This document shows positions 1-64,000 of a DNA stretch of 64,000 bases, piece after piece. The notes beneath the pieces were generated by a model. The model saw nothing but the letters and a program-made list of their open reading frames with translations. It had not been told where the DNA came from and did not search any database. The DNA is from an uncultured delta proteobacterium. GTDB lineage: Bacteria > Myxococcota > Myxococcia > Myxococcales > UBA5297. The first letter of the stretch is position 1; the number at the start of each line of letters is the position of its first letter. The DNA is taken from positions 1,314,706-1,378,705 of the forward strand of contig CAVYWD010000001.1 of assembly GCA_963772225.1 (NCBI GenBank), in the 5' to 3' direction. The position numbers were made by a program, and so were the translations under genes.

Positions 1-435
1 ATGGCGACGCGCTGGCGCTGGCCGCCGGAGAGCTCGCGCGGGGTGCGGTCGAGGAGGTGGGAGATTTGCAGGATCTCGGCGGCCCGGCCGACCCGCGCCT
101 TGATCTCGTCCTTGGGCCGGCCGGCCAGCTTCAAGCTGAAGCCCATGTTCTGGGCCACGGTCATATGCGGGTAGAGGGCGTAGCTCTGGAACACCATGGC
201 CGTGCCGCGCTTGGCGGGCGGGATGTCGTTGGCGCGCTCGTCGCCGATGAAGACGTCCCCGGCGCTGGCCTCCTCCAGGCCCGCGATGATTCGCAAGAGC
301 GTCGATTTCCCGCAGCCCGAAGGTCCGACGAAGACCATGAATTCGCCGTCAGCGACCTCCAAATTCACGCCGTGGAGCACCTTCGCGCCGTCGTCGAACG
401 ACTTCACGATTCCGGTGAGCCTCACGTTCGCCACA
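1..435 (-). CDS. Sugar ABC transporter ATP-binding protein (MalK/UgpC/MsiK family). The N-terminal ~145 aa are in the window; the 3' end runs off the window start.
   Basis: Reverse translation gives ...[146 protein letters not shown], with Walker A and the Q-loop/signature region. GTG start at 435 follows a GGAGG. Confidence 0.85.
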
Positions 436-656
436 GTCACCTCCGTCGGAGCGCCGCGCTCGACTTTTCGAGCTGCGCCGCAGCCGCTCCTTCGTCGAGC
501 GCTCTTCGAGCTGCGAGAATTCGGACGCCGGGGCGGTGGACGATAACGCCCGAGGCCGGATCCGTCGACTGCTCGGCGGGCGCGCGCACGGCCTTTGCTC
601 AGGGTCCAACGGCCGCGAACGCCCTTGACAAACCAAGCGAGCGAGCGCTTCACTGA

Positions 657-672
657 ACGTAAGCGGTTACGT
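657..672. promoter_or_regulatory. Perfect 16-bp palindrome ACGTAAGCGGTTACGT between the divergent ABC ATPase and the LacI-family gene; candidate LacI-type operator. A TTGACA -35-like hexamer sits at 625–630.
   Basis: Inverted repeat read directly from the sequence, positioned just upstream of the regulator start (TTG 691). Confidence 0.3.
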
Positions 673-690
673 GCACGAGGTGACAGTATC

Positions 691-1753
691 TTGGCGACCC
701 GGTCCACCATCTACGAAGTGGCCAAGCGCTGTGGCGTTTCCACCGCCACGGTATCGCGGGTGGTGCACGACGGCATCGGCTATTCGCAGGCCACGCGCCA
801 GAAAGTCCTCGATGCGGCCTCGGAGCTGGGCTGGGTGCCGAGCGGCCCAGCGCGCGGCCTCGCCATCCGGAAGACGGGTATCGTCGGCCTGCTCTTCCCG
901 GACCTGGCGGCCTCCGGCGAGGCCGACGAGGAGTCCCCGCTGTACATCGACCAGGTGATCCGCGGCGCCGAGCGGGCCGCGACGGCCGCCGGGGCCGCAG
1001 TGCTCATCGCCGCCACCCGCGGGACGGGCCGGACGTTGGCCTTCTCGGTAGCCGGCCAGGTCGACGGCCTCGTCGTTCTCGCCCGCAGCCTCCCGGACCG
1101 AGACATCAAGACGCTGTCGCGCAGCGTGCCCATCGTCATGCTCGCCCCTCGCTCGAAGCACGCCCGCCTCGCCCACGTCGGGGTCGACAACCGGGGAGGC
1201 ATGCGCGAGCTGACGGAGCACCTCCTGGTCGAGCACGAGCTCACGCGGCTCGCCTTCGTCGGGGGCCCCGCCAGCTCACCCGACTCCCAGGAGCGATTCG
1301 CCGGATTCTGCTCCGCGTTGAAGAAGGCCGGCCTCCCCGAGCCCACCCAGCCCGCGGCGGACGGCGGCTTCACCGAGGCGGGCGGCGCCCGGGCCATGCT
1401 GACGATCTCTGGCTGGCCGCCGGCGGCCGCAGGTCGTCGTATTCGGCAACGACGAGATGGCCCTGGGCGGCCTCGCAGTCCTGCGCGAGGCGGGGCTGAA
1501 GGTGCCCTCCGACATCGCCGTCACCGGGTTCGACGACATCGGCATGGCCCGCCGCGTCCTGCCGCCGCTCACCACCGTGAAGCAGCCGATGCGCGAGCTC
1601 GGGCAGCAGGCAGTGCGGCTCCTTCTCGACCGGATCGCGGAGCCGTCTCCCCGGCACCAGGCGGTGGTCCTGCCCACGCAGCTGGTCGTTCGGCGAAGCT
1701 GCGGCTGCTCCGATCGTTCTGTTGACGGCGCTCTGCAGAGCGTTGCGAAATAG
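691..1753 (+). CDS. LacI-family transcriptional regulator with an apparent +1 frameshift near 1400–1440; the N-terminal HTH is in frame 1 and the C-terminal sugar-binding part in frame 2.
   Basis: [25 protein letters not shown] is a LacI-type HTH. Frame 2 continues with [39 protein letters not shown], the typical LacI C-domain. A TTG start is assumed. Confidence 0.75.
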
Positions 1754-1820
1754 CGGCTCTCTGCCACGAGCGCCCTCGGAGTGGAAGTCAAACGAGCAGC
1801 GGACCCGTTCGGGGGCAATC

Positions 1821-4800
1821 ATGCGTCGTGCGCAGAGGTTCGGAAGCCGAGCTGCGGCAGCGGCACTCGCGCTATTGGTGGCTGGAGCTGCCCATGCCCA
1901 GCTCAGCAGCGCCACCATCCAAGGCAAGATTCGAAGCGGCGGGGCTGCAGCACCCGCCGGCCTGAGCGTGGCGGCCGTCAACAAGGAGTCCGGATTCGTC
2001 TATAAGTCCGCGACGCTTTCGGACGGCAGCTACGCCATCACGGGGCTGCCCCCCGGCGTCTACGAGCTCCGAGTCTCGGAATCGAACGGCTCCGCGACGA
2101 GCGAGCCTCTGACGCTGGCGGTCGGCGACAGCGCCGCGGTCGACTTGACCCTGACCAAGGTGGCCGAGGCGCCGACGGAGATCGTGATCAAAGGCTCACG
2201 GCAGCGCATGGCGGTGAAGACCTCGGAAATGGGCACCAATGTCTCGCCCAAGATGATCGAGGCCATGCCGCAGGCCACGCACAATTTTCTGTCTTCGGTG
2301 GATCTCGCGCCCGGCATGGTGTTCGAGCAAGGCCAAGGCACCGGATATACCTCCATCCATTCGGGAGGACAAGTCAGCGACGGCGTCAACGTCTTCATCG
2401 ATGGGATAGGCCAGAAGAACAACGTCCTAACGGGCGGCGTCCCCGGTCAGGACTCGAGTCGCGGCAACCCGTTCCCGCAATCTGCAATCCAGGAGTACAA
2501 AGTCATCACCCAGAACTACAAGGCCGAGTTCGACCAAGTTGGCTCCGCGGCGATCACGGCCGTGACGAAGTCCGGCACCAACGAGCTCCACGGCGACGTC
2601 TACTACGATCGCACCGAGACCGGCTGGCGCGCCATGACTCCGTACGAGAACGATCAGAATAGACTCGGCACGACGCTCTTGCCCTCGAGCAAGGAAGAGT
2701 TCGGCTTCAGCCTGGGCGGCGCCATCAAACCCGACGTCGTTCACTTCTTCATCGCCTATGACGGAAAGAACATCAACGACTCCAAACAGCTGGGCCCTTC
2801 CCCCAAAGAGCTCGCGCTAATGCCCGCAACACTGGGGCTTGTCCCCTCGATCGCGAACCAGCGTGGCACCTTTGTTGAACCCTTCTCTGAGCACCTCATC
2901 TTCGCCAAGGTTGACGCGCAGCTCGCCGAAAACAAGAAGCTCACGGCCAGCATGAAACTGCGCTTCGAAGCCGACCATCTCCTCGAGGATAACACCTTAA
3001 GCGCCCCCGGAAACGACAAGACCCGAACCAACGACAATCACCGCTTCGATGTGGTGCACGATTGGGACCTCGGCTCCGGTTGGAAATCCCAGACGAAGGC
3101 AGGCTACCAGTGGACCCGCTGGAGCCCTCATTCGAGCTCGGACCAGACTGAGGTCAAGTACTACTTCACCACTACGACTCCGCTTCTCTTGGCCGGCGCG
3201 CAGGAGGTGCTCTCGACCGGCGGCTCACCCGACATTCAGGACAAGAGGCAGAGCGGCGTCACCGTCGCGCAGGACTTCACGTTCTCTGGGCTCGTAGGCA
3301 ACCTCTTCAAAGGCGGCGTCAGGGTCAACGTCCTGAACTACGACATGAGCCAAGGATCGACCGTCCCGGTGGTCCAGACGCTGGTCGACCCTACCACCGG
3401 CTTGGCATACTACGATGCAGGGGCGGGCCAATGCACGGGAACGAACCTTGCCTCCAATGGGCTGGCCAGCGATCAATGCAAGATCACCCCGGCGGCGTCG
3501 GGGCTCCAGTGGAACACCAGCAACACCCAGATTGGCCTTTATGTGCAGGACGACTGGGAGGTTCTCCGCAACCTGCAGCTCAACCTCGGCGTGCGCTGGG
3601 ACGTCGAGACCAATATGCTGAACAACAGCTACGTGACGCCTGACAATGTCATGGCCTCTATGAACAAGCTCGACACCCGAACGTTCGCCGGCGAGACCGC
3701 GACCCCAGGCCAGACCTATGCGGATTCACTCGCCAAGGGCGGCATCAACATTGCCGACTACATCTCCAACGGCCACAACCGCTCGCCGTACCTCGGAGCC
3801 ATCGCCCCTCGGGCCGGCTTCTCGTGGGATGCCTTGGGCGACAAGAACACGGTCGTGTTCGGCGGATTCGGTCGCTCCTATGACCGAACCATCGCCGATC
3901 GAGCGTATGGCGGCGAACTTTCGCACAACATTGCTGGCCAGGAGATGGACCTCATCCGGAACGGCACCAGCAAGATGACGTACAGCGATCAATTCGGCCT
4001 CGGCGTTCGCCAGGCCATATTCGACTGGAATCTCGAGGCTGCCGTGACCCAGCTCGAGACCCATAACCAGTTTGAGTATTTCCAGGGGGCCCGCGATCTC
4101 AACGGCGGATATGGCGGAGCCTACAACTGGACGAACGTCAACTGGGGGCTTACGGTAGACAATCGGTTCCTCGTCCTCGGCGATTTCGTCGGCCAGTCAC
4201 GCACCCGAAGCGTCAGTGTGAAGCTCGAGAAGCCTTATACGAAGGCCTCCGGATGGTCGGTCGCCATGGTCTATACTTACAGCGACGCGGTGACCACCGA
4301 GGGGGAGTGGAGCCCTGACACCGCCTATGACTGGTGGTACAGCAGGCCCGGAATGCAGCAGACTTGGCACCCGAACACCCTCATCGATCCGCACCGCCTC
4401 GTTATCGCCGCAATGACGGACAAGGTCATCCCTTGGGGCTTCATGCTCTCGGGCAAATTCATCTACGGCAGCGGCGCCCCGCAGAAAGTCTGGGGCTGCC
4501 CCACCTCCACCGACGGCTCCACCTGCTCCGACGCAAACGGAGGCCCCGTCCTCATCAAGGCGAACAACCCCGACTTCAAGCAGCTCGACCTCAGTTTGGC
4601 CAAGAGATTTGGTTCTGGCGTCGGAGGCTTCACGATTCGGGCCGACGTCCTCAATCTCTTCAACTGGGTGAACTACAACTACGGTTCGGGCATCAGCGCC
4701 GGCAATAAGGCCGCCCCTGGGCAGCCCACCAACCGCTACGGTTTGTCCAACATGACCGTCAACACGCCCGAGACGACCCTGCGCGGACCGCCGCGCACCG

Positions 4801-4829
4801 TGAAGGTCGCCGCCAGCTACAACTTCTAG
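1821..4829 (+). CDS. TonB-dependent outer-membrane receptor with an N-terminal carboxypeptidase-regulatory-like (CarbopepD_reg) domain.
   Basis: Signal peptide MRRAQRFGSRAAAAALALLVAGAAHAQ. A GSYAITGLPPGVYEL beta-sandwich motif, then a plug-like region and a ~1000-aa barrel ending in aromatic ...ASYNF. Confidence 0.8.
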   Translation: MRRAQRFGSRAAAAALALLVAGAAHAQLSSATIQGKIRSGGAAAPAGLSVAAVNKESGFVYKSATLSDGSYAITGLPPGVYELRVSESNGSATSEPLTLAVGDSAAVDLTLTKVAEAPTEIVIKGSRQRMAVKTSEMGTNVSPKMIEAMPQATHNFLSSVDLAPGMVFEQGQGTGYTSIHSGGQVSDGVNVFIDGIGQKNNVLTGGVPGQDSSRGNPFPQSAIQEYKVITQNYKAEFDQVGSAAITAVTKSGTNELHGDVYYDRTETGWRAMTPYENDQNRLGTTLLPSSKEEFGFSLGGAIKPDVVHFFIAYDGKNINDSKQLGPSPKELALMPATLGLVPSIANQRGTFVEPFSEHLIFAKVDAQLAENKKLTASMKLRFEADHLLEDNTLSAPGNDKTRTNDNHRFDVVHDWDLGSGWKSQTKAGYQWTRWSPHSSSDQTEVKYYFTTTTPLLLAGAQEVLSTGGSPDIQDKRQSGVTVAQDFTFSGLVGNLFKGGVRVNVLNYDMSQGSTVPVVQTLVDPTTGLAYYDAGAGQCTGTNLASNGLASDQCKITPAASGLQWNTSNTQIGLYVQDDWEVLRNLQLNLGVRWDVETNMLNNSYVTPDNVMASMNKLDTRTFAGETATPGQTYADSLAKGGINIADYISNGHNRSPYLGAIAPRAGFSWDALGDKNTVVFGGFGRSYDRTIADRAYGGELSHNIAGQEMDLIRNGTSKMTYSDQFGLGVRQAIFDWNLEAAVTQLETHNQFEYFQGARDLNGGYGGAYNWTNVNWGLTVDNRFLVLGDFVGQSRTRSVSVKLEKPYTKASGWSVAMVYTYSDAVTTEGEWSPDTAYDWWYSRPGMQQTWHPNTLIDPHRLVIAAMTDKVIPWGFMLSGKFIYGSGAPQKVWGCPTSTDGSTCSDANGGPVLIKANNPDFKQLDLSLAKRFGSGVGGFTIRADVLNLFNWVNYNYGSGISAGNKAAPGQPTNRYGLSNMTVNTPETTLRGPPRTVKVAASYNF

Positions 4830-4909
4830 CTTCGACCGCGGTTCCGCCGCGCCCGCGCAGGTGCCCGGCGGGTCGCCGGCGCGGGCTCGGCGGTCCTCGC
4901 CCTAAACCC

Positions 4910-6424
4910 ATGCCTCTCAAGAAAAGCGCGCGGCGCCCGCCGCCCCCTCTCGCCGGACCGCTCGACTCGCGGCCTGAGCATCACCTCGGCCGCCGCGAGC
5001 TGCTCGCGGGGCTCGCCGCCGCGCCCTTCTTCGCCTGCCGCACGACCGGCGCCGCGGCGCCCACGCCCGATCCGGTGAGCCTGCCCCCGCTGCCGGCCGC
5101 CGCCCTGCTCGACGACGTCGAGCGCCGCGCCTTCGACTTCTTCTGGGAGACCACCGACGCCCGCACGGGAATGGCCCTGGACCGCTGGCCCACCCCGTCG
5201 TTCTGCAGCATCGCGGCGGTGGGCTTCGCCCTCACCGCGTACGTCGTCGGAGCGGAGCGCGGCTTCATCACCCGCGCCCAGGCCCGCGCCCGCGCCCTCG
5301 CCACCGTCCGGTTCTTCCACGACGCGCCCCAGGGCAGCGCGGCGGCGGGCGTCGCCGGCTATAAGGGCTTCTTCTATCACTTCCTCGACGTGAAGACCGG
5401 CGCCCGCTACGGCACCTGCGAGCTGTCGAGCATCGACACCACCTTGCTGCTCGCGGGCATGCTGCACTGCCAGGCCTACTTCGACGGCGCCGACGCGGAC
5501 GAGGCGCTCCTCCGCTCGCGGGTCGACGACCTCTACGCCCGCGTCGACTGGACCTGGTTTCAGGCGCGCCCGCCCTTCGTCGCCACCGGCTGGAGCCCGG
5601 AGCAGGGCTTCTTTCCAAACGACTGGCAGGGTTACACCGAGGCCTCGGTGCTCTACCTGCTGGCGCTGGCCTCGCCCGCGCACCCGCTCGGCCCGGAGGC
5701 CTGGGCCGGCTGGACGAGCACCTACGAGACCTCGCCGGTGTCCGGCTGGGTGACGGAGTACGGGCAGACGTACCTGCGGTTCCCTCCGTTGTTCGGCCAC
5801 CAGTTCACGCAAGTCTGGGTCGACCTGCGCGGCGTGGCCGACGCCTATATGAAAGGCAAGGGCATCGACTACTTCGAGAACTCGCGCCGCGCGACCTACG
5901 CGCAGCAGGCCTACGCCATCGCCAACCCCGAGGGTTGGGCGGGCTACGGGCGCGACGTCTGGGGCGTCACCGCCTGCGACGGGCCGGGCGACGTCGCCCG
6001 CTCCTTCCGTGGAAAGCGGCGCCAGTTCTTGGGCTACGCCGGCCGCGGCATGGGCGGGCCCTCTGCCTACGACGACGGCACCATCGCCCCCTTCGCCGCC
6101 GGCTCGTCCATCGCCTTCGCCCCGGAGATTGCCCTGCCCGCCCTCTCCGCCCTTTACGAGCGCTACGGGAAAACCATCTACGGGCGCTACGGCTTCTACG
6201 CCTTCAACCCGAGCTTCACTTTCACCGACGCCCGGGTCTCCCAAGGCAGGGTCGTGCCGGGCTTCGGGTGGGCCGACGGCGACTACCTGGGCATCGAGCT
6301 GGGGCCGCTCTTGGCCATGATCGCCAACTCTCGCGGCGAGATCGTCTGGAAGACCCTGCGCCGGCATCCGGCCATCCAGCTCGGCCTTCAGCGCGCCGGG
6401 TTCACCGGCGGGTGGCTGGGGTGA
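4910..6424 (+). CDS. Tat-secreted DUF3131 'glucoamylase family' protein; GH144-like candidate endo-beta-1,2-glucanase.
   Basis: Tat motif RRELLAGLAAA. The FFWETTD...YHFLDVKTGARYGTCELSSIDTTLLLAGML region and (alpha/alpha)6-type composition resemble DUF3131/GH144, called from memory without an alignment. Confidence 0.55.
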   Translation: MPLKKSARRPPPPLAGPLDSRPEHHLGRRELLAGLAAAPFFACRTTGAAAPTPDPVSLPPLPAAALLDDVERRAFDFFWETTDARTGMALDRWPTPSFCSIAAVGFALTAYVVGAERGFITRAQARARALATVRFFHDAPQGSAAAGVAGYKGFFYHFLDVKTGARYGTCELSSIDTTLLLAGMLHCQAYFDGADADEALLRSRVDDLYARVDWTWFQARPPFVATGWSPEQGFFPNDWQGYTEASVLYLLALASPAHPLGPEAWAGWTSTYETSPVSGWVTEYGQTYLRFPPLFGHQFTQVWVDLRGVADAYMKGKGIDYFENSRRATYAQQAYAIANPEGWAGYGRDVWGVTACDGPGDVARSFRGKRRQFLGYAGRGMGGPSAYDDGTIAPFAAGSSIAFAPEIALPALSALYERYGKTIYGRYGFYAFNPSFTFTDARVSQGRVVPGFGWADGDYLGIELGPLLAMIANSRGEIVWKTLRRHPAIQLGLQRAGFTGGWLG

Positions 6425-6444
6425 GGCGTTTCACGCGGGGGCGC

Positions 6445-7737
6445 ATGAGCGCGAGAGCAGACGGCTCGAGAACGGTCACGCGCCGAGAGCTTTTGGGCGC
6501 CGCGGCAGGCTTTTGCGCCGCGGGCTGTGCGCGCGACGACGCGCACGTCCTCCACTTCTGGGCCATGGGCCGCGAGGGCGAGGTGGTGACCTCGCTGCTC
6601 CGCGCCTTCGAGCGCGAGAACCCGGGCCTGCGCGTCCGCGTGGAGCAGCTGCCCTTCACGGCGGCCCACGAAAAGCTCCTCACCGCGTTCGCCGGGGACG
6701 CGACGCCTGATCTCGCTCAGCTGGGCAACACCTGGCTCGCGGAGCTCGTCGCCCTCGACGCCGTCATTCCGCTCGACGAGCGCCTTCGCGCCTCGGCCCA
6801 AGTGGACCTCGCCGACTACGACCCGGGCATCGCGGCTACGAACGTCATCGACCAGAAGCAGTACGGCGTGCCCTGGTACGTGGACACGCGGTTGCTCTTC
6901 TACCGCCGCGACCTCTTGTCCCAGGCCGGCTTCGACGCCCCGCCGCGCGATTGGGGCGAGTGGCTGCGCATGGCCGCCGCCATCAAGGAGCGCGTCGGCC
7001 CCGACCGCTACGCGGTGCTCCTGCCGCTCAACGAGTACGAGCCGCTGGTGGCGCTCTGGCTCCAGCAAGGCGAGCCGCTCCTGCGCGACGGCGGCCGCCG
7101 GGGCAACTTCCGCGGCGCCGGCTTTGCGCGCGCTTTGGATTTCTATCTCTCGATGTACGAGCGGCACCTGGCGCCCCCGGTGACGAACAACCAGGTCGCC
7201 AACGTGTGGAACGAGTTCGCGCGCGGCTATTTCAGCTTCTACATCTCGGGCCCGTGGCAAATGGGCGAGCTCAAGCGCCGGCTCCCACCGGCAGTGCAGT
7301 CGTCCTGGATGACCGCGCCGCTGCCCGGCCCGAACGGCCCCGGCGCCTCGAGCGCCGGCGGCTCCAGCCTGGCCATCTTCCGGCGCTCGCCGAAGAAGGA
7401 CGCGGCCTTCAAGCTCGTGGAGTTTCTCTCCCGCCCGCCGGTGCAGCAGGAGTTCTACCGGCTCACCGGCAACCTGCCCGCGCGGCGCTCGGCCTGGGCC
7501 GACCCGGAGCTTTCGAATGACCCGTACGCCCGCGCTTTCCGCGACCAGCTCGACCGGGTCCGCCCCATGCCGCAGGTGCCCGAGTGGGAGCGCATCGCGA
7601 CCGAGCTGAGGCTCGTCGTGGAGAAGGTGGTCCACGGCGACATCCCCGCTAGCCGCGCCGCCGAAGAGCTGGACGCTCGCGCCGACCGCATCCTCGAGAA
7701 GCGCCGCTGGATGCTCGACCGAAGGGCGCATCGATGA
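6445..7737 (+). CDS. ABC transporter sugar-binding protein (family 1 solute-binding protein), lipoprotein.
   Basis: MSARADGSRTVTRRELLGAAAGFCAAGCA lipobox. Length and composition are typical of MalE/UgpB-like binding proteins. GTG 6421 is an alternative start. Confidence 0.8.
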   Translation: MSARADGSRTVTRRELLGAAAGFCAAGCARDDAHVLHFWAMGREGEVVTSLLRAFERENPGLRVRVEQLPFTAAHEKLLTAFAGDATPDLAQLGNTWLAELVALDAVIPLDERLRASAQVDLADYDPGIAATNVIDQKQYGVPWYVDTRLLFYRRDLLSQAGFDAPPRDWGEWLRMAAAIKERVGPDRYAVLLPLNEYEPLVALWLQQGEPLLRDGGRRGNFRGAGFARALDFYLSMYERHLAPPVTNNQVANVWNEFARGYFSFYISGPWQMGELKRRLPPAVQSSWMTAPLPGPNGPGASSAGGSSLAIFRRSPKKDAAFKLVEFLSRPPVQQEFYRLTGNLPARRSAWADPELSNDPYARAFRDQLDRVRPMPQVPEWERIATELRLVVEKVVHGDIPASRAAEELDARADRILEKRRWMLDRRAHR

Positions 7738-8612
7738 AACCGTCATTCGTCGGCTGGCTGTTCGTCGCGCCCGCGCTCCTGGCCATCGCCGTGTTCTTCG
7801 TCATCCCGGTGGCGGCGGCGCTCGTCATGAGCGTCACCGACTTCGACCTCTACGCCCTGGCCGACCTGCACAACGTGCGCTTCATCGGCCTGGGCAACTA
7901 CGCCCAGCTGCTGCAGAGGCCGCTCTTCTGGCAGGCGCTCTTGAACACCCTGTTCTTCGTGGCCGTCGGCGTTCCGCTCTCCCTCGCGGCGTCGCTCGGG
8001 GCGGCGCTGCTCTTGAATTCGCCCCTGGCGCTCTTCAAGGGCCCTTTCCGCACCGCGCTCTTCGCCCCGGTGGTGACCACGCTCGCCGCGGTGGCGGTGG
8101 TCTGGCGCTTCCTCCTGCACACCCGCTACGGGCTCCTGAACTTCGGCCTGTCTTCCATAGGCCTTTCGCCCATCGACTGGCTGGGCGACCCGCGCTGGGC
8201 GATGCCGGCCATCGTGCTGCTCTCGGTGTGGAAGAACTTCGGCTACAACATGATCATCCTGCTCGCGGGGCTGCAGGCCATCCCCGGCGAGCTGTATGAG
8301 GCCGCGCGCCTGGACGGCGCCGGGCCCGTCGCCCTCCTCCGGCACATCACCCTGCCCGCCCTCGCGCCCATGCTGCTCATGGTGAGCATCCTCACCATGG
8401 CGGCCCACTTCCAGCTCTTCGCCGAGCCGTACGTCATGACGCAAGGCGGCCCGGCCGAGCGCACGGTCACGGTGCTCTACCTGATGTACGAGGAGGGCTT
8501 CAAATGGTGGAGCCTGGCCTCGGCGTCGGCGGTGGCGTTCGTGCTCTTCCTGTTCATGTTCGGCTTCACCGTCCTCCAGGTCCAGGTGTCGCGGCGCCGG
8601 GGTGCGGCATGA
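7734..8612 (+). CDS. ABC sugar permease (MalF/UgpA-like).
   Basis: Multi-TM protein with the EAA-like loop LQAIPGELYEAARLDGAG. ATGA overlap with the upstream stop. Confidence 0.9.
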   Translation: MKPSFVGWLFVAPALLAIAVFFVIPVAAALVMSVTDFDLYALADLHNVRFIGLGNYAQLLQRPLFWQALLNTLFFVAVGVPLSLAASLGAALLLNSPLALFKGPFRTALFAPVVTTLAAVAVVWRFLLHTRYGLLNFGLSSIGLSPIDWLGDPRWAMPAIVLLSVWKNFGYNMIILLAGLQAIPGELYEAARLDGAGPVALLRHITLPALAPMLLMVSILTMAAHFQLFAEPYVMTQGGPAERTVTVLYLMYEEGFKWWSLASASAVAFVLFLFMFGFTVLQVQVSRRRGAA

Positions 8613-9433
8613 AGGCGTCGCGCATCGGCCTCGTGGGAATCAACTCCGCGCTGGTCGCCCTTTCGGCGCTCACGGTCTTTCCACTCGTCTGGATGGTCAG
8701 TTCGTCCTTCATGGCGCCGGGCGAAGCCAGCACCTATCCGCCGCCGATGCTACCCGCCTCGGCGACGCTCGAGAATTACAAGCTTCTGCTCGCGGAGCAC
8801 GGCCTCACCCGCCAGGCCGCGAACAGCCTCGCCATCTCGCTCTTCGCCACCCTGCTCTCGCTGACCTTCAACGTCAGCGCGGGCTACGCCTTCGCCAAGC
8901 TCCGGTTCTGGGGGCGCGAGCGCCTCTTCCGCATGCTGCTCGGCGCGCTGGTGATCCCGGCCCAGATCACCATGATGCCCCTCTTCTTCATGCTGAAGCG
9001 CATGGGCCTGGTGAACAGCACCGCGGGCGTGCTGGTGCCGTGGCTCGCGAGCGTCTTCGGCATCTACCTCGTGCGCCAATACGCGCAGTCCGTGCCCGAC
9101 GAGCTCCTCGAAGCCGCGCGCATGGACGGCGCGGGCGAGGCGCGCATCTTCCTGGAGGTGGTGCTTCCGCTCCTGAAGCCCGTCCTCGTGACCCTGGCGG
9201 TGCTTTCGTTCATGGGCTCCTGGAACGACTTCATGTGGCCCCTCATCGTCCTCACCGATCGCGACCTGCAGACGCTGCCGGTCGCGCTCGCCACCCTCTC
9301 GCGCGAGCACGTGCAGGACGTGGAGCTGATGATGGCCGGCGCGGTGATCACCGTGCTGCCGGTGCTGGCGCTCTTCCTCGCCCTGCAGCGCTACTACCTG
9401 CAGGGCCTGCTGGCGGGGAGCGTCAAGGGATGA
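8609..9433 (+). CDS. ABC sugar permease (MalG/UgpE-like).
   Basis: ...YAQSVPDELLEAARMDGAGEARIF... EAA motif. ATGA overlaps at both ends. Confidence 0.9.
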   Translation: MKASRIGLVGINSALVALSALTVFPLVWMVSSSFMAPGEASTYPPPMLPASATLENYKLLLAEHGLTRQAANSLAISLFATLLSLTFNVSAGYAFAKLRFWGRERLFRMLLGALVIPAQITMMPLFFMLKRMGLVNSTAGVLVPWLASVFGIYLVRQYAQSVPDELLEAARMDGAGEARIFLEVVLPLLKPVLVTLAVLSFMGSWNDFMWPLIVLTDRDLQTLPVALATLSREHVQDVELMMAGAVITVLPVLALFLALQRYYLQGLLAGSVKG

Positions 9434-12400
9434 TCGCGACCTGCCTGACCCTTGGGGCCCTCGCCGGACTCGCGCAAGCCGCCGCGGGCGAGCGCGTCCT
9501 CGCGGACGCCCGCGACGCCTCGGCGTGGAAGGCCCTCTCCTCCGAGCAAGTCGACGCCTCGCTGAAGCGCGACCCCGACGGCAGCCTCTGCCTGGAGTAC
9601 GACTTCCACTCGGTCTCGGGCTACGCGGTCCTGCGCCGGGCCCTGCCGGTCGACTGGCCGCGCGCCTTCGCCGTGCGCCTGCGAATGAAGGGCCGCGGCG
9701 GCGTCAACGACTTCCAGCTCAAGCTCGTGGACGCGAGCGGCGAAAACGTCTGGTGGGTGAACCGCCCCGGCTTCCAGGCGCCGCGCGAGCTCTCGGACCT
9801 GGTCTTCAAGAGCCGGCACTTCGCCTTCGCCTGGGGCCCGGCCGCCGACAAGGCGCTCGCCCGCACCGAGACCCTGGAGCTCACCGCCGCCGCCGGGCGC
9901 GACCGCGGCAAGGGCGCGCTCTGCATCGCCGAGCTGGCGCTCCAGGAGCGCGAGGCCGATCCGCCCACCTGGCCCGAGCCGGTGGCGCAGGCGCGCGGCT
10001 TCTCGGTCACCGTCGATCTCACCCGGCTGCGCGAATTCAACGGCCTGGCGCTGCAGTGGCCCGAGCCGCCGCGACCGGTCGACTACGACGCCCTGGCCTC
10101 GGAGGACGGGCGCCGCTGGAAGATGCTGCGGCGGGTCCGCGGCAGCTCCGGTCCGCTCGACGCGCTCTTCCTCCCCGAGAGCGAGGCCCGCTATCTGGAA
10201 ATCCGCGCGCTGAGCGGGGCGCCGCCTTCGAGCGTCGAGCTGCGCGACAGCCGGCAGTGGCCCGACCTCAACGCCGCCCTCTCGGAGCTCGCGCGCCACG
10301 CGCCGCGCGGCCACGTCCCGCGCGCCTTCCTGGGCGAGCAGAACTACTGGGCGCTGGTGGGCGTGGACGGCGGCGGCGGGCGCTCGGCGCTGTTGAGCGA
10401 GGACGGCGCGCTGGAGGTCGGCCGGGGCGGCTTCAGCGTGGAGCCGGCGGTGCTGGCGGACGGGCGGCTCGTCACCTGGGCCGACGTGCAAATCGCCCAG
10501 TCGCTGCGCGACGGCACCCTGCCCATCCCCCAGGTGCGCTGGAAGGGGAGCGACCTCGCGCTCGACATCGACGCGGCCGCCGACGGCTCTCCCCAAGCGC
10601 CCGAGCTCCTGGCGCGGTACGCGCTGACCAACACCGGCCGTTCACGGCGGGACTTCGCCCTGCTCCTTTCGGTGCGACCCTGGCAGGTGAATCCGCCGCA
10701 GCAGTTCCTCAACACCCCCGGCGGCGCGACCCGCGTCGCGCGGCTCCAGTGGCGGGCGCCGCGGCTCATCGTCAACGGCGACAAGTCGCTCACCTTCGCG
10801 CAAAGCCCCTCCCGCGCCACCGCCCTGCCCCTGTCCGGCGGCGTCGACCTGCGCTCCCTGCGCAGCGCTCCGGCCTTGCGCGACCTCGCGGACGAGCAAG
10901 GCCACGCCTCGGCCATGTTGCGCTGGGAGGTCCGGCTCGAGCCGGGCGAGACCCGCGTCTTTCACTTCACGGCGCCCCTGGGAGCGGGCGGAGCCGGCCC
11001 GGGCCTGAGCGACGCGCGCTCGGTCGACGCGCGCCTGGACGAGGTGGCGGCGCGCTGGCGCAAGCGCCTGAGCAAGGTGGAGCTCACCCTGCCGGCCGCC
11101 TCGCGGACCATCGCAGACGCGCTCCGGACCGCGCACGCGAACATCCTGATGTCGCGCGACGGCGCCGCCCTCGAGCCGGGCACGCGCGCCTACGCGCGCT
11201 CGTGGATCCGCGACGGCGCGATGATGGCCGCGGCCCTGTTGCGCCTGGGCGAGCTCGACGCCGCGCGCGAGTTCGTGGACTGGTTCGCGGGTTACCTCTA
11301 CCCCTCGGGCAAGGTGCCCTGCTGCGTGGACGCGCGCGGCTCCGACCCCGTGGTGGAGAACGACAGCGCCGGCGAGCTCCTCTTCGCGGTGGCCGAGGTG
11401 TGGCGCTACTCCCGCGACCGGGCCTTCCTCGAGCGCCACTGGGCTTCGGTGCAGAGCGTCGTCGCGCACCTCGAGGGCCTGCGCCAGAGCACGCGGACGG
11501 CTCCGTTCAGGGCCGCGAACCCGGCGAACCTCGTCGGGCTCCTCCCTCCTTCCATCAGCCACGAGGGCTACTCCGATAAGCCCGCCTACTCCTACTGGGA
11601 CGACTTCTGGGCCCTGCGCGGCTACAAGGACGCGGTCGCCATCGCCCAGGCGCTGGGGCAGTCGGAGCGGGCCGCGCAGTGGGCGACGTGGCGCGACGAG
11701 CTCGCGGCCGAGCTGGCGCAGTCGCTGGACGCCACCGCGGCGCGCTTCGGCTTGGACGCCCTCGCCGGCGCCGCCGACCGCGGGGACTTCGACCCCACGT
11801 CCTCGACCGCGGCGCTCACCGTGGCCCAGGCGCGCGTCTCGCCCGCGCTGCTCCAGCGCACCTTCGAGCGCTACTGGCAGAGCGCGAAAGACCGCGCCTC
11901 GGGGGCGCGGCCCTGGAAGGACTACACGCCGTACGAGCTGCGCGCGGTGGGGGCACTGGCGCGCCTAGGTCAAGCGCCGCGGGCGCAGGCGCTCTTGGAG
12001 CTCCTCCTGCAGGGCCGGCGGCCCGCGGGCTGGAACCACTGGGCCGAGGTCGTGCTGCCCGACCCGCGCGAGCCGCACTTCCTGGGCGACATGCCGCACG
12101 CCTGGGTCGCCGCCGATTTCGTGAGCTCCACCCTCGACCTCTTCGCCTACGAGCGCGAGGACGACGAGGCGCTCGTCCTGGGCGCGGGCCTGAGCGAGGA
12201 CTGGCTGGCCGCGGGCATCGCCATCGAGAACCTGTCCACCGCGTGCGGCCCGCTCACCTACGCCATCGCGCCCACGGGCGGCGGGCTTCGGGTCGAGCTC
12301 GCTGGCGGCGTGGCGCCGCCCCGGGGCGGGGTTCGCCTCGCGTGGCCCCAGCCCGGCCCGCTGCCGCGGGCGCGGCACGGCGGCACTGAGCTGGCCTGGA

Positions 12401-12474
12401 CCGGCCGCGAGCTCGTCCTCCCGAAAGGCCCCGCAGTCGTCGAGCTGGCCTTCCAGCAGGGGCACCATGATTGA
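9430..12474 (+). CDS. Large (1014 aa) putative glycoside hydrolase: N-terminal galactose-binding/discoidin-like domain plus C-terminal (alpha/alpha)6 barrel with a GH15-like Y..W.RD.A motif.
   Basis: YARSWIRDGAMMAAALLRLG resembles the glucoamylase/glucodextranase region-1 motif; the N-terminal beta-rich region has NDFQLKLVDASGENVWWVNRPG. Start ATG 9430 overlaps the permease stop. The ORF-track N-terminal extension (from 8602) was rejected. Confidence 0.75.
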   Translation: MIATCLTLGALAGLAQAAAGERVLADARDASAWKALSSEQVDASLKRDPDGSLCLEYDFHSVSGYAVLRRALPVDWPRAFAVRLRMKGRGGVNDFQLKLVDASGENVWWVNRPGFQAPRELSDLVFKSRHFAFAWGPAADKALARTETLELTAAAGRDRGKGALCIAELALQEREADPPTWPEPVAQARGFSVTVDLTRLREFNGLALQWPEPPRPVDYDALASEDGRRWKMLRRVRGSSGPLDALFLPESEARYLEIRALSGAPPSSVELRDSRQWPDLNAALSELARHAPRGHVPRAFLGEQNYWALVGVDGGGGRSALLSEDGALEVGRGGFSVEPAVLADGRLVTWADVQIAQSLRDGTLPIPQVRWKGSDLALDIDAAADGSPQAPELLARYALTNTGRSRRDFALLLSVRPWQVNPPQQFLNTPGGATRVARLQWRAPRLIVNGDKSLTFAQSPSRATALPLSGGVDLRSLRSAPALRDLADEQGHASAMLRWEVRLEPGETRVFHFTAPLGAGGAGPGLSDARSVDARLDEVAARWRKRLSKVELTLPAASRTIADALRTAHANILMSRDGAALEPGTRAYARSWIRDGAMMAAALLRLGELDAAREFVDWFAGYLYPSGKVPCCVDARGSDPVVENDSAGELLFAVAEVWRYSRDRAFLERHWASVQSVVAHLEGLRQSTRTAPFRAANPANLVGLLPPSISHEGYSDKPAYSYWDDFWALRGYKDAVAIAQALGQSERAAQWATWRDELAAELAQSLDATAARFGLDALAGAADRGDFDPTSSTAALTVAQARVSPALLQRTFERYWQSAKDRASGARPWKDYTPYELRAVGALARLGQAPRAQALLELLLQGRRPAGWNHWAEVVLPDPREPHFLGDMPHAWVAADFVSSTLDLFAYEREDDEALVLGAGLSEDWLAAGIAIENLSTACGPLTYAIAPTGGGLRVELAGGVAPPRGGVRLAWPQPGPLPRARHGGTELAWTGRELVLPKGPAVVELAFQQGHHD

Positions 12475-15400
12475 CCTCCCCGGAACGACGCCGAACGCCC
12501 CCCGCGCGGAGCCGCTGAGCCTCGCCAACGCCGCGGGCCTGAGCTTCGAGCTCAACCGCGACGGCGGCATCCGCCAAATCCGGTTCGGCGACGACGTGGT
12601 GACCCTGTTCGCGGGCAACGGCATGGAGCCCTCCCCCGCCAACCTCTGGCTGCGCCTGCTTTGCGGCGAAACGGTCGAGGCCGTGCCGCTGCTCGGGCCA
12701 CAGTCGCCGCTGCGCGCGCGGGCGGTGGACGGCGGCTACGCGGCTTCCGGCGAATGGCGCGGCCTCTCCATCGAGCTCTTCCTGGCGCTCGCCGCGGACA
12801 GGCCCGCCTGGCGCTGGCTCGTCCACCTCGAGAACCGGTCGACGCAGGCGCTCTGCGTCGACCTCCTCTACGGCCAAGACCTGGCGCTCTCGAGCGACGG
12901 CGCCGCGCGCCTGAACGAGTACTACGTCAGCCAATACCTGGACCTGAGCGCCTGGGAGCACCCGCGGTGCGGCTTCGTGGTGGCCGCGCGGCAGAACCTC
13001 GCGCAGGGCGGCCGGCACCCGTGGGCGGTGGTCGGCTCGCTCCGGCGCGGCGTCTTATTCGCCACCGACGGCCTGCAGCTCTTCGGGCTGTCGCCGAGGA
13101 TGGGAGGCCTGCCCCAAGGCGTCTCGAGCGGGCTGGCGCGGCAGCGGCTGCAGCACGAGCACGCCCTCGCCGCGGTGCAGGACGAGGCCGCGTCGCTCGC
13201 GCCCGGCGCGCATTGGAGCGGCGGCTTCTTCGCGGCGCTGCAGGCGGACCACCCGCTCGCCACGTCGGCGCAGGACCTCGCCGCGGTGGATGAGGCGCTC
13301 TCGTGGGCACAGTCGCTCCCCGCGCCACCCATGGGCCCGCTCGAGGAGGACGCCGATGCGCCCCGCGGCACGCTCTTCTCTTCGGCCAAAGGCCTCCAAA
13401 GCGTCGCCTTGAGCGAGGCCGAGCTGAGGCAGCTCTTCGGCCCGAAGTGGCGCCACGAGGAGCGCGAGGGCGGCGAGCTCCTCTCGTTCTTCTGCGGCGA
13501 CGCCCACGTGGTGCTCGCCGCCAAAGAGGCGCGGACGCAGCGCCCGCACGGCCACCTGCTGCGGACGGGGCAGGCCCGCGTGCCCGACGAGTCCTCGCTC
13601 GCGTCCACGGCGTGGATGGCGGGCGTCTTCCACTCCATGGTCACGCAGGGCCACGTGAGCCTCAACCGCTTCCTGTCGACCCAGCGCAGCTGGCTGGGGC
13701 TCTTCCGCTCTCACGGCCTGCGCCTGTTCGCGCGCGTGGGCGAGCGCTGGCAGCTCCTGGGCGTGCCCTCGGCCTTCGAGATGCGCCCCCACGCCTGCCG
13801 CTGGCTCTACCGGCACGCCCGCGGCCTGCTGGAGGTCGTGAGCGCCGCCCAGGCCGAGAGGAGCTCGCTCAGCCTGCGCGCGCGGGTCCTCGAGGGCCCG
13901 GACGTGGCCTTCTTGGCGACGCTGCACCTCGCCCTGGGCGGGGACGACGGGCGCGCCGGCGCGGCCGTCCCCTGGCGCCTCGACGGCAACGAGGTCTTCG
14001 TCGCGGCCCCGGAGGGGAGCCCGCTGCGGGCGCGGTTTTCCGGCGGCGGCTTCGCCGTGGCTCTGCTCGAGGGCGCCAAGCTCGTCCGGGCGCATGGCGA
14101 CGCGCGACTGTTCGCCGACGGCCAGCCGCGCGGCCTGCCCTACCTGTGCCTGGAGAGCGAGCCCTGCGCCGTCTTGAGCCTGGAGCTGCACGGGAGGCTG
14201 GTGCCCGAAGCGCCCGAGCCGCCCGCGCCCATCGCGCTGCCTTCGCTCCAACCGCCGGGCGACGGCGAGGCCTCGCGCGAGGTGAGCCGGCTACAAGAGA
14301 TGCTGCCCTGGCTCCTGGGCAATGCGCTCGCGCACTACCTCTCGCCGCGCGGGCTGGAGCAGTACTCCGGCGGCGGCTGGGGCACGCGCGACGTCTGCCA
14401 GGGCCCTTCGGAGATGCTGCTCGCGCTCGACTGCCCCGAGGCCGCCCGCGATCTGCTGCTGCGCGTCTTCGGCGCGCAGAGCGCCGGCGGCGACTGGCCG
14501 CAGTGGTTCCAATTCTTCGAGCGCGAGCGCGACCTCCGGGCGACCGACTCGCACGGCGACGTCGTCTTCTGGCCTCTGCTCGCGGCGGCGCGCTACGTCC
14601 TCGGCGCGGGCGACGCCTCGCTCTTCGACGCCGAGGCGCCGTTCTACCAAGGGCCCGGAGCCGCGGCCGCGCCCGCGCCCATCCTGGAGCACGTCGAGCG
14701 CGCCCTGGCAATCATCGCGCGGCGGCGCGTGGCCGGCACGGCGCTCGCGGCCTACGGCCACGGCGACTGGAACGACTCGCTGCAGCCCGCGGACCCAGCC
14801 CTGCGCGACAGCCTGTGCAGCGCCTGGACTGTCACGCTGCACCATCAGACGCTGGTCGTCCTGGCCAAGGCGCTGCGCTTCGCCGGTCGCCCGGAGCGCG
14901 CCGCCGCGCTGGAGGCCGAGGTCGAAGGCGTCCGGCGCGACTTTCGCCGGCACCTCATGGCCGACGGCGTCATCGCCGGCTACGGCATCTTCGATGGCGG
15001 CGGAGCGCCCGAGCTCCTGCTCCACCCGCGCGACCGCCGGACGGGCCTGCGCTACAGCCTGCTGCCGATGGTGCACGCCGTGTTGGAGAACCTGTGCACG
15101 AAGGAGGAGGCGGCGGCGCACCTGCGGATCATGCGCGAGCACCTCTGGGGCCCCGACGGCGCGCGCCTGTTCGACCGGCCCCTGCCCTACCGCGGAGGAC
15201 CAGAGCGCCTGTTCCAGCGCGCCGAGAGCAGCGCCTTCTTCGGCCGCGAGATCGGCCTGCTCTACACCCACGCGCACCTGCGGTACGCGCAGATGCAGGC
15301 GCACGTGGGCGACGCGCGGGGGCTGCTGCGCTCGCTCGCGCTGGCGCACCCTATCCAGCTGCGCGAGCGCCTGCCGCAGGCGGGCCTCCGCCAGGCGAAC

Positions 15401-15844
15401 TGCTACTTCTCCAGCTCCGATGCCGCGTTTCGCGACCGCGTCCAGGCGCAGGAAGAATACGGGCGGGTGGCCGCGGGGACCGTCGGCCTCGACGGCGGTT
15501 GGCGCGTCTACTCCAGCGGGCCGGGCATCGCGCTCTCGGTCATCGCGACCGGCCTGCTGGGTGTGCGCCGCGAGGGCGAAGCGCTGATCGTCGACCCGGT
15601 GATCGCGCCGGAGCTGAGCGGGTTGCGGGCCGTGGTGACGGCGCTCGGCCGCAGAATTCAGGTGGAATACCGGGTCCGTGAAACCGGGTGCTCGCCGTGG
15701 CGCATCGCCCTCAACGGTCGGGAGCTACCATTCACCCGCATGGACAATCCGTACCGGGCCGGCGGCGCCGCCCTCGCGCTCGACCTCTTCGCCGCACATC
15801 GACGCGCGGGAGACTTGGACGTCCTGCAGGTAGATTTGGGCTGA
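12467..15844 (+). CDS. GH94-family glycoside phosphorylase (1125 aa); candidate 1,2-beta-oligoglucan phosphorylase-like enzyme.
   Basis: The catalytic-region motif YGHGDWNDSLQP (GDWND) is characteristic of GH94 (cellobiose / beta-1,2-oligoglucan phosphorylases). Its size matches long GH94 members. Confidence 0.75.
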   Translation: MIDLPGTTPNAPRAEPLSLANAAGLSFELNRDGGIRQIRFGDDVVTLFAGNGMEPSPANLWLRLLCGETVEAVPLLGPQSPLRARAVDGGYAASGEWRGLSIELFLALAADRPAWRWLVHLENRSTQALCVDLLYGQDLALSSDGAARLNEYYVSQYLDLSAWEHPRCGFVVAARQNLAQGGRHPWAVVGSLRRGVLFATDGLQLFGLSPRMGGLPQGVSSGLARQRLQHEHALAAVQDEAASLAPGAHWSGGFFAALQADHPLATSAQDLAAVDEALSWAQSLPAPPMGPLEEDADAPRGTLFSSAKGLQSVALSEAELRQLFGPKWRHEEREGGELLSFFCGDAHVVLAAKEARTQRPHGHLLRTGQARVPDESSLASTAWMAGVFHSMVTQGHVSLNRFLSTQRSWLGLFRSHGLRLFARVGERWQLLGVPSAFEMRPHACRWLYRHARGLLEVVSAAQAERSSLSLRARVLEGPDVAFLATLHLALGGDDGRAGAAVPWRLDGNEVFVAAPEGSPLRARFSGGGFAVALLEGAKLVRAHGDARLFADGQPRGLPYLCLESEPCAVLSLELHGRLVPEAPEPPAPIALPSLQPPGDGEASREVSRLQEMLPWLLGNALAHYLSPRGLEQYSGGGWGTRDVCQGPSEMLLALDCPEAARDLLLRVFGAQSAGGDWPQWFQFFERERDLRATDSHGDVVFWPLLAAARYVLGAGDASLFDAEAPFYQGPGAAAAPAPILEHVERALAIIARRRVAGTALAAYGHGDWNDSLQPADPALRDSLCSAWTVTLHHQTLVVLAKALRFAGRPERAAALEAEVEGVRRDFRRHLMADGVIAGYGIFDGGGAPELLLHPRDRRTGLRYSLLPMVHAVLENLCTKEEAAAHLRIMREHLWGPDGARLFDRPLPYRGGPERLFQRAESSAFFGREIGLLYTHAHLRYAQMQAHVGDARGLLRSLALAHPIQLRERLPQAGLRQANCYFSSSDAAFRDRVQAQEEYGRVAAGTVGLDGGWRVYSSGPGIALSVIATGLLGVRREGEALIVDPVIAPELSGLRAVVTALGRRIQVEYRVRETGCSPWRIALNGRELPFTRMDNPYRAGGAALALDLFAAHRRAGDLDVLQVDLG

Positions 15845-15874
15845 CGGCAGCCGCCTGGGGGCCCGGCCGTGACG

Positions 15875-16606
15875 CTACCTGGCGGCCAGCGCCTTCTGCA
15901 GCGCCTTCTCGGCGAGCGCGGCCATGACCTCGTACCCCGCGCGATTCGGGTGGACGCCGTCGTCTCCCAGGTTGGGCTTCAGGCCGCCCAGGGAGTCGGC
16001 CATGGCGGAATAATAGTCGAGATAGATCGCCCCGCTCTTCTGCGCATACTCCCGGAGCAGGCCATTGAGCCGAGCGACCTTCGGCGCCGGGTCGAGCCCC
16101 GGGGCCCAGGGGTAGTCGCGCACCGGCAGCACCGATGCGACGACGGCGCGTATGCCGTGGGCCGCCGCCAGCTCGACCATGGTCTTCAAGTTCGCGAAGG
16201 TCTCTTCCTCGCGGTACGGGCCGGTGTTGCCGGCGATGTCGTTCGTCCCTGCCAGGATGACGACCGCCCGGGGCGCGAGCGCGATGACGTCCTGCCGAAA
16301 GCGCACCAGCATCTGAGACGTCGTCTGCCCGCGGATCCCGCGCCCGAGGTAGGCGCGGCCCGCGAAGAAGTCGGGCGCCACAGCCACCCAACCCTCCGTG
16401 ATGGAATCGCCAAAGAACACGACGCGCCTCTCCGCGCGTTCCGAAATGCCGGCGCGGGCGTTCTCCACGCGGTACCGCTCGAGCTGGGCCCAGTCGGCGC
16501 AGGCCGGCTCCTGGCGCACGGGAGCCGAGGGGGAATTTGCCGGGCCGGCGGCCATCGCGGGACCGGAGCCGAGCGCCGCTAAGACGAGGAGAGCGACCCG
16601 CTTCAT
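15875..16606 (-). CDS. SGNH/GDSL-family lipase/acylhydrolase, secreted.
   Basis: Signal peptide; FFGDSITEGW (GDS block), ...LAGTNDI..., and DGVHPN (catalytic DxxH). Confidence 0.8.
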   Translation of the reverse strand: MKRVALLVLAALGSGPAMAAGPANSPSAPVRQEPACADWAQLERYRVENARAGISERAERRVVFFGDSITEGWVAVAPDFFAGRAYLGRGIRGQTTSQMLVRFRQDVIALAPRAVVILAGTNDIAGNTGPYREEETFANLKTMVELAAAHGIRAVVASVLPVRDYPWAPGLDPAPKVARLNGLLREYAQKSGAIYLDYYSAMADSLGGLKPNLGDDGVHPNRAGYEVMAALAEKALQKALAAR

Positions 16607-16847
16607 CGAGACCTCACAGGGCTTGCACTCGCGTAGAAATCGACCGTATTGATCATGAAGAGGTGAGCCGAATTTTCAACCGATTTGGGCCGCTCTTCGC
16701 CATTGCGACGAGCCCGGCGGGCGCGGCGCCGCTGGGGCCTCTTACGAACCTGCTCAGGCCGGCCGCATCGAATGGCCGAGCGGTCAAGGCAGGTCAAGGC
16801 CTCGCCGAACTTTGGAAGGGCTCGCAACGGCTGGGAGAGGAGACTGC

Positions 16848-17282
16848 ATGGCGCGAAGACCGAGCGCATCGCACCCGCCCGCCCATCGGAAGGGGCGGCA
16901 ACCCGCGGCCGCCCGAGGAGCGTCGGCGATCGACGAGTACCTGGCCGCGCTTTCGGAGGACCGCCGCAAGGCCCTCCAAGCGCTGCGCCAGGTCATCCGC
17001 GCTGCGTTGCCCATGGCGGAGGAGTGCATCAGCTACGGCATTCCGGCGTTTCGCTTCGACGGCAAGGTGGTCGCCGGCTTCGCCGCGACGAAGAAGGGCT
17101 GCTCCTATTTTCCCTTTAGCGGCTCGACCCTTCGCACGCTCGCGCAGGAAGTTGTCGCTTACGAGCAGACGAAGTCCTCGCTGCACTTTTCGGCCGAGGA
17201 GCCCCTCCCGAAGACCCTGGTGCGAAAGCTCTTGCGCGCCCGCCTCGCCGAGCTCCGCCGTGCCCGACGCCCGGGAAAATAG
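16848..17282 (+). CDS. DUF1801 (YdhG-like) domain protein.
   Basis: IDEYLAALSEDRRKALQALRQVIRAALPMAEECISYGIPAFRFDGKVVAGFAA pattern; GGAGAGGAG ribosome-binding site before the ATG. Confidence 0.65.
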   Translation: MARRPSASHPPAHRKGRQPAAARGASAIDEYLAALSEDRRKALQALRQVIRAALPMAEECISYGIPAFRFDGKVVAGFAATKKGCSYFPFSGSTLRTLAQEVVAYEQTKSSLHFSAEEPLPKTLVRKLLRARLAELRRARRPGK

Positions 17283-17586
17283 GCGTGCGCATGTCCCCGC
17301 CGGCGGCGCACACCTCCGCGTCGAGCGGTCGATTGGCCCGCCGGCTTTCGCTCAAGGGCTTCCTGGTCACCGCCGTCGGCGCGACCTTGGCCGCTTTGCG
17401 CTAAAGGCGGCTCTGGCGCTGGCGGCCACCTCAGAGCGCTGGCGACCACCTCGGCCAATGGCAGGAAAGCTCGCGCTCAACCAGGGCATCGGCACAACGC
17501 GCCTTCGACTCCGGCGGTCGCGCGCGCAACGCGACATGGATGGGCAGCGCTCTCTGCGGCGAGGGCCGGGTGACGGGCTCTCGGAG

Positions 17587-18846
17587 TCACTTGCCGCCTG
17601 AGCTGGACGCCCCATATCCCGCGGCGACGATGTTCTCCTGAATGGAGCTCTCGGTCGCGTCCGACGGGTAGCCGGTGACGATGGCCCCTTCGTAGAAGGT
17701 TCCAGCGCTGAGGTTTGTGCCACCGCCAGCAGGACAGCAATCGCCGCCGCTCCCGAGCACGATGGCCCCCTGCTTCTGCATGGGATTGTAATTGTTGGGC
17801 AGCGAGCCCTCGTAGAGGGTGGTGAGGTCGCCGGATTGCGCGTTTCCGCCTTTGAGGGCGAACTTCGTCGTCCCGTTATTCTTGAGCATCGCCGTGACGT
17901 ACGTGCTCGCGAATGCCTTCTGGCTCGGGTTCCAGGCTTGGCTTCCTCCGGGGAAGAGCCCCCATTCGAGGTCTGCCTGGACCCATGGGCCGGAGCCCGA
18001 GCACCCGCCGAACCAGCACTGCTTGCTGAAGTTGATGGCGTCCATGGCGCCGGCCCTGTCGGCTTTTCGAGTGGTCTCGCTGTTTCCATAGTCGAAGCAG
18101 CACCCGTCGTTCACGTGCGTGCCGCTCGTCACCATGTACAGGCCCTCGGGCGCGCTTGCGGTCGGGACGCCCGTCGCGTGGCCGTCCCTCCAATAGCTGT
18201 TGCCGGGATTGATGAAGAGCGAATAGACCCTGTGACCGCTGATGGTCAAAGACTCATTGGTCGCCTTCGCGGGGGTGGCGGACCCGCCGCAGGAGCTTCC
18301 CTGCCCCTGGTATTCGAGGTGATTGCCCTTCCCAGACTGGTCGTAGACGATGGTGATTTCGCACGTCGCACCCGAGCAGAATGCGTCTTGCGTGGCTGCG
18401 TTGGCGAAGCCTCCGGGGCTCAGGACTCCTATCTCCTTGGTGACGCTGTCCGACTTGCGCCGGACCTGGTACAGGTTTCCATTGTAAGAGCCGTAGAGTG
18501 CCCGCACCGTGCTATGGGCTGCGACGCAGGCCGTCCCCCCAGATGCGAAGAGGTCGCAAGGCCCGGGGTTGGCCATCACCGCGCCGCTGTCGCTGGCGCC
18601 TGCATCCCCCGCGTCCACGAAGGCGCCGGCGTCCTCGGGGGCGTTTGCGTCCGCGGGGCTTCCGGCATCGATGGGGACTGCGCCGGCGTCTCTGGCGCTC
18701 GCACCGCCGCCGTTCGCGTCCCTAGAGGCGCCTGCGTCGAGCGACCCTCCGTCGTCGTTGCCAGGGTCGATGCTGCCGATGGGGCACGCCACGAGCGCCG
18801 CGCCGAGCGCGGCCAGCATCGAAGATTTCCGGAGGTTAGATGGCAT
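17587..18846 (-). CDS. Secreted lipoprotein with a GH54-like alpha-L-arabinofuranosidase-B catalytic domain.
   Basis: Lipobox LVAC. The motif VNDGCCFDYGNSE carries the vicinal Cys-Cys characteristic of the AbfB catalytic beta-sandwich. Confidence 0.6.
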   Translation of the reverse strand: MPSNLRKSSMLAALGAALVACPIGSIDPGNDDGGSLDAGASRDANGGGASARDAGAVPIDAGSPADANAPEDAGAFVDAGDAGASDSGAVMANPGPCDLFASGGTACVAAHSTVRALYGSYNGNLYQVRRKSDSVTKEIGVLSPGGFANAATQDAFCSGATCEITIVYDQSGKGNHLEYQGQGSSCGGSATPAKATNESLTISGHRVYSLFINPGNSYWRDGHATGVPTASAPEGLYMVTSGTHVNDGCCFDYGNSETTRKADRAGAMDAINFSKQCWFGGCSGSGPWVQADLEWGLFPGGSQAWNPSQKAFASTYVTAMLKNNGTTKFALKGGNAQSGDLTTLYEGSLPNNYNPMQKQGAIVLGSGGDCCPAGGGTNLSAGTFYEGAIVTGYPSDATESSIQENIVAAGYGASSSGGK

Positions 18847-19118
18847 GGCGGAAGGGAGGCTGGGAGGCCCGAGATTGGGTCACGCCGCCGCGGCGATGCC
18901 CCCCCGCCGAGCGCGAGGGCCTTCCAGCGCGCCGGAAGGAACGGCCGCGGGTTCGGGTCTTCTGACCGCGTTGGGCCGCGGCGCGCCACAAGGGCGCCGC
19001 GGCCGCTCCTTCCACTCTAAGTCATAGCTCTTCCACTCGTCGCTCCACGCGAAAAGGCGGCCCCCTCGAGTTGGGCGACACGCCTGTCCGCGCTTCACGA
19101 CAGACCATCAAGTGGCGA

Positions 19119-21092
19119 TCAAATGGCTTCGATCGTCAACTGCACGTCCGTGCCCGTGTAGGTCGCCGTGACCGTGCTGAAGCCGTCCACGGTGATGGCG
19201 GCGAAGCTGCCGTGGCGCTCGCCGGCGGTCAACACGGTGAGGGTGTCGCCGACCGCGGGCTTGTAGGTGCCCGGAAAGCTCACATGGAGCACCCCGTTGT
19301 CAACGACCGCCGCGCCGCTCACGTTGAGCGCGCCTTGGCCGTTGGCCTTCATGGCGACCTCGAGCGTGCCGCCTTCGAGCAGGGTGAGCTCGCCTCCGAT
19401 CGCCAGGGAACCTGCCGCGTCGGAGAGCAAGGTGCCGCCGCTCACGAAGACATCGCCCTTGCCCAAGGCAGAGGTCGAGTCGGCTGCCAGGGTGCCGCCC
19501 TCCAGCTTGGTGCCGCCCGCGTAGGTATTGGCACCGGACAGGCGCAGGGTCCCCGTGCCCTGCTTGGTCAGCTTGCCGACGCCGGAGATGTCGTTCTTCC
19601 AGGCATCGGAGGCGCTGAACCCGCCCAGCGAGGCGTCCATGCTCACGGTCACGTCCCCATTGAAGGCGCCATAGCCGTCCGCCGCGGCGAAGAGGTTCAA
19701 GCGGCCCCAGCCCTCGACGTCGTCCATGATGGGATAGCCCGACGGCATGGCCGTGGTCTTGAGCACCACGCGGCGCTGCGCGCCCGTCAGGTACGGCAGG
19801 CGGGTCTCCAGCAGCACCTCGGCTCCCTTGGGAACCACCGCGGCCGCGGTCGTGCTGGCGATAGGAGTGAAATTGAACGTCATGCGCTTGAGGTAGCTCG
19901 CCTTGAGGGTGGCGTAATCCGCGAAACGATCGTTCGCGGCCGTTCCGGAATGAGCGTAGTGATACAGGTCGGCCGCGGTGGAGACGCCCGCTTGCGTTTG
20001 AAGCCAGGTGTGCGCCTGGGTCGCAGCCTGGGACCTCAGCGTCGAATTGGCCGACTTGCTCAGGTTGTAAGCGACGACTGCGATGGCCTGGATGCGGCCG
20101 CCCATCACGTCCAGGGGTGAGTGCATGCCCGCGAGAATTCGGTTCTCCCCCAGCTCCATGGCGCGGCTCAGCATCTCCTGGTAGCGCTCTGGCACCAGGT
20201 AGGCCATGGCCAAGGCGTCGCGCCAACCCTCGGCCGCGTGCCCGCTGATGAATCCACTGTCGGTGGCAGGCGTCGTGCTCTCGACGGGCACCAGCGAGGG
20301 GGGGACGACCACCATGCTGCTCCAGCGCCACGGGCGGGCATATTTGTAGAAGCGCTTCGCCGGCTCGGTGGAGGCGTCGGTGCCCATTGCGTTGATGAGG
20401 TCGACCGCCAACCCCATGTCCGTGTTCGCCGGGGCGGAGGCGGTAGCGGCGCTGCCCACGCCGGTGTTGTTGCCCCCGTCGTTATAGCTCTTCGTGTTCG
20501 CATCCGAGGCGATTCCGGTGATGGTCGTCGTTTGCTGGGTGCCCTTGATCCAAGCGGCCGTCAGCGGGCCCATTCCGTCGGTGACGCTGTAGCCCTTGCC
20601 CCGGCGGTCGTCCAGATACGCGGCCAGCTCCTGGTCGGCGCTTCGCGAAGCGGTCACTTTCTCGACGTAATCGATGTTGGCCACGTGCACGCTGGAGTTC
20701 TTCACGGATCCGTCGGTCGAATCGCGAGGAATGCCGGTCCAGACCGAAGCGGCGACGGCGGCGCAAGTGCCGCTGACGGGCGCCGTAACCCCCGCGCTCA
20801 CGAGAAGATCAATCGGCGTCCAAATGTCCAGGAAGCCGCGCACCACGCGCACGCCGGCGTTGGTATCCACCGTGGCGTGGCAAGCGTCTCCTCTCACATT
20901 GGTCGCGCCATCGTCCACATAGGCGGTGACCCCGTTCGCCGGGTCGGCGCTTTCGACGTTGCCGACGCCGGCCGGCTCCGCCGGGACGGTGTAGGTGTCA
21001 ACGCTGGGCTTGGGGGTTGACTTGTCGGAGCCGCAGGCTGCCAAGAAGGACAGCGCGACTCCAGCGAAGCTGGTTCTGAGGCGGTGAATCAT
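19119..21092 (-). CDS. Secreted PAP2-superfamily phosphatase/phosphoesterase lipoprotein with a C-terminal autotransporter-like passenger beta-repeat region.
   Basis: PAP2 motifs KYARP, SGHAA and NRILAGMHSPLD. C-terminal GTGTLRLSGANTYAGGTKLEGGTLA-type repeats. Lipobox LAAC. The start is ambiguous (21092 or 21110). Confidence 0.7.
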   Translation of the reverse strand: MIHRLRTSFAGVALSFLAACGSDKSTPKPSVDTYTVPAEPAGVGNVESADPANGVTAYVDDGATNVRGDACHATVDTNAGVRVVRGFLDIWTPIDLLVSAGVTAPVSGTCAAVAASVWTGIPRDSTDGSVKNSSVHVANIDYVEKVTASRSADQELAAYLDDRRGKGYSVTDGMGPLTAAWIKGTQQTTTITGIASDANTKSYNDGGNNTGVGSAATASAPANTDMGLAVDLINAMGTDASTEPAKRFYKYARPWRWSSMVVVPPSLVPVESTTPATDSGFISGHAAEGWRDALAMAYLVPERYQEMLSRAMELGENRILAGMHSPLDVMGGRIQAIAVVAYNLSKSANSTLRSQAATQAHTWLQTQAGVSTAADLYHYAHSGTAANDRFADYATLKASYLKRMTFNFTPIASTTAAAVVPKGAEVLLETRLPYLTGAQRRVVLKTTAMPSGYPIMDDVEGWGRLNLFAAADGYGAFNGDVTVSMDASLGGFSASDAWKNDISGVGKLTKQGTGTLRLSGANTYAGGTKLEGGTLAADSTSALGKGDVFVSGGTLLSDAAGSLAIGGELTLLEGGTLEVAMKANGQGALNVSGAAVVDNGVLHVSFPGTYKPAVGDTLTVLTAGERHGSFAAITVDGFSTVTATYTGTDVQLTIEAI

Positions 21093-21196
21093 CGGTCGTT
21101 TCGAAGGCATTAGGTCGATCACTCCACAAAGAGGGCTTGGCAGCCCTGCTGATGGGCAGCAAGACTGACTTGTATTCTTGTTAACTATCCTTGGAG

Positions 21197-21338
21197 CTTG
21201 ACGTCTCGCGTTCGCTCGTGTGACAACTGGGAGACACTCGGGTCAACACAATCCAGTTGCTCGACGTCTCGCGGCCGCTCATGCGACAAGTTGGAGACAT
21301 TCGGGCCGACACGATCCAGTTGCTTGACGATCGCCGAG
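21197..21338. repeat. Tandem direct repeat: two 63-bp units plus a 16-bp partial third copy (about 80% identity) in the divergent intergenic region.
   Basis: Unit 1 is 21197–21259, unit 2 is 21260–21322, and the partial copy is CTTGACGATCGCCGAG. The region is lower in GC than its surroundings. Confidence 0.8.
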
Positions 21339-21399
21339 CCAGCCCGGATATTGGCTTTCGGTCCAGTTCCGAAACAAATTAATTCAACCAGGAGATGTC

Positions 21400-23118
21400 A
21401 TGAAAATCCGCATCCGCGGGTTGATGCTGGCCTTCGTTATTCTGGCCGGCTTCGACGCACGAGCAGCGAGCGGCACCTTCACCACGCTGACCTATAATGT
21501 CGCTGGATTACCCCAGGGTTTGTCGAGCGCACCGAGCGACCGCCAGGCGTCGACGCAGCTCATCAGCTGCTATGTCAATGCTTTTGACATCGTGAACGTC
21601 CAGGAGGACTTCAACTACCACGCCGCGCTGTACGACACCTGCGACAACCACCCCTTTCGGTCGGCGACCTCCGGCGGCGCCGCCTTCGGCAGCGGCCTCA
21701 ACACCATGAGCCGCTTCCCTTTCGCCGACTGGGAGCGGGTCGGTTGGGATACCTGCAACGGCGTGGATTGCCTGACCCCGAAGGGCTTCACCGTGGCGAG
21801 AGTTCGCCTCGCCGAAGGCGTCTATGTCGACATCTACAACCTGCACGCACAGGCCCAGACCGCTGACGCCGACCTGGCGTCTCGCCGCTCCGACATCCTT
21901 CAGCTCGCCCATTACATGGAGAACTATTCGGCCGGTCACGCGGTCATCGTCATGGGAGACACCAATACCCGCTATACCCGCGAAGGCGACAATATCTGGG
22001 AGTTCTTGCGGCGCGGCGCGAGCGACGCGTGGGTCGACCTCGTGAGAAGCGGTGCCGTGCCGGCGCCGGGTTTGGACGCCATGGTCTGCGACCCCGGCTA
22101 CACCAGCCCGAACTGCGAGGTCGTGGACAAGGTGCTCTATCGCGACAACGGGTACGTCGGGCTCAAGGCCATCGCCTACTCGATTCAGACCGACACCCAG
22201 AACGCGGCCGGCCAGGAGCTCTCGGACCACCGTCCGGTCGCGGTGACCTGGAGCTTCGCCACCCCGAGCGACCTCAAGCTCAGCGACACCTGGGGCGGCC
22301 CGCACGAGGAGCCGTTCGATGACGTGGCCAGCTTGCCGGCGAGCCCCGCCGCGAGCGCGGTCGCGCTGCGCACCGGCAGCCGCGTGGACCACGTGGAGAT
22401 CACCCTGAGCAATGGCTACGTGCTCTCGCACGGCGGCACCGGGGGCGACCCCAGCGCGCTGGCCTTGGCGAGCGACGAGTACCTCACCTCGCTCTCCGTT
22501 TGCTCTGGCCTCCACAACAACGCGACCAGCGTCTTCTACGCGCAGTTCACGACCAGCGCCGGGCGCACCCTGGCCGGAGGCTCGGCCACCTCGAATTGCC
22601 AGACGTATACGGCTCCCAGCGGCTGGCAGATCGTCGGCTTCCACGGCCGCGCGGGCGACGAGGTCGACGCGCTCGGCGTCGTGTACGCTCCGCGCGTCGC
22701 CAAGCCCGGACCCGCGGCGTTTGACGAGATGGTCAACGAGCTCTCCGGCCAGTGCCTGGACATCACGAAGGTCTCGATGGCGAATGGCACCAGCATGGAG
22801 CAATGGCCGTGCAATGGCGGCGACTGGCAGCGGTGGAGCTACGACGCCAACTCGGGCCTCATTCGAAGCCAGCGCGACCCCCGCTTTTGCCTCGACAACA
22901 GCGGCACCTTCGCCGATGGCGCGAACCTGGTCCTTTGGAGCTGCAGCGGCAACGCCAATCAGCGCTTTACTCTCGACACCTCGAGCGGCGCGATTCGGAT
23001 GCGGACCTACCCGCAGCAGGTGCTGGACGTCACTAATCTGAGCAACGCCGCCGGGGCACCGGTCGAGACCTGGTCCTGGTGGGGCGGCGCCAACCAGATC
23101 TGGAGCCTCGTGCCCTGA
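21400..23118 (+). CDS. Secreted multidomain protein: endonuclease/exonuclease/phosphatase (sphingomyelinase-like) domain + jacalin-like lectin + ricin-B (QxW) lectin.
   Basis: Signal peptide. The EEP region (LTYNVAGLP...VMGDTNTRY...SDHRPV), jacalin-like HGGTGG, and three QxW repeats (EQWPCNGGDWQRW, LVLWSCSGNANQRF, ETWSWWGGANQIW). Confidence 0.75.
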   Translation: MKIRIRGLMLAFVILAGFDARAASGTFTTLTYNVAGLPQGLSSAPSDRQASTQLISCYVNAFDIVNVQEDFNYHAALYDTCDNHPFRSATSGGAAFGSGLNTMSRFPFADWERVGWDTCNGVDCLTPKGFTVARVRLAEGVYVDIYNLHAQAQTADADLASRRSDILQLAHYMENYSAGHAVIVMGDTNTRYTREGDNIWEFLRRGASDAWVDLVRSGAVPAPGLDAMVCDPGYTSPNCEVVDKVLYRDNGYVGLKAIAYSIQTDTQNAAGQELSDHRPVAVTWSFATPSDLKLSDTWGGPHEEPFDDVASLPASPAASAVALRTGSRVDHVEITLSNGYVLSHGGTGGDPSALALASDEYLTSLSVCSGLHNNATSVFYAQFTTSAGRTLAGGSATSNCQTYTAPSGWQIVGFHGRAGDEVDALGVVYAPRVAKPGPAAFDEMVNELSGQCLDITKVSMANGTSMEQWPCNGGDWQRWSYDANSGLIRSQRDPRFCLDNSGTFADGANLVLWSCSGNANQRFTLDTSSGAIRMRTYPQQVLDVTNLSNAAGAPVETWSWWGGANQIWSLVP

Positions 23119-23260
23119 CCGCGAGCGGTCGGGAAGGGTGACGAGCGGTCGGGAGCGGTGGGCCCGCTCTCGACCGCGAGTCGTCGCGGCTGCTGCGGGA
23201 GGGGGACGGACGGCGTCGGCTCGAGCCGCAAACGCGCGGCCTCGAGGCGCCGGGGCGGCG

Positions 23261-25090
23261 CTACTTCGCGGAGTCAATCTCGTACTTGCGGAGCCGATAA
23301 GCGAGCTTCGGCCGGCTGATGCCCAAGGTCCTGGCGGCGAGGGAGAGATTGCCGTTCGATTTGACCACCGCCGCGCGCAGCATGGCGGCCTCGGCTTCGG
23401 CCAGGCGCTGGATGTCTCCCGGCCCGGGAAGCGCTTCGGGGCCCGGCATGACGCGATCGGGCGCGAGGACGATGTTGCCGTTGCGCTGCAGGGCGAACGA
23501 GGACGAGTCGAACTCTTCTCCAGAGGTAAACAGGTGGCAGAGGTCGAGCGCGCCGCCGCCGTCGGACAGGATGACGGCGCGCTCGATCATGTTCTCGAGC
23601 TCGCGGACGTTCCCGGGCCAGTCGTAATTGAACAGCGCGTGGACCGCCCGCTCTCGAAAGCCGGTGATCACCTTGCCGTGCTTGGCGGCGAAGCGCTGCA
23701 AGAGCCAATTCATCATCAGCGGGATGTCGTCGCGGCGCTCCCGCAGCGGCGGCACCTTGATGGGGAAGACGTTGAGGCGAAAGAACAGGTCCTCCCGGAA
23801 GGTCCCGGCCTTCACCGCCTGGCGGAGGTTGACGTTGGTGGCGGACACGACGCGCACGTCGATCTTCCGCGTCCGCGTGTCCCCCACCCGCTCGATCTCC
23901 CCTTGCTGCAGCGCCCTCAAAAGCTTGCTCTGCGCCGTGAGGCTGAGCGTGCCGATCTCGTCGAGGAAGAGCGTGCCGCCGTGGGCGCGCTCGTTCCAGC
24001 CCGGGTATTTCTCCTCCAGCCAGTCGCGGCAATCCGGGGTCATGCCGGCAGCCGGGTTCCACCAGACGGTCGGCCGCCAGAACCACACGCCCAGGTGATA
24101 GGCGTGGTGCTGGTAGTTGAACTCGTTGATCATCTTCTCCCAGTACCAGGGGAGCTCGAGGCCCAGGTCGATGAGCGAGCGCTCGAATTGGCCGACGATC
24201 CACTCCTGCATGAACTCCTTGAACGACTGCTTCCGGTGCTGGAGCGGCGTGTAGTAGTCCATCGCCGGGCCGGTGAGGACGCCGAAGATGCGCCAGGCGC
24301 GGGCGATGGCCATGTCCACCAGCTTCTGCGCCTCCTGCTTGCGCCCGTTGCTGATGAGCACCTCGAGCGCGGGCCCGCCTATCTGCGCGTGGCGCGATTC
24401 GTCGGTCTGGATGCTGGAGATGAGGCTCGAGAACGTGTAATCGCGCGCCTCGGCGGCGTCGGCCGCCAGCCCCAGGAACTGCATGTTGGTGAAGCCCGTC
24501 TCGAAGGCGAAGGTGAGCATCACCGCGATGTCGGTGGCGCTCCGGCCCAGGAAGAGGTCGTCGAAGGTGTGGCGCGCGGCGATCGCGCCCCACTCGTTGG
24601 AGTGGTAGGCCTTGTGGGCCCAGTCGAATTGCCGGTCCTTGGAGCAGTGCTCGTGGGGAAAGAAGAGCTGCAGCTGGGCGTGGCGGTTCTCGTCGAGCAT
24701 GCCGTAGGTCGCCATGTTGCGCATGCCCGGCGCCCGGCCGAAGCGCACCATCCGCGCCTCGGCGCTCATGGCCCCGTATTCGCCCAGGGCGATGGCGCCG
24801 TAGTGGGCCTTGAGAATGGACAGCCAGCCCGGGTCGGCCTCCTGGAGAAGGCGATTGCGCTCCAGCGCCGCCTTCACAGAATAGGCGCCTGCGTCCTTCT
24901 CGCGCTGAATGCGCACGTATTCGGGGAACGAGACCTTGTAGGGCTCGTCGTAGACTTCCCACTTCTCCACCGGCACGCCCTTGGCGCCGGTCATCACGTC
25001 GGGGAAGAGCTCGGACTCTGCCACGTAGGTGGGCGTCCAAGTGGTTCGGCGCGCAATCTCGTACCACTCGCTGCGGTCCAACAAGGCCAT
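23261..25090 (-). CDS. Chimeric ORF: N-terminal ~370 aa of a soluble diiron monooxygenase hydroxylase alpha-subunit (toluene/phenol monooxygenase type) fused in frame to the C-terminal half of a sigma-54-dependent activator (Walker B to Fis-type HTH).
   Basis: Two E..H diiron motifs (DENRH, DESRH) about 97 aa apart, as in TouA/DmpN/MmoX. From [10 protein letters not shown] onward the sequence is ...GAFTRFDLFFRL...ESRRDDIP...[10 protein letters not shown]...LSLAARTLGISRPKLAYRLRKY. The ATG at 25090 has a GAGGAGG ribosome-binding site; the junction is near 23980. Confidence 0.7.
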   Translation of the reverse strand: MALLDRSEWYEIARRTTWTPTYVAESELFPDVMTGAKGVPVEKWEVYDEPYKVSFPEYVRIQREKDAGAYSVKAALERNRLLQEADPGWLSILKAHYGAIALGEYGAMSAEARMVRFGRAPGMRNMATYGMLDENRHAQLQLFFPHEHCSKDRQFDWAHKAYHSNEWGAIAARHTFDDLFLGRSATDIAVMLTFAFETGFTNMQFLGLAADAAEARDYTFSSLISSIQTDESRHAQIGGPALEVLISNGRKQEAQKLVDMAIARAWRIFGVLTGPAMDYYTPLQHRKQSFKEFMQEWIVGQFERSLIDLGLELPWYWEKMINEFNYQHHAYHLGVWFWRPTVWWNPAAGMTPDCRDWLEEKYPGWNERAHGGTLFLDEIGTLSLTAQSKLLRALQQGEIERVGDTRTRKIDVRVVSATNVNLRQAVKAGTFREDLFFRLNVFPIKVPPLRERRDDIPLMMNWLLQRFAAKHGKVITGFRERAVHALFNYDWPGNVRELENMIERAVILSDGGGALDLCHLFTSGEEFDSSSFALQRNGNIVLAPDRVMPGPEALPGPGDIQRLAEAEAAMLRAAVVKSNGNLSLAARTLGISRPKLAYRLRKYEIDSAK

Positions 25091-25158
25091 GGTGGTGCCT
25101 CCTCTTTCGCGGGGCTGGCTCTCGCTTCGAATCGGTGAGGCTGCGGCTCGCCATTTGA

Positions 25159-25173
25159 GCAAGCGCGGTGCCA
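25159..25173 (-). promoter_or_regulatory. Sigma-54 (-24/-12) promoter TGGCAC-N5-TTGC for the monooxygenase-fusion gene.
   Basis: The reverse complement of 25159–25173 is TGGCACCGCGCTTGC, about 70 nt upstream of the ATG at 25090. Confidence 0.6.
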
Positions 25174-25279
25174 CCGGGCCGGACGCCCTCGAACGCGGCG
25201 CTGCGCCACGGCGCAGGCCGTGGGCTCCCGGGGCTCCTTCGATTTGATGCGTCGGGTCACGCAAGGCGTTCACCCTGGA

Positions 25280-25297
25280 TTTCACCATTTGGTGAAA
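25280..25297. promoter_or_regulatory. Perfect inverted repeat TTTCACCA-TT-TGGTGAAA ~110–140 bp upstream of the sigma-54 promoter; candidate activator UAS. Adjacent AT-rich GATTGTC repeats may be an IHF-like site.
   Basis: Palindrome read directly from the sequence; its position fits XylR/DmpR-type UAS geometry. Confidence 0.3.
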
Positions 25298-25477
25298 TAC
25301 CATGGCTTCTGAGATTGTCGATGATTGTCATGATTTCATGAAAATCTCGAGAATAGGCTCCGCTGTCGCGACGCGTTACGCGCCGGCCCGATCCGGCGAG
25401 GTCCTTAGCTTCAGGGCGGGCCCGCGTGACCGCTGATGTGCTTTCACATAGAGTTGTAGATTCGACGCGAGGTCGCT

Positions 25478-25825
25478 ATGAGCAGGACCAAGACGCCCGG
25501 CGCCAAGAAGGCCGTGAGCTTGAGGCGAGACCGGCGCAACGCCTACGGGGAGAACGCCAAGGCGTCGCGCAAGGCCATCCCGCGACGAAAGGCGCTCTCC
25601 CAGCGCTCGGCCCGGCGCGCCGCCGCGGTGGCGATCCACGGCCTCGCGCAGGAGTCCTCGGCCCACGTCGAAGAGCCCTCGGACCGGCGCCTCGCGGACG
25701 CGAGAGCCAAGGTCCGCCGGGGGTTCCGCAAGTCCCCCGACCCGCCGCTCGGAGAGCGGGTGGAGAAGAAGCTCGCCCATCGCCGCCTGCTCGACGCCGA
25801 AGGCGACCGCCAGCGCCGGCGATAG
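25478..25825 (+). CDS. Hypothetical small, highly basic (Arg/Lys-rich) protein encoded within the regulatory intergenic region.
   Basis: 115-aa ORF with GC3-rich codon usage and a GAGGT upstream of the ATG; no recognisable domain. Confidence 0.3.
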
Positions 25826-25920
25826 AGCCAGAGGCTCGCCTTCGACTGCTGGGTGCCCGGCATGGCGCCGACGTTCTCACTTTGATAAGACCCCTTCTCG
25901 AGATGAAAAGGAGGCCCCGC

Positions 25921-27549
25921 ATGCGCGCCGCCGACCTGGACCTGCGAGAGCTGCTCCAATTCGACCCCGAGGGCGGCGTCATTCGCTTCGGCGGTCAGCG
26001 CGCGCTGGTGCTCGACGCGGTGGCGCTCGGCATCCTGCGCCGCGAGCTCATCGAGACGATCGGCCTCTCCGGGGCGCGCGGCATCCTCACTCGGTTCGGC
26101 TACGCGCACGGCTGGCGAACCGCCGAGAGCCTTCGCGCCGCCTTCCCCTGGGACGACCCGGACGAATGGCGCCAGGCCGGCGGTCGCCTCCACACGCTGC
26201 AGGGCCTGGCCGTCGTGGAGGCGACCGCGGCCGACGGCAGCGATGCCCAGCACCTCGCCGACGCCCTCTGGCACGACTCCTACGAGGCCGACCAACACCT
26301 GCTTCACTTGGGCCAGGCGGAGGAGCCGGTGTGCTGGACGCTCACCGGCTTCGCCAGCGGCTACCTCTCGCTCTGCCATGGCCGGGAGATCCTCTGCGTT
26401 GAAAGGCGCTGCCGCGGCCAGGGCGACGCCGCCTGCCACCTCGTCGGCCGCGCCCGCGAGGACTGGGGCGAGGCCGCCGCCCAGCACCTCCCGTTCTACC
26501 GGAAGGAGTGCATGGACAAGGCGCTCCTCCACGTGACCGACGAGCTCAAGCGCGTCGAGCAGCAGCTGCGCGCGCGCAGGCGGGCGCTCGGGCCCGCCGC
26601 GCGGGCGGTCGACCGCTCCGGGCTCATCGCGCAGAGCGAGCCCATGCTGCGCGCCCTCGAGCTGGCGCGCAGGGTGGCGCAGGTCGACTCCACCCTGCTC
26701 GTCACCGGCGAGAGCGGCGTCGGCAAAGAGCGGATCGCCCGGCTCATCCACGACGAGTCCAAAAGGAGGTCGGGGCCCTTCGTGGCCATCAACTGCGGGG
26801 CGGTGCCCGAGAGCCTGCTCGAGTCCGAGCTCTTCGGCCACGCCAAGGGCGCCTTCACCGGCGCCGCGCAGGACCGGCCCGGCCTCTTCGAGGCGGCGAA
26901 CGGCGGGACGCTGTTCCTCGACGAGATCGGCGAGGTTCCGCCGGCGATGCAGGTGAAGCTCTTGCGGGCGCTCCAGCAGCGCGAGGTGCGCCGCGTCGGC
27001 GAAAACCAGAGCCGAAAGGTCAACGCGCGCGTCATCGCCGCGACCAACCGCGACCTTTCCGCCGAGATCCGCGCGGCGCGCTTTCGCCAGGACCTCTACT
27101 ACCGCCTGCGCGTGGTGGAGCTGCGCGTGCCCCCGCTGCGCGAGCGCCGCGACGACATCTTGCCCCTCGCGCGCGCCTTCCTCGTCGACGCCAGCGCCCG
27201 CACCGGCCGAAAGATCTCCGCGCTGACTCCGCGGGCGGCGAACCGGCTGGTGCGCTACGCCTGGCCGGGCAACGTGCGAGAGCTCGAGAACGCGGTCGAG
27301 CGCGCCGTCGTCTTGGCTCAGGGCCACCGCCTCGATCTCGACGACTTCCCCGAGGAGGTCGGGCTCGCGCTCCCCGGCGCGGGTGCGCAGGGCGACGCGC
27401 GGTCGCTGGAGGCGGTCGAGCGCGACCACATCCTCGCGGTGCTCCGCGCCAACGGCGGCAACAAGGCGAAGGCGGCGCAGCAGCTGCAAATCGGCATCGC
27501 CACCCTCTACCGCAAGCTGAAGCAGTACGAGGCCCCGCCCCGGCGCTGA
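25921..27549 (+). CDS. Sigma-54-dependent transcriptional activator of the XylR/DmpR (NtrC) family, with an XylR_N/V4R-type aromatic-sensing N-terminal domain.
   Basis: N-terminal [20 protein letters not shown] (XylR_N-like). AAA+ motifs [33 protein letters not shown]. Fis-type HTH at the C-terminus. AGGAGG ribosome-binding site 6 nt before the ATG. Confidence 0.85.
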
Positions 27550-27555
27550 CAGCTT

Positions 27556-28443
27556 CTAGCCGAACTGCACCGACCGCTTCGTGAACGCGCTGTCCATCCA
27601 CCACCCCGTGATGGGGAAGGTGGTCTTCGGTCGCTCGTCCGCGACCGCGCCGGCCGCGACCAGGAGCGGCGCGTAGTGGTCCCAGCCCGGATGCGCCAGT
27701 CGCGCTCCCGGGGCGCGCTCCAGGAAGCGCTCGAGCGACTCAAGGTCCAGGCGCGTCAGCGCGCTCTCGGCCCAGGCGTCGAACTCGCGCGCCCACTCCG
27801 GGATCCCCGGGCGGAACGCGTAGCGCATGTTGTGCGTCAAGAACCCGCTCGCGAAGAGGAGGACGCCTTCGTCGCGCAGGGGCGCGAGCGCGCGGCCGAG
27901 CTCGACGAGCCGCTCCGGCACGAGCTCGGGGAGCGACAGCTGGATCACCGGGATGTCGGCGCTCGGGTACATCCCCAGGAGCGGGACGTAGGTCCCGTGG
28001 TCCAGACCGCGCCCCGGGTCGTCGGCGCACGCGATGCTCTTCTGCTTCAGCAGCTCGCGAACGCGCGCCGCGAGCTCCGGGGCGCCGGGCGAGGGGTATT
28101 TCAGACGGTAATACTTCTCGGGAAATCCGAAGAAATCGTAAACGAGCGGCCAGGGCTCCGTCGCGCCCAAGGTGGCCGTCTTCTCCATCCAATGCGCCGA
28201 GACCGAGAGGATGCTCTTCGGGCGCGGCAGCGCCTTCGCCCACCCGGCGAGCTCGCCCATCCACACCTCGTCGTCGAGCAGCACCGGCGCGCCGTGCGCC
28301 GCGTAGAGGACCGGCATTCGCCCACTCGGTGCGTTCGCCTTCGTCTCCTCTGAAGTCGCCATGGCCTTCCTTTCCTGGCGCAGATTCCCGGCGGCCATCC
28401 ATGGCAGCGCCGCGATCGCGCGAAGCACGTCTCGTCGATTCAT
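27556..28443 (-). CDS. Class III extradiol ring-cleavage dioxygenase (LigB/DODA family), Tat-exported.
   Basis: Tat-like MNRRDVLRAIAALPWMAAG. The core ...LSVSAHW...DHG..VPL... is typical of the LigB/YgiD family. Confidence 0.75.
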   Translation of the reverse strand: MNRRDVLRAIAALPWMAAGNLRQERKAMATSEETKANAPSGRMPVLYAAHGAPVLLDDEVWMGELAGWAKALPRPKSILSVSAHWMEKTATLGATEPWPLVYDFFGFPEKYYRLKYPSPGAPELAARVRELLKQKSIACADDPGRGLDHGTYVPLLGMYPSADIPVIQLSLPELVPERLVELGRALAPLRDEGVLLFASGFLTHNMRYAFRPGIPEWAREFDAWAESALTRLDLESLERFLERAPGARLAHPGWDHYAPLLVAAGAVADERPKTTFPITGWWMDSAFTKRSVQFG

Positions 28444-28455
28444 GGTCCCTGCACC

Positions 28456-29154
28456 TCAGGCGAGGTCGAACACGAGCACCTCGGCGTCCTCGCCCGCGCT
28501 CAACTCGAAGCTCGTCTCGAAGCTGAGGGCCGCGCCGTCTCCTTCGCCCAATGGCGCGCCGTTGAGGGTAACGGCGCCGGCCGCCACCTGAACCCAGGCG
28601 TGCCGCCGCGGCCCCAGAGCGCCCGCGACAGACTTGCCTTGCGAGAAACGAGTCGCGAAGAGCGCCGCGTCCTGGTGCCACGAGAGCGACCCGCCCCGCC
28701 CGTCGCGCGAGGCGATGAGCCGCAGGCCGTCGCGCAGGTCGCCCTGCTCGAAGCGCCTCTGCTCGTAGCCGGGGGTGAGCCCCTTCTTCTCCGGGAGCAT
28801 CCAGATCTGAAGGAAATGCACCGGCTCGCTCTTCGAGGGGTTCCACTCGCTGTGAAAGACGCCGGTGCCGGCGCTCATCCGCTGTACGTCGCCGGGCTTT
28901 AGGGTCGAGCCGTTCCCCAGGCTGTCCTTGTGCTCGAGGGCTCCCGACAAGACGTACGAGACGATCTCCATATCCCGGCGCGGGTGCGTGCCGAAGCCCG
29001 AGCTCGGCCGAACGCGGTCGTCGTTGACGACGCGCAGGGCCCGAAAGCCCATGCACGAGGGGTCGTAGAACTGGTCGAAGGAGAACGTGTGCCGGCTGTC
29101 GAGCCAGTCCGTCATCGAGCGTCCTCTGTCATCCGCGCGGCGAACCGTGATCAT
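28456..29154 (-). CDS. Pirin-family protein (quercetin 2,3-dioxygenase-like cupin).
   Basis: HPHRGFETVTY-like block (GFGTHPRRDMEIVSYVLSG) and two cupin domains. AGGAGAAGGA ribosome-binding site. Confidence 0.85.
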   Translation of the reverse strand: MITVRRADDRGRSMTDWLDSRHTFSFDQFYDPSCMGFRALRVVNDDRVRPSSGFGTHPRRDMEIVSYVLSGALEHKDSLGNGSTLKPGDVQRMSAGTGVFHSEWNPSKSEPVHFLQIWMLPEKKGLTPGYEQRRFEQGDLRDGLRLIASRDGRGGSLSWHQDAALFATRFSQGKSVAGALGPRRHAWVQVAAGAVTLNGAPLGEGDGAALSFETSFELSAGEDAEVLVFDLA

Positions 29155-29376
29155 GGCGTCCTTCTCCTGGCAGACAATTGTGCACAGGTCATGCCCGGCG
29201 CTCCTACCGCCAGATTTCAGCCGGTTGACCAAGAGCGGCGCGCGCCGTTCCTCTCATCATGATATTCCACCTCTCATTATGAGAATTGGCTCCACACCGG
29301 CGGGCGCCGAGGCGATGGTGTCTTGAAGCAGCCGCCGCGGCGCCGCGCCTCCGGACCGAGCCGCGCCAGGTCCGAT

Positions 29377-29562
29377 GGCGGGCCAGCCGCCGTCGCAGGG
29401 CAAGATGACGCCGTTGAAATTGGAGGCTTCCTCCGAGGCGAGGAATGTGATGCCGGCCGCCAGCTCCTCGGGCATCGCCACGATCGGGATGATTTGCATG
29501 GACTTGCCCAGGCGCTCCGGCATGAGCTTCGAGCCCTCTTCGGCCAATCGAAGCGCGCTCGC
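29377..29562 (-). pseudogene. C-terminal fragment (~60 aa) of a short-chain dehydrogenase/reductase; the N-terminal 190+ aa are missing.
   Basis: ...MQIIPIVAMPEELAAGITFLASEEASNFNGVILPCDGGW is an SDR C-terminal signature, with no upstream Rossmann/TGxxxGxG part. Confidence 0.35.
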
Positions 29563-29974
29563 GCCCGATGCCGGCGCCGGCGGCGACGGGGGCCATGTCA
29601 GCAAAGCGCTTTGCATTTGGCATGTTGCTCTCCTTTTCTTCGCACTTCGACCGTTGGAAGCCACCCCGGCCATCCAACTCCTCGAATATAGCGAGGAGCA
29701 GGGCGCCGAGTTCGTCCAATCCGCTCGAGTGAAGCCCGGCGTCTTGATTTCTTCGAAGGAAGTGTTTAGTCTGCGCCGCGAATTGAACGAGGCGGTGCAC
29801 CCGATGAAGCTCGCGCAAACATTCCAGGGACAGCTCGAAGCGGCCATGAATGCCCGTGCGGCAGCACCCTATCTGCGCCCCGTCTTCGGTCGCCTCCTGG
29901 CACAGCAAGGGAGGTCGAACCCACTCTTCGATTCAGGCCCGCCCGACCCCTGACAGATCTCTTCTTTACGTAGA

Positions 29975-30008
29975 AGGATCCCAGGGCCGGGCGAGCGAAG
30001 AGCTCCCC
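29975..30008 (+). terminator. Intrinsic terminator: 8-bp GC stem GGGCCGGG/CCCGGCCC, then TTTT, about 20 nt after the stop of an atypical-codon plus-strand ORF ending at 29953.
   Basis: Hairpin plus T-tract read from the sequence. Confidence 0.5.
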
Positions 30009-30194
30009 GGCCCTTTTCGTGGGGAAGGCCCCCGCGCCGCCGAAGGCGACCGGAAAAGCTTCAGCAGTTACAGCGTCGCAGAGCAACGACGAAGCCGATT
30101 CAGCCCTGGCTTGAAGCCTGGAGGCTGAAGAAGCGCTCCTTTCTCGTCGAAGGCGCAGGAGGTGGCAGCCTTCAGACAGCGGTTTTCACCGAAT

Positions 30195-30275
30195 GGGGAT
30201 GTTGACCGTAAGGGACGGATGCGGGCTGTAAACCCGCCGCCATGCGCCAACCCGGTTCGAGTCCGGGCATCCCCG
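30195..30275 (+). tRNA. tRNA-Tyr(GUA)-like with a long variable arm.
   Basis: Manual fold: acceptor GGGGATG/CATCCCC (7 bp), anticodon stem GCGGG/CCCGC with loop CTGTAAA, variable arm CGCCATGCGCCAA, T-arm CCCGG-TTCGAGT-CCGGG; compare E. coli tRNA-Tyr. Confidence 0.55.
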
Positions 30276-30524
30276 AGCATGAAGTGGCAGCTCCGAAGGA
30301 TGGTCGTGGCGGGTCGGTCGAGTCAGCGTCGAATGGGCGAGCAGCAGCCCGAGTAGATCCAGCGGTCGGTCTTTGACATTTCGATAGCAGTGGCGACGAC
30401 ACTTCTTCATCGCAAGAGGAGAGGTGCGTCCAGACGGGCCTTTTGTTTCCTGTTTCGTGGTGGAATCGCGGATGATTCATCCGCGATCCAGGGTTCGATT
30501 CCCTGGGGGCTCGGTCATTTTCAT

Positions 30525-30595
30525 GCGGGTACAGCTCGAGGGTCGAGCGCAGGCCTTCCAAGCCTTGAGACGAGGGTTCGATTCCTCTACCCGCT
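30525..30595 (+). tRNA. tRNA-Gly(UCC)-like element, probably a pseudo-tRNA (imperfect T-stem and anticodon stem).
   Basis: Acceptor GCGGGTA/TACCCGC perfect; D-arm GCTC-GAGGGTC-GAGC; anticodon loop CTTCCAA; the T-loop TTCGATT has a mismatched stem. Confidence 0.35.
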
Positions 30596-30611
30596 TTCCG
30601 GGTTTCATCCT

Positions 30612-30682
30612 TGGGGACTCGTCTAACGGCAGGATGGCTGGCTCTGAACCAGCTCGTCGGGGTTCGAATCCCTGGTCCCCAG
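30612..30682 (+). tRNA. tRNA-Gln(CUG).
   Basis: Acceptor TGGGGAC/GTCCCCA, anticodon stem GCTGG/CCAGC with loop CTCTGAA, T-arm CGGGG-TTCGAAT-CCCTG, discriminator G. The overall layout parallels E. coli tRNA-Gln. Confidence 0.6.
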
Positions 30683-30718
30683 CACGCGCCTGAGCGTTCG
30701 CGCTCACAGGCGCAAACG

Positions 30719-30791
30719 GCCTTGGTGGTCTATTGGCGTGGACGGCGGCCTTTCAAGCCGCTTGGCGAGGATTCGATTCCCTTCCATGGCA
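30719..30791 (+). tRNA. tRNA-Glu(UUC)-like element with single mismatches in the acceptor and T stems.
   Basis: D-arm GTCT-ATTGGCGT-GGAC; anticodon stem GCGGC/GCCGC with loop CTTTCAA; acceptor GCCTTGG/CCATGGC (6/7). Confidence 0.4.
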
Positions 30792-30816
30792 ACGATGGCC
30801 ATCCATTGCATCTTCC

Positions 30817-30886
30817 GCTTCACGCGCTGGACGCGCGCGCGGGCCTCCTAAGCCCGCGGCGCCGGGTTCGACTCCCGGGCGAAGCA
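30817..30886 (+). tRNA. tRNA-Arg(CCU)-like element with a shortened, GC-rich D-region; probably a pseudo-tRNA.
   Basis: Anticodon stem CGGGC/GCCCG with loop CTCCTAA, perfect T-arm CCGGG-TTCGACT-CCCGG, acceptor 6/7. Confidence 0.35.
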
Positions 30887-31048
30887 TGCCGAAAAGCTTG
30901 GTGCTTGCCGAGTGGCGCTCGGCGCTGTTCCGCGGCGCCCGTGTGAACGGGCTTTGGCCGCGGGCCATCGCGCTCGCGCGTTCTGCGTTTCTTAGGCGAG
31001 CACCCGGACGGACCGCCGAACGGTCCACCCAAAGGAGCCTTTGGCTCC

Positions 31049-31123
31049 ACTGACCTAGCTCAGACTGGTAGAGCACGAGATGCGTCAATCTCGAAGTCTC
31101 GGGTTCGAATCCCGAGGTCAATC
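31049..31123 (+). tRNA. tRNA-like element with canonical D- and T-arms but an aberrant anticodon arm (8-nt loop TGCGTCAA on a 5-bp stem, or 6-nt loop on a 6-bp stem); identity undetermined.
   Basis: D-arm TAGCTCAGACTGGTAGAGCA, T-arm TCGGG-TTCGAAT-CCCGA, acceptor 6/7. Confidence 0.4.
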
Positions 31124-31442
31124 GCGGCGCTCCCGCCAAAGAGCCGTCGCTCGAAGCACCAAGCTGCCCTCGGAAAGGGCGAGCGCCCGCGCGTTGCAGC
31201 GCTGCCGCCAGCGGCCGGAGTCGAACGCGAGCGGTTCCGTCGCGAGCGCCCGGTCGTCCGCGGCGGCCCACCGACGCGATACCGCTCGCCGGCCCTGGGC
31301 CGCAGGCTAAAGGTGCTCGGCGACCGCGGGCGGCGGGAGCGCTTCTTTATCTTTTACTCATTTCTCTTCCGGCGCAGCGCTCGGAGGAGACCGGGCGTCC
31401 CCTTGGTCGTCCGACCATCAACGACCGCGAAAGGAGTTCGTT

Positions 31443-32558
31443 ATGAAGCTCGATATTGCATCGCACGAACGCGTGTTCCTGGTCCGGGACGGGCGCGCGG
31501 TTCGCTACCTCGCCCCGGGGCGCCACCGGTTCTATGCCCTGCTCGACCGACTCGAGGCCCAGCGCATCGACACCCGCGAGCTCCTCGCCGACCTCGACGG
31601 CGACCGGGTCGCGCTCGTCCCCTCGGACGAGCTGATGCTCGTCGAGGTCGCCGCCCACCAGCGGGCCGTGGTCTATCGCAAGAGTCGACCGGTGAAGTGG
31701 CTCGGCCCGGGCCAGCATCAGGTCTGGACGGTCGAGCGGGTCTTCAAGGACGCCGCGCGGTCGGTCTCTGCACCGGCCGTCAGGGTCGAGGTCCTCGACA
31801 CCGACGCCGTTCGAGTGTCGCCGCTCCGAGACGAGCTGCGCGCGCTGGCCCCGGCCAGCGACTACGTCGAGGCGACGGCGCCCGAGGGTTCGGTCGTCCT
31901 CCGCTACGTCGACGGCGTTCTGGATGAGGTCCTTCCCGCGGGCCGCCACGCGGCCTGGACGACCGTCCACAAGGTCCAGCTCGCGGTCATCGACCTGCGA
32001 GAGCGGGTGCTCCCGGTGACCGGCCAGGAGGTCATGTCCAAGGACCGCGTGTCGCTGCGGCTCAATTTGTCGGCGGCGTTTTGCGTGAAGGACGCCCGCC
32101 GGCTGGCGACCGTGGCCCGCGCGCCGGACGACATGCTCTACCTGGCGATGCAGCTCGCCGCCCGCGAGGCGGTCAGCGCGCGGACGCTCGACGAGCTGCT
32201 CCAGGACCGCGACGACGTGGCCTCCGAGATGCACCGGGCGGTCGCGTCGCGGGCGGAGGTCGTGGGGCTCGAGCTCATCCGCTTTGGCGTGAAGGACATC
32301 GTGCTGCCGGGCGAGATGAAGGCGCTGCTCAATCGGGTCATCGAGGCGCAAAAGGAGGCCGAGGCGAACGTCATCCTCCGCCGTGAGGAGACGGCCGCCA
32401 CCCGCTCGCTCGCGCAGACCGCGAAGGTCCTGGGCGAGAACCCGCTGCTCGTCCGCCTCAAGGAGCTCGAGGCGTACAAGGAGCTCGCCGCGAAGGTGGG
32501 CCAGGTCCACGTCGTCCTCGGCGAGGGCGGCCTGTCCAAGCTCGAGCTCAAGATGTGA
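31443..32558 (+). CDS. SPFH/band-7 (stomatin/flotillin-like) domain protein.
   Basis: 371 aa with the band-7 core (VSKDRVSLRLNLSAAFCV...) and a C-terminal coiled-coil (EAQKEAEANVILRREETAATRS); GAAAGGAG ribosome-binding site. Confidence 0.7.
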   Translation: MKLDIASHERVFLVRDGRAVRYLAPGRHRFYALLDRLEAQRIDTRELLADLDGDRVALVPSDELMLVEVAAHQRAVVYRKSRPVKWLGPGQHQVWTVERVFKDAARSVSAPAVRVEVLDTDAVRVSPLRDELRALAPASDYVEATAPEGSVVLRYVDGVLDEVLPAGRHAAWTTVHKVQLAVIDLRERVLPVTGQEVMSKDRVSLRLNLSAAFCVKDARRLATVARAPDDMLYLAMQLAAREAVSARTLDELLQDRDDVASEMHRAVASRAEVVGLELIRFGVKDIVLPGEMKALLNRVIEAQKEAEANVILRREETAATRSLAQTAKVLGENPLLVRLKELEAYKELAAKVGQVHVVLGEGGLSKLELKM

Positions 32559-32608
32559 AAAGGGCCCGCGGAGCCGCCGTGCTCCGCGGGCCGTCATCGT
32601 CGCTTCGG

Positions 32609-33475
32609 CTAGACCGCGCGGGCAATCGTCAGGCGAAACACCGGCGGGATCGCCCCGGCGATGGATCCGTCCGAAAGGCGCAGGTATCGCTGCTCCATGG
32701 CGGCGGTATCGAGCTCTTCTTCCAAGGCGAAGCCGCGCGCCTTCAGAAACGGCTCCATCTCCCCCGGCTTCGTGCGAAACCGGATCGGCTCGCCAGGGTG
32801 GTTCGCCCTCATCGACGCGCGCAGGCCCTGGGCGGCAGCCGCCCCGCCCGCCCCCATCACGTGGTCGAAGGCCACCGCGCTTCCGGGAGCGGAGCATCGG
32901 CGAATCGCGCGCAGCGTCGCGTCGACCGCGGCTTCGTCGAGGTAGTAGATGACGCCCTCCCAGACGAAGAGCGTCCGCTCGCCTGCGACAAAACCCGCGC
33001 GCGAGAGCACTTCCGCCAAAGGCTGCTTCGCCAAGTCGGCCGGCACGTACGTGAGCGATGGCGGCGGCTCTATCGCCTCGCGCTTCAAGATCGCCACCTT
33101 GCGCGCCTGCGTCGGCGCGGCGTCGACCTCGAAGAGCCTGGTCGCGCGGACCCGCTCGCGAAACCGGTACGGCCGGCTGTCGTACCCGGCGCCCAGAAAG
33201 ACGAGCTGAGGAGTCGCCTCGTCCAGGGCAGCTCCAACCACCTGGTCGAAGAACGCCGTCCGCGCCACGAGGTACGGGTAGGTCCCTCCCGCAACCGACT
33301 CGATGATCCAGCGCCATTTCGCCTCGTCTCCGAGCGCTGCTTTTCTGTGATCGGCCAGGAACAGGCGGGCCATCGTGTCCGCGCCTCGCACTTCTAGGCG
33401 CGCGTCCTGAACGGCCAGCGCGCGCATGAAGGCGACCGATTCCGCCGTCCCAGAGGGAACCTGCTGAACTCCCAT
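32609..33475 (-). CDS. Class I SAM-dependent methyltransferase (LCM/TcmP-like O-methyltransferase family).
   Basis: SAM-binding block LVFLGAGYDSRPYR and the acidic FVWEGVIYYLDEAAV motif; GAGGAG ribosome-binding site. The long ORF-track extension to 34597 was rejected. Confidence 0.7.
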   Translation of the reverse strand: MGVQQVPSGTAESVAFMRALAVQDARLEVRGADTMARLFLADHRKAALGDEAKWRWIIESVAGGTYPYLVARTAFFDQVVGAALDEATPQLVFLGAGYDSRPYRFRERVRATRLFEVDAAPTQARKVAILKREAIEPPPSLTYVPADLAKQPLAEVLSRAGFVAGERTLFVWEGVIYYLDEAAVDATLRAIRRCSAPGSAVAFDHVMGAGGAAAAQGLRASMRANHPGEPIRFRTKPGEMEPFLKARGFALEEELDTAAMEQRYLRLSDGSIAGAIPPVFRLTIARAV

Positions 33476-33642
33476 CGGCGGCTCCTCGCCGGCACCTTGG
33501 CTGTCGGGGACTTCAGCGGCGGCGTGATCGAGATCCACCTGTCGGCGGCCTCGAGATCCACCCGGTCGTTGAGGCGAGGGAGTCGGAGTAGCTCTCAGGG
33601 CGAGAAGTATCCGGAGGACCCCTTCGGCGTGACGGTCGAGGG

Positions 33643-34035
33643 ATGCGACCCCGGAAGAAGGTCCGCAGTCGGCGGTGTAGCGAGTGCAGGAGTTGGTACT
33701 CCCCCGATCCTCGCGCGGCGGAGACGCAGCATGCATGCAGCGAAGCCTGTCGCCAGGCGAGACGCAAGCGACAGGCGCGCGAACGTCGAGCGAAGGCGCC
33801 TGAGGAGTTCCGGAAGGCGGAGCAGGCGCGACAAGCCCGATGCCGGGCCCAGAAGAGAGCCCTGCGATCGGGCGCGGGGCCGCCGGAGGCGGGCGACCAG
33901 GGGGGCTCGTTCGGCGCGCGACTCGAGGACGTGCTCGAGCTGGCGCTGGCGACTCCGCGGCCTTCTCGCGCTGCCCTGACCGAGGCGCTGCGTGAGCTGT
34001 GCTCGTGCGCACCAGGCGCGGGAGCAGGCCCGTGA
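33643..34035 (+). CDS. Hypothetical small basic protein with a zinc-ribbon-like C-x2-C...C-x3-C motif, directly abutting the left end of the IS element.
   Basis: RRCSECRSWYSPDPRAAETQHACSEACRQARRKRQ; more A/T-ending codons than host genes. Confidence 0.3.
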   Translation: MRPRKKVRSRRCSECRSWYSPDPRAAETQHACSEACRQARRKRQARERRAKAPEEFRKAEQARQARCRAQKRALRSGAGPPEAGDQGGSFGARLEDVLELALATPRPSRAALTEALRELCSCAPGAGAGP

Positions 34036-34043
34036 CCTGTGGA

Positions 34044-34280
34044 GCGATGTCACGCGCCGGCTTCGGCGGCCAAGTTGGCGCGGCAGCAGGGGAAACCTCG
34101 GGGTTTTGCGCAGAGCGGAGCAGTGTCACGCGCATGCTTCGGCGTTCGGCGGCGCCGGCGAGTCGCCGTTTTCCCTCTGAGGAGCCGTCAGGCAGCGGGT
34201 GACCGCAGGTACGTGTCACGCGCCGGCTTCGAGCTCTCTCAGAGGGAAAAACGGCCCCTGTCACGCGCCGGGATGGCCAA
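34044..34280 (+). repeat. Multiple terminal repeats of the IS21-family left end: four copies of TGTCACGCGCC at about 34048, 34122, 34215 and 34261.
   Basis: Read directly from the sequence. Confidence 0.7.
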
Positions 34281-34301
34281 GGATCTCGGTGAGGGCGCAC
34301 G

Positions 34302-35216
34302 GTGGCGCGCATGACGGGCGTGTCGACCGCGAGCACCGAGATGGCGCCGAGCGAGCTGGGCGATTCGCTCTTGGCGGTGCGACTGTGCGCGGGCGAGGCC
34401 ACGCAGCAGATGCAGCTGTCGCTCTCGAAGCTCGGGCAGCTGACGCCGGTGCAGGCCTTTCGAATGGGCGAGAAGCTGGAGGTCTTCGATGGACTCAAGC
34501 GGTTGAGCGCCTCGCGCGAGCTTGGGTGGTCGAAGCTGCGCGTCGAGGTCCACGGCGTCGACTCTGCAGGGGCGAAGGTGCGGCTGTTGCGCTGCAACGC
34601 CGGGGCGGGTCTGTGCGAGCTCGAGGAGGGCTGGCTGGTGCGCTCCCTCTATCGCGACGACCACGTGAGCCAGCCGCAGATCGCGATTCTGCTCGGGCGG
34701 GACAAGAGCTGGGTGTGTCGGCGTCTGGCTTTGGCAGAGGACCTGTCGGACGAGCTGACGGCGAATGTGCGGCTGGGGCTGTTGTCGGCCACCGCGGTGC
34801 GAGAGCTTTCGCGGTTGCCGCGCGGCAACCAGGACGCTGTGGGCCTGGTGGTAGCCCGACGAGGGCTGACCACGCGGCAGACCGCGCGCCTGGTCGATTC
34901 GCTGCTCGCGGCCCAGGAAGCGGAGTGGCCGGCGCTGCTGGAGCGAGCCAGCGCACCCATGGCCGCCGAGTCCCCCAAGGGCAGTGCACCGCGGCGCACG
35001 CCCGGCGAGCAGATGGTCGCGGACGCCTGGGCGATGAAGCGCCTCTCGACGCGCCTGCACGCGCGGCTCTTGGAGCGGTCGCTGGCCAGCTTGGGAGCGC
35101 CGGCGTGCGAGGTGGTCTCGCGCGAGCTCGTCGAGCTGCGCGGTGCGCTGGCCGCCCTGACCCGGACCCTCGACGCGCGCCTCGGGGCGCCAGGAGCCTC
35201 CGATGCTTCCGCTTGA
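34302..35216 (+). CDS. ParB/Srx-fold N-terminal domain protein with an HTH, translationally coupled (14-nt overlap) to istA; passenger or accessory gene of the IS.
   Basis: EVFDGLKRLSASRELGW resembles the ParB-box GxxRxxA region. GTG start with a GGTGAGGG ribosome-binding site. Confidence 0.6.
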   Translation: MARMTGVSTASTEMAPSELGDSLLAVRLCAGEATQQMQLSLSKLGQLTPVQAFRMGEKLEVFDGLKRLSASRELGWSKLRVEVHGVDSAGAKVRLLRCNAGAGLCELEEGWLVRSLYRDDHVSQPQIAILLGRDKSWVCRRLALAEDLSDELTANVRLGLLSATAVRELSRLPRGNQDAVGLVVARRGLTTRQTARLVDSLLAAQEAEWPALLERASAPMAAESPKGSAPRRTPGEQMVADAWAMKRLSTRLHARLLERSLASLGAPACEVVSRELVELRGALAALTRTLDARLGAPGASDASA

Positions 35217-36840
35217 CCCGCAGCTGGTCCACGACGTGGTGCAGCTCGACAAGGAGGGGATGACTTGGCGCGCGATCGCGCGGGCCCTGCACATCAGCCG
35301 AAACACCGTGCGGCGCATCGTCAAGAGCCACCAGGAGGCGCGCGAAACTGCGCACTCGGCGCTGCCACGGGTGCGCGGCTCGCGCCGCCGCGCCTCGAAG
35401 CTCGACCCCTTTCGCAGCCTGATCACCGAGCTGCTCGAGAAGTATCCGGACATCACCGCGCAGCGGGTCTTCGAGCATTTGCGCGACGAGCATGGCTACG
35501 CAGGCGGCGACACCATCGTGAAAGTCCTGGTGAGCAACCTGCGCCCGAAGTTGCCGCCCAAGCCGAGCCTCCAGACGCCGCCGCGGGTGCCGGGGGACAT
35601 GGGCGAGTGCGACTGGTCGCCCTACCCGGTGGAATTCGCCCATGCGCCGTCCATGACCCTGCAGGCCTTCGGATACGCACTGCGCTACTCGACCCGGAAG
35701 TACTTCGGCTTCTTCGAGAGCAACGGCCTGCACCCTTTGATGGACGGCCACCGCCACGCCTTCGCGCGCTTCCAGGGCGCCGCGCGCCGGTGCACCTACG
35801 ATAGCCAGAAGCCGGTGGTGCTGCGCTGGGAAGGCAACCAGCCGATCCTCAATCCCCGCTTCGTCGATTTCGCCACCTATTACGAATTCTCCGCCGTCGC
35901 CGTGCGCCATGCCCCCAACCGCAAGCCCCGGGTCGAGCGGAGCTTCTGGGAGCTCTCCCTCAGCTTCTTCCGGGGCCGCTCATTCCGCGACCTGGCCGAC
36001 CTCGAGGCCCAGCTCTCCCGGTGGATGGACACCATCGCCGACCTGCGCCCCATCAAGCGGATGAAGCGGCGCACGCGGATGGAGCTCTTCGCCGAAGAGC
36101 AGTCGCTGCTGCGGCCGCTGCCGCGCCACCCCTACGACACCGCGCGGGTGCTCTACAAGCTCTGCAACCTCGAGGGCTTCATGACCTGGGAGACCAATGA
36201 ATATTCCCTGCCCTATGAATACGTCACCGAGATTCTCCCGGTGCGCATCACCGAGAATGAGCTCTTCGTCTACAAAGCGGACCTGACCTGCCTGGCACGG
36301 CACGAGCTCAGGCCTCGCGGCGCGCAGCAGCAGTCAATCCTGCCGGGGCATCGGCCCCCGCGCGCCGAGGGCGGGCCCGACCTCGAGCACCTGCGGCGCG
36401 CATTCCAGGATCTTGGGGGGCCCGGAGCGGAGTACCTGGCGGCGCTCGAGCGGCGCGACTCGCGGTCGGCCGGCTACCACGCGCGCAAGGTCCTTTCGCT
36501 GCGCGAGGGCTACGACACCGCCGAGCTCTGCAAGGCGCTCTCGCACGCGCTCTGCTTCGGCGCTCTCGAGCACGTCAGCATCGAGAAGATCCTCAACGCC
36601 CGCTCCGACCGCCGCCGGCTCGACGAGTACGTCGCCGCGGCCTCGGCCAAGAAGCTCAAGAGCGCCGTCGCCCAGAGCTGCACCGAGCCGCGCGACCTCG
36701 CCGAGTACGACGCGCTGCCGTGCCGCGGCACAGTCCCCGAGCCCCAAGGAGAAGCGACATGCGAGCCCCCACCTCCCTCAAAGGCCCCGCCGCCGAAGCC
36801 CGGGAGCGCATCGAGCGGCACCTCGACCGACTCGGTCTGA
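35203..36840 (+). CDS. istA: IS21-family transposase IstA.
   Basis: N-terminal HTH (MTWRAIARALHISRNTVRRIV), DDE-type catalytic core, and 545-aa length. Confidence 0.85.
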   Translation: MLPLDPQLVHDVVQLDKEGMTWRAIARALHISRNTVRRIVKSHQEARETAHSALPRVRGSRRRASKLDPFRSLITELLEKYPDITAQRVFEHLRDEHGYAGGDTIVKVLVSNLRPKLPPKPSLQTPPRVPGDMGECDWSPYPVEFAHAPSMTLQAFGYALRYSTRKYFGFFESNGLHPLMDGHRHAFARFQGAARRCTYDSQKPVVLRWEGNQPILNPRFVDFATYYEFSAVAVRHAPNRKPRVERSFWELSLSFFRGRSFRDLADLEAQLSRWMDTIADLRPIKRMKRRTRMELFAEEQSLLRPLPRHPYDTARVLYKLCNLEGFMTWETNEYSLPYEYVTEILPVRITENELFVYKADLTCLARHELRPRGAQQQSILPGHRPPRAEGGPDLEHLRRAFQDLGGPGAEYLAALERRDSRSAGYHARKVLSLREGYDTAELCKALSHALCFGALEHVSIEKILNARSDRRRLDEYVAAASAKKLKSAVAQSCTEPRDLAEYDALPCRGTVPEPQGEATCEPPPPSKAPPPKPGSASSGTSTDSV

Positions 36841-37586
36841 GGGGGCTTTCCATCGATGCCTATCTGGCCTGGGTCAAGGAGCACCAGCCCTCGGACCTGG
36901 AAGCCGCCGAGCAGCTGCTCGCTGCGGCGGCCGCCATCAAGCGCGAGCGCAGCATCGAGTGGCGCATCAAGGGCAGCGGCATGAAGGTCCGCAAGACCAT
37001 GGCGGCCTTCGACTGGGACTTCCAGCCCAAGCTCGATCGCCGCTTCGTCGAGGAGCTCTTCGCGCTCTCCTTCGTCCAGCGGCACGAGGACCTCTTGATC
37101 ACCGGTAAGAGCGGGACCGGCAAGAGCCACATCCTGCAGGCTCTCGCGGTCCAAGCCTGCGAGCAGGAGTGGATGGTGCGCTACGCCCGGTGCGTCGACC
37201 TGGTCGACCACCTCTACGCCGGCCTGGCCGACGGCTCCTACGAGCGGCGGATGAAGAGCTGGTGTCGGCCCACGCTCCTGGTGATCGACGACGTCGGACT
37301 GGGCCAGCTCAAGCGCCGCGACGACGAGCCGACCGCGGCCCACATGATCTTCACCCTCTTGGATCGCCGACACGGCAGCGCCAGCACGGCGATCACGTCG
37401 AACATCAGGCTCTCCTCATGGGGCAAGTACCTGGGCGACGCTACCCTGGCCGCGGCGGTCCTCGACCGCCTGGCGGCGACCTCCATCCGGATCGACATCG
37501 ACGGGCCGAGCTTCCGGCAGCACCAGGCGCACCAGCGGGCCAAGGAGCAGGGACACGAGCTCCCGGTGGAGGAACCCCATGATTGA
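36759..37586 (+). CDS. istB: IS21-family helper ATPase IstB.
   Basis: LITGKSGTGKSHILQALA Walker A, DDVG Walker B-like; AAGGAGAA ribosome-binding site. Confidence 0.85.
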   Translation: MRAPTSLKGPAAEARERIERHLDRLGLRGLSIDAYLAWVKEHQPSDLEAAEQLLAAAAAIKRERSIEWRIKGSGMKVRKTMAAFDWDFQPKLDRRFVEELFALSFVQRHEDLLITGKSGTGKSHILQALAVQACEQEWMVRYARCVDLVDHLYAGLADGSYERRMKSWCRPTLLVIDDVGLGQLKRRDDEPTAAHMIFTLLDRRHGSASTAITSNIRLSSWGKYLGDATLAAAVLDRLAATSIRIDIDGPSFRQHQAHQRAKEQGHELPVEEPHD

Positions 37587-37779
37587 GAGGCCGCCGCTGA
37601 CGCTCAACCTCCCGCCGCTCGACGGCCCCACCGCGGCTTGGCTGCTCGACCTCTGCGGCCAGCTCCAAGTCGCGCTCTGGCAAGAGTACGGCGACGAGGT
37701 CGAGGCCCACTGGACTGCGACCGAGCCCAACCAGCTCCTCTACGGGCCCCTGCAGCCCGCCTCGCGCAAGAGGCGCTGA
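37579..37779 (+). CDS. Hypothetical 66-aa ORF translationally coupled (ATGA) to istB.
   Basis: Start overlaps the istB stop; GC3-rich codons; no recognisable domain. Confidence 0.25.
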   Translation: MIERPPLTLNLPPLDGPTAAWLLDLCGQLQVALWQEYGDEVEAHWTATEPNQLLYGPLQPASRKRR

Positions 37780-38192
37780 TACCGCGATTCTGCCCGGGCC
37801 GCAGGTGTGGCCCTCAGAGCGGGCTCCGCTGGCGAGCGTCCCGCGACCGCGACGGAATGCCTGCGGCCCGGGCGCCCTTCATCACCGCGACAGACTGACC
37901 GCCGGAGGCGCCCGACCCGCCTTCGGCGGTCGGCGTTTTGATCCCGCTCCGGAATGGGGCCCGGGCCCTGACGAGTCCAGCGCGGGGACAGCGCCTCGTT
38001 TCCGCGATCCGTAGACGGCGGGGACGGCTCGCCCGCCTCCGTATTCGCCCGCACCCTTCTGACGGCCTGCGCCCGCAACCCCGCAACCGAGACTGGATCG
38101 CCAAAACCGCCGAGAGTGGATCACCTCCACGCCGCCGCCGAAGTGTCGGGGATATACATGGCCGCTCCTCGCTGCGCCGACCGCGCGCAGGC

Positions 38193-38840
38193 TCACTCGT
38201 TCGCGTCGTCCTCGCTGAGGAGCCGATAGAGAGACTTGCGCGCGTCTTTGAGGATCTTCTTGGCGTCCGCGACCTGCGCGGCGTTGCCGGAGCCGATCAC
38301 CTGCCTCGCCGCGGAGGCGACCTCGCCCAGAAGCTTCATGAGCTCGAGGGTCTGCTCGCGGGCGTCTCCGCCGATAGACTCCCACGGCGCGGACACCTCG
38401 TCCGAGTGCTCTTTCACGTACGCGCGGCCCTTCTCGCTGAGCTGGAAGCTGCGGCCGGCGCCGCTCGACTCCGCGCTGATCAGCCCTTCGTCCTCGAGCT
38501 GCTGCAGCGTCGGGTAGACCGAGCCCGAGCTGGGCCGCCACATCCCGCGGCTGCGCTGCTCCAGCTCCTGCATGATCTGGTAGCCGTTCAGGGCCTTCTC
38601 GGAGAGCAGCGCCAAGATCGCCGCGCGAATGTCGCCCCGGCGCGCCCTCGCGCCGGCAGCGAACATGTCCCAGGGGAAGCGGCGAAACGGGTGGCCACCT
38701 CGGCCAAAGCCGAACGGCGCGCCGCCGCCCTCGTGTCCCCCGGAGCCGCGGTGCCTTCGGGCGCCCATCGCCCACAGCACCCGGTCTTCCCAACCGATGC
38801 CACCCGTTCTCTCGGAGAAATGCGGTTCATGCTCTGACAT
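38193..38840 (-). CDS. PadR-family transcriptional regulator.
   Basis: Winged-HTH core RRGDIRAAILALLSEKALNGYQIMQELEQRSRGMWRPSSGSVYPTLQQLEDEGLI. Confidence 0.8.
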   Translation of the reverse strand: MSEHEPHFSERTGGIGWEDRVLWAMGARRHRGSGGHEGGGAPFGFGRGGHPFRRFPWDMFAAGARARRGDIRAAILALLSEKALNGYQIMQELEQRSRGMWRPSSGSVYPTLQQLEDEGLISAESSGAGRSFQLSEKGRAYVKEHSDEVSAPWESIGGDAREQTLELMKLLGEVASAARQVIGSGNAAQVADAKKILKDARKSLYRLLSEDDANE

Positions 38841-39279
38841 GGTTCGCTCCTTGTGGGTCGCGACAGGCGCCGAACGGCGTCATGTCGAGATACGTTTACG
38901 ATATATCGCGACACGTCTTTGTCAGAATCCGGGCGGCGCGCGCCAGGACCTTTGCCCCTCGCGTTGAGCGCGCCGGGCGAGCCCGCATCGGCGGGCCCCC
39001 AATCGAGGCCCAGACCGAGGCACCGCGCATCGCACGCAGGCCCGCCGAGGACATGCATCGGTGGGCCCCGACCGAGGCGCCAATCGCGGCGAGCGCCGCC
39101 GCCTGTGAGCGAATGGCCGACCACCTCGACATCTCCCTCGAGGCAATGCGAGGCTCTTTGCGCTGCGCCCCGAATGCCTCGAGGGACCGCTCTTCACAAC
39201 ACTGGAGGCCTCGGGTCCGAAGCCCTTGGGAAGGAAAACCCGCTGCCGCGGCTCCCGCGGCGCACAAGGAGGACGCGCC

Positions 39280-40020
39280 ATGTCGAATCATCGTTTTGGA
39301 AAGCATCCCGCGAAGCACGATTACCGCACGCTCCGCTTCCGGACCTACCTGAAGCCGGGGCTCGCGCCGCCCCCGGCCTCCTACGACGTCCTCCAAAAGG
39401 TCTACGCCAACCTCAAGATGCAGGACCCGACCGCGCTCTTCCCCATGGACGGAAACGACGCCTACGGCGACTGCACCATCGCCGCGTTGGCGCACGCGGT
39501 GACGACCTACCGCGGCATGGTCGGCAAGGAGCTCGTCCCCTCGAAGCAGGCGGTCCTGAAGCTCTACCTGCATCTGACCGGCGGCGTCGACTCGGGCCTG
39601 AGCGAGCTCGATGTGCTCGGCTACTGGCGCAAGAGCTCGTTCCAGGGCGACAAGGCCCTCGCCTACGTGAGCATCGACCCGAAGAACCACACCCACGTGC
39701 AGCAAGCGGTCCAGATGTTCGGCGGCGTCTACCTCGGCTTCCAGGTGCAGCAGGGCTGCCTGCAGGACTTCGAGGCGCGCAAGCCTTGGACGCCGGGCCC
39801 GCTCACGAACGACGGGCACGCGGTGTTCGCGGTCGGCTACGACGCGAGCGGCGTGACCGTGCTCACCTGGGGCAACACGCAGCAAGGGACCTGGGCGTGG
39901 TGGGACGACTGCGTCGACGAGGCGTACGCCATCCTGCCTACCGACGCTCAGGAGTCCGGCTTCGCGCAGGGCTTCGACTTCGCGCAGCTGAAGGCGGACC
40001 TCGCGGCCGTCGCTTCTTGA
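39280..40020 (+). CDS. Papain-like (C1-family-like) cysteine peptidase homolog.
   Basis: Catalytic-type motifs NDAYGDCTIAALAHA (Cys) and NDGHAVFAVGYDASG (His, matching papain DHAV..VGY). AAGGAGGA ribosome-binding site. Confidence 0.55.
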   Translation: MSNHRFGKHPAKHDYRTLRFRTYLKPGLAPPPASYDVLQKVYANLKMQDPTALFPMDGNDAYGDCTIAALAHAVTTYRGMVGKELVPSKQAVLKLYLHLTGGVDSGLSELDVLGYWRKSSFQGDKALAYVSIDPKNHTHVQQAVQMFGGVYLGFQVQQGCLQDFEARKPWTPGPLTNDGHAVFAVGYDASGVTVLTWGNTQQGTWAWWDDCVDEAYAILPTDAQESGFAQGFDFAQLKADLAAVAS

Positions 40021-40123
40021 TCGGCTCTCTGCATCGCGTCGCCCGACCTCGATGCCGCGCGCATCCTGGTCGGGTGCCGCGGCCGCAGGGGGCATCATCC
40101 GCCCGGTGACGCCGCGACAAGCC

Positions 40124-41032
40124 CTACTGGCAATCGGGGTAGGCCAGGTCCCAGGTGACGACGGCGTCCACCGGCTGGGTCCCCATCGCGTCGAGCGGCA
40201 CCGGGGGGCTGACCTCCGCGGTCTGGGTGGCCGAGAGGTGCGGGCAACGCCCCGGCGGGAGGGGAAGGATGCCGCTCCGGTACGCGCCCACTTCGTGCGT
40301 GTACGTCCCGTCGACGGCCAGCCCAGGAGTCACGACGCGATGGGAAGTGCCGGTGATTTGGACGCAGGGAAACTGGACGGAGTAGGTGCAGGCATCGAGG
40401 TCGACGAGGACCTGCGCGGGCAACCCGGGGCAAGGGGGATAGGCGCTGGGCATTTGGATGCCCTGAGCGGAGCCCTGAAGGTGGAGGTCGTCGGTGACGT
40501 AGCCGTCGTCGATGGTCGCGACGAACTCGTTGTCGAAGCTGCCGGCGCCGACCACGTCCTGGTCGGTCTCCTGCGCCCAGGCGCGCTGGCGCAGTCCCGA
40601 CTGATTGCGCAGGGTAGCCGTGAGGGTGCTGCTCTCGTTGAAGCTGTTCTGACACGTGCCTGCCGCGCCGGACGACGGAAAGCGGGCGACGAGGGCAAAG
40701 GTGAACGTACCCCTCCAATAGGTCGAGTCGTCGAGGGAGCAACCACCATCGCCTTGCCCCGAATCACCCCCGACGCCCGACGCATCGCCGACATCGCCGA
40801 CATCGCCGACATCGGCGGCGTCGGCAAGCGAGGCGTTACCCGCGTCGATCGGCAAGGCGTCGCGCGCGCCGGCATCCGGGCGGGTGGGGCCGTCGCCGCA
40901 GCTCGGGGCTACCGAAAGGAGAGCCGCACCTGCGAGGAACGCCGCCGGCAGAATGAGGTTTCGAATGGGCGCGCTCCTTCGCTCGAATACGAACCATAAT
41001 ACCACGACATTGCGCAAAGGGCTCGACGGCAT
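40124..41032 (-). CDS. Hypothetical secreted lipoprotein.
   Basis: AALLSVAPSCGDG lipobox-like signal; D/G-rich low-complexity linker; no known domain recognised. Confidence 0.5.
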   Translation of the reverse strand: MPSSPLRNVVVLWFVFERRSAPIRNLILPAAFLAGAALLSVAPSCGDGPTRPDAGARDALPIDAGNASLADAADVGDVGDVGDASGVGGDSGQGDGGCSLDDSTYWRGTFTFALVARFPSSGAAGTCQNSFNESSTLTATLRNQSGLRQRAWAQETDQDVVGAGSFDNEFVATIDDGYVTDDLHLQGSAQGIQMPSAYPPCPGLPAQVLVDLDACTYSVQFPCVQITGTSHRVVTPGLAVDGTYTHEVGAYRSGILPLPPGRCPHLSATQTAEVSPPVPLDAMGTQPVDAVVTWDLAYPDCQ

Positions 41033-41106
41033 AGCCGCTGTGATTTCCTTCGACGGTTTCTCAAGAATCCCGCGAGGAGCGGACCCCAAAACGCGCACCG
41101 AAGGGA

Positions 41107-41943
41107 TTATTGCCGCCCATGGAGCCTGCGCCAGGCATTCGGCGGGGCGGGCGTTCCGTTCGCCCACGAGATCACCGCCCAGCGCACCGAGCGCGGCGCA
41201 GGCAGGCGCCAGCCGCCGTCGTGGGCGACGAGGCTTTGCCCCAAGTATTCCCGCAGCCGCTCCAGCTCCTCCGGCGTCGCGCCCGAGAGCATGGCGCCCA
41301 ACGTCCGCAGCGCCTCGCCATGCGACGGGTACTGGCTCCACTGCTCCTTGCCGATGAGGGCGACGTCGGCGTGGATCCCCATCTCGTGCAGAAGCCCGAC
41401 GACCACCACGTAGTCCGCGCGGCGCGCAAACGGCCGACCCGCCGCCTGGAAGATCTGCCGGTCGCTCGGGCCGTCTCCCACCGGAGCCACCACGCACGCC
41501 CGCCGCCGGGCGGCGCGGTCGAGCTTCGCGAGCGCCGCGCCCAGGTCTTCGACTATGAGCGAGCGCGAGGCGACTACCAGGTCGTGCGCGCCGATGCCGA
41601 GGCGGTCCCAGTCGTCCTCCCAGCTCCCCAGCACGGCGGCGACGTTCTGGACGCCCTCCTTCGCGCAGCGGGCGCGGACGAGGTCGAGCATCTCGGGCGA
41701 GAAGTCGACCGCGGTGACCGACGCGGTCCGCCGCGCCAGAGGGATGGCGAGGGTGCCCGCGCCGCAGCCCACGTCGAGCGCGGTCCATTCGGGCTCGGGC
41801 GCGAGGAGCCGCAAGACCAGCTCGGCGTAGCCCGAATCCGCCGCCTGTCCCGCGAACGCGCGAGCGCGGGCGCTCCAGCCCTCGGAGCCTGACGGCGGCC
41901 GCTGCCGCTGCCCCGCCCGCCACTCGCCTTCCCAGTCGATCAT
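41107..41943 (-). CDS. Class I SAM-dependent methyltransferase.
   Basis: LDVGCGAGTLAIPLA motif I and DLVVAS motif; GGAGAGGAC ribosome-binding site. Confidence 0.75.
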   Translation of the reverse strand: MIDWEGEWRAGQRQRPPSGSEGWSARARAFAGQAADSGYAELVLRLLAPEPEWTALDVGCGAGTLAIPLARRTASVTAVDFSPEMLDLVRARCAKEGVQNVAAVLGSWEDDWDRLGIGAHDLVVASRSLIVEDLGAALAKLDRAARRRACVVAPVGDGPSDRQIFQAAGRPFARRADYVVVVGLLHEMGIHADVALIGKEQWSQYPSHGEALRTLGAMLSGATPEELERLREYLGQSLVAHDGGWRLPAPRSVRWAVISWANGTPAPPNAWRRLHGRQ

Positions 41944-42192
41944 GTCCTCTCCTCGCGCTGCGCGGCCCGCGTCAGCTCCCGCACCCCATGCGAGCGAGCT
42001 CGGCGTGCGCCCCTGACCGCCGAGACGCCGGCTCAAGCAGCCCGCCGCAGCCTTCTCCGCCGGGTCGCAGGGCTACGCCCGAATCGGCCGCCACTGGCGC
42101 GAGGCCCCTTGGATGCCGCGCTCCGCGAACCCTTGCATCCGCACGTCCGCCGACGCCGACGGTGCCGCGCGGGGCGAGGACGCGGCCATCGC

Positions 42193-43176
42193 CTACCCTC
42201 CGATGGCCGCCAGGTTGTTGGCCATTCCGAATCGCCCCTCGCGCAGGGCATGCGACGCGGGCTTTTCCTCGACGGCCCGCCGGATGGCGCGCTCCAGCTC
42301 CGCGCGGCTGGCGCTCGAGTCGTCCTGCAGGTAGGGGCGCAGCGCCAGGCGCCGCTCGCCGAAGAGGCACGGCCGCAGCTCGCCCGCCGCCGAGACGCGC
42401 AGGCGGTTGCAGGTCGCGCAGAAGTGCTCGCCGTAGGGCGCGATGAGCCCGACCCGGCCGGCGTGGCCGGCGCGGCCGTAGGGGACCGCCGGGCCGTCGC
42501 CCGGGTTGCGGGCGAGCGGGGCAAACCCGCGCGCCTCGAGCTCGCGCCGGAGCGCGCCGGCGCTCAGGTGGTTCTGCTCGAAGAAGGCCTGGTTGTCCCG
42601 CGTCTGCATGAGCTCGATGAACCGGACCGCGATGGGCCGCCGCTCGGCCCAGGCCAGAAACCGGTCCAGCTCGTCGACCTCGAGGCCGCGCAAAAGGACC
42701 GTGTTCACCTTCACCGCGCTGATGCCCGCGTCCAGCGCCGCGTCGATGCCGCGGAGCACCGCCGGCAGCTCGTCGCACCCGGTGACCCGCGCGAAGCGCT
42801 CGCGGTCCAGGCTGTCCACGCTCACGTTGATGGCGCTAAGCCCCGCCGCGCGCAGGTCCGCCGCGAGAGCCGCCAGGCGGTAGCCGTTGGTGGTGAGGCC
42901 GACGCGCTCGACCCCCGGCACGGCCGCGACGCGCTCCACGATCTCGCAGACGTCTGGCCGCGTGGTGGGCTCGCCCCCCGTCACCCGCACCTTCGAGAAG
43001 CCCAGGCTGGCGAACCCGCGCACCAGGCGCTCGACCTCATCCGCCGAGAGCGCGTCCCGCTCCACGTCGGAGGACCCGGAGGGCAGGCAGTAGACGCACC
43101 GGAAGTTGCAGCGGCGCGTGACCGAGAGGCGAAGGTAGCTCAGCGTCCGTCCGCGCCCGTCTCGTAGGGTTGGCAA
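42193..43176 (-). CDS. moaA: GTP 3',8-cyclase MoaA (radical SAM).
   Basis: CNFRCVYC radical-SAM cluster motif, a C-terminal second Cys cluster (CATCNRLRVSAAGELRPC) and GG tail. Confidence 0.9.
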   Translation of the reverse strand: MPTLRDGRGRTLSYLRLSVTRRCNFRCVYCLPSGSSDVERDALSADEVERLVRGFASLGFSKVRVTGGEPTTRPDVCEIVERVAAVPGVERVGLTTNGYRLAALAADLRAAGLSAINVSVDSLDRERFARVTGCDELPAVLRGIDAALDAGISAVKVNTVLLRGLEVDELDRFLAWAERRPIAVRFIELMQTRDNQAFFEQNHLSAGALRRELEARGFAPLARNPGDGPAVPYGRAGHAGRVGLIAPYGEHFCATCNRLRVSAAGELRPCLFGERRLALRPYLQDDSSASRAELERAIRRAVEEKPASHALREGRFGMANNLAAIGG

Positions 43177-43180
43177 AGGC

Positions 43181-43537
43181 TCACTCCATGACGCGCCAGT
43201 GGCGAAGCGACCACTTGCGCACAGTGCGGGGGAGGTGGCTGCCCACGGACCTGATGGCCAGCGCGGCGAGCAGCGCCGCGGGCGCGAGCCGCGGCGCGAG
43301 CGGGAGGGCGGCGAGCACGCCGACGTGGGCGAGGGTGGCGACGCCGCGCCCCTGGTAGACCCAGTGGCGGCTGTGGCTCACCTCGGTCAGGAGCAGCCCG
43401 AGTCCGGTCGCCGCGGCGAGCGCCTCCCAGAGCGGCTGGTGGCCTCCGGGCAGCGCGAAGGCGCCTCCCACGAGGAACGCGACCGCGGCGAGGTGGCCGG
43501 TCCGCAGGGCGATGGCGATGGCCCGCGCGAGGCTCAT
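43181..43537 (-). CDS. Small hydrophobic membrane protein, translationally coupled (ATGA) between moeA and moaA.
   Basis: 118 aa with three predicted TM segments. Confidence 0.5.
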   Translation of the reverse strand: MSLARAIAIALRTGHLAAVAFLVGGAFALPGGHQPLWEALAAATGLGLLLTEVSHSRHWVYQGRGVATLAHVGVLAALPLAPRLAPAALLAALAIRSVGSHLPRTVRKWSLRHWRVME

Positions 43538-44754
43538 CCTGCCACCTCGTCGGCCGCGGCGGAGGCGCGCAGCAGGTGGACCTCGAGCGGCGTCCCGGCG
43601 CGGACGGCGCCCCACTCCGCGGGCAGGGCCGCCAGGCCGTCGGCGCGCAGGCTCGTCCGGACAATCCCGGTGTCCTGCCGGCCCGCGGGCGTCGCGCACA
43701 GCTCGCCGCCGCGGCGCTCGAGGCGGACGCGCAGGAAGGTGACTCGGCCGGGCTTCTTCTCCACGTCCTGCTGGAGCCGCGCGCTCACCTGGGGCCGGAG
43801 CACCGAGCGGTGGCCCATCATCTTGAGCAGCGCCGGGCGCGCGAAGACCTCGAACATGAGCTGGGTCGACACCGGGTTTCCGGGCAGCGAGAAGATGGGG
43901 GTGCGACCGTGCACCGCGAACGCGGTGGGCCGGCCCGGCTTGACGTCCACCTTCCAGAACAACGGCTCGGCCCCCAGCTCGCCCAAGACCTCCCGAACGA
44001 GGTCGCGGTCGCCCATGGATACGCCCGCGGAGGTCACCAGCGCGTCGGCGCACAGCCCCTCGGCGAGGAGCGACCGGAGCGCGGCGCGATCGTCCGGGGC
44101 GATGCCGAGCAGCGTGGGCTCGGCGCCGACCTCCCGGACCGCCGCGGCCAGGGCGAAGGCGTTGCTGTTGTAGATCTTGCCGGCCGAAAGCGCCTCGCCC
44201 GGCTCCACCAGCTCGTCGCCCGTAGAGAGGATGGCGACGCGGGCCCTTCGGACCACTCGAACCGACACCTTGGAGAACGAGGCCAGGGCGCCGACGTCCG
44301 CCGGCGCGAGGGCGGTGCCGGCGCTGAGGAGCACGTCGCCGGAGCGGAGGTCCTCGCCTCGGCGCCGTACGTGGACTCCCGCCCGCACGGGGCCGGCGAT
44401 GCGAACCTGGCTCCCGCTCCGCTCGGCCTCCTCCAGCGGCACCACCGCGTCGGCGCCGGGAGGCATGGGCGCGCCCGTGAAGATGGCGAAGGCCGACGCA
44501 GGCGGCAGGGCGCCCGCCGAGTGACCGCCGGCGGGCAGGGTGCCGGCAACCTCGAGCGCGGCCGGGCCGGGGCAGTCCGACGCGCGGACCGCGAAGCCGT
44601 CCATGGCCGAGTTGTCCCACGCCGGCAAGTCCCAGGGAGCGACGACGTCGAAGGCCAGCACGCGTCCGCCGGCATCGAGGAGCGACACGACCTCGCTCTC
44701 GAGCACCGGCGCGCGGTCCAGGATGATCCGCCTTGCTTCCAGGAACGTCGGCAT
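43534..44754 (-). CDS. moeA: Molybdopterin molybdenumtransferase MoeA.
   Basis: MPTFLEARRIIL..., SAMDGFAV, LSTGDEL, GGVSMGDRD motifs. Confidence 0.9.
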   Translation of the reverse strand: MPTFLEARRIILDRAPVLESEVVSLLDAGGRVLAFDVVAPWDLPAWDNSAMDGFAVRASDCPGPAALEVAGTLPAGGHSAGALPPASAFAIFTGAPMPPGADAVVPLEEAERSGSQVRIAGPVRAGVHVRRRGEDLRSGDVLLSAGTALAPADVGALASFSKVSVRVVRRARVAILSTGDELVEPGEALSAGKIYNSNAFALAAAVREVGAEPTLLGIAPDDRAALRSLLAEGLCADALVTSAGVSMGDRDLVREVLGELGAEPLFWKVDVKPGRPTAFAVHGRTPIFSLPGNPVSTQLMFEVFARPALLKMMGHRSVLRPQVSARLQQDVEKKPGRVTFLRVRLERRGGELCATPAGRQDTGIVRTSLRADGLAALPAEWGAVRAGTPLEVHLLRASAAADEVAG

Positions 44755-44819
44755 CCGGCTCCTCGGGCGTCGCTTTGGCCTCTTCATCGTCCCTTGAGCG
44801 CGCCTTCGCGGATTATCCC

Positions 44820-45281
44820 TCACTCGCCGCTCTCGCCGCCTGGGCCGCGCGGCTCCATCAGCGAGTGCCCGGGCAGCCAGGCGCTCTGGCCGTCGACGTA
44901 GTGCTCCTGCTTCCAGACCGGCAGGCGGACTTTTATCTCCTCGATGATGTACCGGTTGGCGCGGTAGGCGGCGTCCCGGTGCGGCGCGCCCGCGGCGATG
45001 GCCACGCTGGCCTGGCCCACCTCGAGCCGGCCGATGCGGTGGAACACCGCGACCCCCAGGTCGGGGCCGAAGCGCTCCTCGGCCTCGCGCGCGATCTCCC
45101 GGAGCGTGGACTCGGCCAGCGCCTGGAAGGCGTCGTAGGTGACGGCCACGACCTGCCGCCCCTCGTGCAGGTTTCTCACCAGGCCCCAGAACTGCACCAC
45201 CGCGCCCCGGCTCGGCGCCGCCACCGCCTCGTCCAGCAGGGCCGGCGCGAGCGGCGTCTCCACGATGCCCACGGTCGCCAT
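44820..45281 (-). CDS. moaE: Molybdopterin synthase catalytic subunit MoaE.
   Basis: GAVVQFWGLVR...HRIGRLEVGQASVAIAAGAPHRDAAY... Confidence 0.85.
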   Translation of the reverse strand: MATVGIVETPLAPALLDEAVAAPSRGAVVQFWGLVRNLHEGRQVVAVTYDAFQALAESTLREIAREAEERFGPDLGVAVFHRIGRLEVGQASVAIAAGAPHRDAAYRANRYIIEEIKVRLPVWKQEHYVDGQSAWLPGHSLMEPRGPGGESGE

Positions 45282-45282
45282 C

Positions 45283-45570
45283 TCAGCCTCCGCACACCGG
45301 TGGCAGCACGGCCAGGTCGACCGCCTTCGCCGAAGGGACCGTCCAGTCCTCGCCCAAGAGCCGGTTCTCGTTGGCCAGCGCCGAGCGCTCGAGCAGCGCC
45401 GCGGCGCCCTGGCCCGCGCCGCCCTTCTGGAGCGCCGCGCCCAGCAGCCGCCGAACCTCCGCTGCGGTGGCGCCCGCCGGCGCCGCGAGCTTCACCTCGC
45501 CCCCGGGCGCCCACTGCCGAAAGGCCCCGAAGAGCCGGACCCGAAGCTCCACGGCCACGGGGGCCGTCAC
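45283..45570 (-). CDS. moaD: Molybdopterin synthase sulfur-carrier MoaD (ThiS/MoaD fold, C-terminal GG).
   Basis: Ends ...AVLPPVCGG. GTG start after GGAGGAGAAGGAGG. Confidence 0.7.
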   Translation of the reverse strand: MTAPVAVELRVRLFGAFRQWAPGGEVKLAAPAGATAAEVRRLLGAALQKGGAGQGAAALLERSALANENRLLGEDWTVPSAKAVDLAVLPPVCGG

Positions 45571-46046
45571 GGCGCGACCTCCTTCTCCTCCGGGTGAACC
45601 CACCGGCCGCTCTTGCCGCCCTCCTTCACCTCGAGCCGCACCTCGGAGAGGGTGAGCACCGGGTCCACCGCCTTGCACAGATCGTAGATGGCGAGGAGCG
45701 CCCCGCACACGCCGGACAACGCCTCCATCTCGACGCCGGTGCGAGCGGTGGCGGAGGCCTCGCACCGGGCCACCACCGTGCAGGCCTGCGGCTCGAAATC
45801 GAAGCGCACCGCCACGCGGTCGAGCGGCAGCGGATGACACAGGGGGATCAGCTCGGCGGTCCGCTTGGCGGCCAGCATGCCGGCCACCTCGGCCTGCGCC
45901 AGCACGTCGCCCTTGGGGTTCTTGCCGTCGCGCAGCGCCTGGAAGGCCTCCGGCGACATGCGGATGCGCCCCACCGCCCGGGCGCGGCGGCGGGTGGGGA
46001 CCTTCTCGCCCACGTCGATCATTTTGAAGCGCTGCGATTCAGCCAT
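45567..46046 (-). CDS. moaC: Cyclic pyranopterin monophosphate synthase MoaC.
   Basis: KMIDVGEK...TAELIPLCHPL...GVEMEALSGVCGALLAIYDLCKAVD. Confidence 0.9.
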   Translation of the reverse strand: MAESQRFKMIDVGEKVPTRRRARAVGRIRMSPEAFQALRDGKNPKGDVLAQAEVAGMLAAKRTAELIPLCHPLPLDRVAVRFDFEPQACTVVARCEASATARTGVEMEALSGVCGALLAIYDLCKAVDPVLTLSEVRLEVKEGGKSGRWVHPEEKEVAP

Positions 46047-46860
46047 GATTGAACACCTCGAACTGCATCTCGCTCAGGTCCACCATCAGCGCGCGCCCGG
46101 ACAGCGGCCGGCCGACCCCGAGCAGCACCTTGGCGAGCTCGGCCACCTGCAGGCTCGCCACCACCGCGGGCGCGAAGGCCGGGTTGCCCAGGCCGCGCTC
46201 CACGCCCTTGCCGTCTCCGCCGGCCGCGCCGAGGAGCGGCGAGAGGTCCTCGCCGGGCAGCTGGGTCGCGACCTGTCCGTACCAGCCGGCGATGGCGCCG
46301 TGCACCAGCGGAATGCCCAGCGCGCGGCAGCGGGCGGCGAGCGCGCGCCGCACGTTCATGTCGTCGAGCCCGTCGGCAACCGCGCTGGCCCCGCTCAAGA
46401 GCTGGGCGGCATTCTCGGAGCCAAAGGCGACGCGATGCGCGCGGGCGGTCACCGAAGGGTTCACCTCGGCGACGCGCCGCAGCGCTGCCTCCACCTTGGG
46501 GACGCCGAGCAGCGCCGGGCTTGCGAGCAGCTGGCGGTTCAGGTTGTGCTCCTCGAAGACGTCGGGGTCGACGAGGTCGAGCGTCCCGACGCCGAGCCGC
46601 GCGAGCTCCTCCACGAGGTAGCCGCCCAGCCCGCCGCAGCCCACGACCGCCACCCGGCTCGCGAAGAGCCGTCGCTGCTGCGCGGTGGAGAAGGTGCTGC
46701 GGTTGCGGGCGTACCGCAGCGGCAGCAAGCCCGCCTCCAAAATGGCGGCTTCGACCTGGGCGAGCGAGAGCCCGTGGCGCGCGGCGCCCGCCTGCTGGGC
46801 CGCCCAGGGCACGAGGTCGCCCTTGGCCTCGGCGCGCAGGAAGCTCTCGAGCTCGGTCAC
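46039..46860 (-). CDS. moeB: MoeB/ThiF-family adenylyltransferase (molybdopterin-synthase adenylyltransferase-like).
   Basis: [23 protein letters not shown] Rossmann motif; the start is uncertain (GTG 46860 chosen). Confidence 0.75.
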
Positions 46861-47250
46861 TCTGTGCCTTTCACCGGAGCGCTCCGAGGCGAACCGCCGC
46901 CGAAGCGCCCGCCCGCAATGATGATACCCGGGCCGCTGCCGCCGAGGTGGAGCGCGCACACGCGGGCGCGCCGGTCGGGGCGGTGCTGCGGGTCCTCGGC
47001 CTGGCCGACCCGGCGGCCCGCGGCCGCGCGCGACACCGCACCACCCGCTACGACTTCGAGTCGGCCCTGGGACGCTCGGCGGCGTTCCGACGCGCGGTCG
47101 AGCAGGCGCGGGGTGCCACCACGAACGACCTGCCGGTGGTGCTGACCGGCGAGTCCGGCACCGGCAAGGAGCTGTTCGCCCAGTCCATCCACGCCGGGAG
47201 CGGCCGCAGCGGCAGGCCGTTCGTGGCGCTCAACTGCGCCTCGCTTCCAG

Positions 47251-47545
47251 CGGCGCTGATCGAATCGGAGCTGTTCGGCTACGAGGCGGGGGCCTTCACC
47301 GGCGCCGCGCCGGGGGGAAAGGCCGGGCCGGTTCGAGGACGCCGACCGCGGGACGCTCTTCCTGGACGAGCTGAGCGAGCTGCCGCCGCCGGCGAAGGTG
47401 GCGCTGCTGCGGGTGCTGCAGGAGGGCGAGGTGGTGCGAATCGGAGGCAGCGCGGCCCGGCGGGTGGACGTCCGGGTGCTGGGGGCGACGAATCGGCCGC
47501 TCGACGCCGAGGTCCGCGCCGGCCGGTTCCGGCGCGACCTCTACT
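47251..47545 (+). repeat. Direct repeat copy 1 (~290 bp of the sigma-54 activator AAA+ coding segment) flanking the insertion.
   Basis: About 80–85% identical to 48317–48600 by eye (CGATCGAATCGGAGCTGTTCGGCT...TTCACCGG.GCCGCGCCGGGGGAA...). Confidence 0.75.
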
Positions 47546-47794
47546 AGGGACGCCGCGCGCGGTTTCGACCATCAGTGCGCGCTCGACCACCAGGGTCGGC
47601 CGACCCAAGGCATGTCCCAGAGGGGGGCCTGCAGCGACTTCCGCGCGCGGCGCCAGTCAAGCCATCGAAGGCATTCATGCGGCGCGCGACCCGGCCGGCG
47701 GACTCCGTTGGAGATCCGTTCGAGCGGTCTTCTCGAGCGCCCATTCTCAGCGAGCGCCGAGGACTGACGTTTCATCGTCCAGAGCGAATCCAGC

Positions 47795-48223
47795 TTGAAA
47801 GGAAGTACCCGGATGAAATCCCACATGACGTTTGGCCGCGTCGTCGCGCAGATCGCCCGCCTTTCCCTGCTGCTCGGGTTGAGCTCGTTCGCGCTCAACG
47901 GCTGTGGCGGGCCCGAGACGCTCGATTCCACAGGAAACGATTCGGCCGCGGCGACCGCCAGCCAAGGGGCCTCGAATGAGAAAGAGCCCCTCTCGAATAT
48001 CGAGCCGGCGTCGTCGTTCGCCCAGCCCGGTGGATCTTGGAGGCTCACCTGCGGGTACCCGGGAGCCTACTTTCGACAGACCGACAGCGGCGTATTGATG
48101 TTCCAGACCATTTGCACGCCCAAGAACCCACATCAAATTGTCGTGAATACCATCAAAGCATTCTCCTGCACTCCTTGGTGCCTCTGGAACGACAACGGCG
48201 CGCTCAGGTGCGGAAACTGTTAG
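47795..48223 (+). CDS. Small Cys-rich secreted lipoprotein (142 aa) encoded in the lower-GC inserted DNA.
   Basis: Signal peptide plus lipobox LNGC, six Cys; GAAAGGAAG ribosome-binding site 8 nt before the ATG; AT-richer codon usage than the host. Confidence 0.55.
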
Positions 48224-48316
48224 GACGTCCCGCTGCAAGCTCTGTTCTTAGTTCTCCAGCTCGTTTCGGGCTTGTCGAGGTGCGGTGAGCCCGAGCCGTC
48301 CGCGGCGCTTCACTGT

Positions 48317-48600
48317 GCCTCGTTGCCGGCAACGCCGATCGAATCGGAGCTGTTCGGCTTCGAGGCGGTCACCTTCACCGGTGCCGCGCCGGGGGAAGGG
48401 CGGGCAGCTTCGAGGACGCCGACGCGGGACGCTCTTTCCGGACGAGCTGAGCGAGCTGGTCCTTCGGCGAAGGTCGCCCTGCTGCGGGTGATGGAGGAGG
48501 GCTGCTCGGTGTGGATCGGCGGGTGGGCGTCCGGTGCTGGCCGCGGCGAGCCGGCCGCTCGACGCCGAGGACCGGGCCGGCCTGCGCCGGCGCGACCGCG
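48317..48600 (+). repeat. Direct repeat copy 2 of the sigma-54 activator segment.
   Basis: Homologous to 47251–47545 at both the nucleotide and translated ([21 protein letters not shown]) level. Confidence 0.75.
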
Positions 48601-48856
48601 ACCATCGGCTCAACGCCCTGCCCATCGCGGGCCCGAGGCTGAGCGAGCGCTGCCGGGGCGTGCTCCTCGCGGCGGGAAGCGTTCCTCGCGGAGGCAGGGG
48701 CAAGGTGGAGGCGGCGATCCGGGCGCGCGAAGGCAACGTCACGCGAGCCGCGACGGACCGGGGCGTGTCGCAGATGACGCTCCACCGGTGGGTGCGCAGG
48801 CTGGGGATAACCCTGCCCGAGCGCGACGGCTGACGAAGGCGGCGCCGGCGCGGCGC

Positions 48857-49699
48857 TCAGCTGAACTCGCCGCGCAGGTAGTCCTGCGTGTGCTTCTCCT
48901 TCGGCGCCTCGAACAGGACCTTGGAGGGCCCGAACTCGACCAGGTAGCCGGTGCGCCCGCCCTCGGTGGTGTCGACGTACATGAACCCGGTGTTGTCCGC
49001 CACCCGCTGCGCCTGCTGCAGGTTGTGGGTCACGATGGCGATGGTGTACCGGCTCTTGAGCTCGAGCATCAGCTCTTCGATCTTGCGCGTGGCGATGGGG
49101 TCGAGGGCCGAGCACGGCTCGTCCATGAGCAGCACCTGCGGCTCGGTGGCGATGGCGCGGGCGATACAGAGCCGCTGCTGCTGGCCGCCGGAGAGTGAGA
49201 GACCGCTCTTGTGGAGCTTGTCCTTGACCTCGTCCCAGAGCGCGGCGCGCCGGAGCGCGGCCTCGACTCGCGCCGCGTGGTCGCCCTTGTAACCGTTGAG
49301 GCGCAGGCCGAAGGCCACGTTGTTGTAGACGCTGGTGGCGAACGGGTTCGGCTGCTGGAAGACCATCCCGATGTAGCGGCGCACCGCCACCGGGTCGATG
49401 GAGCGGTCGTAGATGTCGCGGCCGCCGAACCGGACGTGGCCCTCGAAGCGGAAGCCGCGCACCAGGTCGTTCATCCGGTTGAGGCACCGCAGCACCGTGC
49501 TCTTGCCGCAGCCGGACGGCCCGATGAAGGCGGTGATGGTGTTCTTGACCACCGGGATCTGCGTGTCGCGAACGGCGCGGAAGCTGCCGTAGTAGAGCTC
49601 GCGGATGTGGCAGTCGATGACGACGTTGTCCTTGGCCAAAGCCGGCTCCGGGATGGCGGCGCGGATCGGCCTGGGAGCGGATTCGACGGAGAGGCTCAT
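48857..49699 (-). CDS. pstB: Phosphate ABC transporter ATP-binding protein PstB.
   Basis: [11 protein letters not shown] Walker [26 protein letters not shown]. Confidence 0.95.
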
Positions 49700-50625
49700 T
49701 GGGTCACCTGCCTGCGAGAGAAACTTTGTCCGACGAGGTTGGCGGCCAGCACCATCAGCACGAGCAGCAGGGCCGCGGCCCAGGCCAGCTCGATCTGGTT
49801 GTCGAAGGGCATGCTGGCGAAGTTGTAGATGAGCACCGCCAGCGAGGCGGTGGGGTGCATCGCGTCCAGGTGCCCGTGGTTCAGGAGCCAGTAGTTGCTG
49901 AAGAGCGCGGTGAAGATGAGCGGCGCGGTCTCTCCCGCGGCGCGCGCGACCGCGAGCATGACGCCGGTGAGGATGCCGGGCAACGCGGTGGGCAGCAGCA
50001 CCATCCAGGCGACCTGCGTGGAGGTCGCGCCCATCCCCAGCGCCGCCTCGACCATCTTGGCGGGCACGGCGCGCAGCGCGTCCTCGGCGGTGAGGGTGAC
50101 GGTGGGGATCATGAGAATGGACAGCGCGATGGCCCCGGCCACAGCCGAGAACCCGCCGGTGAGGAGCACCACCGCGCCGTAGGCGAAGACGCCGGCGAGG
50201 ATGGACGGGAAGCCGGTGAGCACCTTGGCGGCGAAGCGCACCCCGGTCGCCAGGGGGCCGCCTGGGTTTCGCGCCAGGAAGAGGGCGACCAGAATGCACA
50301 GCGGCACCGTGACCAGCGTCGCGAGCCCGACCATGAACAGCGAGCCGACGATGGCGTTGCCGAAGCCCCCGCCGCTCTCCAGCGGTGCGGGCGGCAGCTC
50401 GGTGAAGAGCGCGAGGCTCATCTTCCGCCCCCCGCGCCAGAACAGCATCCAGACCACCGAGACGAGCGGGTACAGCGCGAGCAGCGTCATCCCACCGACG
50501 AGGGCGTCGAGCAGGGCGCCCACCAGCGTCCGCGTGCGGCGCAGCGAGTGCTCCAGCTGCGAGAGGTCGACGCCTTCGAAGGGGTTGAGGTCGGCGGCGG
50601 CGACCGCGGCGGCGTCCGGCGGCAT
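49696..50625 (-). CDS. pstA: Phosphate ABC transporter permease PstA.
   Basis: Six-TM permease with ...[14 protein letters not shown]...; ATGA overlaps both neighbours. Confidence 0.9.
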
Positions 50626-51642
50626 CAGCGAGCTCCTTCGAGTTGGCGCGACGCGCGCTGGAGGATGGCGGCCCCCACGGCGTTCACCGCGAGCGTGATG
50701 CCCAGCAACACCAGCGCCGCGTACATGAGGATGGTGACCTGCTTGGGACCGGCCTCGGGGAAGCTGTTGGCGAGCAGCGCCGCGAGGGTGTTGGCGGGCG
50801 AGAAGAGCGAGACGCTGATGCGGTTGGAGTTTCCGACCAACATCGCCAGCGCCATGGTCTCGCCCAGCGCCCGCCCGAAGGCGAGCACCACCCCTCCGAA
50901 GATGCCGCGCGCGGCGGTGGGCAGGATCACCGCGAAGATCGTCTCCCAGCGAGTGGCGCCCAGACCGTAGGCGGCCATGCGCAGCTTCCCGGGGACCGAG
51001 ACCAGGGCGTCGCGGCTGATCGCGGTGACCGTGGGCATGATCATGATGCCCAGCACCAGCACCGCCGGCAGCACGCCCGGGCCCGCGAGGTCGGTGCTGA
51101 AGAGCGGCACCCACCCCAGGTTCGCGTGGAGCCACGCCGCGAACGGGCGAATCATCGGGATGACCACGAAGATGCCCCACAGCCCGTAGACCACGCTGGG
51201 GATGGCCGCCAACAGCTCCACCAGGTTGCGGAGCAGGTGCTCGAGCTGGTCCGGCACCTGGGAAAAGCCCGGCCGCAGCTCGAGCTTCAGGAGGCTCAGC
51301 ACGGCGTAGGCCGATTGGGCGAGGTAGCCCTCCGCCAAAAAGACCGCCGCCGCGAGCCCGAAGGCCGTCCCCACCGCCAGTCCGAGCAGCGAGGTGTAGA
51401 GCGTCCCCCAGAATCTCCGGGAGGATGCCGTAGACCCCTTGGTTCGGGTCCCAGACGGTCCCGGTGAGGAAGCCCGGTCCCAGCTCCTTCATCGCCGGCG
51501 CCGCCGCGGACGCGATGCGGAGCGCGATGAAGACCCCCAGCGCCAGCAGCAGCGCCGCCGCGGCCTGGCACAGCCTCCTGAAGAGCCGGTCGGCGCCGAG
51601 CTGCAGGCGCGAAGGGGCGCGCGCGATCGCGTCGTCCGCCAT
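50625..51642 (-). CDS. pstC: Phosphate ABC transporter permease PstC, with an apparent single-base frameshift in a G-run near 51405.
   Basis: The N-terminal ...[17 protein letters not shown] is in one frame; the continuation [27 protein letters not shown] is in the +1 frame. Confidence 0.75.
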
Positions 51643-51645
51643 GGG

Positions 51646-52725
51646 CTAGCCCGAGACCACGGTCTTGAGGGCGGCCTGGACCCGCTCGACGGCGTTCGGC
51701 GGGAGCGGGATGTAGCCCAACGCCTCGGCGTCCTTCTGGCCCTGGGTGACCCCGTACTTGAGCAGCTCGATGAGCGCGTCGTGCTTCTTCACGTCCGCGT
51801 ACTTCCGGTAGAGCATGATCCAGGTATAAGTGACGATGGGGTAGGCGTCTTTGGCCTCGGGGTCCGAGCTCCAGGCGATGAGGTCGTCGGGCAGCGCCGC
51901 GGACGCGAGCGCCGCCTGGCCCGAGGCGGTGTTCGCCTCCACGTACGCGCCCGACTTGTTCTCGAGAACCGCCATCGCCAGGCCTTGGCTCCTGGCATAG
52001 CCGTACTCCACGTAGCCCACCGAGCCGGGCGTGGTCTTCAACGCGGCGGTCACGCCCTCGTTGCCCTTGGAGCGGGTGCCGACCGGCCAGTTCGGCATCT
52101 TGTTCACGCCCGGGCTCTTGGCGAAGGCCTCGCTGATGGCGCTCAGGTGCTTGGAGAAGACGAAGCTCGTGCCGCTGGAGTCGGCGCGCACCACGACGTT
52201 GATGGGGAGGTCCGGGAGCTTCGCACCCGGGTTGGCCGCGGCGATGGCCGGGTCGTTCCACTTCTTCACGTCGCCGAGGAAGATGCCGGCGTACGCCTTG
52301 CGCGAGAGCCTGAGCTGCTTCACCTCCGGCAGGTTGAAGGCGAGCACGATGGAGCCGGCGGTCATGGGGATGAGCTGCGCGCCCACGTCCACCCGGGCCA
52401 TCTCCTCCGGGGTCATCGCCGCGTCGCTGGCGCCGAAGTCGACGGTTCTATCAATGAAGCTCTTCACCCCGCTGCCCGAGCCCACCGACTGGTAGTCGAC
52501 CTGGAGGTTGGCCTTGCTGGCGCTGAAGGCCTTGAACCATTTCAGGTACAGCGGCGCCGGGAAGCTGGCGCCCGCGCCCTGGATCCGGACGAGGTCGCTC
52601 GCGGCCGCGGGAGCGGGAGCCGCGGCGGCCGTCGCGGCCGGGGCCTTGTTGGCGTCGGTGCAGGCGAGCCCCAGGGCAAGCAAGGCGGCGAGAGGAGCGA
52701 TGCGGTTCGAATCCCAGGTCTTCAT
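51646..52725 (-). CDS. pstS: Phosphate-binding lipoprotein PstS.
   Basis: Lipobox LGLAC; phosphate-binding motifs GAGASFPAPLY, SGSGVKSF, DSSGTSFVF. Confidence 0.9.
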   Translation of the reverse strand: MKTWDSNRIAPLAALLALGLACTDANKAPAATAAAAPAPAAASDLVRIQGAGASFPAPLYLKWFKAFSASKANLQVDYQSVGSGSGVKSFIDRTVDFGASDAAMTPEEMARVDVGAQLIPMTAGSIVLAFNLPEVKQLRLSRKAYAGIFLGDVKKWNDPAIAAANPGAKLPDLPINVVVRADSSGTSFVFSKHLSAISEAFAKSPGVNKMPNWPVGTRSKGNEGVTAALKTTPGSVGYVEYGYARSQGLAMAVLENKSGAYVEANTASGQAALASAALPDDLIAWSSDPEAKDAYPIVTYTWIMLYRKYADVKKHDALIELLKYGVTQGQKDAEALGYIPLPPNAVERVQAALKTVVSG

Positions 52726-53357
52726 GAAAGATCTCCATCGCCCGCTGCCAGTCGACGGCCGCAAACGCGATGACAGAAAGGCAAGGCAGTGAGTCGCGAG
52801 GCGATGTGTAGCTGGGGGCGATTGGGATTTCGCGTCGGTCTCGTGACGTTTGCGTATCACGGCCTCAGCGATAGGCCCCGCCGGCCCTTTCGGTGATTCT
52901 CGACCCCCCCGGGTCCAGCGAGGACTCGGCGCGGCGGCCGGAGCGTGAGGTCCGTCCCGGCTCGCGGAGGTCCGGCCTTCATCCCGAGCGGGAACCGACT
53001 CGAGGTGCTCGGCCCAATTTGCGCCGACCTGCGCGAGGTCATCCGGCCGCTTCAACTCAGCGTTGCGGCGCGACGCTACCGAGCTCGGGGGGCCTGGTCA
53101 TCGGGCGGGGCCGGGGCCGTGGACCATCGCCTGGGTCGGCCGCGGATGGAGCGGCGGCGAGCAAGCGGCTCGCGCCAACGAGTCACCCAGGGAATGTGTC
53201 TTCAAGAAATCGAGCATCTCGGGCTCGAAGTCGACTCCGGTCCCATCGTCGATCCCGTTGGGCCAGCGGCCGTGATTGGTCGCCCAGTCGCTCGGCGGGC
53301 AGAGCTTTGGGAGCATGCAAGCGGGCTCGAGCTTCCCACTCGAGAGGATGAGGCGCT

Positions 53358-54347
53358 TCACGTTCGGATCTGGACCTTCTGCTTGAGGTCGGCAATCCAC
53401 GGCTCCACCGCGTAGCCGGGCTCGATGGCCACTTTCGCTCGCCAGAAATCGGCCTGGGCGGTGCTGCAGACGATGAAATCGCACGCGTGCCCAAGGATGA
53501 GAATCGGCACGGCGGAGCGTGGATACGGCTCGAGTTGGCAGGAGGGATTGTGCTCGAGGTTGATGTTGTTGAAGGGGTCGGCCGCGCTGTAGCCGACCGC
53601 GGCGGCGACCCGCTGGCCCCCAGGCGTCGAGGTGGCGTGCCGGGCGATGGCATAGAGCTGCGCGAAGAAACCTCCGTTGGACCACCCAACGACGTAGATG
53701 CGATCCCAATCGACGGATCCCCCTGCCGCGACCTGGTCCATCAAGCGGTCGAGGTTGGCGATATCCGGGTTGCTGCTGGGCGAGGCCAGGTCTCGAAAAT
53801 AGAAGTCGTGATGGTGGCCGTCTCGCGGGAAGTCGGTCGGATAGTGCAGGTTGCGGCCTTGCACGGAGAGCAGGAAGAACCCGGGCCGGCGACAATCGCC
53901 GGTCAAGTCGAAGCTCTCGGCCTTCGCGCGCAGCGTCGTGTGGTTGTAGACGCCGTCGGCCAGACCTCCGCCCCCGCCGTGCAGCCAGACCACGAGCGGG
54001 CGCGGTGCCGCGGGCGACGCCGAAGGCGGCCTGTAGAGGCAGGCGTAGCGGACGACGCCGGCGGGGTCGGTCCATTCGAGCGGCGGGCCGTCGTCGAAGG
54101 CCGGCGCTCCCGCGGCGGTCGTGTGGCACGCCGGCTTGACCGAGGCCGTGGTGATCGGAGTGCGCGTGAGCTCTGGAGCGGGGCCGACGCAAGGGTCGTC
54201 GGGCGAGCAGACCTTCAGCGGAGCCGCCAGCCCGGTCGTCGGGTTGCATTTCCATCGACGGGCGCTGTCATAGGGCGCCGCTTCGACGCGGGTCGCGAAG
54301 CCTGCCGTCCCTGCTGCCAGTGCCAAGAGGGCGAGGCCCGCTCTCAT
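53358..54347 (-). CDS. Secreted alpha/beta-hydrolase esterase (PHB-depolymerase/LpqC-like family).
   Basis: Signal peptide; PLVVWLHGGGGG oxyanion region; GWSNGG nucleophile elbow. Confidence 0.7.
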   Translation of the reverse strand: MRAGLALLALAAGTAGFATRVEAAPYDSARRWKCNPTTGLAAPLKVCSPDDPCVGPAPELTRTPITTASVKPACHTTAAGAPAFDDGPPLEWTDPAGVVRYACLYRPPSASPAAPRPLVVWLHGGGGGLADGVYNHTTLRAKAESFDLTGDCRRPGFFLLSVQGRNLHYPTDFPRDGHHHDFYFRDLASPSSNPDIANLDRLMDQVAAGGSVDWDRIYVVGWSNGGFFAQLYAIARHATSTPGGQRVAAAVGYSAADPFNNINLEHNPSCQLEPYPRSAVPILILGHACDFIVCSTAQADFWRAKVAIEPGYAVEPWIADLKQKVQIRT

Positions 54348-54915
54348 GGCCTGACCGGCTCGCGCTCGGGTTGTTTCGCGTCGGCGGGTGAGGCAGCGCT
54401 GACGGCGGCACCGGCCTCCGAGGACGACGGCGGAGGAATGCGGACTGCCGCGTCGGCGATCGCCCGCACAAGCACAAGATCGTTGGCTGCGTTCTTCTTC
54501 AATGCCAGCTGCCGTGCGAGCTCGGCGGCGAGTGGGCACAGGCCGGGACCCGCGAAGGAGAGGGGGTGGACAGCAGCGCGTTCTTCGCTCGCACGGAGGA
54601 GACACCTCTTTCCCCGGCCGAGACGGGTCCTGTCGTTGTCACTCAAACCTACAGACGAATAGCGCGGCGCCGCTATTCATCCGGCGCGAAGCCCGGACCG
54701 GAAACACTACCGAGCGATGTGATTTTGCACGCCTTTTTTACACATCATGCCACCCACAATGCGCCTGCCACACCCGCGCTCAGGTCGAGTTCGAACCGAA
54801 CCGGTTTGACCTCAAACCTAACCCGGCCAAGCCGGAGCCAAAGAGGGTTGCCAGGGCTTCGGGCGCCTGGAGCCTGGAGTCTTTGCCAGCCAGCACCGAG
54901 TTCGCGCCGAAGGGA

Positions 54916-57534
<2,619 letters not shown>

Positions 57535-57584
57535 GGGGTCGGGGCTCGTCGTGAGCGTCAGGGTTTTCGGGAGGGTGCGGTCGG

Positions 57585-58346
57585 TCAGCTCGTCTGGGCC
57601 GAGCGCCACCAGCGGGCGTGCTCGGTCTCCAGCACCCGGCGCTCGGGGAACCGGAAGAACAGGACCTTGCCCGAGCCCCCCGCGTAGAAGCCGCGCCCTA
57701 CCGTCCGGTAGAAGGCATGGATGGCGGGCGTGCGCGACACCGTCTTCGTGTACTTCTCTGGGCTCGCCGCCATCTCATCGATGCAGCTCGAGAGGTGGGC
57801 CGGGTCCTCGTAGGGCAGGTAGCCCGCCAGCCGCCCTCCCTCGCGATCCAGGAGCAGATCCGCGAAGAAGAGCTGGGGCACGTAGAGCGGCACTTCCGGG
57901 TCGGTCATGAAGCGCAAAAAGGCCGTCGGCTTGAGCCTGGACGCGATGAGCGGCGCGACGGGGCTGAGCTCCTGGTAGAGGAACTCGGTGGCCTCCGGGC
58001 AATCGTCGGGCTCGCTGGGAGCAAGCGAGAGGACGCGCCCGTCGAGCGTGACCAGGTGCAGCCGCTGGACGGCCGAGAGGTTCAGGTTCTCGAGGACGCG
58101 GTAGATGCTGACGTACTTGCTGTGCTTGGGGCTGCCGTCGGCGTGCGGCACGCAGCGCGCCTCGATGTCGCGCAGCCGGAAGACGTCGGGCCCCAGCCTG
58201 GCCCGATCGATCTCGAAGAACATGAGGCTTCCGCGCGCGAGCTTGCGCGTGCCGGTGGCCATGTAGTGCCCGAACTCCTCCGGCTCGAGGTGCGAGGCAA
58301 TCAGCGCCTCGCAGCGGTAGCACAGCATGTAGAGGCGAATTTTCAC
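57585..58346 (-). CDS. Hypothetical protein A (253 aa), paralogous to the adjacent upstream gene.
   Basis: Shares L.PEE...Y.AT..R and S.KKTKT/SPEKYTKT-like modules with protein B; contains internal repeats. GTG start. Confidence 0.5.
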   Translation of the reverse strand: MKIRLYMLCYRCEALIASHLEPEEFGHYMATGTRKLARGSLMFFEIDRARLGPDVFRLRDIEARCVPHADGSPKHSKYVSIYRVLENLNLSAVQRLHLVTLDGRVLSLAPSEPDDCPEATEFLYQELSPVAPLIASRLKPTAFLRFMTDPEVPLYVPQLFFADLLLDREGGRLAGYLPYEDPAHLSSCIDEMAASPEKYTKTVSRTPAIHAFYRTVGRGFYAGGSGKVLFFRFPERRVLETEHARWWRSAQTS

Positions 58347-58385
58347 GCGACAGGACCTCGAGGGAAAAGGGACGTCAGGCGAGTG

Positions 58386-59246
58386 CTAGCCCTCGGCGCG
58401 CAGCCACTGCGACGGCACCGGCTTGTCGATCCTCCAGGCCACGAGGTGCTCGCGGTCGGCCAGGTAGAGGCCTCCCTCCTCGCCGTTGAAGCCGACCCAG
58501 TACGTGAAGGGGACCTGGTTGAGCAGGCCGCCCGACGCCAGCGTCTTGGTCTTCTTGCTCGTGGTGGTGAGCTCGTCCATGGCTCCGGCGAGCACGCTGT
58601 CGGCCACCAGGTGGTGTTTGGCGAGGCCGGTGAGCTCCGCGAAGGCCAGGTGCCGGAAGATCTTCCCCGACCGGTGTGTGGCGTACCAGGCGTACTCCTC
58701 CGGCGAGAGGTTGGAGAGCACCAGCATCTCCATCGGAGACAGCACCAGGTAGAAGCGCGGCTTGCGTTCGGGCGGAGCCGGGCAGCCCACGCGCGCGGCC
58801 ACCTCGTCGGACGTCAGCGCCTCGTCACAGCTGTGGTTTGCGAAGCGCAGCAGCTCGTTCGGACCCTTCAGCTCCAGCGCCCGGCCGCTGGTCTTGACCA
58901 AGTAGGCGCGGCGCACGGCGTCGATGGAGATGCAGTGCAGAGCGTTGTTGGACAGCGCGGTCTTGGTCTTCTTGCCGCCCATGGCCGCCTTGAGCGCCTC
59001 GGCGATGTCGTGGGCCGGGCTGCGCCAGCCGCCCTCGTCCAGGAACTCCATCGACGGCCTGCCTCCCTCGTGCGGCAGCTCGAGGAAGACGGACCGGCCG
59101 TTGAAATGCTTGGCCGAGCCGGGGCAGCGATGCCAGCCGAGGCCCTCGACGCTGAGGCTGGTCGCCACCAACGCGCCAAGCGGGAGCGTGGCGATCAATT
59201 TGACGTCCTGGGGTGCGCGCGCCTGCGGAGTAGAATGGATGTCCAA
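58386..59246 (-). CDS. Hypothetical protein B (286 aa), paralogous to protein A.
   Basis: Internal repeat GGKKTKTALSNNAL / TSKKTKTLASGGLL; TTG start inferred. Confidence 0.45.
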   Translation of the reverse strand: MDIHSTPQARAPQDVKLIATLPLGALVATSLSVEGLGWHRCPGSAKHFNGRSVFLELPHEGGRPSMEFLDEGGWRSPAHDIAEALKAAMGGKKTKTALSNNALHCISIDAVRRAYLVKTSGRALELKGPNELLRFANHSCDEALTSDEVAARVGCPAPPERKPRFYLVLSPMEMLVLSNLSPEEYAWYATHRSGKIFRHLAFAELTGLAKHHLVADSVLAGAMDELTTTSKKTKTLASGGLLNQVPFTYWVGFNGEEGGLYLADREHLVAWRIDKPVPSQWLRAEG

Positions 59247-59538
59247 AATGGGCCTCGGTCGTCGATGTGCTGTCAGACGCGCCGGACCCTAGTCCTCGCA
59301 GCGAGGCGATCAAGAGACGGGCCCTCGGCTGGACGGGCGCAGGGCGGCTGCAAAGCGGACACTCGCCCGGCTCCTCTGCCCACGAGCAGGCCCCTGCCCT
59401 TTTTGTCAGAATCCTGAGGTGCACCTTCGACAAAACTGAGGCCCCGAAAGCCTCGCGGTTCAGCGATTTCGCGGACTTCGCCAATGGCACCGCCCTCGCA
59501 CTGTCAGGCTTCGATCGGCCTTTCCTAAGGAGACTCCC

Positions 59539-62461
59539 ATGAGGCGCTTCGCCCTCGCCGCCGCCCTCCTCGCCGCAGCAGCGGGGTGCTCGAGCAAGCC
59601 TTCGACCCAGCGCATCGTCGGCCTGACCAGCTTCCTCTCGGCCCCGCCCGCCGGCGTGAGCGCCGCGCGGGACGCTGCGTCTGCCAACGCGGGCGGCGCC
59701 TCCGCCGCCCCGACCGCGAACAGCGGGGCCTCGGCCTCGGCGTCGACGACCCCTCGAACCGTGGAGGAGACCGACCTCTACCGCCTCGAGGGCGACCGCC
59801 TCTATTACCTGAACGGTTACCGCGGGCTCATGGTGTTCGACCTCTCTCAGGTCGACCAGCCCAGGCTCATCGGGCGCTCGCCGATCTACGGCTCGCCGGT
59901 GGACATGATCGTCCGCGACGGCGTGGCCATCGTGGTGGTCGCCGACTGGTATGGACAGCTCGACGACGGCACGCCCTTCCACGGCTCCATCGTGCGCGGG
60001 CTCGACGCCAAAGACCCCTCGAACATCAAGGTGCTCGGCGAGGCCAAGCTGGGCGGCTGGGTGCAGGACGATCGCGTGGTGGGCAACGTGCTTTACGCCG
60101 TGAGCGAGGACTACGGCTGGGTTTACGGCTGGGACACGGCGACCGGCGTCGCGAGCAGCAACCAGCCGACGGTCATCGTCTCCTCGGTGAGCTTCAACGA
60201 CAACGTCATCCAGGCGGTGGGCAACCAGCGGTTCGACGGGTACGGCGGCGTCTTCAACGTGACGCCGAATTCCATCCTGCTCGCCCACGACGCCGGGACG
60301 TCCTCGGCGCAGACCGAGCTCTTCTACCTGGACATCAGCGACCCCAACGGCGCCATCGCCCCGCGCGGGCGCATCGTCGTCGACGGCCGGGTCCAGGGCT
60401 GGGGCGCCGACAACGGCCGCTGGAACCTCGACTTCGCGGACGGCAAGACCGCGCACGTGGTCGGCTGCGCCGGCAGCGCGTACTGCGACGGCACCTCCGG
60501 CTTCATGCTCGACACGGTGGACTTCTCCGACCCAGATGCGCCGGCGCTCAAGTCCGCGCTCGCCATCCCGGCCGCCGGGTGGGCGGTCTCCGCCCGCTTC
60601 GACGCGAACCGCCTCTATCTCTCGCCCTCCAGCTGGTCGGGCTCCACCACGCCCTTCGCCGTCTACGACCTGAGCGATCCCGCGCACCCGGCGCTCGCCG
60701 GCTCTGCCACCATCCCGGGCTCGGTGTGGATCATCGATCCCCGCGCCCCAGGAGCGGCTCTTCGCGCTCGGCAGCGACTCGACCCAGGGCTCCTATGGCG
60801 AGCAGGTCTCCCTCAAGTACCTGGACGTCTCGAGCGCCTCCTCGCCCGCGCTCTTGGGCACGTCGACCTTCGGCCAGGGCTGGGCGTGGACGCCGGCGGC
60901 CGGGACCTTCAAGGCCTTCACCATGGACGCGACGCAGGGCCTGGTGGTCCTGCCCTTCAGCGGCTGGAGCGCGCAGAGCCAGTCGTACCTGAACGGCCTG
61001 CAGCTCATCGAGTTCAACGCCACCTCCGAGCGCACCGCGGGCACCGCGTACACCAAAGGCTGGGTCGAGCGCGGCATCTTCGCGAAGGGGCGCCTGGTCT
61101 CGCTCAGCGACACCGCGCTGTCGGTCATCGACTACGCGAACCACGATGCTCCGAACGTGACGGCGGCGCTGACGCTCGCCCGTAACGTCATCGCCGCGCA
61201 GCCTTCCGGGGCGACCATCGCCGAGGTCTCGAGCGACTGGTGGGACAACGACGTCTCCACCTCCGAGGTCCGCGTGCTCCCGCTCGCCGACGCGGAAGAG
61301 TCGACCGACGCCGGGGACGTCCCGTCGGCACTGGTGGAGGGCGTCAACGCGCAGGTCTTCCGCAACGGGGACTTCGCCTATCTGGTGACCAACGTGCGCG
61401 AGCCTTCGGCCTGCCCGGTCGCCTCGGACGGAAAGTCTGCGCAGGGGACCTGCTGGGCCCGGGCGCAGCAGGTCCAGGTGGTCGACGTGTCCAACGGCGG
61501 CGCCAAGCTGCGCGGAAAGGTGCGCCTGCCCGCCGATCCCTGGGGCTATTACGGCTGGGGCTGGTTTGGCTGCTTCTGGTACGACTGGTTCGACGGCGCC
61601 GACGTCGTGCAGGTGGGAAAGGACGCGCTGGCGCTGCGGCGCTGGGAGCCGCTCTACGGCCCCAACGGCCTCTACCTCGACAGCACCAGCGCCCTCTACC
61701 TCGTCGATCTCTCGAACCCCGACGCGCCGTCGCTCGCCTCCACCACCATCACCAGCGACCCCGAGGGCTGGTGGGGCAACATGCAGGTCGTGGGCTCGAC
61801 GCTCTACACCACCCACTACGAGTGGTACGACCGGAGCGGGGCGCAGGACGGGTGGACGGTGCGCTACTACGCCGACCGCATCGACCTGTCCGATCGCCAC
61901 CACCCGCGCGTGGAGGCGAAGATCAGCGTCCCCGGGCTCATCGTCGGCGGCGCCGAAGCAGATCCGTCGCTGCTCTACACCATCGACTACCGCTGGTCGA
62001 ACGGAGAGGCCCACAACGACTTCGACGTGGTGCGCGTCAGCGGCGACCAGGCCGAGCTGCTCTCCACGACGGCCATCGACGGCTGGGTCGGCAGCACGTT
62101 CGTGCGCGGCAGCAAGGCATACTTCTCGGCACAGCAGTACTACTCCACCGCGGGCTCCTACAGCTCCCAGGTGAGCCTGCACGCGCTCGACCTGGCCGAT
62201 CCATCGGCGCCGGTGGACCGGGTCAGCACCGGCCAGAAGGGCTGGGGCTGGCTGCTCGCGGTCGAGGGCGACCGCGCGGTGATCAGCTCAGGCTGGGGCT
62301 ACAACGGCGTCGACCTCTACACGCTCGCCGACGGCCAGGCGCCCAAGTACACCCAGTTCGCGCGCACGCGGGGCTTTTGGACCAACGCCGTCTCGCGACA
62401 GGACAGCGCGCTCTTCCTCTCCAGCGGCTACTGGGGCGTGCAGCGCATCGACCTAAAATAG
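59539..62461 (+). CDS. Large secreted beta-propeller-repeat lipoprotein (~970 aa), with an apparent frameshift near 60740–60750.
   Basis: Lipobox LAAAAGCSS. Repeated LY..D.S.P..P-type blades in both the 59539-frame and the 60854-frame ORFs; ...IPGSVWIIDPRA in frame 1 continues as PQERLFALGSDSTQGSYGEQVSLKYLDVS in frame 2. Confidence 0.7.
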
Positions 62462-62492
62462 TGTGGCGCGGTTTCGGGTAAGCTCGGCCGCC

Positions 62493-63749
62493 ATGCGACG
62501 GCCAGCGCGGTGGATGTTCTTACTCTCTTGGCTCGCGACGGCGGCGTCGGCCGAGCCCCGAAGCCAACTCGACCAGGTCATGGCCCGCGGGGTTCTGCGG
62601 GTGGGCACCCCAGGAGACTACCGGCCGTTCAGCCTGCGGCTCGGCGCCGCGGGGCCGACGCTCGGGCTCGACGTGGAGCTCGCCGGCGAGCTGGCCAAGG
62701 CGATGGGCGTGCGGCTCGAGCTGGTGCCCACCCCCTGGTCTCGGCTCGTGGACGACCTCGACGCCGGGGCGTTCGACGTGGCCATGGGCGGCGTCAGCGT
62801 CACGCTCGAGAGGCAGCGGCGCGCGGTCTTCTCCATCCCGTATTTGGAAGACGGGAAGACCGCCCTCGCGCGCTGCGAGAAGGCGGCGTCGTTCCAGACG
62901 CTCGAGGACATCGACCGCCCGGGCGTCACCGTCCTGGTCAACCCCGGCGGCACCAACGAGCGCTTCGCCAGGGAGCGGGTGCCACGCGCGCGGCTCGTGG
63001 TGAATGCCGACAACCTCACCGTCTTCGAGCGGCTGGCACGCGGCGAAGCCGACGTGATGCTGACCGACGCCGTCGAGGCGAAGATCGAGTCGGGCCTGCA
63101 TCGCGAGCTGTGCGCGGTTCACCCCGAAGCGCCTTTCATCCGCCTCGAGAAGGCAGTCTTATTGCCGCGAGATTGGGTGTTGAAGGCCTTCGTTGATCAA
63201 TGGCTGCACCAGATGATGCTGAGCGGTGCGCTCGATCGCGCGAAGGCCCGGTGGCTCGCGTTTCCCTGGGGTCTTGAGCGAGTGCGACGCCTGGTCGACG
63301 AGCGGCTCGCTTTGGCGGTCGACGTCGCGAAGGCGAAGTGGAACCGCCACGCGGCCATCGAGGACGTCGCCCGCGAGCGGCAGATCCTCTCCGGGCTGGT
63401 CCGGGAGGCGGAGGCAGTGGGCCTGCCGGCGGCGTGGGCGGAGCGTTTCTTCCGCGCGCAAATCGAGGCTTCGAAGACGGTGCAGCGGGCTCTGTTCGCC
63501 CAGTGGCAGAAGGACAAGGCCGGCCCCTTCGAGAATCCGCCGGACCTCACCCGGGAGCTGAGACCCCGGCTGGACGCGCTCACGCGCGACCTCTTGCGCG
63601 CGCTGGCCGAGACCTACCCGGCGCTGAAGAGCCCCGCCCACCCCGTGGATGTGGCGCTCGCCTTGAGCTCGCTCGACGTCGCCGCGACCAACCCCGCCGC
63701 GGCCGCGCAGGCGCTCGACCCTTTGCTCGCGGCGTCGGCCGAGCCCTGA
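62493..63749 (+). CDS. Periplasmic fusion protein: an N-terminal type-3 solute-binding-fold cyclohexadienyl-dehydratase-like (PheC-like) domain plus a C-terminal AroQ-class chorismate mutase domain.
   Basis: Signal peptide. The N-terminal half has the SBP3 fold (GVLRVGTPGDYRPFS...); the C-terminal half has the AroQ helix pattern (LVDERLALAVDVAKAKWNRHAAIEDVARERQIL...FFRAQIEASKTVQ). Confidence 0.6.
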   Translation: MRRPARWMFLLSWLATAASAEPRSQLDQVMARGVLRVGTPGDYRPFSLRLGAAGPTLGLDVELAGELAKAMGVRLELVPTPWSRLVDDLDAGAFDVAMGGVSVTLERQRRAVFSIPYLEDGKTALARCEKAASFQTLEDIDRPGVTVLVNPGGTNERFARERVPRARLVVNADNLTVFERLARGEADVMLTDAVEAKIESGLHRELCAVHPEAPFIRLEKAVLLPRDWVLKAFVDQWLHQMMLSGALDRAKARWLAFPWGLERVRRLVDERLALAVDVAKAKWNRHAAIEDVARERQILSGLVREAEAVGLPAAWAERFFRAQIEASKTVQRALFAQWQKDKAGPFENPPDLTRELRPRLDALTRDLLRALAETYPALKSPAHPVDVALALSSLDVAATNPAAAAQALDPLLAASAEP

Positions 63750-63954
63750 TTTGGCGCTGGGCACAGGTCTTCGCGTACTCCAGCCGAGTCATCACGGCCC
63801 CTCTCATTCCGGTGCCGAACCGGCGGCGCAGCAGTCCTGATTTCTGAGGTTGGCCTGTTTTCCAGCCCCGGCGCGGCGACGGCTTTCGCCTTGCAATGTC
63901 GACCCGGCAGACTTCTCCGGGCGCCTCGAACGCGCCGCGACGGAGGGAGAGCCA

Positions 63955-64000
63955 ATGCGCACGAACGCGTGGACTTCGATGCTGAGCGCAGCGGCAACCA
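63955..64000 (+). CDS. 5' end of a gene (MRTNAWTSMLSAAAT...) running off the window; hypothetical, possible signal peptide.
   Basis: GGAGGGAG ribosome-binding site 5 nt before the ATG. Confidence 0.4.
   Translation, partial: MRTNAWTSMLSAAAT

Follow-up and report, generated by a model that had tools for sequence, protein, structure and literature searches.

The minus-strand open reading frame at 23261-25090 of the window (by which we mean the whole 64,000-nucleotide stretch of DNA analyzed) fuses, with no change of frame, the N-terminal part of a diiron monooxygenase alpha-subunit to the C-terminal part of a sigma-54 activator. We read this locus, with a probability of roughly 0.8, as the remnant of a tbu/tmo-type toluene/benzene monooxygenase cluster that underwent an internal deletion, leaving a probable dead gene with an orphaned promoter. 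The chimeric frame is probably an ordinary pseudogene remnant rather than a new kind of protein. Its features are:

23261..25090, minus strand: chimeric 609-aa ORF, a probable pseudogene; alpha residues 1-366 and activator residues 367-609 in frame
23993..25090, minus strand: alpha-derived part, codons 1-366, with the Phenol_Hydrox domain and six diiron ligands; lacks the C-terminal ~134 residues
23261..23992, minus strand: activator-derived part, codons 367-609 plus stop, Walker B to HTH_8; lacks XylR_N/V4R, Walker A and GAFTGA
23951..23980, minus strand: Walker B motif, residues 371-380, four codons past the junction
23282..23404, minus strand: Fis-type HTH_8 DNA-binding domain of the activator remnant (Pfam)
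25098..25103, minus strand: ribosome-binding site AGGAGG, 7 nt 5' of the ATG

The start of the frame was placed at the ATG at 25090, given the AGGAGG upstream and collinearity with residue 1 of T4moA, and the stop codon lies at 23261-23263. Searching Pfam with a 610-aa version of the protein, which carries one additional N-terminal residue, identified Phenol_Hydrox (PF02332, E 3.4e-68, model positions 1-228 of 230) followed on the C-terminal side by Sigma54_activat (model positions 85-167 of 168 only), AAA_lid_14, and HTH_8. The alpha part aligned without gaps over residues 1-368 to both T4moH alpha (3DHG, E ~1e-192) and ToMOH alpha (1T0Q, E ~1e-178), with the six diiron ligands (E104, E134, H137, E197, E231, and H234) and T201 conserved. 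An earlier, sequence-only reading of this DNA had described a truncated diiron alpha-subunit with both E..H motifs fused in frame to the 3' part of a sigma-54 activator, and the domain searches and structure alignments bear this out, including the proposed kinship of the N-terminal part with soluble diiron monooxygenase alpha-subunits. A full-length alpha-subunit (~500 aa with its C-terminal domain) was not found in the frame, since homology stops at residue 366-368 while homologues run to 496-505 aa; compared with T4moH and ToMOH alpha, the protein ends after residue 366 of ~500 and has no partner subunits. At the protein level the alpha part was 92% identical to its match P0001 in a protein collection search, and its nucleotide identity to related loci was 80-89%.

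The activator part retains Walker B, sensor I, the R-finger, sensor II, the AAA lid, and HTH_8, and its top NCBIfam match was MobR (model positions 320-544). Walker A (GxxGxGKE) and GAFTGA were looked for in the chimeric frame and were not found, and Pfam detected no XylR_N or V4R sensing domain in it, although both are present in the divergently oriented neighbor and in the activator of Paraburkholderia heleia (locus L002). The remnant therefore shares Walker B, the R-finger, sensor II, the lid, and HTH_8 with XylR/DmpR/MobR/CapR-type proteins, the nearest solved relative being CapR (6IY8), but lacks their XylR_N/V4R domains, Walker A, and GAFTGA loop. Its best match in a scan of GTDB representative genomes was the P. 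heleia protein, at 81% identity.

Both homology blocks occur on one strand, 4428-5288 nt apart, in 13 related loci from Paraburkholderia, Ralstonia, Cupriavidus, and others, whereas in the window the same two blocks abut with a 3-nt overlap. In P. heleia the order is alpha, TmoB, a ferredoxin-sized ORF without a Pfam match (Rieske domains are found in the gene at this place in locus L084), an MmoB/DmpM effector, beta, a Fer2/FAD/NAD reductase, and a 609-aa activator of XylR_N-V4R-AAA-HTH architecture. When the seven proteins of the P. heleia cluster were used as tblastn queries against the 64-kb window, none of the beta, gamma, ferredoxin, effector, and reductase genes was detected, in agreement with the sequence-only reading that none of them follows the fusion.

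This arrangement is that of tbuA1UBVA2C-tbuT of Ralstonia pickettii PKO1 and its homologues in Paraburkholderia, Burkholderia, Ralstonia, and Cupriavidus (L002-L016), in which a sigma-54 promoter and paired upstream activating sequences (UAS) precede the alpha gene, as they do here, and an XylR/DmpR-family activator lies downstream on the same strand, as does the remnant here; the 13 relatives share this order. TbuT is the cognate activator of tbuA1UBVA2C (PMC6449761). Identity to these loci was 80-86% (nucleotide) for the alpha part and 71-81% (amino acid) for the activator part. Relative to them, the window lacks ~4.7 kb that would encode the C-terminal end of alpha, the gamma, ferredoxin, effector, beta, and reductase proteins, and the first ~60% of the activator. 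The genes flanking the remnant are unrelated to the flanks of the proteobacterial tbu loci, and the Toluene_X (TodX-like) gene that lies beside the activator in P. heleia has no counterpart in the window.

The upstream region of the alpha sequence contains the following elements:

25159..25173, minus strand: sigma-54 -24/-12 promoter TGGCACCGCGCTTGC, a perfect TGGCAC-N5-TTGC; position kept in relatives
25279..25298: proximal candidate UAS palindrome ATTTCACCA-TT-TGGTGAAAT, ~116 nt upstream of the -24 element
25323..25346: distal candidate UAS palindrome GATTGTCATGA / TCATGAAAATC, the counterpart of TTGATCAnnTGATCAA-type sites in relatives

The promoter sequence TGGCACCGCGCTTGC was the sole exact match in the 64 kb, against 0.08 expected, and at least one match arose in 8 of 100 shuffles. 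XylR/DmpR-type regulators bind paired palindromes of 16-20 nt located 100-200 nt upstream of -24/-12 promoters, with a quoted center spacing of 29-42 nt (PMC6449761). Two palindromes lie within that 100-200 nt range upstream of the alpha gene here, and their center-to-center distance of 46 nt is slightly greater than the quoted spacing, with both sites falling in the same alignment columns in relatives. In the nearest relative, the flanking sequence has diverged around a conserved promoter and conserved palindromes, and these elements are conserved and collinear across 14 relatives as well. The sequence-only reading had already placed this promoter and a palindromic UAS candidate 5' of alpha.

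The two halves of the frame meet at a short stretch that both parental sequences share:

23991..23993, minus strand: deletion junction, a CGA microhomology present in both parents, alpha (..TGGAACGAC..) and activator (..TTCGAGCGC..)

The CGA sits in an in-frame patch in which 9 of 15 nt match (PGWND versus PGRFE), 12 nt upstream of GGTLFLDE, and the four codons between the junction and Walker B (ERAH) are TbuT-type; after codon 366 an intact alpha would run on as ..GACACCTTCGGCAAG.. / ..TGGAACGACACSTTCGGCAAG... Recombination at the conserved Walker B region, as had been suggested from the letters of the sequence, is ruled out as homologous exchange, because the join lies four codons 5' of that motif and rests on 3 nt of microhomology. 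The position of both blocks on one strand in 13 loci, with the missing subunits between them in P. heleia, points instead to a plain deletion within one cluster. The ancestor would have been a horizontally mobile four-component cluster on one strand, ordered as the UAS pair, sigma-54 promoter, alpha, TmoB-like gamma, ferredoxin, effector, beta, reductase, and XylR/TbuT-type activator. A single illegitimate, microhomology-mediated deletion of ~4.7 kb, extending from alpha codon 367 to approximately codon 363 of the activator, may then have removed the intervening genes, its two ends being joined in frame by chance; the same event would have destroyed the operon's cognate downstream activator.

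The principal alternative, which we consider unlikely, is that an assembly or read artefact produced the fusion from a genome with an intact cluster or two separate loci, through a chimeric read or a mis-join. The junction is known from one assembly, and no independent contig crosses it: Logan contigs from run ERR11594402 span 19402-23617 and 26905-28806, ending at 23617 and 26905 in the conserved GNVRELEN and Walker B motifs. The protein collection also lacks the fusion, although it includes three neighboring proteins encoded on this 1.45 Mb contig, and the window contains at least two probable frameshifts, including one in the G6 run at 47304-47309, so the assembly is not error-free. However, the two parts are collinear, with the strand and order of intact clusters, and the Logan contigs support both flanks at 99.95-100% identity. 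The join is a 3-nt microhomology with no shared repeat, it falls upstream of the repeated Walker B rather than within it, and the codons leading into the motif are of the TbuT type. Exact matches shared by the alpha and activator genes of seven relatives reached at most 11-13 nt, and these longest matches lay away from the junction, so a k-mer mis-join is not expected.

Under the deletion reading, the fused product would be unable to form a hydroxylase because it has lost the alpha C-terminal domain and the window supplies neither beta, gamma, and effector proteins nor an electron-transfer partner. Nor would it be able to act as an activator, since it has no domain for sensing effectors, no Walker A, and no GAFTGA loop to contact sigma-54. 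With the cognate activator lost in the same deletion, the intact promoter and UAS are probably orphaned and would probably be silent unless another XylR-family protein cross-activates them.

We gauged decay of the fusion by comparing each half with its homologues. The alpha part has one private change at columns that are at least 95% conserved, versus a mean of 1.65 across 120 homologues, and the activator part has six, versus four to five in other deep branches. Counts of nonsynonymous and synonymous changes were 16 and 28 on the window branch, versus 8 and 34 on its sister (Fisher p=0.09), and 12 assigned amino-acid changes fell on the window branch versus 3 on the sister branch (p=0.035). 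The slight decay in both halves indicates that the putative deletion is evolutionarily recent. Good preservation of both halves could alternatively reflect selection on the fusion.

That the fusion is a functional new gene, either a UAS-binding repressor or dominant-negative poison of hexamers or a diiron sensor on a DNA-binding domain, strikes us as highly improbable. In its favor, the fusion has kept its frame, promoter, UAS, and ribosome-binding site intact, as well as the diiron ligands, Walker B, R-finger, and HTH, and the slight decay is compatible with such a role, but no homologue of the same architecture was found: none of the 120 matches listed from a search of 5.8 billion proteins carried both halves in one protein (top query coverage, 68%), and a degenerate search of JGI metagenomes with the junction peptide YPGWNERAHGGT returned no match. 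Exact look-ups of the 610-, 680-, and 609-aa versions of the fusion protein likewise returned no record. The in-frame outcome has a one-in-three prior and follows from the in-frame microhomology patch, and the nonsynonymous rate is mildly raised on the window branch. The T4moH and ToMOH structures show that alpha requires partner subunits for a stable hydroxylase, and the alpha fragment lacks them. We give equally little credence to the specific scenario in which the fusion is expressed by cross-activation, its HTH-bearing, ATPase-dead regulator portion occupying tbu-type UAS or poisoning mixed hexamers; if that were true, a deletion between an enzyme gene and its regulator would have given rise to a regulatory gene.

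Recombination of the operon with a separate sigma-54 activator paralogue located elsewhere, the partner favored by the sequence-only reading, is very doubtful: such high-GC genomes encode sigma-54 activators in large numbers, and the window itself has another, broken one at ~47.1-47.5 kb, but the fused part shares 71-81% identity with the activators directly 3' of the closest monooxygenase clusters, versus only 41% with the neighboring activator and ~45-60% with the 47-kb fragment, and both halves co-diverge with the same loci, in which the blocks lie 4.4-5.3 kb apart on one strand, making one ancestral cluster the simplest account. We also rejected the 47-kb fragment as the source of the activator's lost 5' half, since it covers sequence that the fusion still has (model positions 84-159) and its identity to the P. 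heleia activator is only ~45-53%.

On the deletion reading, a single microhomology-mediated event would have stripped the cluster of five structural genes and its cognate regulator while leaving an orphan sigma-54 promoter, an example of catabolic cluster decay following horizontal transfer. A comparable case is the lone tmoA remnant of Burkholderia vietnamiensis G4, a toluene monooxygenase cluster cut down to its alpha gene, in which the loss was ascribed to transposases (PMC6449761), whereas here a clean microhomology deletion appears to have created an in-frame fusion with a regulator. A literature search for similar remnants found nothing relevant, and no paper mentioning run ERR11594402 was found. 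The remnant opens no long-standing question; its value lies in two cautions for annotation, namely that a long, clean ORF with a promoter and perfect catalytic motifs can be a dead deletion product, and that a regulator of the right family nearby can reflect a coincidence of insertion site.

The second caution concerns the activator encoded divergently from the remnant, which is separated from the UAS by a small reading frame:

25478..25825, plus strand: short conserved ORF of 115 aa, basic, lying between the UAS and the divergently encoded activator and outside the monooxygenase remnant
25921..27549, plus strand: intact sigma-54 activator, XylR_N + V4R + Sigma54_activat + HTH_8 (Pfam)

The sequence-only reading had paired this gene with the operon as a divergent regulatory module. 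The XylR_N-V4R activator is real, but its partnership with the operon is improbable, given the small ORF in between and the context of its orthologues. Those orthologues (76% identical) keep an activator-LigB-pirin synteny and face yceI, a gene with a sigma-54-like promoter of its own, and none of the related monooxygenase loci has a divergent activator upstream, the place being taken by a histidine kinase in locus L088. Judged from these gene neighborhoods, the divergent activator is probably a resident backbone gene and not the cognate regulator of the monooxygenase. Its named homologues come from Polyangia/Myxococcales and Gemmatimonadota MAGs, and host GC was 62-74%.

The fusion ORF begins as a monooxygenase and ends as an activator, as the sequence-only reading had described. 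In the Pfam search, for which the query was one residue longer than the 609-aa protein, an N-terminal Phenol_Hydrox domain was followed by a partial Sigma54_activat match (model positions 85-167 only, of 168), AAA_lid_14 and HTH_8. Residues 1-368 aligned without gaps to residues 1-368 of both T4moA (3DHG; E 1.7e-192) and ToMOH alpha (1T0Q), placing this part among the soluble diiron monooxygenase alpha subunits, and both proposed diiron motifs are intact, with all six ligands (E104, E134, H137, E197, E231 and H234) and likewise T201 kept. The activator-derived end comprises 243 residues, beginning four codons ahead of the Walker B motif, and NCBIfam matches it best to MobR, a phenol regulator (model positions 320-544). 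It contains the R-finger, sensor II, lid and HTH; Pfam and a residue check found no Walker A, GAFTGA or XylR_N/V4R sensing domain in it. The mechanically called ORF extends to an upstream ATG at 25303, and we take ATG 25090 to be the true start because AGGAGG lies 7 nt before it and it is collinear with residue 1 of toluene monooxygenase alpha subunits of solved structure. The features of the region are:

23261-25090, minus strand, fusion ORF of 609 aa, a single ORF
25159-25173, minus strand, sigma-54 -24/-12 promoter TGGCACCGCGCTTGC
25279-25298, perfect palindrome of 9+9 nt, about 116 nt from the -24 element
25323-25346, palindrome of 11+11 nt (91%), about 162 nt from the -24 element
25478-25825, plus strand, small basic ORF of 115 aa, GC3 0.90 (host-like), between the UAS and the divergent activator
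25921-27549, plus strand, divergent activator, complete XylR_N-V4R-AAA-HTH by Pfam

At the DNA level the alpha part shows 80-89% identity to its counterparts in Paraburkholderia, Burkholderia, Ralstonia, Cupriavidus, Acidocella and several MAGs, and the activator part shares 71-81% protein identity with the activator within those same loci. In 13 of them the two homology blocks share a strand and are separated by 4428-5288 nt (median about 4.7 kb); in the window they abut, overlapping by 3 nt. The Paraburkholderia heleia locus (L002) reads:

Gene 1, alpha subunit
Gene 2, TmoB
Gene 3, ferredoxin-sized ORF, no Pfam match
Gene 4, MmoB/DmpM effector
Gene 5, beta subunit
Gene 6, Fer2/FAD/NAD reductase
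Gene 7, XylR_N-V4R-AAA-HTH activator, 609 aa
Gene 8, Toluene_X-family (TodX-like) gene, opposite strand

R. pickettii PKO1 has the same arrangement, tbuA1UBVA2C-tbuT (PMC6449761). At the position of the ferredoxin-sized ORF, another related locus (L084) has a gene with Rieske domains. Byrne and Olsen (1996) reportedly placed tbuT downstream, with part of its expression coming by read-through from PtbuA1. When all seven P. heleia proteins were compared with the 64 kb window by tblastn, only the two retained pieces and unrelated sigma-54 domains were found, in agreement with the earlier remark that beta, gamma, effector, ferredoxin and reductase genes are missing. Given the 13 collinear loci and the two pieces left, the fusion appears to be an internal deletion of one cluster, not recombination with a distant paralogue. 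The tbu-type homology reaches only as far as the fusion ORF's stop codon. The left flank has, on the minus strand, a gene for a PAP2/PATR-repeat protein (19119-21122) and, on the plus strand, one for an endonuclease/exonuclease/phosphatase-jacalin-ricin B lectin protein (21400-23118), both unrelated to aromatic catabolism.

Around the join the window reads ..TACCCGGGCTGGAACGAGCGCGCCCAC.., the alpha gene of relatives ..CCSGGCTGGAACGACACSTTCGGC.. and their activator gene ..CCSGGSCGSTTCGAGCGSGCC... The crossover is a shared CGA (23991-23993) between N366 and E367, which lies outside the Walker B DNA motif, 12 nt upstream, so recombination at Walker B, as first proposed, is not what is seen; the motif itself is repeated among sigma-54 activator paralogues. 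Since the CGA lies within an in-frame patch, PGWND versus PGRFE (9/15 nt match), the product stayed in frame, and the junction fits a biological microhomology deletion. We propose that the alpha front and activator tail of one tbu-type cluster were joined by such a deletion at the shared CGA, which would have taken the cognate regulator too. The simplest reading is a recent pseudogene, and we put the probability of a real deletion pseudogene at about 0.8; the locus would then be an ordinary though neat remnant of a known cluster type.

It is unlikely that an artefact, such as a chimeric read, made the fusion. The window comes from a 1.45 Mb contig in NCBI and ENA linked to run ERR11594402, and Logan contigs of this run agree with the two flanks (100% and 99.95% identity). 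In favor of an artefact, they end at 23617 and 26905 with none crossing the junction, and the assembly is imperfect, since the window has at least two probable frameshifts elsewhere (about 47.3 kb and 59.4-62.5 kb). The fusion protein, moreover, has no record in a 15-billion-protein collection that includes its same-contig neighbors P0121, P0122 and P0123, perhaps having been passed over as a pseudogene or left uncalled. However, in seven relatives the alpha and activator genes share exact matches of at most 11-13 nt, located elsewhere than the join, leaving an assembler that works by k-mers or overlaps no reason for a mis-join at these points. The Logan breaks lie in conserved sigma-54 motif DNA within the fusion ORF (23617) and in Walker B motif DNA of the divergent activator (26905), both k-mers repeated among sigma-54 activator paralogues.

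That the fusion is a functional new gene seems highly improbable. Hydroxylases such as T4moH and ToMOH need the alpha C-terminal domain, beta, gamma, effector and electron-transfer proteins, and PspF/NtrC-type AAA+ activators need ATP binding and GAFTGA contact with sigma-54; we infer that the fusion protein would have the requirements of neither. Its architecture appears to be a one-off among the 120 matches listed from 5.8 billion proteins and in JGI metagenomes, because none of the former spans both halves (best query coverage 68%) and the junction peptide has no match in the latter. The alpha part carries one private substitution (G216R) at columns at least 95% conserved (mean of 120 homologues, 1.65), and the activator part six at columns invariant in 12 relatives (4-5 on other deep branches). 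When changes between the window and its relative L083 were polarized with four outgroups, nonsynonymous/synonymous counts were 16/28 on the window branch and 8/34 on the sister branch (Fisher p=0.09), with 12 versus 3 assigned amino-acid changes (p=0.035), mostly conservative. These counts point to mildly and recently relaxed constraint on the window branch, whose post-deletion share we roughly estimate as small, of the order of 15%. Recombination with a distant activator paralogue, as originally suggested, is very doubtful, the fused activator type sitting downstream on the same strand in related monooxygenase loci, 13 of which hold both blocks.

The promoter with palindromic UAS candidates was borne out. 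TGGCACCGCGCTTGC is the sole exact TGGCAC-N5-TTGC match in the window (0.08 expected; at least one match in 8/100 shuffles). Compared with the closest relative whose alpha gene is intact (L083/L088; 92% amino-acid, 88.7% nucleotide identity), both palindromes, the -24/-12 element and the ribosome-binding site are conserved blocks amid diverged sequence. All relatives in a 15-sequence alignment share this layout, some with textbook TTGATCAnnTGATCAA sites, and several have exact -24/-12 matches ~75-125 nt ahead of the alpha start. The layout agrees with XylR/DmpR/TbuT-type sites described in PMC6449761. With the cognate regulator deleted, the fusion promoter is probably left with no activator of its own. 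Activators of this kind are known to cross-regulate, as TbmR/TbuT do (cited in PMC6449761).

The original observation was confirmed and its interpretation partly supported, with the fusion and promoter standing and paralogue recombination very doubtful. The proposed divergent regulatory module held only in that the activator is complete and XylR-type. Its identity to the fused activator part is only 41%, and no monooxygenase relative examined has a divergent activator upstream of alpha; in L088, the closest lineage, the upstream gene is a same-strand SBP-HisKA-HATPase sensor kinase. Metagenomes contain many homologues of the divergent activator at 70-81%, few of them named (Polyangia/Myxococcales and Gemmatimonadota MAGs). 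Three contigs with a 76% orthologue have the order yceI (divergent)-activator-LigB-pirin, of which the window keeps activator-LigB-pirin (25921-29232) and lacks yceI. Based on this synteny, the yceI partner elsewhere and the monooxygenase relatives, the divergent activator is probably a resident backbone gene, with the monooxygenase remnant occupying the place of its usual partner.

Besides yceI, orthologues of the divergent activator face a hemerythrin or AhpC gene. In one such locus, L085, the only sigma-54-like promoter in 17.6 kb is TGGCGCGACGTTTGC, directed at yceI and accompanied in the yceI/activator intergenic region (7839-8001) by the palindrome GATAAGCA-N8-TGCTTATC; this set may represent an unstudied regulon of the XylR_N-V4R activator family. 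The 115-aa ORF has no Pfam match and 591 full-length collinear relatives (E <=0.001) among 1.84 billion representatives, suggesting an uncharacterized conserved small-protein family.

Elsewhere in the window, a Beta_propel (PF09826) gene (59440-62461, plus strand) is apparently split into two overlapping ORFs, which suggests a frameshift, possibly from indel errors of assembly:

59440-61185, plus strand, Beta_propel ORF a, model positions 10-132
60674-62461, plus strand, Beta_propel ORF b, model positions 360-493

At 47070-47547 (plus strand), a second, lone sigma-54 AAA+ domain runs in two frames (Pfam model positions 3-86, then 84-159). The frame shifts in a G6 run (47304-47309), and deleting one G rejoins it, up to a stop after FRRDLY with no lid or HTH beyond. 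Two readings of this domain fit, a further broken activator or a homopolymer error with truncation after it, and its break and the fusion junction fall at the same Sigma54_activat model position (about 85).

What the first reader, a model, noticed from the sequence alone, without database searches (positions are those of the whole stretch)
29560..31130. Array of at least six tRNA-like elements, several non-canonical, next to an atypical-codon ORF with its own terminator and an SDR gene stump
Within about 950 bp: tRNA-Tyr-like, a perfect orphan T-arm plus 7-bp hairpin (30462–30513), tRNA-Gly(UCC)-like, tRNA-Gln(CUG), tRNA-Glu(UUC)-like, tRNA-Arg(CCU)-like, and a tRNA-like element whose anticodon arm folds with an 8-nt (or 6-nt) loop. 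Several have single mismatches in the acceptor or T stems. Upstream are an SDR C-terminal remnant, a plus-strand ORF with AT-rich codons ending at 29953, and a strong intrinsic terminator. This resembles horizontally transferred tRNA array units or a much-used integration hotspot; a tRNA with an expanded anticodon loop would itself be unusual.
Basis: seen in the sequence. Interest (0 to 1): 0.6.

Follow-up and report, generated by a model that had tools for sequence, protein, structure and literature searches.

The report
Eroded tRNA array plus tRNA-like leader
The cluster is the shrunken remnant of a long accessory tRNA array seen in related myxobacteria, and its oddest member, the "tRNA" with an 8-base anticodon loop, looks like a tRNA-shaped part of a conserved, undescribed structured RNA in front of a membrane-scaffold (slipin) gene, not a decoding tRNA.

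Summary
ARAGORN finds six co-oriented tRNA-like genes in 930 bp and none elsewhere in 64 kb; four pass Rfam's tRNA threshold.

The downstream slipin (Band_7) gene gave the context. Its 82-88% identical homologs in Myxococcales contigs sit inside arrays of up to 31 tRNA genes, with HNH genes and 8/4-type tRNA-Ser. This matches the horizontally spread "L-arrays". The window keeps Tyr, a fragment, Gly, Gln, Glu and an Arg-like element in the same order. The intervening genes are missing, and Gly, Glu, Arg-like and the fragment carry defects not seen in the orthologs compared.

The 8-nt-loop element is something else. A tRNA-shaped gene lies 247-328 nt upstream of slipin in all 12 genomes examined, including Myxococcus xanthus, where there is no array. 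Compensatory changes support its cloverleaf. The central loop bases differ in almost every genome, position 33 is not fixed, and the top of the acceptor stem is mismatched in 11 of 12. A conserved ~220-nt hairpin ending in a T-run follows it, just before the slipin ribosome-binding site.

I read this as a non-decoding tRNA-like domain of an undescribed leader or non-coding RNA, not a frameshift suppressor. No evidence for an integration hotspot was found.

The parts
29257..29560 (-). C-terminal stump of an SDR (short-chain dehydrogenase) gene. It marks the left breakpoint of the rearranged region.
   Evidence: Pfam adh_short_C2 matches profile positions 199-235 of 236 (E 0.0019, below the curated cut-off). 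No Rossmann-motif N-terminus was found anywhere in the window.
29375..29953 (+). ORF with atypical codons (192 aa as called in a public assembly). It is probably not a real gene.
   Evidence: There is no Pfam or PHROG hit. The only match among 5.8 billion proteins is itself. Its 5' part is antisense to the SDR stump.
29983..30018 (+). Strong intrinsic terminator (12-bp bulged G+C stem followed by TTTT) just upstream of the array.
   Evidence: -33.3 kcal/mol, z -4.2, and 0 of 200 shuffles fold as well.
30194..30276 (+). Tyr(GUA)-like class II tRNA with non-canonical junctions: 5 nt between the acceptor and D stems, one extra base between the T stem and the acceptor 3' strand (an 8/5 fold is possible), and U1.G72.
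   Evidence: ARAGORN. Rfam gives only tRNA-Sec at 29.3 bits. The ortholog in L234 (8182-8269) has the same extra junction bases and a compensatory change in the D stem.
30277..30335 (+). Conserved block of unknown nature that follows the Tyr gene.
   Evidence: It aligns with L234 8270-8365, which follows that locus's Tyr gene.
30465..30514 (+). Orphan 3' part of a tRNA (9-bp hairpin plus T arm plus 3' strand). The 5' half has been lost.
   Evidence: Bases 30489-30512 are 96% identical to the 3' end of the tRNA preceding Lys(UUU) in L233.
30525..30595 (+). tRNA-Gly(UCC), with Gly-type G1-C72, C2-G71, G3-C70 and U73. Its T arm is one base short, a defect seen only in the window. C27.U43 is shared with the ortholog.
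   Evidence: Rfam gives 44.1 bits against 57.4 for the L233 ortholog. Alignments A3 and A8 show that every compared Gly(UCC) has the full T arm.
30612..30682 (+). tRNA-Gln(CUG), canonical (U1-A72, G2-C71, G3-C70, G73). It is the best-preserved member.
   Evidence: Rfam gives 51.1 bits. It is 97% identical to L233 387-457.
30719..30791 (+). tRNA-Glu(UUC) with two mismatches seen only in the window, U4.U69 and A53.C61.
   Evidence: Rfam gives 51.8 bits against 58.7 for L233 865-937. In alignment A9 all six related Glu genes keep G53 and have a paired 4-69.
30817..30886 (+). Arg(CCU)-like compact tRNA: no 8-9 linker, a 4-5 bp D stem with loop (C/U)GGAC, and a 7-bp anticodon stem. It carries an A6.C67 mismatch seen only in the window.
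   Evidence: ARAGORN calls it in a shifted register and Rfam has no hit. It is 90% identical to L233 2053-2122 and related to L239 Arg(CCT), both with intact acceptor stems and with compensatory changes in the anticodon stem.
30898..31048 (+). Conserved upstream domain of the slipin leader RNA. It ends in a hairpin (31034-31048, GGAGCC-TTT-GGCTCC) that abuts the tRNA-like element.
   Evidence: Alignment A13 has 76% column identity in seven genomes. The motifs CTGTCCCCGGGC and GGTCCACC also occur in distant relatives. The hairpin keeps its pairing despite sequence changes.
31049..31123 (+). tRNA-like element (ARAGORN '???', loop TGCGTCAA). Its cloverleaf is conserved, its anticodon loop is unconstrained, and its C2.A71 mismatch is conserved.
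   Evidence: Rfam gives 46.6 bits. Orthologs lie upstream of slipin in 12 of 12 genomes. Covariation is, loop diversity, and orthology rather than paralogy.
31124..31357 (+). About 220 nt of long irregular hairpin ('rod'). It is closed by helix 31126-31137 with 31332-31343 and followed by the T-run 31344-31357. It acts as a terminator or attenuator in front of slipin.
   Evidence: The MFE fold has z -4.96. In alignment A14, 74 pairs are 91.7% paired and 24 show compensatory change. The same architecture with different closing-helix sequences is found in M. xanthus and other distant relatives. The pattern scan also flags a terminator-like site at 31328-31344.
31443..32558 (+). Slipin / SPFH (Band_7) gene, with ribosome-binding site GAAAGGAG about 8 nt upstream. 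It is the conserved partner of the tRNA-like leader.
   Evidence: Pfam Band_7, E 4e-31. Homologs are named slipin family protein in Myxococcus, Corallococcus and Archangium. There is no PADLOC hit.

Best explanation
Two things lie side by side.

(1) 30194-30886 is the eroded remnant of a long accessory tRNA array (L-array type). This array flanks the slipin gene in a sub-lineage of Myxococcales. In this genome, deletions have removed most members, leaving Tyr-like, a 3' tRNA fragment, Gly, Gln, Glu and an Arg-like element in the ancestral order. Gln and the Arg-like element are still well conserved. Gly, Glu and the fragment carry defects that probably inactivate them. Inferred, not shown: the survivors are co-transcribed from the + strand and cut out by RNase P and RNase Z, and any function they keep is as spare tRNAs, as described for L-arrays.

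(2) 30898-31357 is not part of the array. It is a conserved structured RNA found across Myxococcota immediately 5' of slipin. It consists of an upstream domain, a tRNA-shaped domain (the '8-nt-loop tRNA') and a ~220-nt rod hairpin with a U-tail. Selection preserves the L-shape (D, T and acceptor arms) but not the anticodon loop. The most likely role of the tRNA-like domain is therefore a protein-recognition or processing handle (for RNase P, RNase Z or the CCA-adding enzyme), not decoding. The rod plus U-run would terminate most transcripts, so that slipin is expressed by read-through. The conservation and the structures are shown. Processing, termination and regulation are inferred.
For: Array homology:
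- Slipin homologs at 82-88% identity sit in contigs with 31, 22 and 17 tRNA genes (L233, L239, L234).
- Window elements match L233 in the same order: fragment 96%, Gly 86%, Gln 97%, Glu 82%, Arg-like 90%, then a 1.7 kb block at 81%.
- HNH genes are embedded in L233, L237 and L239, as reported for L-arrays (PMC8421152).
- The genes flanking the arrays differ between contigs.
- Defects seen only in the window: alignments A8, A9 and A11. Rfam scores are lower than for the orthologs.

tRNA-like leader:
- A tRNA-shaped gene lies 247-328 nt upstream of slipin, on the same strand, in 12 of 12 genomes. These include M. xanthus, an Archangium MAG and contigs without arrays.
- The cloverleaf is 93.3% paired, and 14 of 21 pairs show compensatory changes; slid controls give 28-47%.
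- The loops are CTCATAA, CTCAGAA, CCGATAA (twice), CCTGTAA, CTTGTAA, CTTGGAA, CAAGGAA, CTTGTAG, TCGTCAA and TGCGTCAA, plus a contracted loop in M. xanthus. Position 33 is U, C, A or G.
- In the seven closest genomes, nucleotide diversity is 0.54 in the loop core and 0.069 elsewhere (Fisher p = 2.7e-4).
- The elements are 89-99% identical to each other and at most 65% identical to any of 89 array tRNAs.
- The rod hairpin folds with z of about -3.7 to -6.7 in 9 of the 10 genomes where the T-run was located correctly. In the close group, 24 of 74 pairs show compensatory changes.
- The closing-helix sequence is entirely different in distant lineages but remains complementary (sequences).
- The T-run lies only 26-64 nt from the slipin ATG in six genomes, which leaves no room for a separate promoter.
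- Rfam has no family here.
Against: - No expression, processing or aminoacylation data exist.
- The 'defects' are judged against one to six orthologs only, and irregular features are common even in working array and phage tRNAs. Some window tRNAs may therefore still function.
- Positions 32, 37 and 38 of the tRNA-like loop remain tRNA-like (C32, A37, A38 in 9 of 12), which a fully unconstrained loop would not predict.
- The rod structure was derived from the same alignment on which its pairs were counted.
- Twelve genomes, found through one protein family, are a small sample.
- The rest of the source genome could not be inspected, so I cannot say whether the array tRNAs are supernumerary.
- A promoter overlapping the terminator cannot be excluded.
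Confidence: 0.7

Rival explanations
1. The cluster is a working compact accessory tRNA operon. On this reading the irregularities are family traits of array tRNAs rather than decay, and all or most members are processed, charged and used, for instance under translational stress.
For: Several oddities are shared with orthologs and so are not random damage: Gly C27.U43, the Tyr junction bases, the compact Arg-like fold with compensatory changes, and C2.A71 in the tRNA-like element. Gln is 97% and Arg-like 90% identical to L233, at or above the 87% of the slipin coding sequence. In Anabaena, 23 of 26 L-array tRNAs were charged in vivo (PMC8421152).
Against: The window has lost about 25 of the genes present in L233. 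Gly lacks a T-arm base that every compared Gly has. Glu has lost the near-universal G53-C61 pair and has a U.U mismatch in the acceptor stem. One element lacks its 5' half. Rfam scores are 7-13 bits below those of the orthologs.
Confidence: 0.2
2. The 8-nt-loop element is a natural +1 frameshift-suppressor or quadruplet-decoding tRNA with anticodon CGUC that reads GACG.
For: ARAGORN reports a 4-base anticodon. The cloverleaf passes Rfam at 46.6 bits. Known suppressors such as SufJ and SufB2 carry one extra base in the anticodon loop (PMC4238358; bioRxiv 10.1101/2020.12.31.424971).
Against: Position 33 is G, not U. C2.A71 is mismatched. The 11 orthologs carry nine other 7-nt loop sequences and one contracted loop, with no conserved anticodon, and this includes genomes where the element is the only tRNA-like gene nearby. 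RNAfold prefers a 6-bp stem with a 6-nt loop. The element is physically part of a larger conserved structured RNA.
Confidence: 0.03
3. The locus is an integration hotspot. On this reading the tRNA fragments and the stumped SDR gene are scars of repeated site-specific integration of mobile elements into tRNA genes.
For: There is an orphan 3' tRNA part (30465-30514). The SDR gene is truncated and the adjacent DNA is foreign-looking, with lower G+C (0.63 against about 0.69). An IS21-family transposase and a ParB-like gene lie 3-4 kb downstream. The context around the arrays varies among relatives.
Against: No integrase was found among the flanking ORFs scanned. No direct repeat of a tRNA 3' end flanks any segment. 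The orphan piece aligns with an in-array tRNA of L233 and sits in the conserved gene order. No viral or plasmid relatives of the array were found.
Confidence: 0.07

Closest known systems
L-arrays: long, horizontally disseminated tRNA gene arrays (Santamaria-Gomez et al. 2021, PMC8421152); 'tRNA array units' (Tran et al. 2016, PMC4758250)
   Same: The relatives' arrays have 17-31 densely packed co-oriented tRNA genes covering most amino acids, embedded or linked HNH endonuclease genes, frequent insertions and deletions between relatives, and variable genomic context. The window's genes are their orthologs.
   Different: The window keeps only 6 genes, below the threshold of at least 20, and has no HNH gene. 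In my literature search I found no report of such arrays in Myxococcota. A slipin gene with a structured leader is embedded in the array, a partner not mentioned in the parts of the paper that I read.
Allo-tRNAs and polycistrons of irregular tRNAs (Mukai et al. 2017, PMC5389517)
   Same: The tRNAs are irregular and clustered, with Sec-like features. The relatives' tRNA-Ser(UGA) is a textbook 8/4 form: an 8-bp acceptor stem, a 4-bp T stem, a 6-bp D stem with a tetraloop, and G73. It passes the Rfam tRNA-Sec threshold.
   Different: The window's only class II member (Tyr-like) has a 13-bp branch (8/5), or a 7/5 branch with extra junction bases, not the 12-bp 8/4 or 9/3 branch. Its D stem is 4 bp with a 5-nt loop. 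No toxin-antitoxin genes lie next to it in the window.
+1 frameshift-suppressor tRNAs with 8-nt anticodon loops (SufJ, SufB2; PMC4238358)
   Same: The anticodon loop has 8 nt in an otherwise tRNA-shaped molecule.
   Different: The suppressors are canonical tRNAs with a single inserted base, U33 and an intact acceptor stem. Here U33 is absent, the acceptor stem is mismatched, and the orthologs show that the loop varies freely.
tRNA-like structures used as processing or recognition modules in longer RNAs (mascRNA at the MALAT1 3' end, Rfam RF01684; plant-virus TLS; RtT RNA released from the E. coli tyrT transcript). These comparisons come from my own knowledge.
   Same: A cloverleaf or L-shape is conserved inside a longer transcript, while the anticodon region is free to vary or shrink. 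The element sits at the junction between functional RNA segments.
   Different: This is a bacterial element placed 5' of a protein-coding gene. It is followed by a ~220-nt rod and a terminator, and it keeps a full D arm and a 5-bp anticodon stem. No processing has been shown. The mascRNA model scores are at chance level (E 0.2-10).
Mitochondrial tRNAs that need 5'-editing by Thg1-like proteins (PMC6471195)
   Same: Mismatches are encoded in the genome and confined to the first three acceptor base pairs (11 of 12 genomes). M. xanthus encodes a Thg1-like protein that has been characterised in vitro; I know of no physiological substrate for it.
   Different: Edited mitochondrial tRNAs have conserved, functional anticodons. 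No editing is known in bacteria, and none was tested here.

Membership tests
tRNA array unit (Tran et al. 2016) | At least 20 tRNA genes in one region | tested here: not met
   The window has 6 ARAGORN genes plus 1 fragment. The relatives L233 (31) and L239 (22) meet the criterion.
tRNA array unit (Tran et al. 2016) | Density of at least 2 tRNA genes per kb | tested here: met
   Six genes lie in 930 bp (30194-31123), which is 6.5 per kb.
L-array (Santamaria-Gomez et al. 2021) | Common ancestry with a long array found sporadically among relatives, with frequent insertions and deletions | tested here: met
   Element-by-element homology and shared order with L233, L234 and L239. More distant slipin loci (L241, L244-L247) have no array.
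L-array (Santamaria-Gomez et al. 2021) | Linked HNH homing-endonuclease gene | tested here: not met
   No HNH domain was found in the window ORFs tested around the array. HNH genes are present inside the arrays of L233, L237 and L239.
L-array (Santamaria-Gomez et al. 2021) | The array tRNAs are supernumerary to a dispersed housekeeping set | not testable with these tools
   Only 64 kb of the source genome is available, and the genome-contig scan did not return the source genome.
Allo-tRNA (Mukai et al. 2017) | 12-bp acceptor branch in an 8/4 or 9/3 configuration | tested here: not met
   The window's Tyr-like element has an 8-bp acceptor stem (UGGGGAUG/CAUCCCCG) and a 5-bp T stem, giving 13 bp, or else 7/5 with extra junction bases. 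The tRNA-Sec model gives 29.3 bits, below the 47-bit threshold.
Allo-tRNA (Mukai et al. 2017) | Long variable arm, and a long D stem with a tetraloop | tested here: inconclusive
   A variable region of 13 nt with a 3-bp stem is present. The D stem is only 4 bp with a 5-nt loop.
Frameshift-suppressor tRNA | A canonical, chargeable tRNA body (U33, intact acceptor stem, identity elements) with one extra loop base | tested here: not met
   Position 33 is G, C2.A71 is mismatched, and the discriminator is C73 together with A1-U72. This fits none of the E. coli identity sets for Thr, Asp or Arg, a judgement from my own knowledge.
Frameshift-suppressor tRNA | Derived from a tRNA with a defined anticodon that is conserved in orthologs | tested here: not met
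   The 12 orthologs carry 11 different loop sequences, which ARAGORN reads as 7 different amino acids.
Canonical elongator tRNA (Rfam RF00005) | Cloverleaf scoring above the gathering threshold | tested here: met
   Four of the six window genes score 44-52 bits against a threshold of 29. The Tyr-like and Arg-like elements fail.
Canonical elongator tRNA (applied to the slipin-proximal element) | Invariant U33, fully paired acceptor stem, anticodon conserved among orthologs | tested here: not met
   Position 33 is U in 5 of the 12 genomes. The first three acceptor pairs are mismatched in 11 of 12. The anticodon is not conserved.
tRNA-like processing module (mascRNA-type) | Cleaved from a longer transcript by RNase P and RNase Z | not testable with these tools
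   This needs RNA-seq, RACE or in vitro cleavage. What is shown is only the conserved L-shape nucleotides (G18 G19, T54 T55 C56, A58 invariant) and the fixed position in the leader.
Known Rfam cis-regulatory or ncRNA family (for the leader 30898-31357) | A match to any of the 4227 covariance models | tested here: not met
   Only the tRNA model matches. All other hits have E above 0.02 and lie far below their thresholds. The same holds for the M. xanthus locus.

The most novel reading that the evidence does not exclude
The slipin-proximal element, together with its upstream domain and rod hairpin, is a previously undescribed, Myxococcota-wide structured RNA. Its tRNA-shaped domain would work outside decoding. 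One possibility is a cis-acting RNase P/Z processing and terminator read-through switch that sets slipin (SPFH membrane-scaffold) expression. A more daring possibility is that it is the missing natural substrate of the bacterial Thg1-like 3'-5' polymerase, whose template-dependent 5'-end repair would correct the conserved mismatches in the first three acceptor base pairs. The near-saturated variation of the four central loop bases could then reflect diversifying pressure, for example escape from or titration of anticodon nucleases, rather than mere neglect.
Probability: 0.3. Interest if true: 0.85.

Novelty: new variant of a known kind. Interest (0 to 1): 0.62.

Why it matters
(1) Annotation. 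Gene finders label the slipin-proximal element as tRNA-Leu, Met, Ile, Thr, Pro, Asp or 'undetermined' depending on the genome. This silently distorts the tRNA complements reported for myxobacteria, including the model organism M. xanthus.

(2) A testable candidate RNA. A conserved RNA of about 450 nt, with an embedded tRNA fold and a rod-shaped terminator in front of an SPFH/slipin gene, is a concrete new candidate regulatory or non-coding RNA in a genetically tractable organism.

(3) Range of L-arrays. The result adds Myxococcota to the lineages carrying long accessory tRNA arrays and 8/4-type tRNA-Ser. It also captures one such array in the act of eroding, which bears on whether these arrays are maintained by selection or are transient cargo.

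(4) Caution about expanded loops. An expanded anticodon loop in a genome scan should not be read as natural quadruplet decoding without a comparison of orthologs.

Tried and rejected
- Plasmid and phage BLAST of the array gave only generic 80% matches of single Gly or Gln tRNAs.
- The genome-contig scan with the neighbouring pirin protein returned homologs at 63% identity or less, with no SDR neighbour and no arrays.
- The metagenome scan for a Gly(UCC)-to-Gln anticodon/T-loop pattern returned mostly housekeeping thrU-tyrU-glyT operons and phage arrays, none close to the window.
- Viral scans for the 8-nt-loop arm, the tRNA-like body, the Gln gene and the slipin protein found nothing related. 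One phage tRNA-Arg(UCU) shares the anticodon stem but is not otherwise similar.
- The Tyr anticodon arm is shared by many phage tRNA-Tyr genes, but the bodies differ.
- A search for a homolog of ORF 29375-29953 found none.
- I tested whether the variable loop covaries with a complementary 'specifier' elsewhere in the leader, as a T-box-like kissing interaction. No positionally consistent complement exists, so the idea was rejected.
- A sigma-54 or sigma-70 promoter reading of the conserved upstream motif was not convincing (and inspection).
- 6S, SRP, tmRNA, GOLLD and ROOL identities for the rod were excluded by Rfam.
- A defence-system role for slipin has no PADLOC support.

Full report
OBSERVATION. 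ARAGORN finds six tRNA-like genes, all on the + strand, between 30194 and 31123, and none in the other 63 kb. Rfam's tRNA model passes four of them at its gathering threshold: Glu 51.8, Gln 51.1, the 8-nt-loop element 46.6 and Gly 44.1 bits. The Tyr-like gene reaches only 29.3 bits, on the tRNA-Sec model. The Arg(CCU)-like gene has no Rfam hit.
- An orphan hairpin (9 bp, not 7) is fused to a perfect T arm, with no 5' half (30465-30514).
- Glu has U4.U69 and A53.C61 mismatches.
- Gly has a T arm one base short, plus C27.U43.
- The last element has a C2.A71 mismatch and a loop that can be read as 8 or 6 nt.

Upstream, the minus-strand ORF ends with the last ~55 residues of an SDR (a weak Pfam adh_short_C2 match to positions 199-235 of 236). 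No N-terminal part is present anywhere in the window. The + strand ORF 29375-29953 has no homolog at all. A strong terminator sits at 29983-30018 (z -4.2).

WHERE IT COMES FROM. The window is about 69% G+C and encodes sigma-54 activators. The gene just downstream of the cluster, a slipin/SPFH (Band_7) protein at 31443-32558, has its closest homologs in Myxococcales MAGs and soil metagenomes. Named homologs at 64-67% identity occur in Myxococcus, Corallococcus and Archangium. The source is therefore most likely a member of Myxococcota. Searches with the array DNA against plasmids, phages, viral contigs and metagenomes gave nothing specific, and so did a genome scan seeded with the neighbouring pirin gene.

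THE ARRAY IS A REMNANT OF A LONG ARRAY. Fetching the contigs that encode the 82-88% identical slipins changed the picture.
- L233 carries 31 tRNA genes in 5.3 kb, with the slipin gene and an HNH endonuclease gene inside the array.
- L239 carries 22 tRNA genes, plus HNH.
- L234, an NCBI Myxococcales MAG, carries 17 in this order: Trp, Thr, Gly, Tyr, Lys, Lys, Gly, Gly(UCC), Gln, Gln(CUG), Asn, Glu, Glu(UUC), 'Ile', slipin, Pro, Pro, Pro.

BLAST of the window against these loci matches the window's elements to L233 in the same order:
- the fragment's T arm (96% over 24 nt);
- Gly(UCC);
- Gln(CUG) (97%);
- Glu (83%);
- the Arg-like element (90%, matching a stretch that ARAGORN does not call in L233);
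- a continuous 1.7 kb block at 81% that covers the last 'tRNA', the intergenic region and slipin.

The Tyr-like gene aligns with the L234 Tyr gene, and the ~60 nt after it are also shared. Relative to L233, the window lacks about 25 intervening genes and the HNH gene.

These arrays fit the published description of L-arrays. Those are long, sporadically distributed, rich in insertions and deletions, and linked to HNH genes (PMC8421152). They also fit the 'tRNA array unit' definition of at least 20 genes at 2 or more per kb (PMC4758250). The window's six genes do not reach that threshold. In the relatives, tRNA-Ser passes Rfam's tRNA-Sec threshold. L233 3385-3470 is a textbook 8/4 form: an 8-bp acceptor stem, a 4-bp T stem, and a 6-bp D stem with a tetraloop. 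This is the (8/4) tRNA-Ser/allo-tRNA type of Mukai et al. (PMC5389517).

FAMILY TRAITS VERSUS DAMAGE. Some irregularities are shared with orthologs and are therefore traits of this array family:
- Gly C27.U43;
- the extra bases at both acceptor junctions of Tyr, with a compensatory D-stem change;
- the compact Arg-like fold, which has no 8-9 linker and a 7-bp anticodon stem with compensatory changes between L233 and L239.

Others are seen only in the window:
- a one-base loss in the Gly T arm, which the L233 ortholog, two plasmid genes and a phage gene do not share;
- Glu A53.C61 and U4.U69, against G53 and a paired 4-69 in six relatives;
- Arg-like A6.C67;
- the missing 5' half of the fragment.

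Rfam scores are 7-13 bits lower than for the L233 orthologs of Gly, Glu and the last element, and equal for Gln. Identity to L233 is 97% for Gln and 90% for Arg-like. It is 86% for Gly and 82% for Glu, against 87% for the slipin coding sequence and 73-80% for the structured non-coding flanks. My reading is that the array is eroding. Gln and perhaps the Arg-like element are still under constraint. Gly, Glu and the fragment are probably dead. I cannot tell for Tyr.

THE '8-NT-LOOP tRNA' IS A DIFFERENT KIND OF OBJECT. A tRNA-shaped gene lies on the same strand, 247-328 nt upstream of the slipin start, in all 12 genomes examined. These include slipins of only 64-70% identity whose contigs have no array at all: L241, L245, L247, an Archangium MAG (L246) and M. 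xanthus (L244). ARAGORN names it Met, Leu, Ile, Thr, Thr, Pro, Pro, Leu, Ile, Asp, Thr and '???'.

The alignment (A12) shows why.
- In the seven closest genomes, the D arm, the anticodon stem (CGAGA/TCTCG), the T arm and acceptor positions 3-7 are virtually invariant.
- The central bases of the loop differ in every one of those seven genomes.
- Position 33 is U, C, A or G.
- The M. xanthus loop is contracted: the element is 70 nt, with stem CAGGU/AUCCUG and loop CCAA.

In the close group, nucleotide diversity is 0.54 in the loop core and 0.069 elsewhere (Fisher p = 2.7e-4). The cloverleaf itself is strongly supported: 93.3% of cells are paired, and 14 of 21 pairs show compensatory changes, against 28-47% pairing when partners are slid. 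The exception is the first three acceptor pairs, where 11 of 12 genomes carry a mismatch. This is C2.A71 in most of the close group, and A3.C70 or A3.A70 in L241, L246 and L247.

These elements are 89-99% identical to one another and at most 65% identical to any of 89 array tRNAs. They are therefore orthologs, not swapped-in paralogs. A tRNA whose anticodon, U33 and acceptor top are all free to vary is not a decoding tRNA. The window's 8-nt loop is one more state of an unconstrained loop. It equals the Archangium loop TCGTCAA plus one G.

A LARGER CONSERVED RNA. The ~150 nt upstream and the ~220-320 nt downstream of the tRNA-like element are also conserved in the close group (A13 at 76% and A14 at 62% column identity). 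Their indels are not multiples of three, so the region is non-coding. RNAalifold predicts that the downstream part is one long irregular hairpin. Its closing helix begins 1-3 nt after the tRNA-like element and ends at a T-run. On that structure, 74 pairs are 91.7% paired and 24 show compensatory changes, against 32-51% and 5-9 for slid controls. The caveat is that the structure was derived from the same alignment.

Independent single-sequence MFE folds support the same picture in distant relatives. They give the same rod, closed by an 11-18 bp helix next to a T-run. In 9 of the 10 genomes where the T-run was located correctly, z is -3.7 to -6.7 against mononucleotide shuffles; L238 gives z -1.3. 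The closing-helix sequences are unrelated but complementary:
- GGCGCUCCCGCC/GGCGGGAGCGCU in the window;
- GAAGGCUCCGU/ACGGGGCCUUC in L241;
- GGAGCCUGGCG/CGCCAGGCUCC in L245;
- GAGGGUUCCGCC/GGUGGGGCCCUC in M. xanthus.

The T-run is only 26-64 nt from the slipin ATG in six genomes, and the ribosome-binding site GAAAGGAGG follows directly. A small hairpin abuts the 5' end of the tRNA-like element and keeps its pairing despite sequence change. The motifs CTGTCCCCGGGC and GGTCCACC recur in the upstream domain of distant relatives. Rfam has no family here beyond the tRNA hit.

MECHANISM (INFERRED). The conserved unit is a structured leader or non-coding RNA made of an upstream domain, a tRNA-like domain and a rod with a U-tail, followed by slipin. 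Selection keeps the tertiary-fold nucleotides (G18 G19, T54 T55 C56, A58) and the acceptor-T stack but ignores the anticodon. The tRNA-like domain is therefore most plausibly a handle for tRNA-processing enzymes (RNase P, RNase Z, the CCA-adding enzyme), which would cut the transcript at defined points. The rod plus U-run should terminate most transcripts. Where no room is left for a promoter, slipin would depend on read-through.

In one sub-lineage an L-array accreted on both sides of this unit. In the window's genome that array has since been whittled down. The conservation, the structures and the synteny are shown. Co-transcription, cleavage, termination and any regulatory logic are not.

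ALTERNATIVES. A frameshift-suppressor reading is contradicted by G33, by the acceptor mismatch and by the ortholog series. An integration-hotspot reading lacks an integrase, att repeats or viral and plasmid relatives. A fully functional mini-operon remains possible for some members. A kissing interaction between the variable loop and a covarying partner in the leader was tested and not found.

One speculative lead is worth recording. The mismatches are confined to the first three acceptor pairs. That is the signature of mitochondrial tRNAs repaired by Thg1-like 3'-5' polymerases, and M. xanthus has such an enzyme, which has been characterised in vitro (PMC6471195); I know of no physiological substrate for it.

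VERDICT. As an array, the finding is an ordinary though decayed member of a known kind. The element that drew attention turns out to be a conserved, apparently undescribed tRNA-like leader RNA of slipin genes. That is the part worth following up.

Noticed in passing
window 23261-25303 (-) and 25426-27549 (+): The minus-strand ORF is a chimera. A phenol/methane hydroxylase domain (residues 89-318) is fused to the C-terminal half of a sigma-54 activator (AAA+ profile positions 85-167, lid, HTH_8). It lies head-to-head with a full XylR/DmpR-type activator. This looks like a rearrangement scar in an aromatic-degradation cluster.
   Followed up: no
window 34048-34276: Four direct copies of an 18-nt motif, TGTCACGCGCCGGCTTCG, spaced 45-90 nt apart, lie just upstream of a ParB-like gene (34302-35216) and an IS21-family transposase (35203-36840). 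No istB gene follows the transposase. This is probably a transposon end or a ParB/transposase binding array.
   Followed up: partly
L233 3385-3470; also L232 364-448 and 2210-2294, L233 5228-5312: The tRNA-Ser genes in the related arrays have the 8/4 allo-tRNA architecture and score above the gathering threshold of Rfam's tRNA-Sec model (48.7-57.3 bits). Automated annotation could mislabel them as selenocysteine tRNAs.
   Followed up: partly
L234 8182-8269 (Tyr); L234 9636-9711; L237 543-614; L245 5678-5753; L246 2641-2716: Several tRNA-shaped genes in these myxobacterial loci have C33 instead of the near-universal U33 (loops CCGUAAA, CCGAUAA, CCUGUAA, UCGUCAA).
   Followed up: partly
window 30277-30335 and L234 8270-8365: A ~60-nt block after the Tyr gene (GTGGCAGC...GGTNGTGGCGGG...GGTCGAGTNAGCGTCGAA) is conserved between the window and L234. 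L234 carries an extra GGGGCC-TTCG-GGCCCC hairpin inside it. Its nature is unknown and no tRNA finder calls it.
   Followed up: no
L097 3026-3100, L106 3932-4008, L203, L204, L209, L215 (viral and metagenome contigs): ARAGORN reports further '???' tRNAs with 4-base or 2-base anticodons (tttc, caat, cggg, gtaa, ggtg, gt) inside phage-type tRNA arrays. Odd-sized anticodon loops therefore recur in arrays generally.
   Followed up: no
L237 2480-8641; L245 9548-10170: Next to the slipin-plus-array unit of L237 lie an HNH gene, an AbiEii toxin-like gene and a VgrG-like (Phage_GPD/Gp5) gene. Near the L245 slipin there is a ParE/PhdYeFM toxin-antitoxin pair. This echoes the reported link between irregular tRNAs and toxin-antitoxin systems.
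   Followed up: no
window 2001-5000 and 21001-22000: G+C drops to 0.60-0.64 in a ~0.69 background, with strong positive AT skew at 2-4 kb. The 21.3-23.1 kb gene encodes an endonuclease/exonuclease/phosphatase protein with jacalin and ricin-B lectin domains.
   Followed up: no
window 32609-33475 (-): The LCM-type SAM methyltransferase downstream of slipin is called as 288 aa in a public assembly (L004). The 662-aa ORF listed mechanically is therefore an over-extension. Homology with the related slipin loci stops at about 32595, so this gene marks the right breakpoint of the conserved block.
   Followed up: partly
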